DNA of 64,000 nt from Mobula hypostoma (taxonomy: Eukaryota): contig NC_086097.1 of the NCBI RefSeq assembly GCF_963921235.1, positions 96,846,001 to 96,910,000 on the forward strand, given 5' to 3'. The position numbers and the translations under genes were made by a program. Shown here piece after piece: positions 1 to 64,000 of the stretch. Under the pieces are notes generated by a model, which saw nothing but the letters and a program-made list of their open reading frames with translations, did no database searches and had not been told where the DNA came from. The number at the start of each line of letters is the position of its first letter. Within the stretch, counting starts at the first letter, position 1.

Positions 1-1430
1 TTGATGTAAGTGCTGGAGAGGCCAGTTCTGACTGACCCTGGATCACGGGTGAGATCTTCATTGGACCTTCCACAGTTTGCCTACTAACCTTGTGTGGGAG
101 TGGATGATGCCATCATCTACCTGTTGCAAAGAGCTCACTCACACCTGGATGATGTTGGTGGCACTGTGAAAATCATGTTTTTTGATTTCTCTAGTGCCTT
201 CAAAACAACCCAGCCACTTCTTCAAAAGGTTCAAAGGTAGATTTAATGTCAGAAAGATGTATACAATGTGCATCCTGAAATGCTTTTTCTTCGCAACCAT
301 CCACGAAAACGGAGAAGTGCCCCAAAGAATGAATGACAGTTAAATGTTAAAACCCCAAAGTCCCCCCCAGCTCCCTCCCTCCCATGTGTAAGTGGCAGCA
401 AGCAACAATCTCCCCTCCCCCCCCACTGACAAAACTAAAATGCACCCGCTACCAGCACTCAAGCGCGAGCAAAGCAATAGCAAAGACATAGGCCTCTGAA
501 TCTGTGCCGAAATCTTAGGCTGAGACTTTAGCATGCCGAATAGCAGCCGATTGTGGAACCCCGAGAGTGGGTCCCATTCCTGCAAAGAACTGTAGTCAGC
601 GTGTAACTCCAGGCCAGGTTCTTCTAACAAACCCTGAAAGGGAAAAATAGAGATATTAAAGATGGAAATAGGTCTGAGCAAGAAGCTGCAAAGGATGGGC
701 ATAGACAAATCCACTATCTTCTGGATTACTGACTACCTGACAAATAGACCCCAGTCTTCAGTCTGAGATGGTGATGAGTGGCACTGGAGCACCACAAGGG
801 ACTGTCTTGTCTCTGTTTCTGTTCACACTGGACACCACAGACATTCAGTACAAATCTGAGTCCTGTCACGTGCAGACGTTCTCTGATGACTCTGTGGTGG
901 TTGGGTGTATCAGAGATGGGCCCGAGTCAGAGTATGGAGGACTGGTGGACAAGTTTGTGGAGTGGTGCGGGAGGAATCTCCGGCTCCTGAATGTGGCCAA
1001 AACCAGGGAGATGGTGATTGATTTTAGGAGGAAGAGGAATGTGATGATGAGTCCTGTAATGTATACATTCTGGGAGAAGAAGTTATGGAGGTGGAGGAGT
1101 ATAAATACTTGTCAACAACAGACTTGACTGGAAATCCAACACCAAGCCTGTTTACGAGCAGAGGATAAGCAGATTCTATCTTCTAAGAAAGCTGAAATCC
1201 CTCAATATGTGTGGCAGGATGTTGGAGATCTTTTACAAGTCTGTTGTAGCGAGTGCAGTCTTCCTGTTATGGGAGCAGCATTGGTGCTGGTGATGCAAAA
1301 AGACTAAATAAACTCATCAAAAAGGCTGCATCCTTCCTTGGCTCCAACCTAGACTCTTGAGTTAGTGGTGGAGAGGACGTCACTAAACAAACATCAGTTT
1401 TGGAAAATCAGGCACATCTTCTCCATAACC
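1..1430 (+). mobile_element. Degenerate Rex1/Babar-type LINE reverse transcriptase fragment, interrupted at ~225-675 by another repeat (likely a LINE 3' end in opposite orientation)
   Basis: Translations give IMFFDFSSAF, GAPQGTVLSLFLFTL, TFSDDSVVVG and LLNVAKTREMVIDFRRK, typical Rex/Babar RT motifs, with frameshifts. Confidence 0.8.
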
Positions 1431-1865
1431 TGCACATTGGTATATTATTATTAATTATTCATGATTATTATACTATTTATTTTTAAATGTAATGGCTTCT
1501 TTGTAATGTTTCACTGCTAAGGCTAATGTAATGGCTTCTCTGTAATGTTAATTGTGATAATGGTTTCTCTGTAGCAGAAATGTTTAGGTTATGGCTGGGA
1601 TATAATTATGCATGTTAGCCAATCAGGATTCTGTTGCCCTTTCTGGAAGCTATTGGTTTTGTGGGCTTTTGCCAGAAGTCGCGAGAGGGATGAAGAGAGA
1701 AGACGCGTATGGAGAGGAGTGGTACGCTGCCCGACAGGGTGGACTCTGAGTGGGAGTCTGGAGGTTGGCGACACTCGGAGATCGAATGGTGGAAAGAAGA
1801 TCTTGCTGAGTGAGCTCCAACAATTGTGCACAGACTGTTTAATAAGATTGGCACCCTTTTTCTAT

Positions 1866-1871
1866 TTTATT
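1866..1871 (-). promoter_or_regulatory. Candidate polyadenylation signal for the USP-like gene
   Basis: AATAAA on the minus strand about 160 nt downstream of the stop codon at 2030-2032. Confidence 0.35.
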
Positions 1872-2029
1872 TTGTTTCTCTACTAACCACATAGTCAAAG
1901 TAAGAGTTATAAAGCTTAATCGTTTAATCGCATATTGTGTACTGTTTGTTATTTCAGGGTACTGATATGAAAGAGGGGACACATCGTGCAGCATCCACCC
2001 AAATGAGATTTCCACTCGGAACCAATAAT

Positions 2030-2345
2030 CTAATTATTATTACTAGTATTATTATCCTTAATATTTTCATTATTATTACCGCGGTTTTTATCATTTTTGT
2101 TTCTGTTCTCTTGAATCCCATCCCATACTGATAGTGAATTATTTTGCTGCATGGTATCGACTGATGGAACCAGCCTGTAGACTACCATGGGGATTGAATT
2201 ATATTTCAGTTGAGCAGCTGATATTACGCGATCTAACAGAATTCTTTTGCCTCCATCATCTAGACGGAAATCTTCACCAGTATTCACCAAACGGGTCATG
2301 TGCCCGAGATCCTGGGAATCCAATAGAACTGACTCTAACTCGTAA
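2030..2345 (-). CDS. Terminal exon (D) of a putative USP/peptidase C19-like gene (His-box region plus Asn-rich tail)
   Basis: Strong acceptor tttgtatcttttatgtttttgacAG (AG at 2346-2347) with a phase-2 start. Open for 104 codons: YELESVLLDSQDLGHMTRLVNTGEDFRLDDGG...IPMVVYRLV...NNN*. This resembles USP motifs Y-x-L-x-x-V...GH...DD and the terminal 'LFYRR'-type strand. Confidence 0.6.
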
Positions 2346-2546
2346 CTGTCAAAAACATAAAAGATACAAAGTTCAGTTCAAAGTGCTAAAATGACAAACA
2401 GTATTACTAGATTCTGAATTATAAACTAAAATAAACCAAATACATACTTCATTGAGTGAGCATATTCTGAACAGGATAGAAACCATTACTTTATCTTATC
2501 TATTCTTTGGAAACTTCCATCTGATTCCACAGTGAAAATATATAAC

Positions 2547-2633
2547 CTGTAGCATGTCCATAAAACAGATTGAATCTGTTCTTCCAAAAACAAATCATGG
2601 AGATCCTTTGCTAAAATCCATAAATGCACATTT
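2547..2633 (-). CDS. Possible 87-nt phase 2-2 cassette exon (C) of the USP-like gene
   Basis: AG at 2634-2635 and GT at 2545-2546. Open reading NVHLWILAKDLHDLFLEEQIQSVLWTCY, but the polypyrimidine tract is weak. Confidence 0.35.
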
Positions 2634-2699
2634 CTTAAAAACTGGTTTCCTTAATTAGGACTGTAAAGGATTTCTGTATGAGTATTGGGATCTTTGCGC

Positions 2700-3185
2700 T
2701 ATTTTCATCAGAAATTTGGGGGCGTCGGTGCAGATGTGAGTGCAGTTGCTGTTGCTAAGGAGAAGGTTCTTGGAAAGCTGAATGGTCTGAAGTTAGATAA
2801 GTCACCTGGACTAGATGGACTACACCACATTTTTCTGAAAAAGATAGCTGAAGCGATTGTGGATGTATTAGTAATGATATTTCAGGAATCATTAAATTCT
2901 GGAATGGTTCTGGAGGACTGGAAAATTGTAAGTGTCACTCTACTTTTTAAGAAGGGAGGGAGACAGAAGAGAGGAAATTATAGGCCAGTTAGCCTGACTG
3001 CAGTGGTTGGGAGGATATTGGTGTTCATTATTAAGAATGTGATTTTGGAGGCTTATGATTAAAGTTGGCTGAGAAATCTTGCCCTGACAAATCTGTTGGA
3101 ACTATTTGAGGAAATAACAAGCAGGATAGATAAAGGAAAGTTAGTGGATGCAGTTTACTTGGATTTTCAGAAGGGCATTGACATT
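2700..3185 (+). mobile_element. CR1 LINE ORF2 fragment
   Basis: KSPGLDGLH...FKKGGRQKRGNYRPVSLT motif, truncated. Confidence 0.85.
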
Positions 3186-3235
3186 ACAGCAGTCGAGGAG
3201 ACAGCACCTACGGAAAAGAGTAAACTGTCAACATT

Positions 3236-3415
3236 CAAACACGAGGAAATCTGCAGATGCTGAAAATTCAAGCAACACACACAAAATGCTGGTGGAACAC
3301 AGCAGGCCAGACAGCATCCATAGGGAAAAACACAGTCGATGTTTCGGGCCGAGACGTCGACTGTGTTTTTCCCTCTGGATGCTGTCTGGCCTGCTGCGTT
3401 CCACCATCATTTTGT
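3236..3415. mobile_element. Penelope-like element (PLE) terminal-repeat fragment arranged as an inverted repeat
   Basis: acaaaatgctggtggaacacagcaggccagacagcatcc... is mirrored by ...ggatgctgtctggcctgctgcgttccaccatcattttgt. Same family as the 22662-24956 element. Confidence 0.75.
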
Positions 3416-3429
3416 AAACTGTTGACATT

Positions 3430-3695
3430 TACTGTTACTGCTGTGATGAGGCCACATGCCAATTTGCTGGAGCAACACCTTATATTCCAGTTGGGTAGCC
3501 TTCAAGCTGATGGCATAAACACTGATTTCTCGAACTCCTGGTAATTGCCCCCCACCGCCTCTCCTTCACCATTCCCCATTCCTATTTCCCTCTCTCACCT
3601 TATCTCCTTATCTGCCCATCACATCTTCTTTTAGCTCCTCCTCTTTCCTTTTATTCCATGGTCTTCTGTCCTCTCCTATCAGATTCCCCCCTTCT
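3430..3695 (+). mobile_element. PLE GIY-YIG C-terminus and pyrimidine-rich 3' UTR fragment
   Basis: LEQHLIFQLGSLQADGINTDFSN matches the PLE ORF end at 23769. Confidence 0.75.
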
Positions 3696-3699
3696 TTGT

Positions 3700-6600
3700 G
3701 TGTCAATGCAAGGAGCATTCATAACAAGGTGGATGAATTGAATGTGCAGTTATTAATAAATATGATATAGTTGGGATCACAGAGACATGGCTCCAGGGTG
3801 ACCAAGGATGTGAGCTCAACATTCAGGGATAATCAATATTCAGGAGGGATAGACATGAAAGAAAAGGAGGTGGGGTGGCATTGCCGGTTAGAGAGGAGAT
3901 TAACACAATAGAAAGGAAGGACATTAGCCGGGAGGATGTGGAATCGATATGGGTAGAGCTGCATAACACTAAGGGGCAGAAAACGCTGGTGGGAGTTGTG
4001 TACAGGCCACCTAACAGTAGTAGTGAGTTTGGGGATGGCATTAAACAGGAAATTAGAAATGTATGCAATAAAGGAACAGCAGTTATAATGGGTGACTTCA
4101 ATCTACATATAGATTGGGTGAACCAAATTGGTAAGGGTGCTGAGGAAAAGGATTTCTTGGAATGTATGCGGGATGCTTTTCTGAACCAACATGTCGAGGA
4201 ACCAACTAGAGACCAGGCCATTCTGGACTGGGAATTGAGCAATGAGGAAGGGTTAGTTAGCAATCTTGTTGTGAGAGGCCCCTTGGGTAAGAGTGACCAT
4301 AGTATGGTGGAATTCTTCATTAAGATGGAGTTAATTCAGAAACAAAGGTTCTGAACTTAAAGAAGAGTAACTTTGAAGGTATGAGATGTGAATTAGCTAA
4401 GATAGACTGGCAAATGATACTTAAAGGGTTGACGGTGGATATGCAATGGCAAGCATTTAAAGATCGCATGGATGAACTACAACAATTGTTCATCCCAGTT
4501 TGGCAAAAGAATAAACCAGGAAAGGTAGTGCACCCGTGGCTGTCAAGGGAAGTTAGGGATAGTATCAACTCCAAAGAAGAAACGTACAAATTAGCCAGAG
4601 AAAGTGGCTCACCTGAGGACTGGGAGAAATTCAGAGTCCAGCAGAGGAGGACAAAGGGCTTAATTAGGAAAGGGAAAAAAGATTATGAGAGAAAGCTGGC
4701 AGTGAACATAAAAACTGACTGTATAAGCTTTTATAGATATGTGAAAAGAAAAAGATTGGTTAGGACAAATGTAGGTCCCTTACAGTCAGAAACAGGTGAA
4801 TTGATCGTGGGGAACAAGGACATGGCAGACCAATTGAATAATTACTTTGCAAACAACAGGAATTCTGCAGATGCTGGAAATTCAAGCAACACACATCAAA
4901 GTTGCTGGTGAACGCAGCAGGCCAAGCAGCATCTATAGGAAGAGGCGCAGTCGACGTTTCAGGCCGCGTCTCGGCCTGAAACGTCGACTGCGCCTCTTCC
5001 TATAGATGCTGCTTGGCCTGCTGCGTTCACCAGCAACTTTGATGTGTGTTGCTTGAATAATTACTTTGGTTCTGTCTTCACTAAGGAGGACATAAATAAT
5101 CTTCTGGAAATAGTAGGGGACAGAGGGTCCAGTGAGATGGAGGAACTGAGGGAAATACATGTTAGTAGGGAAGTGGTGTTAGGTAAATTGAAGGGATTGA
5201 AGGCAGATAAATCCCCAGGGCCAGATGGTCTGCAGCCCAGAGTGCTTAAGGAAGCAGCCCAAGAAATAGTGGATGCATTAGTGATAATTTTTCAAAACTC
5301 TTTAGATTCTGGATTAATTCCTGAGGATTGGAGCGTGGCTAATGTAACCCTGCTTTTTAAAAAAGGAGGGAGAGAGAAACCGGGGAATTATAGACCGGTA
5401 AGTCTGACATCAGTGGTGGGGAAAATGCTAGAGTCAGTTATCAAAGATGTGATAACAGCACATTTGGAAAGCGGTGAAATCATCGGACAAAGTCAGCATG
5501 ATTTGTGAAAGGAAAATCATGTCTGACGAATCTCATAGAATTTTTTGAGGATGTAACTAGCAGAGTGGATAGGGGAGAACCAGTGGATGTAGTATATTTG
5601 GATTTTCAAAAGGCTTTTGACAAGGTCCCACGCAGGAGATTAGTGTGCAAACTTAAAGCACATGGTATTGGGGGTATGGTATTGATGTGGATAGAGAATT
5701 GGTTGGCAGACAGGAAGCAAAGAGTGGGAATAAACGGGACCTTTTCAGAATGGCAGGCGGTGACTAGTGGGGTACCGCAAGGCTCAGTGCTGGGACCCCA
5801 GTTGTTTACAATATATATTAATGACTTGGATGAGGGAATTAAATACAGCATCTCCAAGTTTGCGGATGATACGAAGCTGGGTGGCAGTGTTAGCTGTGAG
5901 GAGGATGCTAAGAGGATGCAGGGTGACTTGGATAGGTTGGGCGAGTGGGCAAATTCATGGCAGATGCAATTTAATGTGGATAAATGTGAAGTTATCCACT
6001 TTGGTGGCAAAAATAGGAAAACAGATTATTATCTGAATGGTGGCCGATTAGGAAAAGGGGAGGTGCAACGAGACCTGGGTGTCATTATACACCAGTCATT
6101 GAAAGTGGGCATGCAGGTACAGCAGGTGGTGAAAAAGGCGAATGGTATGCTGGCATTTATAGCGAGAGGATTCGAGTACAGGAGCAGGGAGGTACTACTG
6201 CAGTTGTACAAGGCCTTGGTGAGACCACACCTGGAGTATTGTGTGCAGTTTTGGTCCCCTAATCTGAGGAAAGACATTCTTGCCATAGAGGGAGTAGAAA
6301 GAAGGTTCACCAGATTGATTCCTTGGATGGCAGGACTTGCATATGATGAAAAACTGGATCGACTAGATTTATACTCTCTGGAATTTAGAAGATTGAGGGG
6401 GGATCTTAATGAAATGTATAAAATTCTAAAGGGATTGGACAGGCTAGATGTAGGAAGACTGTTCCCAATGTTGGGGAGGTCCAGAACAAGGGGTCACAGT
6501 TTAAGGACAAAGGGAAAGCCTTTTAGGACTGAGATGAGGAAAAACTTCTTCACACAAAGAGTGGTGAATCTGTGGAATTCTCTGCCACAGGAAACAGTTG

Positions 6601-6795
6601 AGGCCAGTTCATTGGCTATGTTTAAAAGGGAGTTAGATATGGCCCTTGTGGCTAAAGGGATCAGGGGGTATGGAGGGAAGGCTGGTACAGGATTCTGAGT
6701 TGGATGATCAGCCATGATCATACTGAATGGCGGTGCAGGCTCGAAGGGCTGAATGGCCTACTCCTGCACTGATTTTCTATGTTTTTATGTTTCTC
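3700..6795 (+). mobile_element. CR1 LINE, nearly complete ORF2 (APE endonuclease + RT) and 3' tail; frameshifted and interrupted by a PLE hairpin insertion
   Basis: Motifs [43 protein letters not shown] and FADDTKL. ORF 5505-6698 is open. Tail ttctatgtttttatgtttct. Confidence 0.95.
4850..5052. mobile_element. Palindromic PLE-derived insertion with 16-bp target site duplication
   Basis: TTGAATAATTACTTTG occurs at 4834-4849 and 5053-5068. Inverted arms of ~87 bp are centred on 4967-4971. Confidence 0.9.
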
Positions 6796-7055
6796 CAGCA
6801 CTATCTCAATCAACTTGCCAGCTCTTTACTTCACTTATCCCACCCCAGTTTCACCTATCACCTCCCACCTTGTACTTCTCCTCCCCCCACCATTTTTCTC
6901 TGACTTCTCCTCTTCCTTTCCAGTCCTGATGAAGGATCTTGGCCTGAAACATTAATTGTTCACTCTTTCCATCGATGCTGCCTGGCCTGCTGAGTTGTTC
7001 CAGCATTCTGTGTGTGTTGCTTTGGATATGCAGCATCTGCAGGTTTTCTTGTGTT
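6795..7055 (+). mobile_element. PLE 3'/pLTR fragment with a degenerate hammerhead ribozyme (6921-6960)
   Basis: cagtc-CTGATGA-aggatcttggcct-GAAAc followed by the family motif gatgctgcctggcctgctgagt. Confidence 0.75.
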
Positions 7056-7059
7056 TGTG

Positions 7060-8110
7060 GTTGGATGGCTGATGGTGGCAGTGAGTGGGAATGTAAGGGG
7101 CCTTCTCCGGTCGCCTGCTGGTGATTAGTGTTGTTCCACAGGAGTCGATATTAGGAATGCTTCTTTTCATGTTATATCTCAACGATTTGGATGACAGAAT
7201 TGTTGGCTTTTTGGCCAAGTTTACAGACAATTTGCAGATGGGTAGAGGGACAGGTAGTGTTGAGGAAGCAGAGAGTCTGTAGAAGGACAGACAGATTGGG
7301 AGAATGGGCAAAGAAGTGGCAGGTGGAATTTATTGCAGGGAAGTGTATGATCATGTACTTCGGGAGAAGAAATAAAAGGGTAGACAATTTTCTAAAGATG
7401 GAGAAAATTCAAAATCAGAGGTGCAAAGGGACAAGGGAGTCCTTGTGCAGGACTGCAGGACTCACTAAAGATTAACTTGCATATTGCCTAAGGAAGGCAA
7501 ATGCAATGTTAGCATTCATTTTGAGAGGACTAGAATATAAAAGCAAGGATGTGATGCTGAGGCTTTATAAAGCACCGGCCAGACCACACGGAGTATTGTG
7601 AGCAGTTTTGGGCTCTCTATGCTGGTATTGGAGAGGGTCCATCGAATGTTAATAAGAGTGATTCTAGGAATGGAAGGATTAATGTATGAGGGGCATTTGA
7701 TGGCTCTGGGCCTGTACTTGCTGGAGTTTAGAAGAATGATCAGGAATTTTATTGAAACCTATCAAATATTGAAAGGCTTAGATAGAGTATATGTGGAGTG
7801 GACATTTCCAATAGTAGGTAAGTCTAGGACCAGAGGGCACAACCTCAGAATAGAAAGGCACCCATTTAGAACAGGGATGAGAGGAATTTCTTTATCTGAG
7901 GGTAGTGAATCTGTGGAACTCATTGCCACAAATCAATTGTGTATAGGAGAAGTCATTGTGTATATTTAAAGCCGATGTCAGGGCGCCAAAGATTACAGGA
8001 AGGCAGGAGAATGGGTTTGAAAAGAGTAATGGAACAGCTATGATCGGATGGCAGAGCAGACACAATGGGCAGGGTGGCCTAATTCTACTCCTATGTCGTA
8101 TGGCCTTCAA
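7060..8110 (+). mobile_element. Degenerate CR1 RT C-terminus and 3' UTR
   Basis: RLGEWAKKWQVEF, LGLYLLEFRRM and KSRTRGHNLRI fragments. Confidence 0.85.
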
Positions 8111-8844
8111 GTTCAAGTTTAATTCTCAGTCAACCATACATGGATACAACCGAATATCAGAGCGTTCCTCTGGGACCAAGATGAAAAACGTACGCAACAC
8201 AGTCAAAATAGCAAGCAAATATACAGTCACATAAAATAAAATACTGTGTGTATACATATTGATATACATAGTTTTATGGTCTTATTGAACTTATTGGTGT
8301 TCAGAAGAATGGGAGAAGCAGAAGGTTTTGAGGGGCTTAACAGAATGGCTAGCCAGAAGTTTCCTCTCATTGGAGCATCTACAACAGAGAAGCACATCTG
8401 GGTAAAGAGTTGCCAATTTAAAAATGATGTGACAAGCATTTTTTTTTTTTTTGTCTTTCTGAAACTCTGGAATACCCTGAGACCTGTAGAGATGCTGGCT
8501 GTATTCAACAACAAAATAGATTTTTGACCAGTTGAGGGGTTGAATGTTGTGGGGGTCAGGCATGAAAGTGAAGTTGAAGTAAGATTTCATTAGCTGTGAC
8601 ACATTAGGCATGAGGGGCTGAGTATCTGACTCCTGAAACAACATCTGAAAATGCCAAGAATATTTAGCAGGTTGGACAGTGTAGATGGAGAGATAAATAG
8701 AGTTACAGGGTTTCGATCCAGTGCCATGAATGAACAATAACACATTTCCATCAGGCTAGTGTGTGCAGAAGGCACTGTTCCCTTATTTTTGCTGCCCTGG
8801 TGCATGGTAGCAGCAGTGTAGAATCTTTTACATGTATTCCTTAC

Positions 8845-8964
8845 CTTAAATCATGTATATGCAGCATCATTTGTATACCATCGATGTTTATGAGGCGTGC
8901 TTTATTCTCCAGTGATATAATCAATGTATTAGGTGCCCCACTTGTAAAATTTGGTGGCAAACAT
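8845..8964 (-). CDS. Exon B copy 1 (120 nt, phase 2-2) of the USP-like gene
   Basis: cttttcacttgaacAG ... ttaag|GTAAG. Reads CLPPNFTSGAPNTLIISLENKARLINIDGIQMMLHIHDL; APNTLIISL resembles the USP 'P-x-x-L-x-I-x-L' box. Confidence 0.65.
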
Positions 8965-10618
8965 CTGTTCAAGTGAAAAGAATAATAGATAAAGAACCAG
9001 TGATTTAACAACAGTTTAAGAGAGAAGGTGATGGTCTAAGTGTCCAGTCTTGGTCCTGGACATGGATTTGGTTTGGAAGGGGCAGAAACCTTTATTGGAT
9101 GAAGCTGTTCAAAACGAGATACCTGGGGAGTGTAAATTAAATACTAATGATCTAATACTGACTCAGAATAAATTGGATATCCTCATCTGAATAAACAGCA
9201 CTAAAGAACCTGGCTATTGCTTGCCAGTTAAATTATGATGCATTATTCAGAATGTGGCGGACAGGGACAGTGTGAGGCTTTACAAAAGGCTGGTTGATGG
9301 GAAGGTGGCAATGTGGAGTGGGGAATTCAATGGGGTCTAAAACCAAAACAGTCATGCCTTGTGATTTCATCAGTTCACTCAATTAAATTTCATGATAAGG
9401 TGAGTTTTGGAATTCCCACCAGCTGAGTCAAAGCAAGAGATACTTTTTTTATTTTGCATTCACAGGATCTGAATACCACTGGTGAGACCATCTAAAGCCC
9501 TGTGTGGCAAAGTATTCCATAGGTTCACCTCCCTCTGAGTGAAGAAATTTCATCACCTCAGTCCAATTGTCTAACTAAATATTTCAAGACTGTGACTTCT
9601 GATTCCAGACAAACCCCGGTGCCCTCATTTTCAGGAAAGAATCTTTCTTGCACCAGCCTGTTGAGTCCTATCTCAAAAGGTCCATAAAATACCCTCATTC
9701 TCCAAGACTTTGGTGAATACAGATATACCTGACCAAACTCTCCTCTTACAACTGTCCTGCCAGGAATCTGATTGGTAAAACTTTGTCTCTTCACTCTTTG
9801 GCAAGTACAGGTTGAAACTCTTAACAATAGCATTCTGTGGACCGAGAATTCTCGCAGTCCTGCATTTTTTGGTACTGGTGCTATTACTCTGCACAACAGT
9901 CTTACAGGGTCGCTGTATTAGCATTGTGAATTAGCAAAACTTTTCTGTGTTGGCAACATTTGAGAAATGAGAACCTGCTCTCATGGAACTGATGTTTCAA
10001 ATCAAAATGCGAAATATATACAGAGGACTGAATTAATTTATTGAGGACAGCGTCTGCAGCTTGCTGGTTCACAGCAGAAGGCCACATAAGTGATTTGCTT
10101 TGGAAACAGACCAGGCAATCTCTTCTATTGATGCTGATTCAGAGTGAAAGGCCACTGTGCAGGATATGCAGTATGGGCTGGCAAGCCTAGGTGTTAGGCA
10201 TTTACTTATACGTGACAGGATGTCCTTGGGGCATTTGTTCCAGTCCAGTATCAGTTTGCTTTGAAGGGTGTAGGACCCAATCTGTATGTCCTTTCTTAAA
10301 TAAGGAGACCATTGCTGCACCCCGTGCTCAGATATATGTCTGACAATACACTGAATAGTTGTAGCAAGATATCCTTGTTCCTGTCCCTTTCAGATAAGAA
10401 CAAACAATCATTTGCACCCGTATGATTGGTTCAGATTTCCAGCATCTGTAGATTTTTTTAAAAATTTGTTTGATTTTAATGACTGGACTATAGCGACACC
10501 CAAACTCCCTATTTCCCAATCTCTTGAAATGTGAAAGTTAAGCTTTTCATTTACTCAACCCTTTCAACCAAGTCAGTTTCATTATTTTTAAAAAAACTAG
10601 CAGATAAGATGACTGTAC

Positions 10619-10723
10619 CTTCCATTGCAGTTTGATGCTTGGTGTTTAAAGAACAATTCCCCAGAAAAAAGAATGTCTACCAATTCCTGCAATTGAACTG
10701 GTTCATTGGAATTTTGAATTAGA
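10619..10723 (-). CDS. Exon A copy 1 (105 nt, phase 2-2) of the USP-like gene
   Basis: tttcttttctttatttctttatAG ... ggaag|GTACAG. Reads LIQNSNEPVQLQELVDILFSGELFFKHQASNCNG. Confidence 0.6.
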
Positions 10724-11009
10724 CTATAAAGAAATAAAGAAAAGAAATAATTAATAAATGTGTCTTAAGATACAGAAATCTTGGGAGCACCGATGTGTGT
10801 TACTGCAATTTGGAAGGATGTAAACTTTGAAGAACACTTGGATAAGGGGTCAGTGAAGTCAATAGACCGTGGAAACTCAGGATTTTCACCATGAAGGGCA
10901 GAAGAGTGAATACTTCCTACAAAGTCATGAAGGGCGTGTTGAATGGAAATAAATGGAAGTTATTCTATTGGCACAAAGATTGTAACTTTAACGTTATTTT
11001 AAAATAAAG

Positions 11010-11860
11010 TGATTTTAATGCCTCTAGGGTGGTGTGTTGCTTCTGAAGTGCCAGAATTAAGGAGGACTCTGAACGTTTGCAGCCTGTTTTCAAGGAGGAT
11101 GGTGAGCAGAAGATGTCACTGTATACATGGTTAGTAAGTTTCAGGTGACTCCAAATCTGGTGATACACTGGACAGTGAAGAAGGTTACCTAAGCTTAAAC
11201 AGGATCGAGATCAACTGGGATAGTTGGCCAAGGAACAGTAGATGGATCCTAAGTTGGGTAAGTGTGAGATGCTGCACTTTGGTAAGTTAAACCAAGGCAG
11301 AAGATGCACAGGTTGTGGCTGATCGCCGGAGAATGGTATTGAATTGAATTGAATGGTCTTTATTGTCATTATACATAGGTACAATGAAACTCTGTTTGGC
11401 TTCCTCTCAGGCAATTAAATAAAGCGGTAGATAAAAACAAGACAGTAATAGAAAAACAGTATTAAATAGATAAGTAACAGAAAATAAGTTGCAGCAGCAC
11501 CAGAATATCACAGTAATGCACAAAGTGCCGTTAGTGCAAGTATTTGAGTGCTTGTGTCTGCTCACAGTTTCAGTCATTGTTCTGTGGGAGTGGTGCGATG
11601 GAGGCCACAGCTCCGGGATAGAAGCTGTTCCTCAGTCTATTTGTTCTGGCTTTTAGTGTCCTGAACCTTTTGCTGGACGGCAGTGGGTCAAACAGGGAGT
11701 GGCCATAACAGATATCTCAGAGCGTACTACATTGTTCTCTGAAAGTGGCATCACAGCTGAACAGAGTGGTAAAGGAGGTATTTGGTATACTGGAGTTCAA
11801 TAGTCAGAGTAATGGAGCTCGGATAGTCGGATAGCATATTCTAGTCATTGTTGAATAACT
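11010..11860. mobile_element. CR1 fragments plus an inverted LINE 3' end with a (ttgaa)n tail, present only in the first array unit
   Basis: CR1-like sequence (CEMLHFGK) surrounds attgaattgaattgaat...tttattgtc. The block is missing from units 2-4. Confidence 0.65.
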
Positions 11861-12184
11861 ACTGAATGGCGACACTGCCTTCTGCAGAGCACCATTTGTA
11901 TCCTGAATAAGTTCCCACACTGACTGGAATATAATCGTCACATGTAGCAAGTAGGAGTGAAATGCTTCTCTTTGCAAGCCGTCCGGACAGTTCATTCTAT
12001 CGATCAGCAGATTGGACAGTGTAGATGGAGAGATAAATAGCGTTACAGGGTTTAGATCTAGTGACATGAATGAAAAACAACACGTTTCCGTCAGGCTGGT
12101 GTGTGCAGGAGGCACTGTTCCCTTATTTTTGCGGCCCTGGTGTGTGGTAGATGCAGTGTAGAATCTTTCACATGTATTCCTTAC

Positions 12185-12304
12185 CTTAGATCATGTATAT
12201 GCAGCATCATTTGTATACCATCAATGTTTATAAGGGATGCTTTCTCCTCCAGTAATATACTCAATGAGTAAGGTGCCCGACTTGTAAAATATGGAGGAGA
12301 ACAT
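12185..12304 (-). CDS. Exon B copy 2 (120 nt, open)
   Basis: AG and GTAAG intact. Reads CSPPYFTSRAPYSLSILLEEKASLINIDGIQMMLHIHDL. Confidence 0.55.
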
Positions 12305-13980
12305 CTGTTCAAGTGAAAAGAGTGTTAAAGAACCAGTGATTTAACAACAGTTTAAGAGAGAAGGTGATGGACTAAGTGTCCAGCCTTGGTCCTAGACATG
12401 GATTTGGTTTGGAAGGGGCAGAAACCTTTATTGGATGAAGCTGTTCAAAACGAGATACCTGGGGAGTGTAATTCAAACACTAATGATCTAATACTGACTC
12501 AGACTAAATTGGTTATCCTCATCTGAATGAACAGCATTAAAGAACCTGGGCATTGCTTGCCAGTTAAATTATGATGCATCATTCAGAACGTGGCGGACAG
12601 GGACAGTGTGAGGCTCTGCAAAAGGCTGGTTGATGGGGAGGTGGCAATGTGGAGGTGGGTATTGAATGGGGTCTAAAACCAAAGCAGTTATGCTTTGTGA
12701 TTTCATCAGTTCACTCAATTAAATTTCATGGCAAGGTGAGTTTTGGAATTCCCACCAGCTGAGTCAAAGCAAGAGATACTTTTTTATTTTGCATTCACAG
12801 GATCTGAATACTACTGGTGAGACCATCTGGAGTCCTGTGTGGCGAAGTATTCCATAGGTTCACTTCCCTCTGAGTGAAGAAATTTCATCACCTCATCCCA
12901 ATTGTCTAACTAAATATTTCAAGACTGTGACTTCTTCCAGACAAACCCTGGTGCACTCATTTTCAGGAAAGCATTTTTCTTGCACCAGTCTGTCGAGTCC
13001 TATCTCAACAGTTCCATAAAATACCCTCGTTCTCATAGACTTTGGTGAATACAGATATACCTGACCAAACTCTCCTCTTACAACTGTCCTGGCAGGAATC
13101 TGATTCACAAAACTTTGTCTCTTCATTCTTTGGCAAGTACAGCTTGAAACTCTTAGGAGTAGCATTCTGTGGACCAAGAATACTCGTAGTCCTGCATGTC
13201 TTGAAACTAGTGCCATTACTCTGCAGAACAGCCTTACAGGGTCGCTGTATTAGCAATGTAAATTAGCAAAACTTCTCTGTGTTGGCAACATTTGAGAAAT
13301 GAAATAGAAATCTGCTCTTATGGAATTGATGTTTCAAACCAAAACGCAAAATATATACAGAGGACTGAATTAATTTACTGAAGACACATCTGCAGCTTGC
13401 TGGTTCACAGCAGAACGCCACTGAAGTGATTTGCTTTGGAAACTGACCAGGCAATCTCTTCTATTGATACTCATTCACAGTGAAAGGCATTTATGCTGGA
13501 TGTGCAGAATGAGCTGGCAAGCCTATGTGTTAGGCATTTATTTATACATTACAGGGCGTCCTTGGGGCATTTGTTCCAGTCCAGCATCAGTTTGGTTTGA
13601 AGGGTGTAGGACTCAATCTGTATGTCCCTTCTTAGAGAAGGAGACCATAGCTGCACCCAGTGCTCAGATATAGGTCTGACAATACACTGAATAATTGTAG
13701 CAAGATATCCTTGTTCCTATCTCTTTTAGATGAGAACAACCAATCATTTGAATCCTTTACATCCCGCTGCACCTGTATGTTTGATTCAGATTTCCAGCAT
13801 CTGTAGATTTTTTAAAATGTTTGTTTGATCTTATTACTGGTCTACAGTGACTCCCAAACTGCTGAGTGCATCTTTATTTCCCAATGACTTTCAACGTGAA
13901 AGTTACGCTTTTTATTCACTCAAGCCTTTCGATCATCAGTTTCATTGTTCTTAAAAAACGAGCAGATAAGATGACTGTAC

Positions 13981-14085
13981 CTTCCATTGCAGTTTGATGG
14001 TTGATATTTAAAGAACAATTCCCCCAAAAAAAGAATGTCTATCAATTCTTGCAATTGAACTGATTCATTGGAATTTTGACTTAGA
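13981..14085 (-). pseudogene. Exon A copy 2; acceptor mutated AG>CG, with an in-frame alternative AG 6 nt inside
   Basis: tttacCG|tctaAG|tcaaaat. The frame is open (LSQNSNESVQLQELIDILFLGELFFKYQPSNCNG). Confidence 0.5.
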
Positions 14086-14738
14086 CGGTAAAGAAATAAA
14101 GAAAACAAATAATTAATAAATGTGTCTTAAGATACAGAAATCTTGGGAGCACCAATGTGTGTTATTGCAATTTGGAAGGATGTAAACTTTGAAGAACACT
14201 TGGTTAAGGGGTCAGTGAAGTCAATAAACCGTGGAAACTCAGGATTTTCACTATGAAGGGCAGAAGATTGAACACTTCTTTCAAATAACCTTACAACGTC
14301 ATGAAGGGTGTGTTGACAGGAAATAAATGGAAGTTATTCCATGGGCACAAGGATTGTAACTTTAATGTTATTTTAAAATAAAGTAATGTTAAAGCCTGTT
14401 GAATGGCACACACCTGGGTGATGCATCACTGCCCTCTGGAGAGAACCATTTGTGTCCTGAATAAGTTCCCACACTGACTGGATTATTCTTGTCCCATGTA
14501 GCAAGTTGGACTGAAATGCTTCTGTTTGCAAGGCGTCCAGACAGTTCATTCTATCCATCAGCCGATTGGACAGTGTTGATGGAAAGATAAATCGAGTTAC
14601 AGGGTGTGGATCCAGTGACATGAATGAACAATAACACATTTCTATCAGCCTTGTGTGTGCAGAAGGCACTGTTCCCTTATTTTTGCTGCCCTGGTGTGTG
14701 GCAGATGCAGTGTAGAATCTTATACACGTATTCCTTAC

Positions 14739-14858
14739 CTTAGATCATGTATATGCAGCATCATTTGCATACATTCGATGTTTATAAGGCATGCTTTATT
14801 CTCCAGTGATTTAATCAATGTATTATTTGCCCCACTTGTAAAATCTGAAGAAGAACAT
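14739..14858 (-). CDS. Exon B copy 3 (120 nt, open)
   Basis: AG and GTAAG intact. Reads CSSSDFTSGANNTLIKSLENKACLINIECMQMMLHIHDL. Confidence 0.55.
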
Positions 14859-16530
14859 CTGTTCAAGTGAAAAGAATGATAAAGAACCAGTGATTCAAAA
14901 ACAGTTTTAAAGAGAAGGTGATGGACTAAGTGTCCAGTCTTGGTCCTGGACATGGATTTGGTTTGGAAGGGGCAGAAACCTTTATTGGATGAAGGTGTTC
15001 AAAACGAGATACCTGGGGAGTGTAATTCAAATACTAATGATCTAATACTGACTCAGAATAAATTGGATATCCTCATCTGAATGAACAGCACTAAAGAACC
15101 TGGCTATTGCTTGCCAGTTAAAGCTATGGTGCATCATTCAGAACTAGGTGGCGGACAGGGACAGTGTGAGGCTTTACAAAAGGCTGGTTGATGGGAAGGT
15201 GGCAATGTGGAGGGGTGTATTGAATGGGGTCTAAAACCAAAGAAGTTATGCCTTGTGATTTCATCAGTTCACTCAGTTAAATTTCATGACAAGGTGAGTT
15301 TTGAAATTTCCACCAGCTGAGTCAAAACAAGAGATTTTTTTTTATTCTACATTCACTGGATCGGAATACTACTGGCAAGACCATCTAGAGTCCTGTGCGG
15401 CAAAGTATTCCATAGGTTCACCTCCCTCTGAGTGAAGAAATTTCATCACCTCAGTCCAATTGTCTAACTAAGTATTTCAAGAATGTGACTTCTTAACCCA
15501 GACAAACCCTGGTGCCCTCATTTTCAGGAAAGCATCTTTCTTGCACCAGTCTGTTGAGTCCTATCTCAACAGTTCCATAAAATACCCTCGTTCTCATAGA
15601 CTTTGGTGAATACAGATATACTTGACCAAACTCTCCTCTTACAACTGTCCTGGCAGGAATCTGATTTGTAAAACTTTGTCTCTTCATTCTTTGGCAAGTA
15701 CAGCTTGAAACTCTTAAGAACAGCATTCTGTGGACCGAGAATACTCGTAGTCCTGCATGTCTAGAAACTGGTGCCATTACTCTGCAGAACAGCCTTACAG
15801 GGTCGCTGTATTAGCAATGTAAATTAGCAAAACTTCTCTGTGTTGGCAACATTTGAGAAATGAACTAGGAACCTGCTTTTATGGAACTGATGTTTCAATA
15901 CAAAACACAAAATATATACAGAGGACTGAATTAATTTACTGAGGACACATCTGCAGCTTGCTGGTTCACAGCAGAAGGCCACTTAAGTGATTTGCTTTGG
16001 AAACTGACCAGGCAATCTCTTCTATTGATACTGATTCACAGTCAAAGGCAACTGTGCAGGATATGCAGTATGAGCTGGCAAGCCTATGTGTTAGGCATTT
16101 ATTTATACATTACAGGGTGTCCTTGGGGCATTTGTTCCACTCCAGCATCAGTTTGGTTTGAAGGGTGTAGGACTCGATTTGTATGTCCTTTCTTAGAGGA
16201 GACCATTGCTGCACCCAGTGCTTTAGCTATAGGTCTGACAATACACTGAATAATTGTAGCAAGATGTCCTTGTTCCTATCTCTTTTAGATGAGAACAAAC
16301 AATCATTTGTATCCTTTACATCCCGTATGTTTGATTCAGATTTCCAGCATCTGTAGATGTTTTAAAATGTTTGTTTGATCTTATTACTGGTCTATAGTGA
16401 CACCCAAACTGCTGAGTGCATCTTTATTTCCCAATGTCTTACAACGTGAAAGTTACGCTTTTTATTCACTCAAGCCTTTCAATCATCAGTTTCATTGTTT
16501 TTAAAAAACGAGCAGATAAGATGACTGTAC

Positions 16531-16636
16531 CTTCCATTGCAGTTTGATGGTTGATATTTAAAGAACAATTCCCCAGAAAGAAAGAATGTCTATCAATTCT
16601 TGCAATTGATCTGATTCATTGGAATTTTGATTTAGA
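16531..16636 (-). pseudogene. Exon A copy 3, inactivated
   Basis: Acceptor AG>CG and a +1 insertion (106 nt). Confidence 0.55.
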
Positions 16637-17289
16637 CGGTAAAGAAAAAAAAGAAATAAATAATTAATAAATGTGTCTTAAGATACAGATATCTTGGGAG
16701 CACCCATGTGTGTTATTGCAATTTGGAAGGATGTAAACTTTGAAGAACACTTGGTTAAGGGGTCAGTGAGGTCAATAAACCATGGAAACTCAGGATTTTC
16801 ACTATGAAGGGCAGAAGATTGAACAATTCTTTCAAATAATCTTACAAAGTCATGAAGGGTGTGTTGACAGGAAATAAATGGAAGTTATTCCATGGGCACA
16901 AGGATTGTAACTTTAATGTTATTTTAAAATAAAGTAATGTTAAAGCCTATTGAATGGCACACACCTGGGGGATGCATCACTGCCCTCTGGAGAGAACCAT
17001 TTGTGTCCTGAATAAGTTCCCACACTGATTGGATTATTCTTGTCCCATGTAGCAAGTTGGACTGAAATGCTTCTGTTTGCAAGCCGTCCAGACAGTTCAT
17101 TCTATCGATCAGCCGATTGGACAGTGTTGATGGAAAGATAAATCGAGTTACAGGGTGTGGATTCAGTGACATGAATGAACAATAACACATTTCCATCAGC
17201 CTTGTGTGTGCAGAAGGCACTGTTCCCTTATTTTTGCTGCCCTGGTGTGTGGTAGATGCAGTGTAGAATCTTTAACACGTTTTCCTTAC

Positions 17290-17409
17290 CTTGTATCATG
17301 TATATGCAGCATCATTCGCATACATTCGATGTTTATAAGGCATGCTTTATTCTCCAGTGATTTAATCAATCTATTATTTGCCCCACTTGTAAAATCTGAA
17401 GAAGAACAT
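17290..17409 (-). CDS. Exon B copy 4 (120 nt, open)
   Basis: AG and GTAAG intact. Reads CSSSDFTSGANNRLIKSLENKACLINIECMRMMLHIHDT. Confidence 0.55.
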
Positions 17410-19084
17410 CTGTTCAAGTGAAAAGAATGATAAAGAACCAGTGATTTAACAACTGTTTTAAAGAGAAGTTGATGGACTAAGTGTCCAGTGTTGGTTTGGA
17501 CATGGATTTTGTTTGGAAGAGGCAGAAACCTTTATTGGATGAAGCTGTTCAAAACGAGATACCTGGGGAGTGTAAATTAAATACTAATGATCTAATACTG
17601 ACTCAGAATAAATTGGATATCCTCATCTGAATAAACAGCACTAAAGAACCTGGCTATTACTTGCCAGTTAAATTATGATGCATTATTCAGAATGTGGTGG
17701 ACAGGGACACTGTGAGGCTTTACAAAAGGCTGGTTGATGGGAAGGTGGCAATGTGGAGTGGGGAATTCAATGGGGTCTAAAACCGAAACAATCATGCCTT
17801 GTGATTTCATCAGTTCACTCAATTAAATTTCATGATAAGGTGAGTTTTGGAATTCCCACCAGCTGAGTCAAAGCAAGGGACACTTTTTTATTTTACAGTC
17901 ACAGGATCTGAATACCACTGGAGAGACCATCTAAAGCCCTGTGTGGCAAAGTATTCCATAGGTTCACCTCCCTCTGAGTGAAGAAATTTCATCACCTCAG
18001 TCCAATTGTCTAACTAAATATTTCAAGACTGTGACTTCTTAACCCAGACAAACCCTGGTGCCCTCATTTTCAGGAAAGCATCTTTCTTGCACCAGTCTGT
18101 TGAGTCCTATCTCAACAGTTCCATAAAATACCCTCGTTCTCATAGACTTTGGTGAATACAGATATACCTGACCAAACTCTCCTCTTACAACAGTCCTGCC
18201 AGGAATCTGATTCGTAAAATTCTGTCTCTTCATTCTTTGGCAAGTACAGCTTGAAACTCTTAAGAGTAGCATTCTGTGGACCGAGAATTCTCGTAGTCCT
18301 GCATGTCTTGAAACTGGTGCCATTACTCTGCAGAATAGCCTTACAGCGTCGCTGTATTAGCAATGTAAATTAGCAAAACTTTTCTGTGTTGGCAACATTT
18401 GAGAAATGAAATAGAAATCTGCTCTTATGGAATTGACGTTTCAAACCAAAACGCAAAATATATACAGAGGACTGAATTAATTTACTGAAGACACATCTGC
18501 AGCTTGCTGGTTCACAGCAGAACGCCACTGAAGTGATTTGCTTTGGAAACTGACCAGGCAATCTCTTCTATTGATACTCATTCACAGTGAAAGGCATTTA
18601 TGCTGGATGTGCAGAATGAGCTGGCAAGCCTATGTGTTAGGCATTTATTTATACATTACAGGGCGTCCTTGGGGCATTTGTTCCAGTCCAGCATCAGTTT
18701 GGTTTGAAGGGTGTAGGACTCAATCTGTATGTCCCTTCTTAGAGAAGGAGACCATAGCTGCACCCAGTGCTCAGATATAGGTCTGACAATACACTGAATA
18801 ATTGTAGCAAGATGTCCTTGTTCCTATCTCTTTCAGATGAGAACAAGCATTTGTATCCTTTACATCCCGCTGCACCTGTATGTTTGATTCAGATTTCCAG
18901 CATCTGTAGATGTTTTAAAATGTTTGTTTGATTCTAATTACTGGTCTATAGTGACACCCAAATTGCTGAGTGCATCTTTATTTCCCAATGACTTGCAACG
19001 TGAAAGTTACGCTTTTTATTCACTCAAGCCTTTCAATCATCAGTTTCATTGTTTTTAAAAAACGAGCAGATAAGATGACTGTAC

Positions 19085-19190
19085 CTTCCATTGCAGTTTG
19101 ATGGTTGATATTTAAAGAACAATTCCCCAGAAAGAAAGAATGTCTATCAATTCTTGCAACTGAACAGATTCATTGGAATTTTGATTTAGA
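19085..19190 (-). pseudogene. Exon A copy 4, inactivated
   Basis: Acceptor AG>CG and the same +1 insertion as copy 3 (106 nt). Confidence 0.55.
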
Positions 19191-19843
19191 CGGTAAAAAA
19201 AATAAAGAAATAAATAATTAATAAATGTGTCTTAAGATACAGAAATCTTGGGAGCACCCATGTGTGTTATTGCAATTTGGAAGGATGTAAACTTTGAAGA
19301 ACACTTGGTTAAGGGGTCAGTGAAGTCAATAAACCATGGAAACTCAGGATTTTCACCATGAAGGGCAGAAGATTGAACAATTCTTTCAAATAATCTTACA
19401 AAGTCATGAAGGGTGTGTTGACAGGAAATAAATGGAAGTTATTCCATGGGCACAAGGATTGTAACTTTAATGTTATTTTAAAATAAAGTAATGTTAAAGC
19501 CTGTTGAATGGCACACACCTGGGTGATGCATCACTGCCCTCTGGAGAGAACCATTTGTGTCCTGAATAAGTTCCCACACTGACTGGATTATTATTGTCCC
19601 ATGTAGCAAGTTGGACTGAAATGCTTCTGTTTGCAAGCCGTCCAGACAGTTCATTCTATCGATCAGCCGATTGGACAGTGTTGATGGAAAGATAAATCGA
19701 GTTACAGGGTGTGGATCCAGTGACATGAATGAACAATAACACATTTCTATCAGCCTTGTGTGTGCAGAAGGCACTGTTCCCTTATTTTTGCTGCCCTGGT
19801 GTGTGGCAGATGCAGTGTAGAATCTTTTACACGTATTCCTTAC

Positions 19844-19962
19844 CTTAGATCATGTATATGCAGCATCATTCGCATACATTCGATGTTTATAAGGCATGCT
19901 TTATTCTCCAGTGATTTAATCAATGTATTATTTGCCCCACTTGTAAAATCTGAAGAAGACAT
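19844..19962 (-). pseudogene. Exon B copy 5, 1-nt deletion (119 nt)
   Basis: Splice sites intact, but gaagaagacat replaces the gaagaagaacat seen in copies 3 and 4. Confidence 0.5.
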
Positions 19963-20716
19963 CTGTTCAAGTGAAAAGAATGATAAAGAACCAGTGATTC
20001 AAAAACAGTTTTAAAGAGAAGTTGATGGACTAAGTGTCCAGTCTTGGTCCTGGACATGGATTTGGTTTGGAAGGGGCAGAAACCTTTATTGGATGAAGCT
20101 GTTCAAAATGAGATACCTGGGGAGCGTAATTCAAATACTAATGATCTAATACTGACTCAAACTAAATTGGTTATCCTCATCTGAATGAACAGTGATAACG
20201 AACATGGCCATTGCTTGCCAGTTAGATGATGGTGCATCATTCGGATATTGGCGGGGGACAGGGGCAGTGTGAAGCTCTGCAAAAGGCTGGTTGATGGGAA
20301 GGTGACAATGTGGAGTGGGGTATTGAATGGGGTCTAAAACCAAAGCAGTGATGCCTTGTGATTTCATCAGTTCACTCAATTAAATATCATGATAAGGTTT
20401 TTGGAATTCCCACCAACTGAGTCAAAGCAAGGGATACTTTTTTATTTTACATTCACAGGATCTGAATATTATTGGCAAGACCACCTAAAGCCCTGCGTGG
20501 CAAAGAATTCCATAGGTTCACCTCCCTCTAAGTTAAGAAAATTCTTCACATTAGTCCAATTGTCTAACTAAATGTAGAAGGATGTAAAAGCTCAGAAATC
20601 AAACAGAAAAGACACACTCTAAGGACCCAGGGATGATGGAGCAGCAATATCATCCAGAACAAAGTGACTCGTAATTGGCAATCTGTCCATTAACTTCATA
20701 GATGTTTGTGACTAAC

Positions 20717-20749
20717 CTGCCTTCAGTTGATGGGAATTGGTGAAATTTG
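20717..20749 (-). CDS. Candidate 33-nt phase 2-2 mini-exon upstream of the array
   Basis: ttcttggttcctttcttaagtattttcAG ... ggcag|GTTAGT. Reads KFHQFPSTEG. Confidence 0.35.
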
Positions 20750-21056
20750 CTGAAAATACTTAAGAAAGGAACCAAGAATAACAGAAGGATGAGTTAGATG
20801 CTGCAGTATTTTGTTTTTCTATTGTTTGAGCTCATTCAAATATATTAAAGGTATATAAAATTCTTTCCTTTTATAACTTTGGATAATTTGGTTTATTTTA
20901 AATATTCATATAACATTTATTTTTTAGGATGCATGCACCAAAAACATCCAGCAATTCATAAGTGTTGCATAAATTTTAAAAATCTATCAAACTGCCAAAG
21001 TTTGCAATACCTCAGTATTCAGATTAGTAGAAAAAGTGGTAACGGGAATAGCATTC

Positions 21057-21466
21057 TGTAGCGGTGTGCTAAACACAGCGCTAGAATAACCACACGGAGT
21101 CGGCGAGTTGGAGTTGCGATAAAGAGATTTATTCAAACTTCGCGGCCTGCTTTTAAGCCTTCCCGTTCCCGCCCTTCCTGGGGCGGGATTGCTGTGGGGA
21201 ATGCATATTCCCAGACCCTTCCCGCGAGCGGGATTTTCCCCCTGCTGGTGAAGATGGCCTGGCGCTCTTTTTGAGGCGGGCCTCTCTGCCGGTGTGCGCC
21301 GGTTCGTGTGTGCTAGAAACACACATAAAAGTTGCTGGTGCACCTCTTCCTAGAGATGCTGCCTGGCCTGCTGCGTTCACCAGCAACTTTTATGTGTGTT
21401 GTTTGAATTTCCAGCATCTGCAGAATTCCTGTTGTTTGCGTGGGTGCTAGAAAGTGGGTCGCCACA
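21057..21466 (-). mobile_element. Solo LTR (TG...CA) with 4-bp TSD ATTC, containing a PLE insertion
   Basis: attc|TGTAGCG...CGCCACA|attc, with AATAAA on the minus strand near 21130. Confidence 0.8.
21320..21438. mobile_element. Short PLE pLTR insertion with a partial inverted repeat and ~15-bp TSD
   Basis: cgtgtgtgctagaaa (21305-21319) and cgtgggtgctagaaa (21439-21453) flank PLE terminal sequence. Confidence 0.8.
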
Positions 21467-22043
21467 ATTCAAAGCGATGCTCCTGTTATGGTTGAAATAA
21501 CGTAGCGGAGGGCGCTGCAAACACCATAATTTAACGCAAGCCATTTTGTTAAACACAGGCTATCCTGAGATAGTTTACGTACAAAGCAGGAAATTGCCTT
21601 TTCTCATTTATTCCTTCTACTGTAGGGTTACGAAATTTGGAAAAATGTACATAATTCAGAAACACTAACATAGTGTTTCGCTGCAAGAGGATAGTGTGAT
21701 GTAATGACATGTTAAGCAAGGATTTTTAGCACGTTTATCTGTTCAGATTTTGGAGTTCAATAAAATGTACTACGGGTTTCATTAAACATAAAACGCTTCA
21801 CTTTGTTTTAATTTGTGAACACCAACACTACCACCCCTATTTAATATTATTCTCAAACATAGCGAAAGGTGTCGTTGGGCTAGTAGCTTCTTGTCTTGCC
21901 GAGGACCGTGAAATATCCTGATATTGGACAGTCTTTTACACTTGTTGTGAGGCACATAGTTAAACAAGAGTGTCAATGATAAATCTTAATTAATGGAGTG
22001 GTGTATCACTGCGTCCCCACCCTCCTCCATTGTCCACACTCAC

Positions 22044-22100
22044 CGAAGTTGATGAAATCTCATATTTCAAAGCTGATATAGTCCAATAAAACTTCATGAT
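22044..22100 (-). CDS. Candidate 5' exon (57 nt) of the USP-like gene
   Basis: cttattgaacAG ... ttcg|GTGAGT is a consensus donor. Only one frame is open (IMKFYWTISALKYEISSTS, phase 0), and it does not join directly to the phase-2 exons. Confidence 0.3.
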
Positions 22101-22199
22101 CTGTTCAATAAGTACAGATTACAAATCACAGCACACACTTTAGAATTTACCTCTGATGATTCTTCATTTAATGTTTGTTGCAGACTAGTTTTCTGAAAA

Positions 22200-22290
22200 A
22201 CAGCTTCGGTGGCTGGCAATTATATCCGGTTAGGTAGCGCATGCGTATAGACTCGTTGACGCCGCAGGGTGTTACGTTTTCCGAATTGCT
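22200..22290. promoter_or_regulatory. Small CpG-enriched patch with an NRF1-like GCGCATGCG motif (22237-22245); candidate promoter
   Basis: Local CpG cluster in unique sequence, just upstream of the minus-strand candidate exons. Confidence 0.3.
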
Positions 22291-22725
22291 TGTTCTTAAT
22301 ATTGAGGGGAACTAGTTGAGGGGTGAAATGATGGGAGAGTGGGAAAACATGGAGAGGAGTGACACATTTATAATATTTTGAGGAAGTTTTGAGTTTGAAT
22401 GGAATTTTTAAAAAAATTGCCAGCCAACAGTTAGTGAACGATCTACAACCTCAAAAATGTTCAAAAGTAAATGTACTATTAAAAGTACATATATGTCACC
22501 ATATACAAACCTGAGAGTAATTTTCTTCCAGGCATACTCAATAAATCTGTAATAGGATAATAACCATAATAGAATCAATGAAAGACCACACCAACTTGGG
22601 CATTCCATCAGTGTTCAAAAGACAACAAACTGCAAATACTAAAAGAAAGAAATAATAATATTAGCAACACACATCAAAGTTGCTGGTGAACGCAGCAGGC
22701 CAGGCAGCATCTCTAGGAAGAGGTA

Positions 22726-22767
22726 CAGTCGACGTTTCAGACCAAGACCCTTCATCAGGTCTAACTG
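22726..22767 (-). ncRNA. Minimal type I hammerhead ribozyme (stem I mismatch)
   Basis: Reverse complement reads agac-CTGATGA-agggtcttggtct-GAAA-c-GTC-gactg. Confidence 0.7.
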
Positions 22768-23439
22768 AAGGAAGAGTTAGTAAGAGATTTGAAAGTTGGA
22801 GGGGGAGGGGGAGGGGGAGATGCAAAATGATAGGAGAAGACAGGAGGGGGAGGGATGGAGCCAAGAGCTGGACAGGTGATTGGCAAAGGGGATATGAGAG
22901 GATCATGGGACAAGAGGTCTGGGAAGAAAGACAGGGGGGGAAACCAAGAGGATGGGCAAGGGGTATAGTCAGAGGGACAGAGGGAGAAAAAGGAGAAGAG
23001 AGAGAGAAAGAATGTGTGTATAAAAATAAATAATGGATGGGGTACGAGGGGGAGGTGCGGCATTAGCGGAAGTTAGAGAAGTCAGTGTTCATGACATCAG
23101 GTTGGAGGCTACCCAGACGGAATATAAGGTGTTGTTCCTCCAACCTGAGTGTGGCTTCATCTTTACAGTAGAGGAGGCCGTGGATAGACATGTCAGAATG
23201 GGAATGGGATGTGGAATTAAAATGTGTGGCCACTGGGAGATCCTGCTTTCTCTGGCGGACAGAGCGTAGGTGTTCAGCAAAGCAGTCTCCCAGTCTGCGT
23301 CGGGTCTCGCCAATATATAGAAGGCCACATTGAGAGCACCGGACACAGTATATCACCCCAGCCGACTCACAGGTGAAGTAACATACATCAAAGTTGCTGG
23401 TGAACGCAGCAGGCCAAGCAGCATCTATAGGAAGAGGCG

Positions 23440-23481
23440 CAGTCGACGTTTCAGGCCGAGACCCTTCGTCAGGACTAACTG
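23440..23481 (-). ncRNA. Minimal type I hammerhead ribozyme, intact core
   Basis: Reverse complement reads agtc-CTGACGA-agg(gtctcgg)cct-GAAA-c-GTC-gact: stem I agtc/gact, stem II agg/cct, palindromic ACGT stem III and a GUC cleavage triplet. Confidence 0.85.
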
Positions 23482-24813
23482 AAGGAAGAGAGAGTAAGGG
23501 ATTTGAAAGCTGGAGGGGGAGGGGGAGATCCAAAATGATAGGAGAAGACAGGAGGGGGAGGGATGGAGCCGAGAGCTGGACAGGTGATAGGCAGAAGGGG
23601 ATACGAGAGGATCATGGGACAGGAGGTCCGGGAAGAAAGACGGGGGGGGGTGACCCAGAGGATGGGCAAGAGGTATATTCAGAGGGACAGAGGGAGAAAA
23701 AGGAGAGTGAGAGAAAGAATGTGTGCATAAAAATGAGTAACAGATGGGGTACGAGGGGGAGGTGGGGCCTAGCGGAAGTTAGAGAAGTCGATGTTGATGC
23801 CATCAGGTTGGAGGCTACCCATACGGAATATAAGGTGTTGTTCCTCCAACCTGAGTGTGGCTTCATCTTTACAGTAGAGGAGGCCGTGGATAGACATGTC
23901 AGAATGGGAATGGGATGTGGAATTAAAATGTGTGGCCACTGGGAGATCCTGCTTTCTCTGGCGGACAGAGCGTAGATGTTCAGCAAAGCGGTCTCCCAGT
24001 CTGCGTCGGGTCTCACCAATATATAAAAGGCCACATCGGGAGCACCGGACGCAGTATATCACCCCAGTCGACTCACAGGTGAAGTGATGCCTCACCTGGA
24101 AGGACTGTCTGGGGCCCTGAATGGTGGTAAGGGAGGAAGTGTAAGGGCATGTGTAGCACTTGTTCCGCTTACAAGGATAAGTGCCAGGAGGGAGATCAGT
24201 GGGGAGGGATGGGGGGACGAATGGACAAGGGAGTCGCGTAGGGAGCGATCCCTGCAGAAAGCAAAGAGAGGGAGGAGGGAAAGGTGTGCTTAGTGGTGGG
24301 ATCCCGTTGGAGATGGCGGAAGTTACGGAGAATAATATGTTGGACCCAGAGGCTGGTGGGGTGGTAGGTGAGGACCAGGGGAACCCTATTCCTAGTGGGG
24401 CGGCGGGAAGATGGAGTGAGAGCAGATGTATGTGAAATTGGGGAGATGCGTTGGAGAGCAGAGTTGATAGTGGAGGAAGGGAAGCCCCTTTCTTTAAAAA
24501 AGGAGGACATCTCCCTCGTCCTGGAATGAAAAGCCTCATCCTGAGAGCAGATGCGGCGGAGACGGAGGAATTGCAAGAAGGGGATGGTATTTTTGCAAGA
24601 GACAGGGTGAGACTATACCCATTGCCCATCCTCTGGGTCCCCCCCCCTTGTCTTTCTCCCCGAACCTCCTGTCCCATGATCCTCTCATATCCCCTTTGCC
24701 AATCACCTGTCCAGCTCTTGGCTCCATCCCTCCCCCTCCTGTCTTCTCCTATCATTTTGGATCTCCCCCTCCCCCTCCCACTTTCAAATCTCTTACTAAC
24801 TCTTCCTTCAGTT

Positions 24814-24850
24814 AGTCCTGATGAAGGATCTTGGCCTGAAACGTTGACTG
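24814..24850 (+). ncRNA. Minimal type I hammerhead ribozyme (GUU triplet)
   Basis: agtc-CTGATGA-aggatcttggcct-GAAA-c-GTT-gactg. Confidence 0.8.
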
Positions 24851-26703
24851 TACCTCTTCCTAGAGATGCTGCCTGGCCAACTGCGTTCACCAGCAACTTT
24901 GATGTGTGTTGCTTGAATTTCCAGCATCTGCAGAATTCCTGTTGTTTGCGTTTTTAAAATAATAATATGAAATAAATTTCGAGAACATGCGATGAAGGGA
25001 CCTTGAAAGTGAATCCATAGGTTGTGGGAACATTTCAGTGAATGGAGCTGAGTGAAGCTGAGTGAAGTTATTCCCTCAGGTTCAAGACCTTGCTGGTGGA
25101 GGAGTAATAATTGTTTCCGAACCTGGTGGTGTGAATCCTTCTTCGTGATGGCAGCATCAAGAAGAGATCATAACCTGCCTGATGGGGATCCCTGGTGATA
25201 GATGCAGTTTTCCTGCAACAGCGCTCTGTGAACATGTGCTCAATGGTGGGAAGGGCTTTACCCATTATGAACTGGGCCATATCCACTACCTCATGTAGGA
25301 TTTTCTGTTTAATGGCACTGGTATTTCCATGCCAGGCTGTGATGCATCCAGTCAACATATTCACCATCACACAGCTATAGAATTTTGTCAAAGTTTTAGA
25401 TTTCTTGCTGAATCTTTACAAACTCCTAAGGAAGTAAAGGTGCTGTTGTACTTTCTTCATAATTGAACTTCCATGTATGGCCCAGGACAGTTCCTCTGAA
25501 ATCATAACACCAAGGAACTTAAAGTTGTTGACACTCTCCATCTCCGATCCTCTCATTCGTTCTCCTGCAGTCAATAATAAGGTGCTTGGTGTTTGTGACA
25601 TTGAGCGAGTGGTTGTTATTTGGGCATCTCTCAGCATGATTTGCAATCTCCCTCCTACATGCTGATTCATCACCAACTTTGATTCGGCTAACGACAGTGA
25701 TGTTGTCAGCAAACTTGAATGTGACATTGGAGTTGTTTCTTAGCCACAGTCATAAGTGTAAAGTGAGTAGAGCAGCGGGATGGTATGTTGCCTCCCTGGT
25801 GCCAGGATCAGGGATGTCTTGGATCATGTCAACGGCATTCTCAATGATGAGAGTGAACAGCCAGAAGTCTTGGTACATATTGGCACCAATGACACAGGTA
25901 GACAAAGTGAGGAAGTCTTGAAGAGAGAGTTTAGGGAGTTAGGTAGAATGCTGAGAAACAGGTCCTCCAGGGTAGTAATCCTTTGATGGTTGCCTGTGCC
26001 ATGTGTCAGTGAGGGTAGGAATAGGACGATTTGGTAGACAAATGCATTGCCGAGGAACCGGTGCAGGGGGCAGGGGTGTAGATCTATTGATCATTGGGAT
26101 CTCTTCTGAGGAAGGTATGACCTGTACAAAAGGGATGGTCTACACCTTAATCAGAAGGGTCCAATATCCTTGGGGGCAGGTTGCCTAGAGTTGTTCAGGA
26201 GGTTTAATGGGAACCGGAGTGGTAGTGCTGAAGATGAGGTAGCTGGTGTACAAACAGAGCAATGCATAGAGAGGGGAGGCTGATGATAGAGCAAAATTAC
26301 AATCAACAGAATGAGTTGCAAAGTAAAATGTGGATAAAATCGAAACAGGTGAATACAGGACTGAAGGGGTTATATTTGAATGCACGCAGTATACGGAATA
26401 AAGTAGATGAACTTGTAGCACAGTTACAGATTGGCATGCATAATGTCGTAGGCATCACTGAATCATGGCTGAAAAAAGATTGTAGCTGGGACCTTAATGT
26501 CCAAGGATACATTTTGTATCAAAGGAACAGGCAGGAAGGCAGAGGGGATGGCATTGCTCTGTTGGTAAAAAAAATGAAAGTAAATCATCAGAAAGAGGTG
26601 ACATACTGTAGGTGTTGAATTCTTGTGGATAGACCTATGGAATGCAAGGGTAAAAAGACCTCGATGGGAGCTGTATACAGACCCCCAAACAGTAGTAAGG
26701 ATG

Positions 26704-29700
26704 CCGCTCCTGCCGCTCGTCGCGGCTGGCGCGGCGGCGAGCTGCGAGCCCACTTCCATAGGCCAGTAACCAAGGTGAATCTCCCAACGGCTGCGAAGGC
26801 GGATGAGGATGCCCAACAATGGGTAGGGAGGCTTGCGAGCACGCCGCAAGAACTGCCGTAGACCCACAACACTCAGGGCTTGTCTACCTAGCGTGTGAAG
26901 CCTGGATTCGGCGGACTGCGCGGAAGAAACCATCACTGGTTCAACGGGCAGAAAGGCGATTCTCAGCAATGTGTCGTGGAGCGCTAAGAGGGCACAGTGA
27001 GACACACAGAACACTGCTGGCCATCCACTGCATCCTGACCTATCTCCAGCCGTCTCGACTATGTCTTGCCACTGGGTCCAGATAGGAGAGAGAGTGAGGC
27101 TGACAACCTGCGCAACTCTCCCTCACTTCAATCCAAGTCAAGCGCAAGTCATGACTTCAAACTCAACGCGGAACCTAAAGTCCTGTGGCGATGGGGGAGT
27201 GGCGAAGCAACAGGTACGGATACACTGGAAGCTGTAGTCACAAACCTGCACACAGGCGGCCCAGGGCATAGGGTCGCTCTCTACTGGACTGAAGCAGCAG
27301 TTGAGTTTGGCAGCCCCCTGGGTGTCTGAGCAGCCCTCTTTAGGATCGCTGTGCTCACCTCCATGGAGGAAGGGGCTGGAAAAGGTGCCTCAAACATAGT
27401 CTGCTTCACCTCACCCTGGCCAGTTTACCGCGGCTGGTGGGGATCCCTCATAGCGGTCGACCTACAACAGTGAAGAAGAAAGTGATGGTGCTCAACCTTG
27501 GCAAATGGAACGTGAGAACTCTGCGAGATAACATCAAGGCAGACAGACCAGAGAGAAGAACTGCACTGGTTGCAAGAGAGCTAGCTCGCTGCAACGTGGA
27601 CATAGCAGCTCTCAGCGAAACGCTCCCAGCAGACAAGGGCCAGCTGACAGAACGTAGTGGTGGATACACGTTCTTCTGGAGCGGTCGCAGCAGCGCTGAA
27701 CGACGAGAAGCAGGCGTGGGATTTGCCATCAATTCTAACCTCGCCCGTAAACTCACCAAGCACCCAGAGAGCATCAACGACCGCCTGATGACACTTCAGC
27801 TCCCACTTGCAAACAAGAAGAGTGCTACGCTGATTAGTGCCTACGCTCCCACCATGACCAACCCAGATGACGTTAAAGAAACGTCATCTTCTATGAAGAA
27901 CTCGACGCCCTCATCTCAGCAATCCCACAGTCAGAGAAGCTTATCGTTCTCGGGGACTTCAATGCCAGAGTAGGGACAGACTACCAAACCTGGGAAGGGA
28001 TCATTGGAAGACACGGTACTGGCAAGTGTAACAACAACGGCCTTCTGCTCCTCAAGACATGTACCACACACGACCTTGTCATCACCAACACCCTGTTCCG
28101 CCTACCCACCCATAAGAAGACGTCATGGATGCACCCACGCTCGAAGCACTGGCATCTGATTGACTACATCATCACCAGGAAGAGGGACAGGATGGATGTC
28201 AGAGTGACGAGAGCCATGTGTGGTGCCGACTGCTGGACTGAACACCGCCTCATTGTGTCCAAGTTCAGGCTTCGCATTCTGCCCATGAGAAGACCCCAAG
28301 GGCAGAAGACTGCAAAGAGGTTGACTGTCTCCAAGCTGAAAAGCAGCAGGGTTGCAGAAGGATTCGTCAATGACCTTGAAGGCAGACTGCCAGACACACC
28401 ACAGGATGACGGGACCAGCGTTGAGGAATAGTGGGCGGCCTTCAGAGACGCTGTCTACACTACCGCCCTCGAACATCTCGGACCAGCAACCCGAAGAAAC
28501 CAAGACTGGTTCGATGAGAATGATGAAGAAATACAGGCACTACTAACGGAGAAACATCAATATTACAGACCGCATCAGAACGACCCCACGTCGCTAGCCA
28601 AGAAAGATGCCTTTACCAACGCAAGAAGAAAGGTGCAGAAAAAACTTTGCGAGATGCCGGACAGCTGGTTCAGCAAGAAGGCCGATGAAATCCAGGGCTA
28701 TGCAGACAGCCACGACATAAAGCGCTTCTACGATGCGCTTAAGGCTGTATACGGACCCCAGTCCTCCGGCTCCTCACCCCTCCTCAACGCAGATGAGACG
28801 CAGCTGCTGGCAGAGAAGAAGCAGATTCTGGATCGGTGGGCTGAGCACTTTAACAACGTCCTTAACCGCCCTGCCGACATCAACGACGAGGCCATTGTCC
28901 GCCTGCCCCAGGTAGAGATCAACAAGAACCTCGACACCCTCCCCACAGTAGATGAAGTCAGGAAGGCAGTGAAGCAACTCTCCTGTGGCAAAGCGCCAGG
29001 ACCCGATGCAATCCCTGCTGAGGTATACAAAGCAGGAGGCCCTGTCATGATGCAAAAGCTGACTGTACTCTTCCAGTCCATGTGGAAAAAGGGACAGGTC
29101 CCGCAACAGCTGAAAGATGCCAGCATAGTCCACATCTACAAGAGGAAAGACAACCGCCAGTCTTGCGACAACCACCGAGACATCTCCCTCTTGTCCATTG
29201 CGGGGAAGATTCTGGCCCGCGTCCTGCTCAACCGCCTTCTCCAACATCTTGAGCAAGGTCTGCTCCCAGAAAGCCAGTGTGGCTTCCATGCTGAACGTGG
29301 GACCGCGGACATGATTTTTGCTGCGCGCCAACTCCAGGAAAAATGCCAGGAGCAACACAGCGACCTCTTCGTGACCTTTGTCGATCTAACCAAGGCTTTC
29401 GATACGGTCAGCAGAGAAGGTTTGTGGAAGATCATGGAGAAGTTTGGCTGCCCCAGCAAGTTCATCACAATCGTCCGGCAGTTCCACGACGGTATGATGG
29501 TGAAAGTTCTGGATGACGGCGACAAGTCGAAGGCCTTCCCAGTGACAAATGGCGTCAGACAAGGCTGCGTTCTTGCCCCGACTCTGTTCAGTATGGTATT
29601 CTCTGCCATGCTGACAGATGCCTTCCGTAACTACGAAGAAGGAATCCACGTCAGATACAGGACTGACGGCAGGTTGTTCAACCTTAGGCGCCTGCAGGCA

Positions 29701-30739
29701 GTTACAAAGGTGCGAGAGACTGTCATCAGAGACTTCTTGTTTGCTGATGACTGCGCACTCAACGCCAGCACAGAGCAGGAGATGCAGCGTGAAATGGACT
29801 GCTTCTCAAAAGCCTGCGACAACTTCGGACTCACTATCAGCAGCAAAAAGACCGAAGTTATGTACCAGCCTGCCCCAGGAAAGCCATACCAGGAGCCGCG
29901 CATCACGGTGAAGGGCCAGAACCTCCAGGCAGCCGACAACTTCACCTACCTGGGCAGCATACTCTCTCACGCAGTGAACATAGCCGCTGAGGTCAACAAC
30001 AGGATTGCCAAAGCCAGCGCCGCCTTTGGGAGACTCCGTGAGAATGTCTGGGAGCGGAGAGGACTCAGCCTTACCACCAAGCTGAAGGTCCACTGTGCAG
30101 TGGTCCCTACCACCCTCCTTTACGCCAGTGAGACGGGGACTGTCTACAGCAGACACGCCAAACAGCTCAACCACTTTCACCTGAGCTGTCTCCGCAGACT
30201 CCTCCACATCAGGTGGCAGGACAAAGTCCCCGACACGGAAATCCTGGAACGAGCTGGGCTGTGCAGCGTCTACACCCTCCTGCTGAAAGCCCAAGCCAGG
30301 TGGGCTGGACATGTGGTCAGAATGCCAGACAGCCGATTGCCTAAGCAGCTGCTGTACGGAGAACTGTGTCAGGGCAAGCGCTCAGTCGGGGGGCAGAAGA
30401 AACGTTACAAAGACTGCCTTAAAGCGTCCCTCAAAGGCCTGGGTGTCGACATCAACACGTGGGAGACGCTTGCCCTCGACCGTCCAGCTTGGCGCAGCGA
30501 GATCACCACAGGAGCCCATGCAGCTGAAGTCAGGCGCATCATCGAGGCGCAACGAAAGCGTGCTGTGCGCAAGGCCCGAGCTGCATCCACTGCCACGACA
30601 GCACCCACCCACTTGTGTCCCATATGTGGGCGAGCCTTCAGGGCCCGGATTGGCCTCATCAGTCACTTCCGGACCCACAGCCACCAATCTCCCATTTGAC
30701 TTTGAAGCCATGGTCATCTTCGACTACGAAGGACGAACA
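26704..30739 (+). mobile_element. Full-length RTE-clade LINE (5' UTR, APE-RT ORF, C-terminal C2H2 finger) with 10-bp TSD
   Basis: AGTAAGGATG at 26694-26703 and 30740-30749. Motifs WNVRTL, ALSET, YAPT, FVDLTKAFDTV, GVRQGCVLAP, LFADD and CPICGRAFRARIGLISHFRTH. 3' end ...gaaggacgaaca. Confidence 0.95.
27485..30699 (+). pseudogene. RTE ORF with one frameshift (~27885) and one premature stop (28429-28431); 688-aa RT portion open
   Basis: ORF-track pieces 27437, 28129 and 28633 are collinear parts of one protein. Confidence 0.85.
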
Positions 30740-31879
30740 AGTAAGGATGTGGTCTACAAAATAAAATGGGAGATGAAAAATGAAAATAGTCATAGGGATT
30801 TCAATACGCAGATAGATTGGGAAAATTAGGTTGGTGTGGGATTCTAAGAGGAGGATTTTTTTAGAATGCCTATGAGATAGCTTCTTAAAGCAGCCCATGG
30901 TTGAACCCACTAGGGGATCAGCTTTTCTGGATTGGGTGTTGTGTAATGAATCGGAATTGATTAGAGAGCTTAAGGTAAAGAAACCCTTAGGGAAAAGTGA
31001 TCATAATATGATCGAATTGACCCCAAAATTTGAGAAGGAAAAACTAAAGTCAGATATATCGGCATTACAGTGGAGTGAAGGGAATTACAGAGGCATGAGA
31101 GAAGAGTTGGCTAGAATTGTTTGGAAAAGAACACTGGCAGGGATGACGGCAGAGCAGCAATGGCTCTCCACAAAGGCACTGACTTGGTCCCCCATGATCA
31201 TTGCAAAATTGCCTTTTTACATGCCCTTACTATTTCCCATTGTAATTGGTACCCCACACCCTATCTACTGTTACAGGTCCTGAATATTACACCCAACGAG
31301 TTCTTTTTACCCTTGCAGTTTCTAAATATACCCATAAGGATTCTGATCCTACTGTATGTCAATTTTTTCCAAGGATTTGATGTAATTTTTTTTCCAACAA
31401 AGCCACCCACCCACTCTGTCCATTTGCCTGTCCTCTCAGGACTTTGCATGTCTTTGGATGTTAAGCTCTCAGATGTGATCTTACAAGCACAACTGTGATG
31501 CCCACAACATCATACTTGCCAATGTGTACCTGTGCTACAACTCATCTCAACACTAAACAGATATCTGAACTCAACAACTCATGGACTCTACAACTCATGT
31601 TTTCGGTATTATTTACCTGTTTATTTACTTTTTTTGTATTTGTGTAGTTTATATTCTTTTGCTCATAGGTTGCTTGTTGGTCTTTGTGCATAGGTTTTCA
31701 CTGATTCTATTGGATGTCTTTGTTCTACTGCTAATGCCTGCAAGTAAATGAATCTCAGGATAGTATATGGTGACATCCAGTATAAGTACTGGTTGATAAT
31801 AAATTCACTTGGAGCTTTGAAAAGCTACCTCTACATTGAGGGATCAGGTTGTTTAAACAACAGTCTCAGGAGAATATCT

Positions 31880-32256
31880 GCATAAAGTCAAAGTAATGTT
31901 TTGTTTTTGATCAAAGACATCATACATCATCCCTGTGTGTTGCTGGAAGTCATTGGATTCTGTGCCAGGGTGTCTGATTTCCGGCAGTCCAGCATTTTCC
32001 AAAGGGAATACATCAGTTTTTTTTTTGGTGTTTTTTACAAGGCGCGGAGCAAGAGGGAGAGACTGTGTGGTGTGCCATTCCTCACACACAGACATTTTCA
32101 CAGTATTTTCCTTTTGTTTTACGAGGTCGAGTTGCGATCTCAACACTCAACCTGGCACGGATGGAAAGCGTACTTGGGGGCGGACCCGACTAGTTTCGAA
32201 CTCGGGAACCTCCGCTCCCAGGTCCGGCGCCGATGTCGTTGCGCCACCAGCTGGCC
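31880..32256 (-). mobile_element. tRNA-derived SINE
   Basis: Reverse complement begins ggccagctggTGGCGCAACGac (A box-like) ... cGAGTTCGAAAC (B box). Confidence 0.7.
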
Positions 32257-32394
32257 TTAGGGAATACATTAGTGGTTCTGCAAATAACAATTTCACTAAT
32301 GGCTAACTCACTGCAACATTCATTTGGGCTGTTTGCTGTGTTGTCCTTGGAGGCCGGCCAGTTCTTCGTGCTGGCGACAGGCTCATGTAACTGA

Positions 32395-32640
32395 ATAGAG
32401 TCACAGAGTCATAGAGAAGTACAGCACAGAAACAGTCCCTGCAACCTGCACCAGGACGGTAGCTCTTCATACCCCTACCATCCATGTACCCATCTGTATT
32501 CCTCTTAGATGCTGGAATCGAGCTCACATGCACCTCTTGTGCTGGCAGCTCATTCCACACTCTCACAGCCCTCTGAGTGAAGAAGATTCCCCTCATATTC
32601 CCTTTAAACTTTTCACCTTTCACCCTTAACTCATGGTTGT
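32395..32640 (-). mobile_element. CR1 3' end
   Basis: HELRVKGEKFKGNMRGIFFTQRAVRVWNELP followed by a (tatgactc)-like tail. Confidence 0.8.
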
Positions 32641-32989
32641 AATCTGTGACAGAACAGGTTGGCAAAGCTAATTCACCCGCTAACCTTGCCCCTTTGTCCG
32701 GTTAAGTCACTCCTCCTTGTTCTGCCCCTGGTCCAATTTCCCCTGTTGTTCATGCACTTTGTCCTCCTGTTCTGCAGTTCTTGGGGATCACCATTTACAC
32801 ACCCCAACAGTAAAACAATCACTAGCTTGGCTAATCAAAACAATCCCTTCCTTTAGCGTGTTTTGCTGGATTATACCTGATAAAAATAAGGATTCTAGAC
32901 ACAGGCATTCCAAGCAGTTTCATTTATTTTCACTCACTTTTACACCTGTTATCTTTACCTTTTATTCTGACAGGCACATTCACACATTG

Positions 32990-34565
32990 TGCTCTCAAAA
33001 TTTCAGTTTTGAAGGCTCCCACTTACCAAGTACACCTTTGCCAGAAAAAAGCCTGTCCCAATCCACACTTGCCAGATCAATTCTGATATCATCAAAATCG
33101 ATCTTTATCAACCCTCATACCAGACCTATCTTTTTGTATATTTACATTGAAATTAATACCATTGTGGTCACTGGTTGCAAAGTGTTCCCCTACACAAACT
33201 TCCGTCACCTGACCTGTCTCATTCCCTAACAGCAGATCCAGTATCACACACTCTCTCTGGGACTTCTACATACTGATTAAGGGAACTTTTCTGAACCAAC
33301 TTGAAAAACTCTATCCCATCTAATCCTTTGACAGTATGGGATTCCCAGTTGCTATGTACCCTGTAACGGGTTAAGGAGCCAGCAGAAATGGAATACACCT
33401 GGAGTCTGGTTTTGCTGTTTACAAACACTATTTTTATTAGTAACTATGCAATACAGTAATATATAACCAGATAAATCAAACAGGTTAGCAAAGTTTATGC
33501 ATATATAGTTGTGGAAATATAAAAACCCGAACTTCTTCAAGCTTAGGTGATAAGTGATGGTAGGTAAACGAAGTCAGTCAGTTCGTGTTATTGAGTTGAG
33601 TAGAATTGAGGTGAGAAAGAGGTGGTTTGTTGTCCACATAAGCTGACGCTGTTGATTCTTCCCATTGTCCTCTGAAACTTCCAAATTAGCCGAATTTGAC
33701 CAACTTAAGAGCACCGTCTTCAAGCGATAGTCTACCAACCCAGGCAAAGGTTAGACACACTGGTAGACTGCACAGGGTCACTCTTTCATGCACTAATAAT
33801 CACAGATCAATTTCTCTTAATCAATCCTCAGTCCCACACTCGTGGGCATCTGAAAGTGTAGTGGTAATTTCGCCACACCTTAGTGTGTCTGCGTGTCCTG
33901 TGAAACAAGCAACTATGCTGTTTTAAATACTGTTTTGTTGAACACCAGCTGTCCATCAATTAGCTCCTCCCTTCTCTCTCTGTAGGAACTCAGAAGCTGG
34001 CAGTGTCCTTGCAGAAATCCCAAACAAACTGTAAGCAGTCTTCGCCCCCCCCCCCCCGTAACAAGCTGTTTGTGCTGTACAGCTTTCTCTTTTCCATAGG
34101 CAAGGTTCTTAAAGGCACCACAATGGGTAAACCTTAGGATTTCATCACACAGTCTATATGTGGAAAGTTAAAATCACCTACTATCACAAGGTTATGTTTC
34201 TTGCAACTGTCTGTGATCAGTCCAAAAATTTGTTCCTCCAAGTCCCTGGGTCTGTTGGGATGGTCTGTAATGCAGCCCCATTAACATGGTCGTACCTTTC
34301 TTATTTCTCAGTTTCACCCATCACATCTCTCTAGATGAGTTCTCCAGTCTGTCCTGATGTGACAATTTCCCTCACCAGTTACGCCACCCCTCCTCCTTTA
34401 ATCCCTTCTGTTCTCGTACATCTAAAACAACGGAAAACCCGGAATATTCAGCTGCAAGTCCTTCCCCCTCCTGCAAACAAGTCTCACTCATGGCTACAGT
34501 TCCAGATGTTGATCCATGCCCTGAGCATATCCACCTTTCCTACAATCCTACTTGCATTGAAGTAT
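32990..34565 (-). mobile_element. CR1 endonuclease fragment split by a solo LTR
   Basis: GDFNFPHID|WESHTVKGLDG is continuous once the LTR is removed. Confidence 0.8.
33350..34149 (-). mobile_element. Solo LTR with 4-bp TSD CAGT
   Basis: cagt|TGCTATG...ATCACA|cagt. Shares the ccagcagaaat end motif with the LTRs at 34722, 57547 and 63413. Confidence 0.85.
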
Positions 34566-34721
34566 CTTAAAGGAACTCTAATATTAATGTTTGTCAGTTA
34601 ATCTGATCGTTTCGGTTAAGGAGACCAAAAAGGTGCCACACGATCAATCAGAAATGGGTAGCTGGAACTTGTTCAGACAAATCCAACCGCACATTGCTGG
34701 CCCCAGTGATGTACGATCATT

Positions 34722-35617
34722 TGTTACGTACCCTGTAACTGGGTTGCCTAGCCAGCAGAAATGGATCACTCAGTTGGAGTCTGGATTACTGGAACTAAGA
34801 AAGTTTTATTAAAGAAATAAGCAACACAGTACTCTAATAGTAAGGATATAAATGCAACAGGTTAGCACTGAATAAACACACATGTACACAGAACTAGGAT
34901 AATAGGATCAATCAAGCTCTATCGCAGTCTAGGGGTAAAATATTCAATCACAAGTGACAGAGTTCAGTTTAGTTCAGTTCGCAGCAATCGTTGTTGTGCC
35001 GTTGAAGAGAGAGAGAGAGAGCGAATGCTGATATTCAAAATTGGATTCAACAGACCTTTGATATTTCTCGCAGTTAGCTTTCCGGCAAGCCCTTTGTAAT
35101 GTCTTCTGAGGTCACCGACTGTGACCCCTCCGTTTTCAGATACGATCGTTCCTCTGCGGTGAACCCGGCACCCAGGCAAGGGTGGACACACACCAGGTTC
35201 CCGCCAACCGAATCTTTCCACCCTGTGCGTCTATGGCTGGTCCCGTGACCAGCCCTCCAAAACTTCCACCGACTTGTGGGGGCTCACCGCTTCCAGGGTC
35301 TCGATACCTCGTGGTGTCGTGAGTGGTGTCTCGTGTGTTGTCTGTTGCCTTAGCGAACCCGTCCCTTTTTATCCCCCTGTTGGGGTATTGCCTGTCCATC
35401 ACTTCAAACAGTTCAGGTTCAAAGCAAACCAGTCTTGACAATACCCAGACTGGTGTCTCCTTCCATTAATCTCTCTCGTCTCTTCATTAACGTTTCCAAA
35501 TGCTGCTCCATTGTCTTACTTATCTCTCTCCTGAAGACAGGTGGCAGATCAACTGTTGATCCTACTGGTGATAGCACAGGACAGTCAACATCTTAGTCTA
35601 TGTGTACTTTCGTCACA
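34722..35617 (-). mobile_element. Solo LTR with 4-bp TSD CATT
   Basis: catt|TGTTACG...CGTCACA|catt, with AATAAA on the minus strand near 34808. Confidence 0.88.
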
Positions 35618-36243
35618 CATTGCTGTATGCTTCTATCCCATTTAACAGCCATCCCTGAACCAGCAATTCTGCCATCAGGAAGGAGGCTCAGGAGCCTGAG
35701 GATGCACGCTCAATGTTTTAGGAATAGCGTCTTCCCCTCTGCCATTAGATTTTTGAAAGGTGCATGAACCAATGAAGACAATGTCACCATTTTACCCTAT
35801 TTTGTGCATTATTAATTTGTTTTTTTATACTTCTTATTTTAACTTACAGTAATTTTTTATGAATTGCACTGGACTCCTGCCACAAAACAACAGATTTCAC
35901 AGCCTATGTCAGTGACAAGAAGTCTGACTCTGATTGTGATATCCTTCAGAAATACTTGTCTCATATGGTGAACTTGGCATTGGAGCTTGATGCTGAAAAT
36001 CAATTACCTTGCTCCTTATATCACTGATCACGTGTTGTAGAGACAAGAGAAGGAAATGGGTATAGATGGTATAAAACCCATCAGAAACTTTGGTTTAGTG
36101 AGCATTCAATTCTGTACAAGTATCTCTACTGTTGGTGTCTGCTTGTAATATAAAAGTTGTTTTGAAGTTAGATGTCAGATTCTGCAACTGCATATTTCCA
36201 ACCATGTATTGTCATTGCTCCACCAATTACAGTGACCATATTT

Positions 36244-36735
36244 AGCGGAAAGAGAAACCAATGTTCATGCCATCAGGTTGGAGGCTACCCAGAGGGAATG
36301 TAAGGTGTTGCTCTTCCACTCTGAGGGTGGCCTCATCTTGGCACAAGAGGACATACATGTCGGAAAAGGAATAGGAATGGGAATTAAAATGTTGGGCCAT
36401 CGGGAAGTTCTGCTTTTGGCAGATGGAGCAGAGGTGCTCAACGAAGTGCTCCCCCAGTTTTCGATGTGTCTCACCAATGCAGAGGAGGCCACATTGAGAG
36501 CACCAGATGTAGCAGCCAACCCCAGCAGATACTTAGGTGAAGTGTTGCCTCACCTGGAAGGACCCTTTGGGGCACATAATGGAGATGAGGGTGGAGGTGA
36601 AGGTGCAGGTGTAGTACTTTGGCCACTTGCAGGGATCAGTGCTGAGAGGGCGATTGGTGGGAAGGGGTGAATGGATATGGGAATCATGGAGGGAGCAATT
36701 CCTGCTGAAAGTGGCATTGTGTGTGTGTGGTGGGG
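36244..36735 (-). mobile_element. PLE GIY-YIG fragment
   Basis: Homologous to 23769-24300, but degenerate. Confidence 0.75.
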
Positions 36736-36789
36736 GAGTAAGACAAAGATTTGTATATCTTTTGTTTAGATATATTTCTTCTCATTCTA

Positions 36790-38830
36790 TTTTTCTTTCC
36801 TTTTTCAATCTTTTTATTGATTTTTTTTAAAGTGTGTATACAAACAGGAGGAGAATATCTCTGGTATATATGTCAATAACAGTACATACAGAAGGTAAAA
36901 TAAACAATATCAGAATCACACATAGTGTTGATCTTCAAAGTATGAATTTGATATAGAATGTATAATACAGAAAAAAGAATGTAATTCATTCTCCTCTTAC
37001 CAATTTATGAAGAAAGGAAAGACTATTAGAAATTTTTATGTTAAAAAAACCACTATTCTAAACAGAAAAAAAGGGCTGGGCAGGCCATCCTGAGAGAAAA
37101 ACCAAGAGAAGAGAGACACTCTGATCAAATCCAAGGTTCTGAAAAAATAGCTGGAAGAGAATCAGTACAAAAATCAGATCATATGAAAATATTGAATAAA
37201 AGGTCACCAGATTTCTTCAAGTTTAAAGGATGTATCCAATGTCGACTTCTTATTTTCTCTAGACTTAAACAGGACATGATAGAGGAAAGCCAATAAAAGG
37301 CGGTAGGAGAGTTAGGGTCCTTCCGTATAAGTAAAATACCTTTCCCAGCCAATAAGGTTGAAAAGGCTATCATCCACTGAGTGGAAGCAGGAGTATATCC
37401 TGCTTCCAATGGAATAATACCAAAAATAACTGTAAATAAATTTGGTTGAAAATCCAGATCCAGCACTTTTGATAAGATTTTAAAAACATCTTTCCAAAAG
37501 TTCTCCAACTTTATGCAAGACCAAAACATGTGAGTTAAAGTGGCCATCTGAGTATTACATCTATCACAAATAGGATTAATATTGGGAAAAATACAGGCTA
37601 ATTTATCCTTTGACATATGTGCCCCATGCACTACCCTGAACTGTATAAAGGAATGACGGGCACAAATAGATGAAGTATTTACCAGATGAAAAACTTTACT
37701 CCATTGACTATCTGAAAGTAACTCTTGAAATTCCAATTCCCAGGCAGCTTTAATTTTATCATTAGATATCATTCATAAATTCAATAACCTGTCATAAGGG
37801 GGTGGCTGGGAACGGACCCAAGTGCAAGACACAGACACTGAAGTACTAGGGACGAGACTAGTGTACAGGGTGAGGGCTAGTACATGGACACAAAAACCAG
37901 GAACTCGGAACTGGACAGGACAAGAGAGCTAGGAGCCAGGGCTTAGACTCCGAGCCAGAGACTGGACAAGGACCCAGAACCTGGGTCTTGCCCCTGGCTC
38001 GGACCCCAGAACTAGGCAAGGACATGACTTAGCTGGCAGGCAGGATGAGGCTGGAGTCTTGAGACTTGCGGCAAGGCCCAAGACCAGAGGCGAAGCTTGA
38101 GACTTGAGACCTGAAGCTCCTCCTGGGCAGGGCGCAGATCTCCACCCAACAGAGGCAAGGGACAGGAAGGGACAGAACCCACCACAGGGTAACAGCAATC
38201 TGGCCTGGCTTACCCGACGGAGGGAAGGGACAGGAAGGGACAGGACTCACTGCAGGGTAATGGCAATCTGGCCTGGCTTACTTGACAGAAACAAGGGACA
38301 GGAAGGGAGCTAGGTACAGGGTGGCTCCAAGACAAGACTTCAGGCGAGACGAGGCGAGAGTTACCAGCAAGACAAGGCAAGGCTTCAGGCAATGCAAGGC
38401 GAGACAAGAACTTCAGGCGAGGCGAGAGTTACCGGCAAGACAAGGCAGGGCTTCAGGCGAGGAAACAGAAGGCAGGGGAACGGATACAAGGAGTAAGGAC
38501 AAGAATAATCCAGCAGCCATGCCCTGGTCTCTGGAGGTATTTATGCAGCCGGTCCCAAAGAGAATCAGCTGCCTCAATTAGTACTCAACAGGAACAGAAA
38601 CAGGGTAGACAGGAAAACCTGGAGCAAGGGTCGATGGACTGGACCGTGAACCAGAAAGCAGACTTCACGGACTGGACCATGACAAAACCATTTATAAATT
38701 GTAGGTATTAATCCTTTTTGGAGTGGTTTAACCTGGAAGAGGGTATCTATTATATTAGATGGATAAGCGGAGGGATAATTTGAAAGCAAAGTACGTAAAA
38801 AATTCCTAATTTGTAAATATCTAAAATAGT
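36790..38830 (-). mobile_element. L1-clade LINE 3' end (ORF2 C-terminal zinc-binding domain), split by an LTR
   Basis: YFRYLQIRNFL and CDRCNTQMATLTHMFWSC, with AATAAA and an A-rich tail on the minus strand. Confidence 0.85.
37790..38684. mobile_element. Solo LTR-like element with internal tandem repeats; imperfect 5-bp TSD
   Basis: taacc|TGTCAT...ATGACA|aaacc. It interrupts the L1 reading frame. Confidence 0.75.
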
Positions 38831-41749
38831 GTACATCCCGACGAAGGGTTCCAGCTCGAAATGTCGACCAATCTTTTCCACGGATGCTGCCTGACCTGCT
38901 GAGTTCCTCCAACATGTTGTGAGTGTTCCTTCAGGTATTGTTGCATCAACAACCTTCAGAACAGATGCTTGTGTCAGTTTTAGAACGTGAACTGTGCTGA
39001 GACTTCTGGTACTTAATACACCCTGGATGAATTTTTCCCCAAATCCCTGTTGTAAATTGAGGATGTGAATGGAGGAATTGGACTCCTGTGATGAAGAGAC
39101 AATTATTAGTGGTAAGAAATGGCAAGGCTGCCCAGTGGCACCATAAACAGAGCTGCAGGGACCCTGGTCACCGGTGCTACAGAGTGGACGTTGCCCGGTT
39201 GCACCAGGTGCACTAATTTACCACACTCCCACCACCCACCCCTCCTCTACGTCCCAAAGACGTGTGGGTTGATAAACTGGCTGCTGCTTGTTACTGGAAG
39301 AATGAATCAAAGGGGGAGTTGATAGGCATATGTAGAGATGAGACAGTTACAGTGTTACAGGAAAAAAGAGTGGGGAATGGATTTAATGGGATTGCTCCCC
39401 TAAGAGTTGGTCTCCTGTAGCATTAAAGTTGCTGGAGACCTACCAGGTTAAGATGGAAAAGGGAATGGAGCTGGGATATGGATTCACACAGAGTGGGAGA
39501 GAGTGAGGTGCCAAATGAAGACAGGGGATAAGATGGCTCCCATGTACAATCAGGGCTTCATTTAAACCATACAGCAAGTGCTGAGAATGGACGCATGAGC
39601 ATGTTCTTCAGCTGCTCCCTGAACTTTGTCTGGGTCATCACATAAATACAGGTGTTGGTGCAGGAGTTCAGAAGCTGCAGCATGTAACCAGTTTGTTCAG
39701 TGATGTAGTTTGGGTTGTGGACATCAGTGAAATCATTAACTCCAGCAATCCACCAGTAGAAAAAAAATCCAATGTTTGTCATCCATAGGAGTATAAAGCT
39801 GCCCGTTATGGTGAAGAGTAAAACAATGGATTTCCTCCGTTTCTCCATCTCTGGGTCAATGTGATCTTCATTACCACTGCATTGCTGTAGCCTCCTCCGA
39901 ACTCTGCCCGTCACTATAATGTGTCTGACTGTCAGAGCGTTGAGTAGTAGAATCAGGATGAATGGAACAAAAAGGGTTAAAATGACAGAGAGACAGTCAG
40001 CCAGGTGGTTTCAGTGTAATAGGTGGATGGCACGACCCCACCCCAAGATACATTGTCAACAATATACTCTGGTTCGTATATGAAATACCAAGGGATGCTC
40101 TTCAGGCTGAATATCACGCTCACTGTTGTTAAAACCACTGTTGCCATTTTCACAGTGCAATATCTTGTTCTCAGCTTCTGACAACAGATTGCAACAAATC
40201 GATCAAAGGTGAAGGTGACGGTGAACCAGACAGAGATATCAGTGGCTGCAGAGAGCAGGACGAGGGTGAGAGACATTGCAGGAGTGGTGTCCATGTAAGT
40301 TCCCGGAAAATGAAAGGGAATAACCGTGTACAGTAACACATCGGTGAAAACAATCATCAGATCCGCTGTCGCCATGGCCGCCAGGTAGAAGGTGATGCAC
40401 TGGGAGAGTCCGCACTTTCCTTGGGACAGGATCAGAATGGCCATCAAGTTAACTGAAACAATAACTACCATTAGCAAGGAGGGACAGGAGCCTGAAGATA
40501 CACTCTCAATGATTCAGGAACAGTTTCTTCTCCTCTGCCATCCAATTTCTGAATCGAAACTGAACCCGTGAACACTTCCTCAAAGCATTCTCTATTTTTT
40601 TGCACTACTTATTGTATTGAACTATTTCACATATATATATTATTGCATTGTACTGCTGCCACAAAGTGAACACATTTCACGACATGTGCTGGTGTTATTA
40701 AACCTGTTTCTGATTCTGATTCTGACTTTTTTTCGATTTCTCCTGGATCACTCATTCCCGACCTTGTTCCAAACATATTCTGCATTCCAAAGGGAAGTAT
40801 GGATGACGGGCCTGATCTTACTGAGTGTAATATTGAGGTTCTGTGGTAGACCTGAGGTCAATGGGCATCAATGGGAAGGACTCTACTCTGCAGAGTCACA
40901 TTACCTCACACTCTGGAAGTTTATGTTCCATCTCATTTTCTGACAACTTCCAGCTTGCTCACACTTGTACTTGGTGCATCCCTAACCATTCCTTTTCTCC
41001 ATCTCAGGGGAAAGACCAATACTCATTACAGTCCAGTAGACTCCTAGAGCTACCTTAACGATATCTCACTCAGCCTGCTTCCTGTAAAGGCTCCATTCCA
41101 TCCTCCCAGTTACTCCGTTGTCTCTTTTGTATCTGTTCTGGTGATGATACCTCCCACACGAGTGTTTTTATGATATTTTCACCCATCCTCCACGATTGTG
41201 TGCCCTCTCCCAAGACGACAGGCTTCTCTCCTCACCCACTACGTACATTGCACCCCGCCCTCTCTGCCACCCGGTCTAAGTGTAACCATACCCTGTATTT
41301 CCCTTCCTCCACTACCACATTCAATGGGTCATTTTCCATAAATTCTACCACCTTTCCTCCCCCCTCACCTTCATTTAGGGCCCCAAACAGTCCTTCCAGG
41401 TGAAGCAACACCTCACCTGCAAGTCCATTGGGTTTGTCTACTGTATCTGGTGCTCCCGATGCGGCCTCCTGTACATTGCTGAGACCTGACGTAAACTGGG
41501 CGATTACTTTGTTGAGCACCTTCGCTCCATTCATAACAAGCAAGATTTCCTGGTGGTTAACAATCTTAATTCCAATTCCCGTTCCCATTCCAACATGTCA
41601 GTCCATAGCCTTCTTTATTGCCACGATGAGGCCACACTCTGGTTGGAGGAACAACAACTAATATTCCGTCTTGATAGCTTCCAATTTGATGGCATGAACA
41701 CTGATTACTCAAACTTCCAATTATGCCACAACTCTCCCCCAAACCTTCA

Positions 41750-41930
41750 TCATTCCCCATTCCCCATTCCCCATTCCTAATTCACCATTCCCCATTCCCC
41801 ATTCCCCATTCCTAATTCACCATTCCCCATTCCCCATTCACCATTCACCATTCCCCGTTCCCCATTCCCCATTCCCCATTCCCCATTCCTCATTCACCAT
41901 TCACCATTCCCCATTCCCCATTCCCATTTC
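41750..41930. repeat. (CCATTC)n-type microsatellite
   Basis: Repeated cattccc/cattcac units. Confidence 0.9.
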
Positions 41931-42152
41931 ACACTGTCACCTTATCTCCTTACATGCCTATCAGCTCCCTCTGCTGTTCCTCACCAATTCTTTCTTCCAT
42001 GGCCTTCTGTCCTCTGCAATAAGATTCTCCCTTCTCCAGCCCTGTATCTCTTCCCAGCTCTGTACTACCCCTCTCTCCCCACTCCCTGTTTCACCTTGTG
42101 GTTCTTCCTCCCGTCCCTCCACCTTTTTAGTCTGACCTCTCACCCTTTTCTC

Positions 42153-42190
42153 CAGTCCTGAAGAAGGATCTCAGCTTGAAACGTCAACTG
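42153..42190 (+). ncRNA. Hammerhead ribozyme-like motif
   Basis: cagtc-CTGAAGA-aggatctcagctt-GAAA-c-GTC-aactg, with weakened stems. Confidence 0.6.
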
Positions 42191-42884
42191 TTAACTCTTT
42201 TACATAGATACTGCCCGAATTGCTGAGTTCCTTCAGCATTTTGTGTCTGTTGCTTCAATTTCAACAGATCTGCCTCTCTAGTCTCCTATTTTCTAACCCC
42301 GATCTCTCATTCCAAGCATTTTCTTCAGTTGGTCATTTCATCTCTTCTTCATCTCCTTCCACTGGCATCTTCCACAGGCAAACCCACTGTTTTTCACCAG
42401 TGTTTCCCACAGATTTCAGTAATACTCCCAACCCTTGTGTCACCACTCAATCCTGAAATTCAGACAAGCATACATGTCTCTTGTAATAAAAGCAAAGGTT
42501 ATTGGAAACACTGAGCCACTCAGGTAACTTCTGTACAAACAGACACACAGTTAACATTTCAGTCCCATGACCCTGTCGTTCTCTATCCCACTCTGGACTT
42601 TCTGCCTTTGATTCCTGACGCTATTTCAACATGAGCACACAGAGCTCTTCTTTGCCCTTTCTCTGCCTTTCTCTCCTTCCTGAACAATTTAAAACACATT
42701 TGTTTCTAATTTATCCCCTTTTTTGGTGGATGATCATCACCATGTATTACTATTCCTGCTTCACGATCGCTGCCTGACCTGCCGAATATTTCCAGCATTT
42801 TCTGGTTTAGCTTCATGGAGATAACTGGGTGGATTGTGGGGTTGGATCTGGGGGGTTATGATGGTGAAGAATGATTAGATTCTG

Positions 42885-43155
42885 GGTGACAGGGTAGCAT
42901 GGTGGTTAACACAATGTTTTACAGATCCAGTAACCAGGGTTCAATTCCCGCTGCTGCCGATAATCTGCAATCTCCCCGTGACTGTGTGAGTTTCCTCCGG
43001 GTTCTCCCCTTTCCTCCCACTGTTCAAAGACGTACTGACTGGTAGGTTAACTGGTCATTGTAAATTGTCCCTACATTAGGCTAGAATTAAACTGAGGGAT
43101 TACTGGGTGGTGTGTCTCAAAGACCGGATGAGATTTTATCTGAACAAATAAATGT
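42885..43155 (+). mobile_element. V-SINE/HE1-like tRNA-derived SINE
   Basis: B box GGGTTCAATTCC and central domain tctccccgtgactgtgtgagtttcctccggg...cctcccac...aaagacgt...ggttaactgg..tgtaaattgtccc. Confidence 0.75.
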
Positions 43156-44361
43156 ACGGACATATATAACCGGTGAAAAACATCGCAGGGAGCCAATGAG
43201 TTGGTGATCATAGGAGTGGAGTGGTTGGAGGTTGAACACTGGCAGCAGATTTATGAATAGCCTTTTTTATGGAAGGTAGGAGAAGGGTTGAAACAGGGTG
43301 GGCAATTCTAAAGGGGGCAAGCAGAGGGAATAATAGCAGAGGGGATTTTTCAGGGGTAGAGTGAAAACATGCCACTGCTGAGAGAACACAACAATGAGTT
43401 ACATGCCCCTGTACAGGATGACAGCTCAAGAGCTGAAGATTTATTTTCCAAACATACAACAAAATGTATTTGGCTACAATAGGTTGGCTTACCAGGAATT
43501 CCCACAGCCGCGAGAACAGGTAGTAAATGTCTTCTAGCTGATGGAGTATTGTTGCCTCACGCATTTTCTGTAGAAGGTAATTCCACCGGTGACAGAAGGA
43601 AGGCTCCGTCTGATTACAGGACACAACCAGAGGAGCTGTACATTTATTTTAGAATAAAATTCCCTTGGGATTATTCAGTTACATCATTATTAATACTAGT
43701 TATGCTTCATAGAACAAAGCTGCACAGAAAATATAAATAGAATTCACCATAGAATCATTTGTCATTAGTTACAGTATATAGAATCTCAAGACAAGATATT
43801 CATGGAAAATACTTTTCAATATTAATGATACGCCAAGACAATTGCTTGTCTTTCTTGAATATGTTCCTCTGTTACGCCCTTTCCATGTAATATTAAATGA
43901 TAACTATATGTAGATGCTTTTTGACAATGCTACCCAATACAAGAGTTAACACAACTATTTTTTCTGATAAAACAATGGAAAATTTAAATACTCAGCAAGT
44001 CTGAGAGAAAAATATAAAATTAATGCTTCCCATTCTGTGCACCACAGATTTGGAGGAGATGTAGAATTGTGCATAATTTGGTTCTTGGCAAGGACCAATG
44101 AAACTAAGTTAGGTTGAAATGGAGTGGATATTTTGGGAGTGGCCATTGTGTGAGTGGGTCAGTGTTAGAGTGGAGAATTCAGGCTTTTTCTCATAGAAGC
44201 TTTAGCAAGAAGAGGCAATGTCAGCAGGTAGATCTTTTTCTGTTAATTCTTTTCTTTCTATTTTATTGCACAGTTTGAGCACCGGGGATGCAGGGCAGTA
44301 TAATGGAATGTTCCTCCCGTAGGATGTCAGATTGTTCCTGATGACTTCATCTGCAAGAAGT

Positions 44362-44684
44362 TCAAACCACTTTTGCTATTTCCACAGTGCAATATCTTGT
44401 TCTCACCTTCTGACAACAGATTGCAACAAATCGATCAATGGTGAAGGTGACAGTGAACCAGATACAGATATCAGTGGCTGCAGAAAGTAGGACGAGGGTG
44501 AGAGACATTGCAGGACTGGTGTCCATGAAAATTCCTGGGAAATTAAAGGGAATAACCGTGTATTGTATCATGTTAGTGAAAATAACAATCAGATCTGCCA
44601 TTACCATGGCCACCAGGTAGAGGGTGATGCAACTGGAGAGTCCATAGTTTCCTCAGGACAGGATCAGAATGACCATCATGTTAA
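44362..44684 (-). pseudogene. Truncated second GPR139-like exon 2 (TM1-TM4)
   Basis: Acceptor tttcttcAG, an early TGA, then MVMADL...FTIDRFVAICCQKVRTRYC. Close paralogue of 40130-40452. Confidence 0.85.
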
Positions 44685-44774
44685 CTGAAGAAATTGAAAG
44701 TGAGGATGGTAATATAGGAGTCTCAGAACATGACCTTGTCTGATGGATGTGATTTAGCAGTGTAACAGCTCTCA

Positions 44775-45770
44775 CTTCTCTGCATTAAATTCCATCTGCC
44801 ATTTTTCAGCCCATTTTTCCAGGTGATGCAAATCTCTCTCCAGGAGATTATAGCCTTCCTCGCTGTCCACTACACCCCCAATCCTGGTATCATCTATAAA
44901 TTTGCTGATCCAGTTGAGCACATTATTATCCAATCAGTGATGTAGATGACAAACAACAACGGACCCAGCACCGATTCCTGCTGCACACTATTATTCATAG
45001 GCCTCCAGTCAGAGAAGCAATCACCTCCTACCCCCTCTCTGGCTTCTCCCACAAAGCCAAGGTCTAATCCAATTTACTACCTCATCTTCAATGCCAAATG
45101 ACTGAACCTTCTTGATCAACCTTCCATGTGGGACCTTGTCAAATGCCTTGCTAACGTTCATGTAGACAACATCCACCGCCCTTTCTTCATCCACTTTCCT
45201 GGTAACTTCCTCGAAAAGCTCAATAAGGTTGGTTAGACACAAACAAACACGCGCAAAGCCATGCAGACTATGCTAAATCAGTTCATGTTTATCCAAATAT
45301 TTCTATATCCGGTCCCTGAGAATACTTTCCAATAACTTTCCCACAACTAATGTCAGACTCACTGGCCTATAATTTCCTGGTTTATGTTTAGAGGCTTTCT
45401 TAATCAGTGGAACAAAATTGTCTATCATCCAATCATCTGGTCCCTCTCCTGTGGCCAAACATCTCTGCTCGGGCCCTGACAATTTCTGTACTTGCCTCCC
45501 ATAGGGTGCACCTCGACAGGACCTGGTGACTTATCCACCCTGATCTGCCTCAGGGTAGAAAATACCACCTTCTCTGTGATCCGTACAGGGTTCATGAAGT
45601 TGATGTCATTTGCCTCACTTCTATAGACTCCGTGTCCGTCTCCCATATAAATACAGTTATAATAAAATTGGTTAAGATCTGCCGCATCTCTTTTGGCTCC
45701 GCACATGGATTACCATTCTGAGTTTCCATTGGTCTAATTTTATCCCTTGCAGTCATTTCGTGGACCATGT
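44775..45770 (-). mobile_element. Degenerate CR1 RT fragment
   Basis: CLTNLIELFEEVT...[13 protein letters not shown]. Confidence 0.85.
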
Positions 45771-45779
45771 AGGTATCAA

Positions 45780-48700
45780 CGATGTAGGTAGAATGAAGAA
45801 AGGATTCTGCTGAGGAAATTTGAACCACTAGATACTAAATTGAAAAGCAGAACCAAAAAGGTGGTTATCTCAGGATTACCACCTGAGCCATGTGCAAATT
45901 GGCACAGGTTTAAAAAGATTAGAGAGTTCAATGCGAGGTTCAAGGATTGATGTGGGAGAAGTGGGTTTGAATTCATGAGAAACTGGCACCAGTATTGGGG
46001 AAGGAGGGAGCTGTTCCACTGGAACGGGCTCCACCTGAACTGTGACGGGACCTGGATCCTGTCAAATCACATAACTAGGGTTGTGGATAGGGCTTTAAAC
46101 TAAATAGCAGGGAGTGGCTTCAATAGATTGAAGAAGTATGAGTAAAGAAAAAGAGAAAAGTGTGGATAAAGATAAAGTAAAAGCAAAAGTTAAAGAAGAG
46201 AAAAGTAAAGGTGGAATGCAGAAAAGTCAAGTGCAAAAGAGACAAAGATTAGTAGATTCTAAAGGGGCAATGAGTGTAAGGGCACTTTATCTGAAAGTCC
46301 ATAGCATCCATAGCAAGGTCAGTGAACTTGTGGCACAAATCAGTATAAAGGAATATGAATTAGTGGCCATTACAGAAGTGTGGTTGCAGGGTGGAGAGGA
46401 TTGGGAATTAAAGATCCAAGGATATCAAGTAATACGGAAGGATAGGCAGGAAAGTAGGGGAGGTGGGGTAGCACTCTTAATTAAGGATGAGATCAGGACA
46501 TTAGTAAGAGATGATACAAGATTCAAGGAGCAGAATTTTGAATTCATCTTGGTAGAGATTAGGAATAGTGAAGGGGAAAACATCACTGTTGGGAGTTGTC
46601 TATAGGCCATCAAATAATAACATTACAGTAGCACAGGTAATAAAACTGAGAAATATCTGAGGCATGTAAGAATGGAACAGCAGTTGTCATGGCGACTTTA
46701 ACTTGCACATAGATTGAGTGAATTAAGTTGGTCGAGGCAGTCAAGAGGGTGACTTCATAGAGTACATAGGTGATAGTTTTCTTGAATAATATGTTACTGA
46801 ATCTTCAAGGGAACATGCCATCTTGGATCTGCTCCTGTGTAATGAGACAGGTAAAATTAGCAATCTTACAGTTAGGGATCCTCTCGGAAAGAGTGATCAC
46901 AGTATGACTGAGTTTCTTATAAAATGGAGGTTGCAATAGTTTGATCTAAAATCAGTGAATTATGCCTAAGCAAGGGAAAATACAACAGGATGAGGCAGAA
47001 GTTAAATAGGATACACTGGGAACACAGGCTATATGGTGGGATGGTTGAGGAACAGTGGAAGACTTTCAATAAAATTTTTTACGGTGCTCAGCAAAAAGTA
47101 TATTCCAGTTAAAAGTAAGGACACTAAGGTGGGGAGAGCCAGCCTTGGATAACTAAGGAAATAAAGGAAGGCATCAAACTGAAAACTCATTCTTACAAAG
47201 TGGTCAAATGTAGTGGGAAAGTGGAAGTTTGGGAAAACTTTAAAAAGTAACAAAGAACCATTAGGCAAGCAATAAAGAAAGGGAAGATAGATTATGAAAA
47301 TAAATGAGCATAAAATATAAAAATGGTTAGTAAAAGTTTTATAATTATATAAAGATGAAAAGAGTGGCCGACTTGAACATTGGTCCTTTGGAGAATAGGA
47401 AGTCGGAATTGATATTGGGTAATGAGGAAATGGCTGTGGCTTCACGGTGGAGGACAGTTAGCTTAATATCTGTCGTTGGGAAAATGCATGAAGCTATCAT
47501 TAAAGTACAAATAGTGAGGCATTTGGAAAGAAGTGGATCCATCATCCAGATGCAGCATGGATTCAGCAAAGCCAGGTCCTGTTTGACAAACTGACTGGAG
47601 TTCTTTGAGGATAGAACAAGCACAGCGGAGACAGGGGAACAGATGGAAATTATTTACCTGGATTTCCAGAAGCTGTTTGACAAGGCGACACATAAAAGAC
47701 TTATCCATAAGATAAGAATGCATAGAGTTGGGGGTGCAGTATTAGTATGGATGGAGGATTGGTTAACCAATAGAAAGCAGAGTGTTGGGGTACATGGGTG
47801 TTTCTCTGGTTGGCAAAAAGTGGTGATCAAACCACAAACAAGAGAAAATCTGAAGATGCTGGAAATCCAAGAAACACACACAACAGATTGAGGAGAGAGA
47901 ACCACCAGGTGATGGTGGAACCTGGAGGGGCAGGGATGAAGTAAAGATCTGGGACATTGATTGGTGAAAGGGTCAGAAGGCCAAGGAAGAAAGAAAACGG
48001 GGGAAGGAGCACCAGAGGGAGATGATGGGCAGGCAAGGAGATAAAGTGAGAGAGGGAAAAGGGGATGGGAAATGGAGAAAGGGGTGGTTGGGGGGCATTA
48101 TCAGAGGTCTGAGACGTTGACGTTCATGCCATCAGGTTGGAGACCACCAAAGTTGAATATAAGTTGTTGTTCCTCCAACCTAAGTGTAGCCATATCATGA
48201 CAGTGGAGCAGAGTATGGATAGACATATCAGAATAGGAATGAGAAGTGGAATTAAAATGGGTGGCCACTGGGAGATCCCACTTGTCCTGGTGGATGGAGC
48301 ATAGATGCTCAGCGAAGCGATGAACAAGAGGCCACACCGGGAGCATGAACTCACAGGTGAAGTGTCCCCTCATCTGGAAGGACTGTTTAGGGCCCTGGGT
48401 GTTCATGAGGGAGGAAGAATAGGGGCAGGTGCTGCACTTGTTCCACTTGCAAGGATAAGTGCCAGGAGGGAGATCACTGGGGAGGGACGAATGGGCAAGG
48501 GACTCATGTAGGCAGCATTCCCTGTGGAAATCAGAAAGTGGGGAAAGGGGAGGGAATAATGTGCTTGGTGATGAGGTTCCACTGGAGATTGCTGCAGTTA
48601 AAAGAAATTATGTGTTGAATGCAGAGGTTGGTGGGGTAGTAGGTGAGGATAAGAGGAACCCTATCCCTGGTAGGGCAACGAAAGGATGGGGTAACAGCAG

Positions 48701-49875
48701 ACACGTATGAAATGGAAGCGATGCAGATGAGGGTAGCGTTGATGGTGAAGGAAGGGAAACACATTTCTTTGAAAAAGGAGGACATCTCCTTCTTTCTAGA
48801 ATGAAAAACCTCATCCTGAGAGCAGATGCGATGGAGACGAAGGAATTGAGAAAAGGGGATGGTATTTTTACAAGTAGTAGGTTGGGATGAATTGTAGTCC
48901 AGGTAGTTGTGAGAGACCGCAGGTTTGTAATGGACATCAGTGAATAAGCTGCCTCTAGAGATAGAGACAGTGAGAATGATGAAGGGAAGGGAGGTGTCAG
49001 ACATGAGCGAGATGAATTTGAAGGTAGGGTGGAAGTTGGAGGCAAAGCAGATGAAGTTTACGAGTTCAGCACGGGTACATGAAGCAGCACCAATGTAGTG
49101 GTGTGTGGTGTGCCACCAAGGTCGGTGCTGGGCCTGTAACTGTTCATGATATACATTAATGATCTGGAAGAAGGGACCACGTGTAGTGTGTTTACGTTTG
49201 GTGATGACACTAAGCTTAGTGGAAAGCAAGTTGTGCAGAGGATATGGAGAGTCTACAGAGAGATATACATAGGTTAAGTGAGTGGACAAGGGTATGGCAG
49301 ATGGAGTATAATGTTGATAAATGCAAGATCATCCACTTTGGAAGGAAAAATGGAAGATCAGATTATTATTTAAATAGTAAAAATTTGCAGCATGCTGCTG
49401 TGCAGAGGGACTTGGGAGTGCTTGTGCATGAATCACAAAAGGTTGGTTTGCAGGTGCAGCAGGCTGTCAAGAAGGCAAATGGAAGGTTGGCCTTCATAGC
49501 TAGAGGGATTAAATTTAAGAGCAGGGAGGTTATGCTGCAACTGTACAGGGTACTGGTGAGGCCACACCTGGAGTACTGTGTGCAGTTCTGGTCTCCATAC
49601 TTGAGGAAGGATATACTGGCTTTGGAGGGAGTGCAGATGAGGTTCACCAGGTTGATTCCAGATATGAGGGGGTTAAATTATGAGGAGAGATTGAGTCACC
49701 AGGGACTGTATTCACTGGACTTCAGAAGGATGAGAGGAGATGTTACGGAAACAAATAAAATTATGAAAGGGATGGATAAGATAGAGGCAGGAAAGTTGTT
49801 TCTACTGGTGGGCGAGACTAGAACAAGGGGGCGTAGCCTCAAGATTTGGGGGAGTAAATTCAAGATGGAGATAGG
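45780..49875 (+). mobile_element. Degenerate CR1 (ORF1 end, APE, RT), split by a PLE at ~47830-49097
   Basis: VAITEVWL, YLDFQKLFDK and ORF 49244 (RPHLEYCVQFWSP). agtggtg is repeated on both sides of the insert. Confidence 0.85.
47830..49097 (-). mobile_element. PLE fragment (RT C-terminus + GIY-YIG)
   Basis: FASNFHPTFKF, DVHYKP...YLDYNSSQP...IPFSQFLRLHRICS and LEEQQLIF. Confidence 0.85.
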
Positions 49876-49899
49876 GTGCTCCCCATGCAAGGCTCATTC

Positions 49900-51280
49900 A
49901 ACAGTTAATCTAATAGTTAAACATACATATGGTTTCAATTTCGTAAATTTTTTGGTTTGAACAAATTTTATTTATTTATTTATTTATTATTAGATTATTT
50001 TATCAAAAATATCTAATTTTTCTCCAACCCTCTGTAATGGATCAAGCCTTTTTGATATGGAAAATGAAGGGTATAATACGTTTTCGTGATTTATTCTTGG
50101 ATAACTGTTTCACGTCCTTTGAACAGTTGTCCGATAAATATAATTTGCCCTGATCCCATTTTTTTTTAGATATTTACAAATAAGAAACCTTTTAAATACT
50201 ATGCTACCTACCTTTCCAAATTCATACTTAACTGATACCTCGGAAAAATTTTTAGGTTTAAATCCTTATCAGTAAGGTTTAATAATAACTATTTATGATA
50301 TAATTATGAAAATACAGCCAGGTATATCCGATAAAACTAAAAATGAATGGGAAAGGGAACTTTGACTTCACTTACCTATAGAGAAATGGGAGTAAATATT
50401 TCAATTAGTTAGATTTTCCTCTGTACGTGCTAAACATACATTGATACAATTTAAGGTGGTGCATAGGGCTGACATGTCTAAAGATAAACTAGCTCATTTT
50501 TACTCCCATATAAATCCTGTTTGTGACAGATGTCACTCTAAGGTAGCTTCTTTGACTCACGTATTCTGGTCTTGCCCTCTTTTGGAAAAATTTTGGAAGG
50601 ATATTTTTGATATTATTTCACCAGTTTTGCACATTGATTTACATCCTCACCCTATTACTGCAATTTTTGGTTTAACCAGTGACGGAACATAGCTCTTTAT
50701 CCACTTCAGCCTGTCAGATGATCGCATTTGTCACATTAATGGCCAGAAGATCCATTTTATTGAATTGGAAAGAGACCAATCCCCCTACTACATTTCAATG
50801 GTTTTCCCAAACTATATCATGTTTAAATTTAGAAAAAATAGAAGTGTCATTTTTGATCCTTCGGTTAAATTTGAAGAGACTTGGAAGCCACTTATTCAAC
50901 ACTTTCTTATGATGCAGCTTGACCTTTTCCGAATCCTTTTTATTAACCTAGAATATATGGATAGAGGAGTGAAGTTGATGACATTATTGACTGTATTCGA
51001 TGTAATATATGCCCAGCTTTGTTTTGTTTTGTTTAGATCAGTTTTTGGTTTAGTTTAATTTAGTTTTTTTCTCTTAGTTTTTTTGTTACTTTGGGGTTTT
51101 GTTTTGTTATTTTTTGTATTTTTCCTTTATATCGAGAGTTTGGGAGGTCTACTATACTTGTATTATCTGTAGCTTTATTTGCATATGTCTATTACCAATA
51201 ATGTAATTCCAATCTCTTTGTATTACTACTGTTACTATGCTTATGAACCTGAAAATTAATAAAAAGATTAAAAAAGGAAA
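49900..51280 (+). mobile_element. L1-clade LINE 3' end, inserted in a CR1 fragment
   Basis: IQFKVVHR...CDRCHSKVASLTHVFWSC, ending aataaaaagattaaaaaagg. Confidence 0.85.
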
Positions 51281-51283
51281 GGC

Positions 51284-52275
51284 AGAAAGTAAGAAGGCAT
51301 GAGATCAAAGGAGGCCTTGTTTTGTGAGTCCAGAATTGGCTTGTCCACAGAAGGCAAAGAGTGGTTGCTGATGACACAAACATTGGGGCTGTTGTGGATA
51401 GTCTGGAGGGTTGTCAGAGGTTACAGCGGGACATTGATAGGATGCAGAACTGGGTTGAGAAGTGGCAGATCGAGTTCAACCCAGATAAGTGTGAAGTGAT
51501 TCACTTTGCTGAGTCAAATTTGAAGACAGAATATAATATTAATGGTAGCACTCTTGGCAGTTTGGAGGATCAGTGAGATCTTGGTGTCCGTGTCTATAGG
51601 ACATTCAAAGCTGCTGTGCAGGTTGACAGTGTTGTTAAGAAGGCATAGGGTGTGATGGCCTTCATTGACCATGGGATTGAGTTCAGAGCCGTGAGGTAAT
51701 GTTACAGTGATATAAGACCTTAGTAAGACTGCAGTTAGAGTATTGTGTTCAGTTCTGGTCACCTCACGACAGGAAGGATGTTGATTTATAGAGAGAGTGC
51801 AGAGGAGACTTACAATGATATTGCCTGGATTGGAGAGTGTGCTTCAGGAGAATAGCTTGAGTAAACTAGGCCTTTTCACCTTGGAGCAACAGAGGATGAA
51901 ATGTGACCTGATAGAGGTGTATAAGATGAAGATAGGCATTGATCATGTGGATCGCCAGAGGCTTTTTCCCAAGGCTGAAATGGCTAACTTGAGAGGGCAT
52001 AGTTATAAGGTGCTTGGAAGTAGGTACAAGGGGGATGTCAGAGGTAAGTTTTTCACACAGAGAGTGGTGGGTGCGTGGAATACACTGCCGGTGAAGGTGG
52101 TAGAGGTAGATACAATAGGGTTTTTCAAGAGACTCTTAGGTACATGGAGCTTAGAAAAATAGAGGGCTATGTGCTAGGGAAATTCTAGACAGTTTCCAGA
52201 GTAGGTTATGTGCTCGGCACAACATTGTGGGCCGAAGGGCCTGTAATGAGCTGTAAATTTCTATGCACTATTTTC
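51284..52275 (+). mobile_element. CR1 RT C-terminus and 3' tail
   Basis: ADDTNIG, WQIEFNPDKCEVIHF and FFTQRVVGAWN. Confidence 0.85.
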
Positions 52276-55200
52276 TACACATCCTGGACAAATATGCTTC
52301 ATAGGCTTTTCTGCAAAATGTTACTTCAGCGTGCATGAAACATGTAAGAAATATCACTTCAGTATGTTGCTTCCCAATAAAGGCAACCCACCCTAGATGG
52401 CACACTGATCCCTCTTAGGATGTATGATGATCATTTTCTTGATTTATTCAAGGGTTGTGGGCTTTGTAGACTGAGCCAGCTTTTTATTGACCATCCCCAG
52501 TTGTCCTTGATAAGGTGGCGGTGAGCTGCCTTCTTCAACTGCTGCAGTCTTTAAGATTCAGGTAAATCAAATTAACAGAGAGCTATTTGCCCTGGAAGTG
52601 AAAAAGTGAATTCACCGACAGGTGAATGTTCTCAATACTGCTGATGGGTCAGGAGTGAGCAGCAACCTCAGTGCTTTGACAAATTGGGACAGTAGATGGC
52701 GCAAGACAGCAGGAAGTGATACTAATTTATCAGTCTCGTTGCTTGTATTTAGACACCTACACTGAAAGTTCATTACTTCAGGATATGAATATCAGAGCAC
52801 ATGAGCTTTGACTGTCAGGGGTACAATCATTCAAATGTTACAGTATTGCAGGGTGTGAGACCCTGTTTGGAAAACCTCTCTATATTCAGGACCACTGAAC
52901 TACCTCGACCACTGCAGACATTATTCATTGCATTCACACTTTGAATGCAAGGCTTCTTTGCACAGTTCAGTATCTATAGGCACTAATAGCAAATGTCCAA
53001 ATAGAAACTGTTTAAATGTTGTGGAAAAAATCAGTTAATAATGTCCCATGATGTAGAAATGGAGGAGGCAGTTATTGTTCTGTGATTCAGTGGAGTAGCT
53101 GGTTATTTGTTTTTCAATGTGTGGGAAATATTTAAATTTATTGATATCTCGTGATAGTCTATTTCTGCCTAAGGGTCCATCCTTGGAACTCTACTATTTC
53201 TTATCTACGTGGAAAGCTTTGGTGACATGAAGAAGAAGGAAGTCTGAGAATCGGAGCGGGAGAGCAGCGGAAGCCATTTTGAATTTTTCATTTTTTCATC
53301 AGAGTTAAGAGAGGAGGGACTGCGCTGGCATGTGACGTCGGGCAGTGAAGCACGGAAGATTTAAAAGGAACACAGCCTTATACAGCGGGCAGCATTGTTT
53401 TGCGGGCGGCGGAGTGAACTGGGAGCAGAGTGAAGGCCTAAGGGCTTTGGATCAACGGGCTTAGGCGGAAACAGGCGAGGCGATGAAGGATTGGTTTTCA
53501 ATTTTTCCTGTTATTTGAGGAAAGGTGTGAAGTATGAATGTGAAGGCAGCTTGTTCTCGGTGTCGGATCTGGGACGTCCTGGAGTCTCCCAGCCTCCCGG
53601 ACGTCTACATCTGCGCCAGGTGTGCCGAGCTGCAGCTCCTAAAGGACCGTGTTAGGGAACTGGAGCTGCAGCTCGATGACCTTCGTCTGGTCAGGGTGAG
53701 TGAGGAGTTGATAGAGAGGAGTTGCAGGCAGGTGGTCACGCCGGGGCCACGGGAGACAGACAAGTGGGTCACAGTTAGGAAGGGGAAGGAAAAGGGTCAG
53801 GTACTAGAGAGTCCCCCGGTGGTTGTGCCCCTTGACAATAAGTACTCCTCCTTGAGTACTGTTTCATGTGGGACAGCTTACCCGGGGGAAGCGACAGTGG
53901 CCGTGCCTCCAGCACAGAGTCCAGCCCTGTAGCTCAGAAGGGTAGGGAAAGGAAGAGGTGGGCAGTAGTAATAGGGAACTCTATAGTTAGGGGATCAGAT
54001 AGGCGATTCTGTGGATGCAGTCAGGAGACCCGGATGGTAGTTTTCCTCCCTGGTGCCAGGGTCCGGGATATTTCTGATCGCGTCCAAGATATCCTGAAGT
54101 GGGAGGGTGAGGAGCCAGAGGTCGTGGTACATATAGGTACCAATGACATGGGTAGGAAAAGGGAAGAGGTCCTGTAAAGAGAATATAGGGAGTTCGGAAA
54201 GGAGTTGAGAAGAAGGACCGCAAGGGGGTAGTAATCTCAGGATTACTGCCCGTGCCACGCGACAGTGAGAGTAGGAATGGAATGGGGTGGAGGATAAATG
54301 CCTGGCTGAGGGACTGGAGAGGGGTCAGGGATTCAAGTTTTTGGATCATTGGGATCTCTTTTGGCGCAGGTGTGACCTGTACAAAAAAGATGGGTTGCAC
54401 TTGAATCCTAGGGGGCCAATATCCTGGTGGGGAGATTTGCGAAGGCTCCCGAGAAGACTTCAAACTAGAATGGTTGGGGGTTGTGAATCAAATTGAAGAG
54501 ACTATGAGAGAGGAGGTTAGTTCACAAATAGAGAAAGCTAGTAGACAGTGTGTGAGGGAGGATAGACGGGGGACGGAGAATGGGAGCACACAGACCAAAG
54601 ATGTAGGGGAGAAGGAAGAAAAAAATAACAAACTTGTTTGCTCCATTAGGAATAAACAGAGAGTAAGAGGTGGAGAGTTTCTTAAATGCATCTATTTTAA
54701 TGCTGGGAGCATTGTAAGAAACGTGGATGAGCTTAGAGCATGGATTGATACCTGGAAATGTGATGTTGTAGCTATTAGTGAAACATGGCTGCAGGAGGGG
54801 TGTGATTGGCAACTAAATATTCCTGGATTTCGTTGCTTCAGGTGTGATAGAATCAGAGGGGCAAGAGGCGGCGGAGGTGTTGCATGCTTGTGAGAGAAAA
54901 TATAACAGCAGTACTTTGGTAGGATAGATTAGAGGATTCGTCTAGGGAGGCTATTTGGGTGGAATTGAGGAATGGGAAAGGTGTAGTGATGCTTATAGGG
55001 GTGTATTATAGACCACCTAATGGGGAGCGAGAATTGGAGGAGCAAATTTATAAGGAGATAGCAGATATTTGTAGTAAGCACAAGGTTGTGATTGTGGGAG
55101 ATTTTAATTTTCCACACATTGACTGGGAAGTCCATTCTGTAAAAGGGCTGGATGGTTTGAAGTTTGTAAAATGTGTGCAAGATAGTTTTCTGCAGCAATA

Positions 55201-56642
55201 CATAGAGGTACCAACTAGAGAAGGGGCAGTGTTGGATCTCCTGTTAGGGAATGAGATAGAGCAGATGACGGAGGTGTGTGTTGGGGAGTACTTCGGGTCC
55301 AGTGATCATAATACCATTAGTTTCAATATAATTATGGAGAAGGATAGGACTGGACCCAGGGTGGAGATTTTTGATTGGAGAAAGGCTAACTTTGAGGAGG
55401 TGCAAAAGGATTTAGGAGTGGATTGGGACAATTTGTTTTATGGGAAGGATGTAATAGAGAAATGGAGGTCATTTAAAGGTGAAATTTTGAGGGTACAGGA
55501 TCTTTATGTTCCTGTTAGGTTGAAAGGAAAGGTTAAAAGTTTGAGAGAGCCATGGTTTTCAAGGGATATTGGAAACTTGGTTTGGGAAAAGAGAGGGATC
55601 TACAATAAATACAGGCAGCTTGGAGTAAATGAAGTGCTCAAGGAATATAAAGAATGTAAAAAGAATCTTAAGAAAGAAATTAGAAAAGCTAAAAGAAGAT
55701 ATGAGGCTGTTTTGGCAAGTAAGGTGAAAATAAATCCAAAGGGTTTCTACAGTTATATTAATAGCAAAAGGATAGTGAGGGATAAAATTGGTCCCTTAGA
55801 GAATCAGAGTGGACGGCTATGTGCGGAACCAAAAGAGATGGGGGAGATTTTGAACGATTTCTTTTCTTCGCTATTCACTAAGGAGAAGGATATTGAATTG
55901 TGTAAGGTAAGCGAAACAAGAAGGGTAGTTAAGGAAAGTATGATAATTAAGGAAGAGGAAGTACTGGCGCTTTTAAGGAATATAAAAGTGGATAAGTCTC
56001 CAGGTCCGGTCAGGATATTCCCTAGGACCTTGAGGAAAGTTAATGTGGAAATAGCAGGGGCTCTGACAGAAATATTTCAAATGTCATTAGAAACGGGGAT
56101 GGTGCCGGAGGATTGGCATATTGTTCATGTTGTTCCATTGTTTAAAAAGGGTTCTAAGAGTAAACCTAGCAATTGTTGGCCCGTGAGTTTGACGTCAGTG
56201 GTGGGTAAATTGATGGAAAGCATTCTTAGAGATGGCATATATAATTATCTGCATAGACAGGGTCTGAATAAGAACAGCCAACATGGATTTGTGCATGGAA
56301 GGTCAGGTTTGACAAATCTTACCGAATTTTTTGATGAGGTTACTAGGAAAGTCGAGGAGGGTAAAGCAGTGGATGTTGTCTATATGGACTTCAGTAAGGC
56401 CTTTGACAAGGTTCCACATGGAAGGTTAGTTAGGACGGTTCAATCGTTAGGTATTAATATCGAAGTAGTGAAATGAATTCAGCTGGCTGGCTGGAAGACA
56501 CCAGAGAGTAGTGGTGGATAACTGTGTGTCAGATTGGAGGGTGGTGTCTAGTGGTGTGCCTCAGGGATCTGTACTGGGTCCAATGTTGTTTGTCATATAT
56601 ATTAATGATCTGGATTATAGGGTGGTAAATTGGATTAGTAAG

Positions 56643-59600
56643 TCGAAGCAAGCAGCTGAGAAGAAGGGAGTGAAGATATTGGGTGCAAAAAGTCTTTTTT
56701 TTTAAACACTGCTCGGAGAGAAGGGTCTGCACTGTGCAGGTGCATGACGTAGCGTGCCAAGTTTTAAAAAGAGAAATTTTCAACGGTTCTTGTTTCAATC
56801 GAAGCAAGCAGCTGAGAAGAAGAGAGTGAAGATATTGGGTGCAAAAAGTCTTTTTTTTAAAACACTGCTCAGGGAGAAGAGTCTGCACTGTGCAGGCGCG
56901 TAACGTAGCGCGCCAGGGTTTAAAAACAGACCACCATATACAGCGGGCAGCGTTGTGAGCAGGCAGCAGAGTGAGAGGGAGCAGAGTAGGATGGCTTTGG
57001 CTCAACAGGCTTCGGTGAGAACAGGCAGAGGCCAGGGTAGGTTCTGGTAAGTTTTTCTGTCCAGATTGTTTAGAGTAGAGAGAATGCCAGGCAGGATATT
57101 GGAATGCTCCTCCTGCAAGATGTGGGAAGTCAGGGAGCCCTCCAGTGTCCCTGACAACGACACCTGCAAGAAGTGCATCCAGCTGCAGCTCCTAACAATC
57201 ACGTTAGGGAACTGGAGCAGGAGCTGGATGACCTCTGGATCATTCGGGAAAATGAGGAGATTATAGATAGTAGCTACAGGGAGGTAGTTACTCCAAAGGA
57301 GCACAGCACAGGAAATTGGGTCATTTTCAGGCGAGGGAAGAGGAAAGGGCAGGCAGAGCAGGGTTCCCCTGTGGCCATTCCCCTCAAAAACAAGTATACC
57401 GTATTGGATACTGTTGGGGGGGATGACTTACTTGGGACAAGCTGCAGTAGCCGGATCTCTGGCACTGAGTCTAGTTCTGCAGTGCAGAAGGGAGGGTGGA
57501 AAAAGAGGAGAGCGGTAGTGATAGGGGACTCCATAGTTAGAGGTACTGTGAGGGAATCCAGGAGTGCCCCTATTGACTGTTTGAAGAGAGACAGAGAGAG
57601 AGTTATTTACTACCGATATGTTGCTTTTGAAAAGAGAGAGAGAGAGAGAAGAAGATTAATGGTTGGACTGTCACTTTAAGGCACTGGAAGTAACTTTGGA
57701 TTTCTACTGAGTTTGGGTTTGGAGACAGTACCGAGCAGCTTGAAAGTTGCTATGGTGACCGACAGGACATTATTGATGTTACTTTCAAGGACTTGTTGCC
57801 TGCTTGCATTTCTTTGCAGACAAAGGAAGGAGGGACTCTTTGAATGACAGGAGATGTTCAGCCTGGTGAAGTAAATGGGAGGTCAGATGATACAGACCTC
57901 AGACACATGATCTGGACATTGAATGAGCAGTGTTGTGCCCGCAGAGAAAGTGGGTTTTGGAGGATCGATCAGGCGGATCGATCCAAATTGCTATTCCAGC
58001 GGTGATGAAGGGGTTGACTGGTGGGGAGTTGTCTATGTGTCCACCCTTGCTGGGGTGATAGCTCCACCACAGGAAAACCGGTCCCCCTGGTTAAAGTCAC
58101 AGTCAGTGACTTGTAAAGGATTTCGGAGGACGACGAGAAAATCGACGGCAACAGCTCACCTGAAGACTCAACTCTCTCTCTCTCTCTCTCTCCATCACTA
58201 TTTAACTCAATACCACGAACTGAACTGAACTGAACTTTACTCAACATCGTAAGTCTGTATCTTTTTACCCCTAGACTTAGAGAAGTTTGGTTTTTCATAC
58301 ATATATATTCAACACTTACTTTTATCTATAATTCTTGCTAACCTGTTTGATTTATCTTCAATTAGTTTACTGTATTGCGTAGTTACTAATAAATATTAGT
58401 AGTTTATAGCAATACTGGACTCCAAAGTGGTTTCTATTTCTGCTGGTTTCTTTATTCCCGTCATGGGGTACGTGACAGTACAGATAGGAGGTTCTGTGGT
58501 CGTGACAGAGAATTCAGGATTGTTTGTTGCCTCCTGAGTGCCAGGGTCAAGGATGTCTCTGATTGATGGCATGACATTCTGAAGTGGGAGGGTGATCAGC
58601 CAGATGTCATGGTGCACATCGGTACCAATGACATAACAAGGAAGAGTGAGGAGGTCCTGGAGAATGAGTATAGAGTGCTTGGTAGGAAGTTGAAAAGCAG
58701 AACCTCGAGGGTGGTAATCGCAGGATTGCTACCTGTGCTACGTGCCAGTGAGGGTAAGAATAGGATGCTCTGGAGGAGGCACAAGTGGCTGAGGAACTGG
58801 TGTAGGGGGCAGGGTTTCAGATTTCAGGGTCACTGGGACCTCTTCTGGGGCAGGTGGGACCTGTGCAAGAGAGACAGGTTACACTTGAACTACAAGGGGA
58901 CCAATATCCTTTCAGGGAGGTTTGTTAGCGCTGTTGGGGAGGCTTTAAACTAGATTTGCAGGGGGATGGGAACCAGAGTGCCAGAGCTGACAGTGTGGCT
59001 GGAGTGAAAATAAATGATGCTAAAAGTTCAAGCAAATCCGCTAATAGAAAGGTTGTGAGTGGTGGTAAAAATCTTCTGAGGTGTATATATTTCAATGCTA
59101 GGAGTATTGCGGGGAAGGCAGATGAGTTGAGGGTGTGGATTGACACGTGGAATTATGACGTTACAGCAATTAGTGAAACTTGGCTACAGGAAGGGCAGGA
59201 CTGGCAGCTTAATATTCCAGGGTTCCGATGTTTCAGATGTGATCGAGGCAGAGGAATGAAAGGTGGGGGAGTAGCATTGCTTGTCAGGGAAAATGTTACA
59301 GCAGTGCTCAGGCAGGACAGATTAGAGGGCTTGTCTACTGAGTCCCTATAGGTGGAGCTGAGAAACAGGAAAGGTAAGGCCACATTAGTGGGGTTGTATT
59401 ATAGACCACCCAACAGTTAGCGAGAATTGGAGGAGCAAATCTGCAGAGAGATAGCAGGCAACTGCAGGAAACATAAAGTTGTGGTGTAGGGGATTTTAAT
59501 TTTCCACATATTGATTGGGACTCCCATACGGTTAGGGGTCTAGATGGGTTAGAGTTTGTAAAATGTGTTCAGGAAAGTTTTCTAAATCAATATATAGAGG

Positions 59601-61951
59601 TGCCAACTAGAAGGGATGCAATATTAGATCTCCTATTAGGAAATGAGTTAGGACAAGTGACGGAAGTGTGTATAGGGGAGCACTTTAGTTCCAGTGATCA
59701 CAACACCATTAGTTTCAACTTGATCATGGATAAAGATAGATCTGGTCCTAGGGTTGAGGTTCTAACCTGGAAGAAGGCCAAATTTGAAGAAATGAGAAAG
59801 GATCTAAAAAGCGTGGATTGGGACAGGTTGTTCTCTGGCAAGGATGTGACTGGTAAGTGGGAGGCCTTCAAAGGAGAAATTTTGAGAGTACAGAGCTTGT
59901 ATGTTCCTGTCAGGATTAAAGTCAAAGTGAATAGGAATAAGGAACCTTGGTTCTCACAGGATCTTGCAACTCTGATAAAGAAGAAGAAAGAGTTGTATGA
60001 CATGTATAGGAAACAGGGAGTAAATAAGGTGCTTGAAGAGTATAAAAAGTGCAAGAAAATACTTAAGAAAGAAATCAGGAGGGCTAAAAGAAGACATGAG
60101 GTTGCCTTGGCAGTCAAAGTGAAGGATAATCCAAAGAGCTTTTACAGGTATATTAAGAACAAAAGGATTGTAAGGGATAAAACTGGTCCTCTTGAAGATC
60201 AGAGTGGTCGGCTATGTGCAGAACCAAAAGAAATGGGGGAGATCTTAAATGGGTTTTTTGCATCTGTATTTACTAAGGAAACTGGCATGAAGTCTATGGA
60301 ATTAAGGGAAACAAGTAGTGAGATCATGGAAACTGTACAGATTGAAAAGGAGGAGGTGCTTGCTATCTTGAGGCAAATTAAAGTGGATAAATCCCCAGGA
60401 CCTGACAGGGTATTCCCTCAGACCTTGAAGGAGACTAGTGTTGAAATTGCAGGGGCCCTGGCGGATATATTTAAAATGTCGGTGTCTACAGGTGAGGCAC
60501 CAGAGGATTGGAGAATGGCTCATATTGTTCCGTTGTTTAAAAAAAGATTGAAAAGTAATCCGGGAAATTATAGGCCAGTAAGTTTGACGTCGGTAGTGGA
60601 TAAGCTATTGGAGGGAGTACTAAGAGACAGAATCTATTTGGATAGACAGGGACTTATTAGGGAGAGTCAACATGGCTTTGTGCATGGTAGGTCATGTTTG
60701 ACCAATCTGTTGGGAGTTTTTCGAGGAGGTTACCAGGAAGGTGGATGAAGGGAAGGCAGTGGATATTGTCTACATGGACTTCAGTAAGGCCTTTGACAAG
60801 GTTCCACATGGGAGGTTAGTTAGGAAAATTCAGTCACTCGGTATACATAGAGAGGTAGTAAATTGGATTAGACATTGGCTCAAGGGAAGAAGCCAAAGAG
60901 TGGTAGTAGAGAATTGCTTCTCAGAGTGGAGGCCTGTGACTAGTGGTGTGCCACAGGGATCAGTGCTGGGTCCATTGTTATTTGTCATCTATATCAATGA
61001 TCTGGATGATAATGTGGTAAATTGGATCAGCAAATTTGCTGATGATACAAAGATTGGAGGTGTAGTGGACAATGAGGAAGTTTTTCAAAGCTTCTAGAGG
61101 GATTTGGACCAGCTGGAAAAATGGGCTGAAAAATGGCAGATGGAGTTTAATACAGACAAGTGTGAGGTATTGCACTTTGGAAGGACAAACCAAGGTAGAA
61201 CATACAGGGTAAATGGTAAGGCACTGAGGAGTGCAGTAGAACAGAGGGATCTGGGAATACAGATACAAAATTCCCTAAAAGTGGTGTCACAGGTAGATAG
61301 AGTCATAAAGAGAGCTTTTTGTACATTGGCCTTTATTAATCAAAGTATTGAGTATAAGAGCTGGAATGTTGTGATGAGGTTGTATAAGGCATTGGTGAGG
61401 CCGAATATGGAGTATTGTGTTCAGTTTTGGTCACCAAATTACAGGAAGGATATTAATGAGGTTGAAAGAGTGCAGAGAAGGTTTACAAGGATGTTGCCGG
61501 GACTTGAGAAACTCAGTTACAGGGAAAGGTTGAATAGGTAAGGGCTTTATTCCCTGGAGTGTAGAAGAATGAGGGGAGATTTGATAGAGGTATATAAAAT
61601 TATGATGGGTATAGATAGAGTGAATGCAAGCAGGCATTTTCCACTGAGGCAAGGGGAGGAAAAAACCAGAGGACATGGGTTAAGGGTGAGGGGGGGAAAG
61701 TTTAAAGGGAACATTAGTGGGGGCTTCTTCACACAGAGAGTGGTGGGAGTATGGAATGAGCTGCCAGACGAGGTGGTAAATGCGGGTTCTTTTTTAACAT
61801 TTAAGAATAAATTGGACAGATACATGGATGGGAGGTGTATGGAGGGATATGGTCCGTGTGCAGGTCAGTGGGACTAGGCAGAAAATGGTTCAGCACAGCC
61901 AAGAAGGGCCAAAAGGCCTGTTTCCGTGCTGTAGTTTTTCTATGGTTTCTT
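56643..61951 (+). mobile_element. Inner full-length CR1 with a duplicated 5' monomer and an LTR insertion
   Basis: ORF1 CSSC..CKKC..IGDSIVRGT..HIGTND. ORF2 APE/RT contains FADDTKIG. Tail tctatggtttct. Confidence 0.92.
57547..58477 (+). mobile_element. Solo LTR (931 bp) with 4-bp TSD GTAC
   Basis: gtac|TGTGAG...GTGACA|gtac, with AATAAA near 58388. It interrupts CR1 ORF1 at GDSIVRGT|DRRFCG. Confidence 0.92.
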
Positions 61952-63412
61952 AGTATGGAGATGATACTAAGATAGGTGGAGTTGTGGATAATGAAGTAGG
62001 TTTTCAAAGTTTGCAGACAGAATTAGACCACTTAGAAGAGTGGGCTGAAAGATGGTAGATGGAGTTTAATGCTGATAAATGTGAGGTGCTACATTTTGGT
62101 AGGACTAATCAAAATAGGACATACATGGTAAATGGTAGGACATTGAAAAATGCAGTAGAACAGAGGGATCTAGGAATAATGGTGCATAGTTCCCTGAAAG
62201 TGGAATCTCATGTGGATGGGATGGTGAAGAAAGCTTTTGGTATGCTGGCCTTTATAAATCAAAGCATTGAGTATAGGAGATGGGATGTAATGTTGAAATT
62301 CTATAAGGCATTGGTAAGGCCAAATTTGGAGTATTGTATACAGTTCTGGTCACTGAATTATAGGAAAGATGTCAATAAAATTGAGAGAATACAGAGGAGA
62401 TTTACTAGAATGTGGCCTGCATTTCATCTCCTAAGTTACAGAGAAAGGTTGAACAAGTTAGGTCTTTATTCTTTGGAGCGTAGAAAGTTGAGAGGGGACT
62501 TGATAGAGGTATTTAAAATTATGAGGGGGATAGATAGAGTTGACATGGATAGGCTTTTTCCACTGAGAATGGGGGAGATTCAAACAAGAGGACACGAGTT
62601 GAGAGTTAAAGGGCAAAAGTTTAGGGGTAACAGGAGGGGGAACTTCTTTACTCAGAGAGTGGTAGCTGTGTGGAGCGAGCTTCCAGCAGAAGTGGTTGAG
62701 GCAGGTTCGATATTGTCATTTAAAGTTAAATTGGATGGATATATGGACAGGAAAGGAATGGAGGGTTATGGGCTGAGTGCAGGTCAGTGAGACTAGGTGA
62801 GAGTAAGAGTTCAGCATGGACTAGAAGGGCCGAGATGGCCTGTTTCCGTGCTGTAATTGTTATATGGTTATATGATCCAAATGCTTACGATTGGGTTCAG
62901 CTGATGATGTCAAACTCCACCACAGTAACACCTCTCTCACCAGCTCCAAATTGCCCATGTGCTGCATTGGAAAAGCAGAATCTTCTTCAACTGAATACAT
63001 GTATTGTGAAGTCCATCACCAACGTTTTGGTCTCCTGCACAAATTCCATTTTCTGGTTAATAACTTTATTCATTTCCCTTGACTGTTTGTAAATCTGGTT
63101 CCTCCTTAAGCAAAATGTAACCAAGGTGCTTCCTTTTACCCCAGTAGCCTTGTCAGACTCTTCCCCTCCTACAGCTGGTTCTTGTTGAAACACTGATCCT
63201 TCCATTTGTCCAGACCTGCTTATTGCATTGCTCCACGAGATGGTTCACAAGCGTTTATCTGAACTCATGTTGCCTAATTACTAACAGTCAGGACGAGGCT
63301 GAAAGGTGGCTGTGTTTAATCCTTTTATCTGTGTCATTTTACAGTTGTATAATTCATTTTCTACTATTTCTCTGGCTCATATGTCTATTGCGTAGATATA
63401 TTTCTTTTCTTA

Positions 63413-64000
63413 TGTCACGTATCCCATGATGGGAATAAAGAACCAGCAGAAATAGAAACCACTTTGGAGTCTAGTATTGCTATAAACTAATAGTATTTAT
63501 TAATAACTATGCAATACAGTAAACTAAGTGAAGATAAATCAAACAGGTTAGCAAGAATTATATATATAAGTAAGTAAATCAGTAAGTGTGGAAAAATATG
63601 TATGAAAACCCAAGCTTCTTTAAGTCTAGGGGTAAAAAGATACAGTCTCACAATGTTGGGTAAAGTTCAGTTTAGTTCAGTTCGTGGTATTTAGTTGAAT
63701 AGTGATGGAGAGAGAGAGAGAGAGTGAGTTGAATCTTCAGGTGAGCTGTTGCCGTCGATTTTCTCGTCGTCCTCCGAAATCCTTTACAAGTCACCAACTG
63801 TGACTTTAACCAGGGGGACCGGTTTTCCTGTGGTGGAGCTATCACCCCGGCAAGGGTGGAACTCCCCACCAGTCAACCGCTTCTCCTCCTTCCACTGCAG
63901 GAGTGATTGGATCGATCCGCCTGATCGATCCTCCAAAACCCACTTTCTCTGTGGGCACAACGATGCTCATTCAGTGTCCAGATCATGTGTCTGAGGTCTG
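63413..64000 (-). mobile_element. LTR of the same family as 57547-58477, running off the window end
   Basis: Reverse complement closely matches ~57893-58477. Confidence 0.9.

Follow-up and report, generated by a model that had tools for sequence, protein, structure and literature searches.

A spliced ray gene with likeness to the second half of a USP domain, preceded by a tandem exon array

The closest described system for the locus analysed here is the USP family (MEROPS C19; Pfam PF00443, UCH). Part of this family carries a zinc ribbon of four Cys at the tip of the finger, and USP50 and USP39 are atypical or pseudo-USPs in which the whole domain is present. According to two reports, the fourth critical residue of USPs is an Asp (PMC10867860), and an aromatic gatekeeper sits directly after the catalytic His and is kept also in USPL1 (PMC7391069). 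For USP4, a further report describes D1 and D2 halves that are active when co-expressed and share a zinc (PMC4243247). The ray gene shares with USPs the order and spacing of a helix, a finger Cys, the P-x-x-L-x-I-x-L and Y-x-L strands, the His box, an aromatic-x-x-x-Asp and a terminal Tyr strand. It differs from them in having no Cys box, QQD box, thumb or aromatic residue after the His, in a Gly at the place of the fourth Asp, in falling below Pfam detection, and in the extra copies of a single exon, one to four in number, that precede its half-domain. Like USPL1 and USP53/54, which are divergent USP-fold proteins, it escapes or strains the standard motifs, but those proteins keep the whole domain and USPL1 keeps the gatekeeper. 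The separable D2 half of USP4 starts about where the ray core starts; yet it is a piece of a single polypeptide made in the laboratory, whereas the ray half is a whole annotated gene. No Pfam match tied the ray family to USPL1, USP53/54, USP50 or USP39, and a divergent cartilaginous-fish USP lineage of this kind was not found in literature searches.

The window, i.e. the whole 64,000-nt stretch of Mobula hypostoma DNA that was analysed, contains a multi-exon gene (Table 1). A sequence-only reading had called this gene hidden; NCBI already annotates the locus as the uncharacterised LOC134336369. We compared five NCBI models from three species, namely XP_062886712 and XP_062886623 (M. hypostoma), XP_072120769 and XP_072120778 (M. 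birostris), and XP_072894185 (Hemitrygon akajei). None of the five proteins has a name or a precomputed Pfam domain, and all five models begin either in exon 1 or in one of the B copies. XP_062886712 (P0003) is reproduced letter for letter by exons B5-B4-B3-B2-A1-B1-D(2080-2345)-E(from 633). The minus-strand exons proposed earlier were all recovered: A (105 nt, now A1) and B (120 nt, now B1) are bounded by AG/GT, D starts at 2345 after an AG acceptor and ends in a stop codon at 2030-2032. All three are open in the frame needed for phase-2 joins. The peptide quoted with that reading is part of XP_062886712. An exon "C" placed between B and D was not identifiable; the B1-D interval holds no exon in any of the five NCBI models. 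GPCR genes lie upstream of the locus on the same strand.

Table 1. Features of the ray gene, from 5′ to 3′ along the minus strand (window coordinates)
Feature	Coordinates	Strand	Remarks
CpG-enriched stretch around exon 1	21001..22500	.	CpG o/e 0.66-0.82
Candidate first exon	22151..22290	-	donor after 22151; ATG 22167, in-frame TAA immediately 5′ of ATG
Longer alternative first exon, coding part	22044..22097	-	second donor; NCBI isoform X1; reproduces start of P0004
Tandem array	8666..20573	-	about 4.6 units, each about 2.55 kb long; B in each, A in most; self-BLAST identity 89-94%
Exon B5	19844..19962	-	119 nt, one base short; has isoform X2 ATG
Dead copy A4	19085..19190	-	CCG acceptor, frameshifted
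Exon B4	17290..17409	-	open, AG/GT
Dead copy A3	16531..16636	-	CCG acceptor, frameshifted
Exon B3	14739..14858	-	open, AG/GT
Copy A2	13981..14085	-	frame open, acceptor CCG; left out of NCBI models
Exon B2	12185..12304	-	open, AG/GT
Exon A1	10619..10723	-	helix opening USP second half, then finger segment with Cys
Exon B1	8845..8964	-	second finger Cys, P-x-x-L-x-I-x-L strand, next loop
Exon D	2030..2345	-	Y-x-L strand, H250 and D265 (P0003 numbering), terminal strand, conserved tail helix
Exon E, coding part	596..633	-	12 residues and stop; both M. hypostoma isoforms, one M. birostris isoform

Exons A and B belong to a tandem array in which the two have fared differently. All five B copies carry AG/GT boundaries and four are open, B5 being out of frame with ATG 22167 in this assembly. 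Among the four A copies, an AG acceptor is found only in A1, where, at 9.8 bits, it is the strongest of those scored for exons of this gene; in the other three CCG takes its place, and two of these copies are frameshifted. The 5′ edge of the array falls inside an A-B intron, which leaves B5 without an A copy before it. Copies B2-B4 differ at 23/120 positions vs. 114/2146 in the whole-unit introns (p 3e-7), and the contrast shrinks with local comparisons (p 0.006 vs. local flanks, p 0.067 vs. the downstream intron; N vs. S p 0.098). Because the array is mosaic, repeat orthology between species is uncertain and positive selection on exon B is not claimed.

Orthologs are present in M. birostris and H. 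akajei, i.e. in two ray families of one order, and the joined exon order recurs in the second family at 73% identity. We also detected a distant relative of 167 aa (P0006; 37% identity, E 2.8e-16) with the same joined exon order, whose start coincides with the first codon of exon A; it comes from a 912-nt contig and its 5′ end may be cut. Splicing rests on the NCBI models and on P0006, and the recurrence of the joined exon order in the second family and in P0006 exceeds what chance would give. The earlier proposal of a spliced, lineage-restricted gene holds. The A-B-D frame is open in all family members, the ray models differ by insertions and deletions of whole codons only, and 50 columns, including one seven-residue block, are invariant across three members. 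Between M. hypostoma and M. birostris 1/137 residues differ in the core vs. 9/159 in the repeats (Fisher p 0.023), which suggests that the core is still under some constraint; because of this conservation a plain pseudogene appears less likely. A search of 1.84 billion representatives returned no full-length relative, nor was one found at lengths of 91-587 or 250-2000 aa, and 125 candidate stretches from viral contigs yielded no relatives. In Pfam searches, the models showed no transposase or RT domain. A mucin match (P0007, E 1.3e-4 over 32 residues) was dropped as a Cys-rich chance match.

The joined peptide had been taken for a divergent USP-fold protein. This stands for the C-terminal boxes, for which a weak profile-profile match was obtained, and does not stand for the whole fold; what is encoded is likely half a USP domain. 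In hhalign comparisons the family aligned in register with the C-terminal half of USP profiles over all boxes, in the order finger return, P-x-x-L-x-I-x-L, Y-x-L, His box and terminal strand, with the core starting at the helix that follows the insertion point of USPs. Profile-profile P values were 0.0071 (106 columns), 0.0024 (123 columns) and 0.0016 (family 6-136 vs. profile 185-331 of 359). The score was reached by 0/188 column shuffles and by 0/200 and 0/200 block shuffles (0/588 in total), and at 26.8 it compares with 10.7-17.8 for five unrelated window profiles. HH probabilities of the alignment were 5-16%, a USP HMM scored family members at about 0 bits, and single members against the USP profile were unconvincing alone (P 0.18; 0.049, though over the wrong region; and 0.26). 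The Pfam comparison suggested with the earlier reading gave no UCH, UCH_1 or other peptidase match at the curated cut-off, whether the query was an exon, a whole model, a core stretch or P0006, under conditions in which a reference USP scored 5.7e-47, and PDB sequence searches returned no relevant match. Weak matches to ISP1_C, C4bp and MazF in these Pfam and PDB searches were taken as chance.

In the ESM Atlas, the 10 best family matches all fell in the UCH clan. The first (0.93) is a cluster with UCH on 10% of its members and the second (0.93) one with UCH on 98%; the first shares 161 features, fewer than the 170 typical of true family members, and a value of 0.9 is reached by shuffled proteins 4-10 times in 100, in a calibration not made for protein parts. 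P0006 gave no UCH match in the Atlas (top 0.86). One of the UCH clusters stems from giant viruses, in itself no sign of transfer. Complex prediction of the core with an unrelated USP N-half scored 0.56 vs. 0.06 for the best of 3 controls, with at least 82% of contacts shared between runs and a partner pLDDT of at least 64. The pass mark is reached by 51/78 solved complexes and 2/108 mismatches, and scores up to 0.60 comprise only 5/78 solved complexes but all 4 passing mismatches (of 180); we thus read the prediction as weakly suggesting likeness to solved USPs, not binding. AlphaFold models on 2- and 3-row alignments had pLDDT of 35.3 and 34.7, and fold searches with models of pLDDT ~35, which are meaningless at that confidence, reached Z ≤4.0 and listed no USP. 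A few papain-type proteases appeared among the Z 3-4 rows of one of these searches. Overall, weak but concordant tests make it likely that the core is the second half of a USP domain.

With regard to catalysis, a His and an Asp are kept, as proposed earlier: H250 and D265 (P0003) are invariant in 4/4 aligned sequences and align with the USP His and the following Asn/Asp (third catalytic position). The fourth critical residue is an invariant Gly (G266) rather than Asp, and the residue after the His is Met in Mobula and Hemitrygon and Ile in P0006, so that the aromatic gatekeeper is missing. In Hemitrygon, moreover, Val replaces the Gly before the His. Taken together (Met/Met/Ile, G266, Hemitrygon Val), these changes suggest a loss of catalytic constraint. 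Two finger Cys are kept in three aligned members, while the first-half pair is missing. As the sequence-only reading had noted, the Cys box is absent, both from the five NCBI models and from P0006; the frame is closed upstream of ATG 22167, and nothing in the family corresponds to USP profile positions 1-184, including the QQD box and thumb. Circular permutation was considered and rejected, with tails after the terminal strand short, Cys-free and stop-ended in 6/6 proteins. Searches of the window for a Cys box (regex; HMM over 3067 fragments; splice-bounded exon lists) found none, these being weak tests: the HMM missed known exons and gave exon A itself E 35, and the donor cut-off of the splice-bounded scan missed A and D. 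The listed non-repeat stretches upstream held no plausible exon.

In the reading that we prefer, and to which we would give about an even chance, the gene is a 5′-truncated, catalytically incomplete USP half that is still under some constraint. An ancestral gene, a full-length and fast-evolving cartilaginous-fish USP, would have duplicated its A-B segment in tandem and lost its upstream part, including the Cys-bearing 5′ exons and the A copy nearest to them. A CpG-promoter exon would as a result now be spliced onto B copies or A. With the acceptors of the A copies lost, transcripts would contain a series of 40-residue B repeats before the intact half-domain. With the catalytic cysteine absent, the product is predicted to be inactive alone; it would likely persist as a non-catalytic protein whose half-domain would need a partner surface for folding, and which may serve as a binder or decoy for ubiquitin-like substrates or USP partners. 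Truncation is indicated by the TAA before the ATG, the CpG-rich exon 1, the array edge in the A-B intron and the starts of the models. Since no full-length parent was found, we infer the loss of the 5′ half rather than see it. The start of P0006 at exon A would suit a half-gene that is old just as much as one truncated recently.

That start would also suit a natural split USP, in which this D2-type half and a Cys-box half from another gene form an active two-chain protease through a shared zinc site and palm. To our knowledge such a protease is without precedent in animals, and we consider this reading possible, if doubtful. It agrees with the core starting at the helix after the insertion point, the reported activity of co-expressed USP4 halves, the invariance of His, Asp and one finger Cys across 37% identity, the lack of a full-length relative among the representatives searched and the weak in silico complementation of a foreign N-half (likeness only). 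On the other hand, an N-half gene was not seen in the window by the weak tests above, the P0006 contig is short and possibly 5′-cut, and the gatekeeper, the fourth Asp and, in Hemitrygon, the Gly before the His are missing. Just as doubtful is an extension in which the split family would be old in cartilaginous fish, its His/Asp half being completed in trans or swapped into host USPs as a regulator, with the B repeats as a variable interaction arm in devil rays.

A transcribed pseudogene, i.e. a spliced USP remnant with no selected protein in rays, ranks next and is unlikely. The open A-B-D frame in all members, the whole-codon indels, the slower change of the core and the invariant columns argue against it, although identity of only 73% between two families within a single order, the base lacking from B5 in this assembly, which breaks the frame from ATG 22167, the dead A copies and the variable C-termini would suit such a remnant. 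We rank behind it a full-length active enzyme, in which far-upstream unannotated N-terminal exons would splice to A1, with the NCBI models as truncated by-products. The A1 acceptor, the intact His and Asp and the insensitive Cys-box scan leave room for such exons; yet they are missing from five models in three species, the listed stretches upstream offer none, the first exon is CpG-rich with a closed frame, and same-strand GPCR genes lie upstream. That the protein is an orphan beta-rich one resembling USP boxes by chance is quite improbable: the empty Pfam and PDB sequence searches and the Atlas result for P0006 are set against five boxes ordered and correctly spaced, scoring above all shuffles and controls, and against the Atlas UCH matches and the weak complex pass. 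Hardly credible, finally, is a domesticated fragment of a viral or transposon-borne rather than a host USP. No vertebrate paralog was detected, the loops are compact and one Atlas cluster is from giant viruses, but the gene has many canonical introns, the 125 candidate stretches from viral contigs gave no relatives and its models have no transposase or RT domain.

The unnamed ray protein gains a likely fold and points to a divergent cartilaginous-fish USP lineage invisible to Pfam. Should the half-gene prove old and act in trans, the D1/D2 split of USP4 biochemistry would be used in nature. If the truncation is recent, the locus would be a modest, clean case of exon-array duplication and splice-site loss remodelling a dead enzyme, and an undiscovered full-length parent is predicted.

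C-termini differ among the models of the gene; the long form of exon D leads to an Asn-rich tail and the short form uses a donor after 2080. At the other end, the M. birostris models P0001 and P0005 open with a 5-6 residue start from exon 1, whose outer bound of 22290 is the limit given by the sequence-only reading. The CpG-enriched stretch around this exon is likely the promoter. It contains the motif GCGCATGCGT at 22237-22246, presumably NRF1-like, which has one match in the window and was matched in 0/100 shuffles.

The gene had been described as hidden, whereas it is already annotated in NCBI as LOC134336369. Its exons A, B and D lie where the sequence-only reading had placed them, with open phase-2 joins and canonical splice sites, and form part of a larger gene. 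A search with exon D gave two matches among 48 candidates, a Mobula birostris protein (100%) and a Hemitrygon akajei protein (73%), and the match cluster includes two M. hypostoma LOC134336369 isoforms. Translation of B5-B4-B3-B2-A1-B1-D (2080–2345)-E (the last coding exon, from 633) reproduces isoform X2 (P0003) letter for letter. All five ray models, which are predicted records, have the order B(n)-A-B-D and skip dead A copies.

Features of the window (window positions)
Feature	Position	Strand	Remarks
Exon D	2345 to stop at 2030	minus	
Short repeat, head-to-head inverted copies	about 4860–5050		near-perfect palindrome, arms ~85 bp; within LINE in B1-D intron
Tandem array	8666–20573		unit ~2.55 kb; copies 89–94% identical
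Exon B	8845–8964	minus	
Exon A	10619–10723	minus	
Exon B5	19844–19962		one base shorter than other B copies
Open AG/GT-bounded segment, 42 nt	20717–20758	minus	between exon 1 and B5; good splice scores; absent from NCBI models
Candidate first exon	ends 22151	minus	ATG at 22167, immediately after in-frame TAA
GIY-YIG-bearing element	22661–24953		several nested copies; immediately upstream of CpG-rich first exon
LINE, endonuclease and reverse transcriptase	27344–30699	plus	near-intact; 755-aa open stretch
Rhodopsin-family GPCR	39558–40513	minus	two overlapping frames, Pfam 7tm_1 match in both
Second GPCR fragment	44362–44652		

In the array, all five B copies are bounded by AG and GT and four are open, B5 being short by one base. 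Among the four A copies only A1 has an AG acceptor; the other three carry CCG, and two of these are frameshifted. As the 5′ edge of the array falls inside an A-B intron, no A precedes the first B. The candidate first exon lies in a CpG-enriched stretch (o/e 0.66–0.82), and a second donor at 22044 gives the start of isoform X1. In this assembly the first-exon ATG shares its frame with B4, B2 or A1 (products of 305, 225 and 185 aa, respectively) but not with B5; the M. birostris ATG reads in frame into the first B. The lack of one base in B5 puts an ATG in frame at the beginning of that exon and disrupts the frame coming from exon 1, a frame that M. birostris keeps; the shorter B5 may be a real allele or an assembly error. 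The array units are also mosaic, as the nearest copy pair shifts along the unit (B1 and B4 show 0/120 differences just upstream of B, B3 and B5 1/119 in the exon), a pattern expected under gene conversion or unequal crossing-over.

The joined A1-B1-D part (the core) had been read as resembling a ubiquitin-specific protease (USP; Pfam UCH). What stood of this claim is an in-register likeness to the USP C-terminal half; Pfam finds a peptidase in no member. The reference USPs were natural sequences pulled by a Cys-box pattern, with 53 of 121 viral and 29 of 117 metagenome loci retained (34 passed the filter and five over 520 aa were removed); one was verified as Pfam UCH (5.7e-47), and the two sets, having similar retrieval patterns, are not fully independent. 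Against each USP profile the three-member core aligned with the opening helix, the P-x-x-L-x-I-x-L strand, the Y-x-L strand, the His box and the aromatic-Asp strand in register, and the terminal Tyr strand in two of three alignments (P 0.0071 and 0.0024; merged sets P 0.0016; HH probabilities 5–16%). No shuffle attained the core score (columns 0/188, blocks 0/200 and 0/200), and scores were 15.9 and 10.8 with the alignments reversed and 10.7–17.8 for five unrelated profiles from the window, vs. 26.8 for the core. Single members alone gave no convincing alignment to the USP profile, members scored about 0 bits with a USP HMM built here, and PDB sequence searches returned no peptidase match. In the ESM Atlas, residues 155–300 of P0003 adjoin UCH clusters at 0.93, with the best family matches 10/10 in the UCH clan, on a scale where shuffled proteins attain 0.9 in 4–10 of 100 cases and full family agreement in a third; the top match has 161 features in common. 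The 167-aa relative P0006 had no UCH match there. Two AlphaFold models reached a pLDDT of about 35 each, and fold searches on them therefore carry no weight.

Complex prediction, run without alignments, paired the core with residues 1–190 of an unrelated USP at a score of 0.56 vs. 0.06 for the best control (contact agreement between runs at least 82%, partner pLDDT at least 64). Of 78 solved complexes 51 attained the score mark, as did 2 of 108 mismatches; among eukaryotes it was attained by 39 of 65 solved pairs that lacked a similar complex, and by 2 of 126 pairs of unrelated proteins. At 0.60 or below came only 5 of those 78 solved complexes but all four passing mismatches of 180. The predicted score thus hints weakly at likeness to solved USPs, not at binding.

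The core profile, searched against 1.84 billion representatives, gave four matches: two ray proteins, a mucin, discarded as chance, and P0006 (E 2.8e-16), encoded on a 912-nt contig and 37–39% identical to the ray proteins. As P0006 carries equivalents of A, B and D within one frame, and these exons span 8.7 kb in the window, a relative appears to have the joined form, either as a transcript or as a copy lacking introns. Its start coincides with the first codon of exon A, which may be natural or a contig cut. Among proteins of 91–587 aa a three-member profile recovered the same three clusters only (3/7010 candidates), among those of 250–2000 aa a two-member profile only the M. birostris model P0001 (1/1391), and viral contigs yielded no relative.

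As the sequence-only reading had it, His and Asp are kept (His250 and Asp265 of P0003 are invariant) and a Cys box is absent, here from every member. The residue following His is non-aromatic, where most deubiquitinases have an aromatic gatekeeper, according to PMC7391069; Hemitrygon has Val before His. The fourth critical residue, described for USPs in PMC10867860, is Gly. Given these missing features, the product falls outside the USP enzyme class, yet likely descends from a USP. A circularly permuted enzyme was ruled out, since the tails lack Cys.

The core spans positions 185–331 of 359 of the USP profile, and we consider its USP descent very probable; an origin outside USPs is improbable, and one from a mobile element scarcely credible. 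On the explanation we prefer, at roughly an even chance, a full-length divergent USP gene would have had its A-B segment duplicated and its 5′ exons lost. The remnant, spliced from the CpG-promoter exon, would encode a protein incapable of cutting alone and retained through binding. Foremost among the alternatives, all unlikely, is a natural split enzyme. A transcribed pseudogene comes next; against it, between M. hypostoma and M. birostris, 1 of 137 core residues differs vs. 9 of 159 in the extra B repeats (p 0.023), whose orthology is uncertain. It is followed by upstream exons that are present but unannotated; searches across the window for exons with a Cys box, though weak, found none. No paper naming the locus was found, the literature listings consulted show nothing on this family, and cartilaginous fish appear only for known paralogs in the portion seen of a deubiquitinase evolution survey (PMC5381560).

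At 37% identity, 50 columns are invariant across three members. Past the Asp strand, P0003, P0006 and the family member P0002 share a block of seven invariant residues and also conserve a C-terminal helix. These are the best-conserved family-specific features, without a clear counterpart in the USP profiles, and constitute a candidate binding surface. In B3–B5 the Pro of the USP strand and one of its hydrophobic residues are gone, so these copies are unlikely to fold the way the core does. An apparent divergence peak at exon B within the array was dropped as a robust signal, the local flanks being more diverged too.

Among the other elements, we take the LINE at 27344–30699 to be RTE-like and the GIY-YIG-bearing element to be Penelope-like. 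The longer GPCR has a break near 39980, and its middle is apparently shortened.
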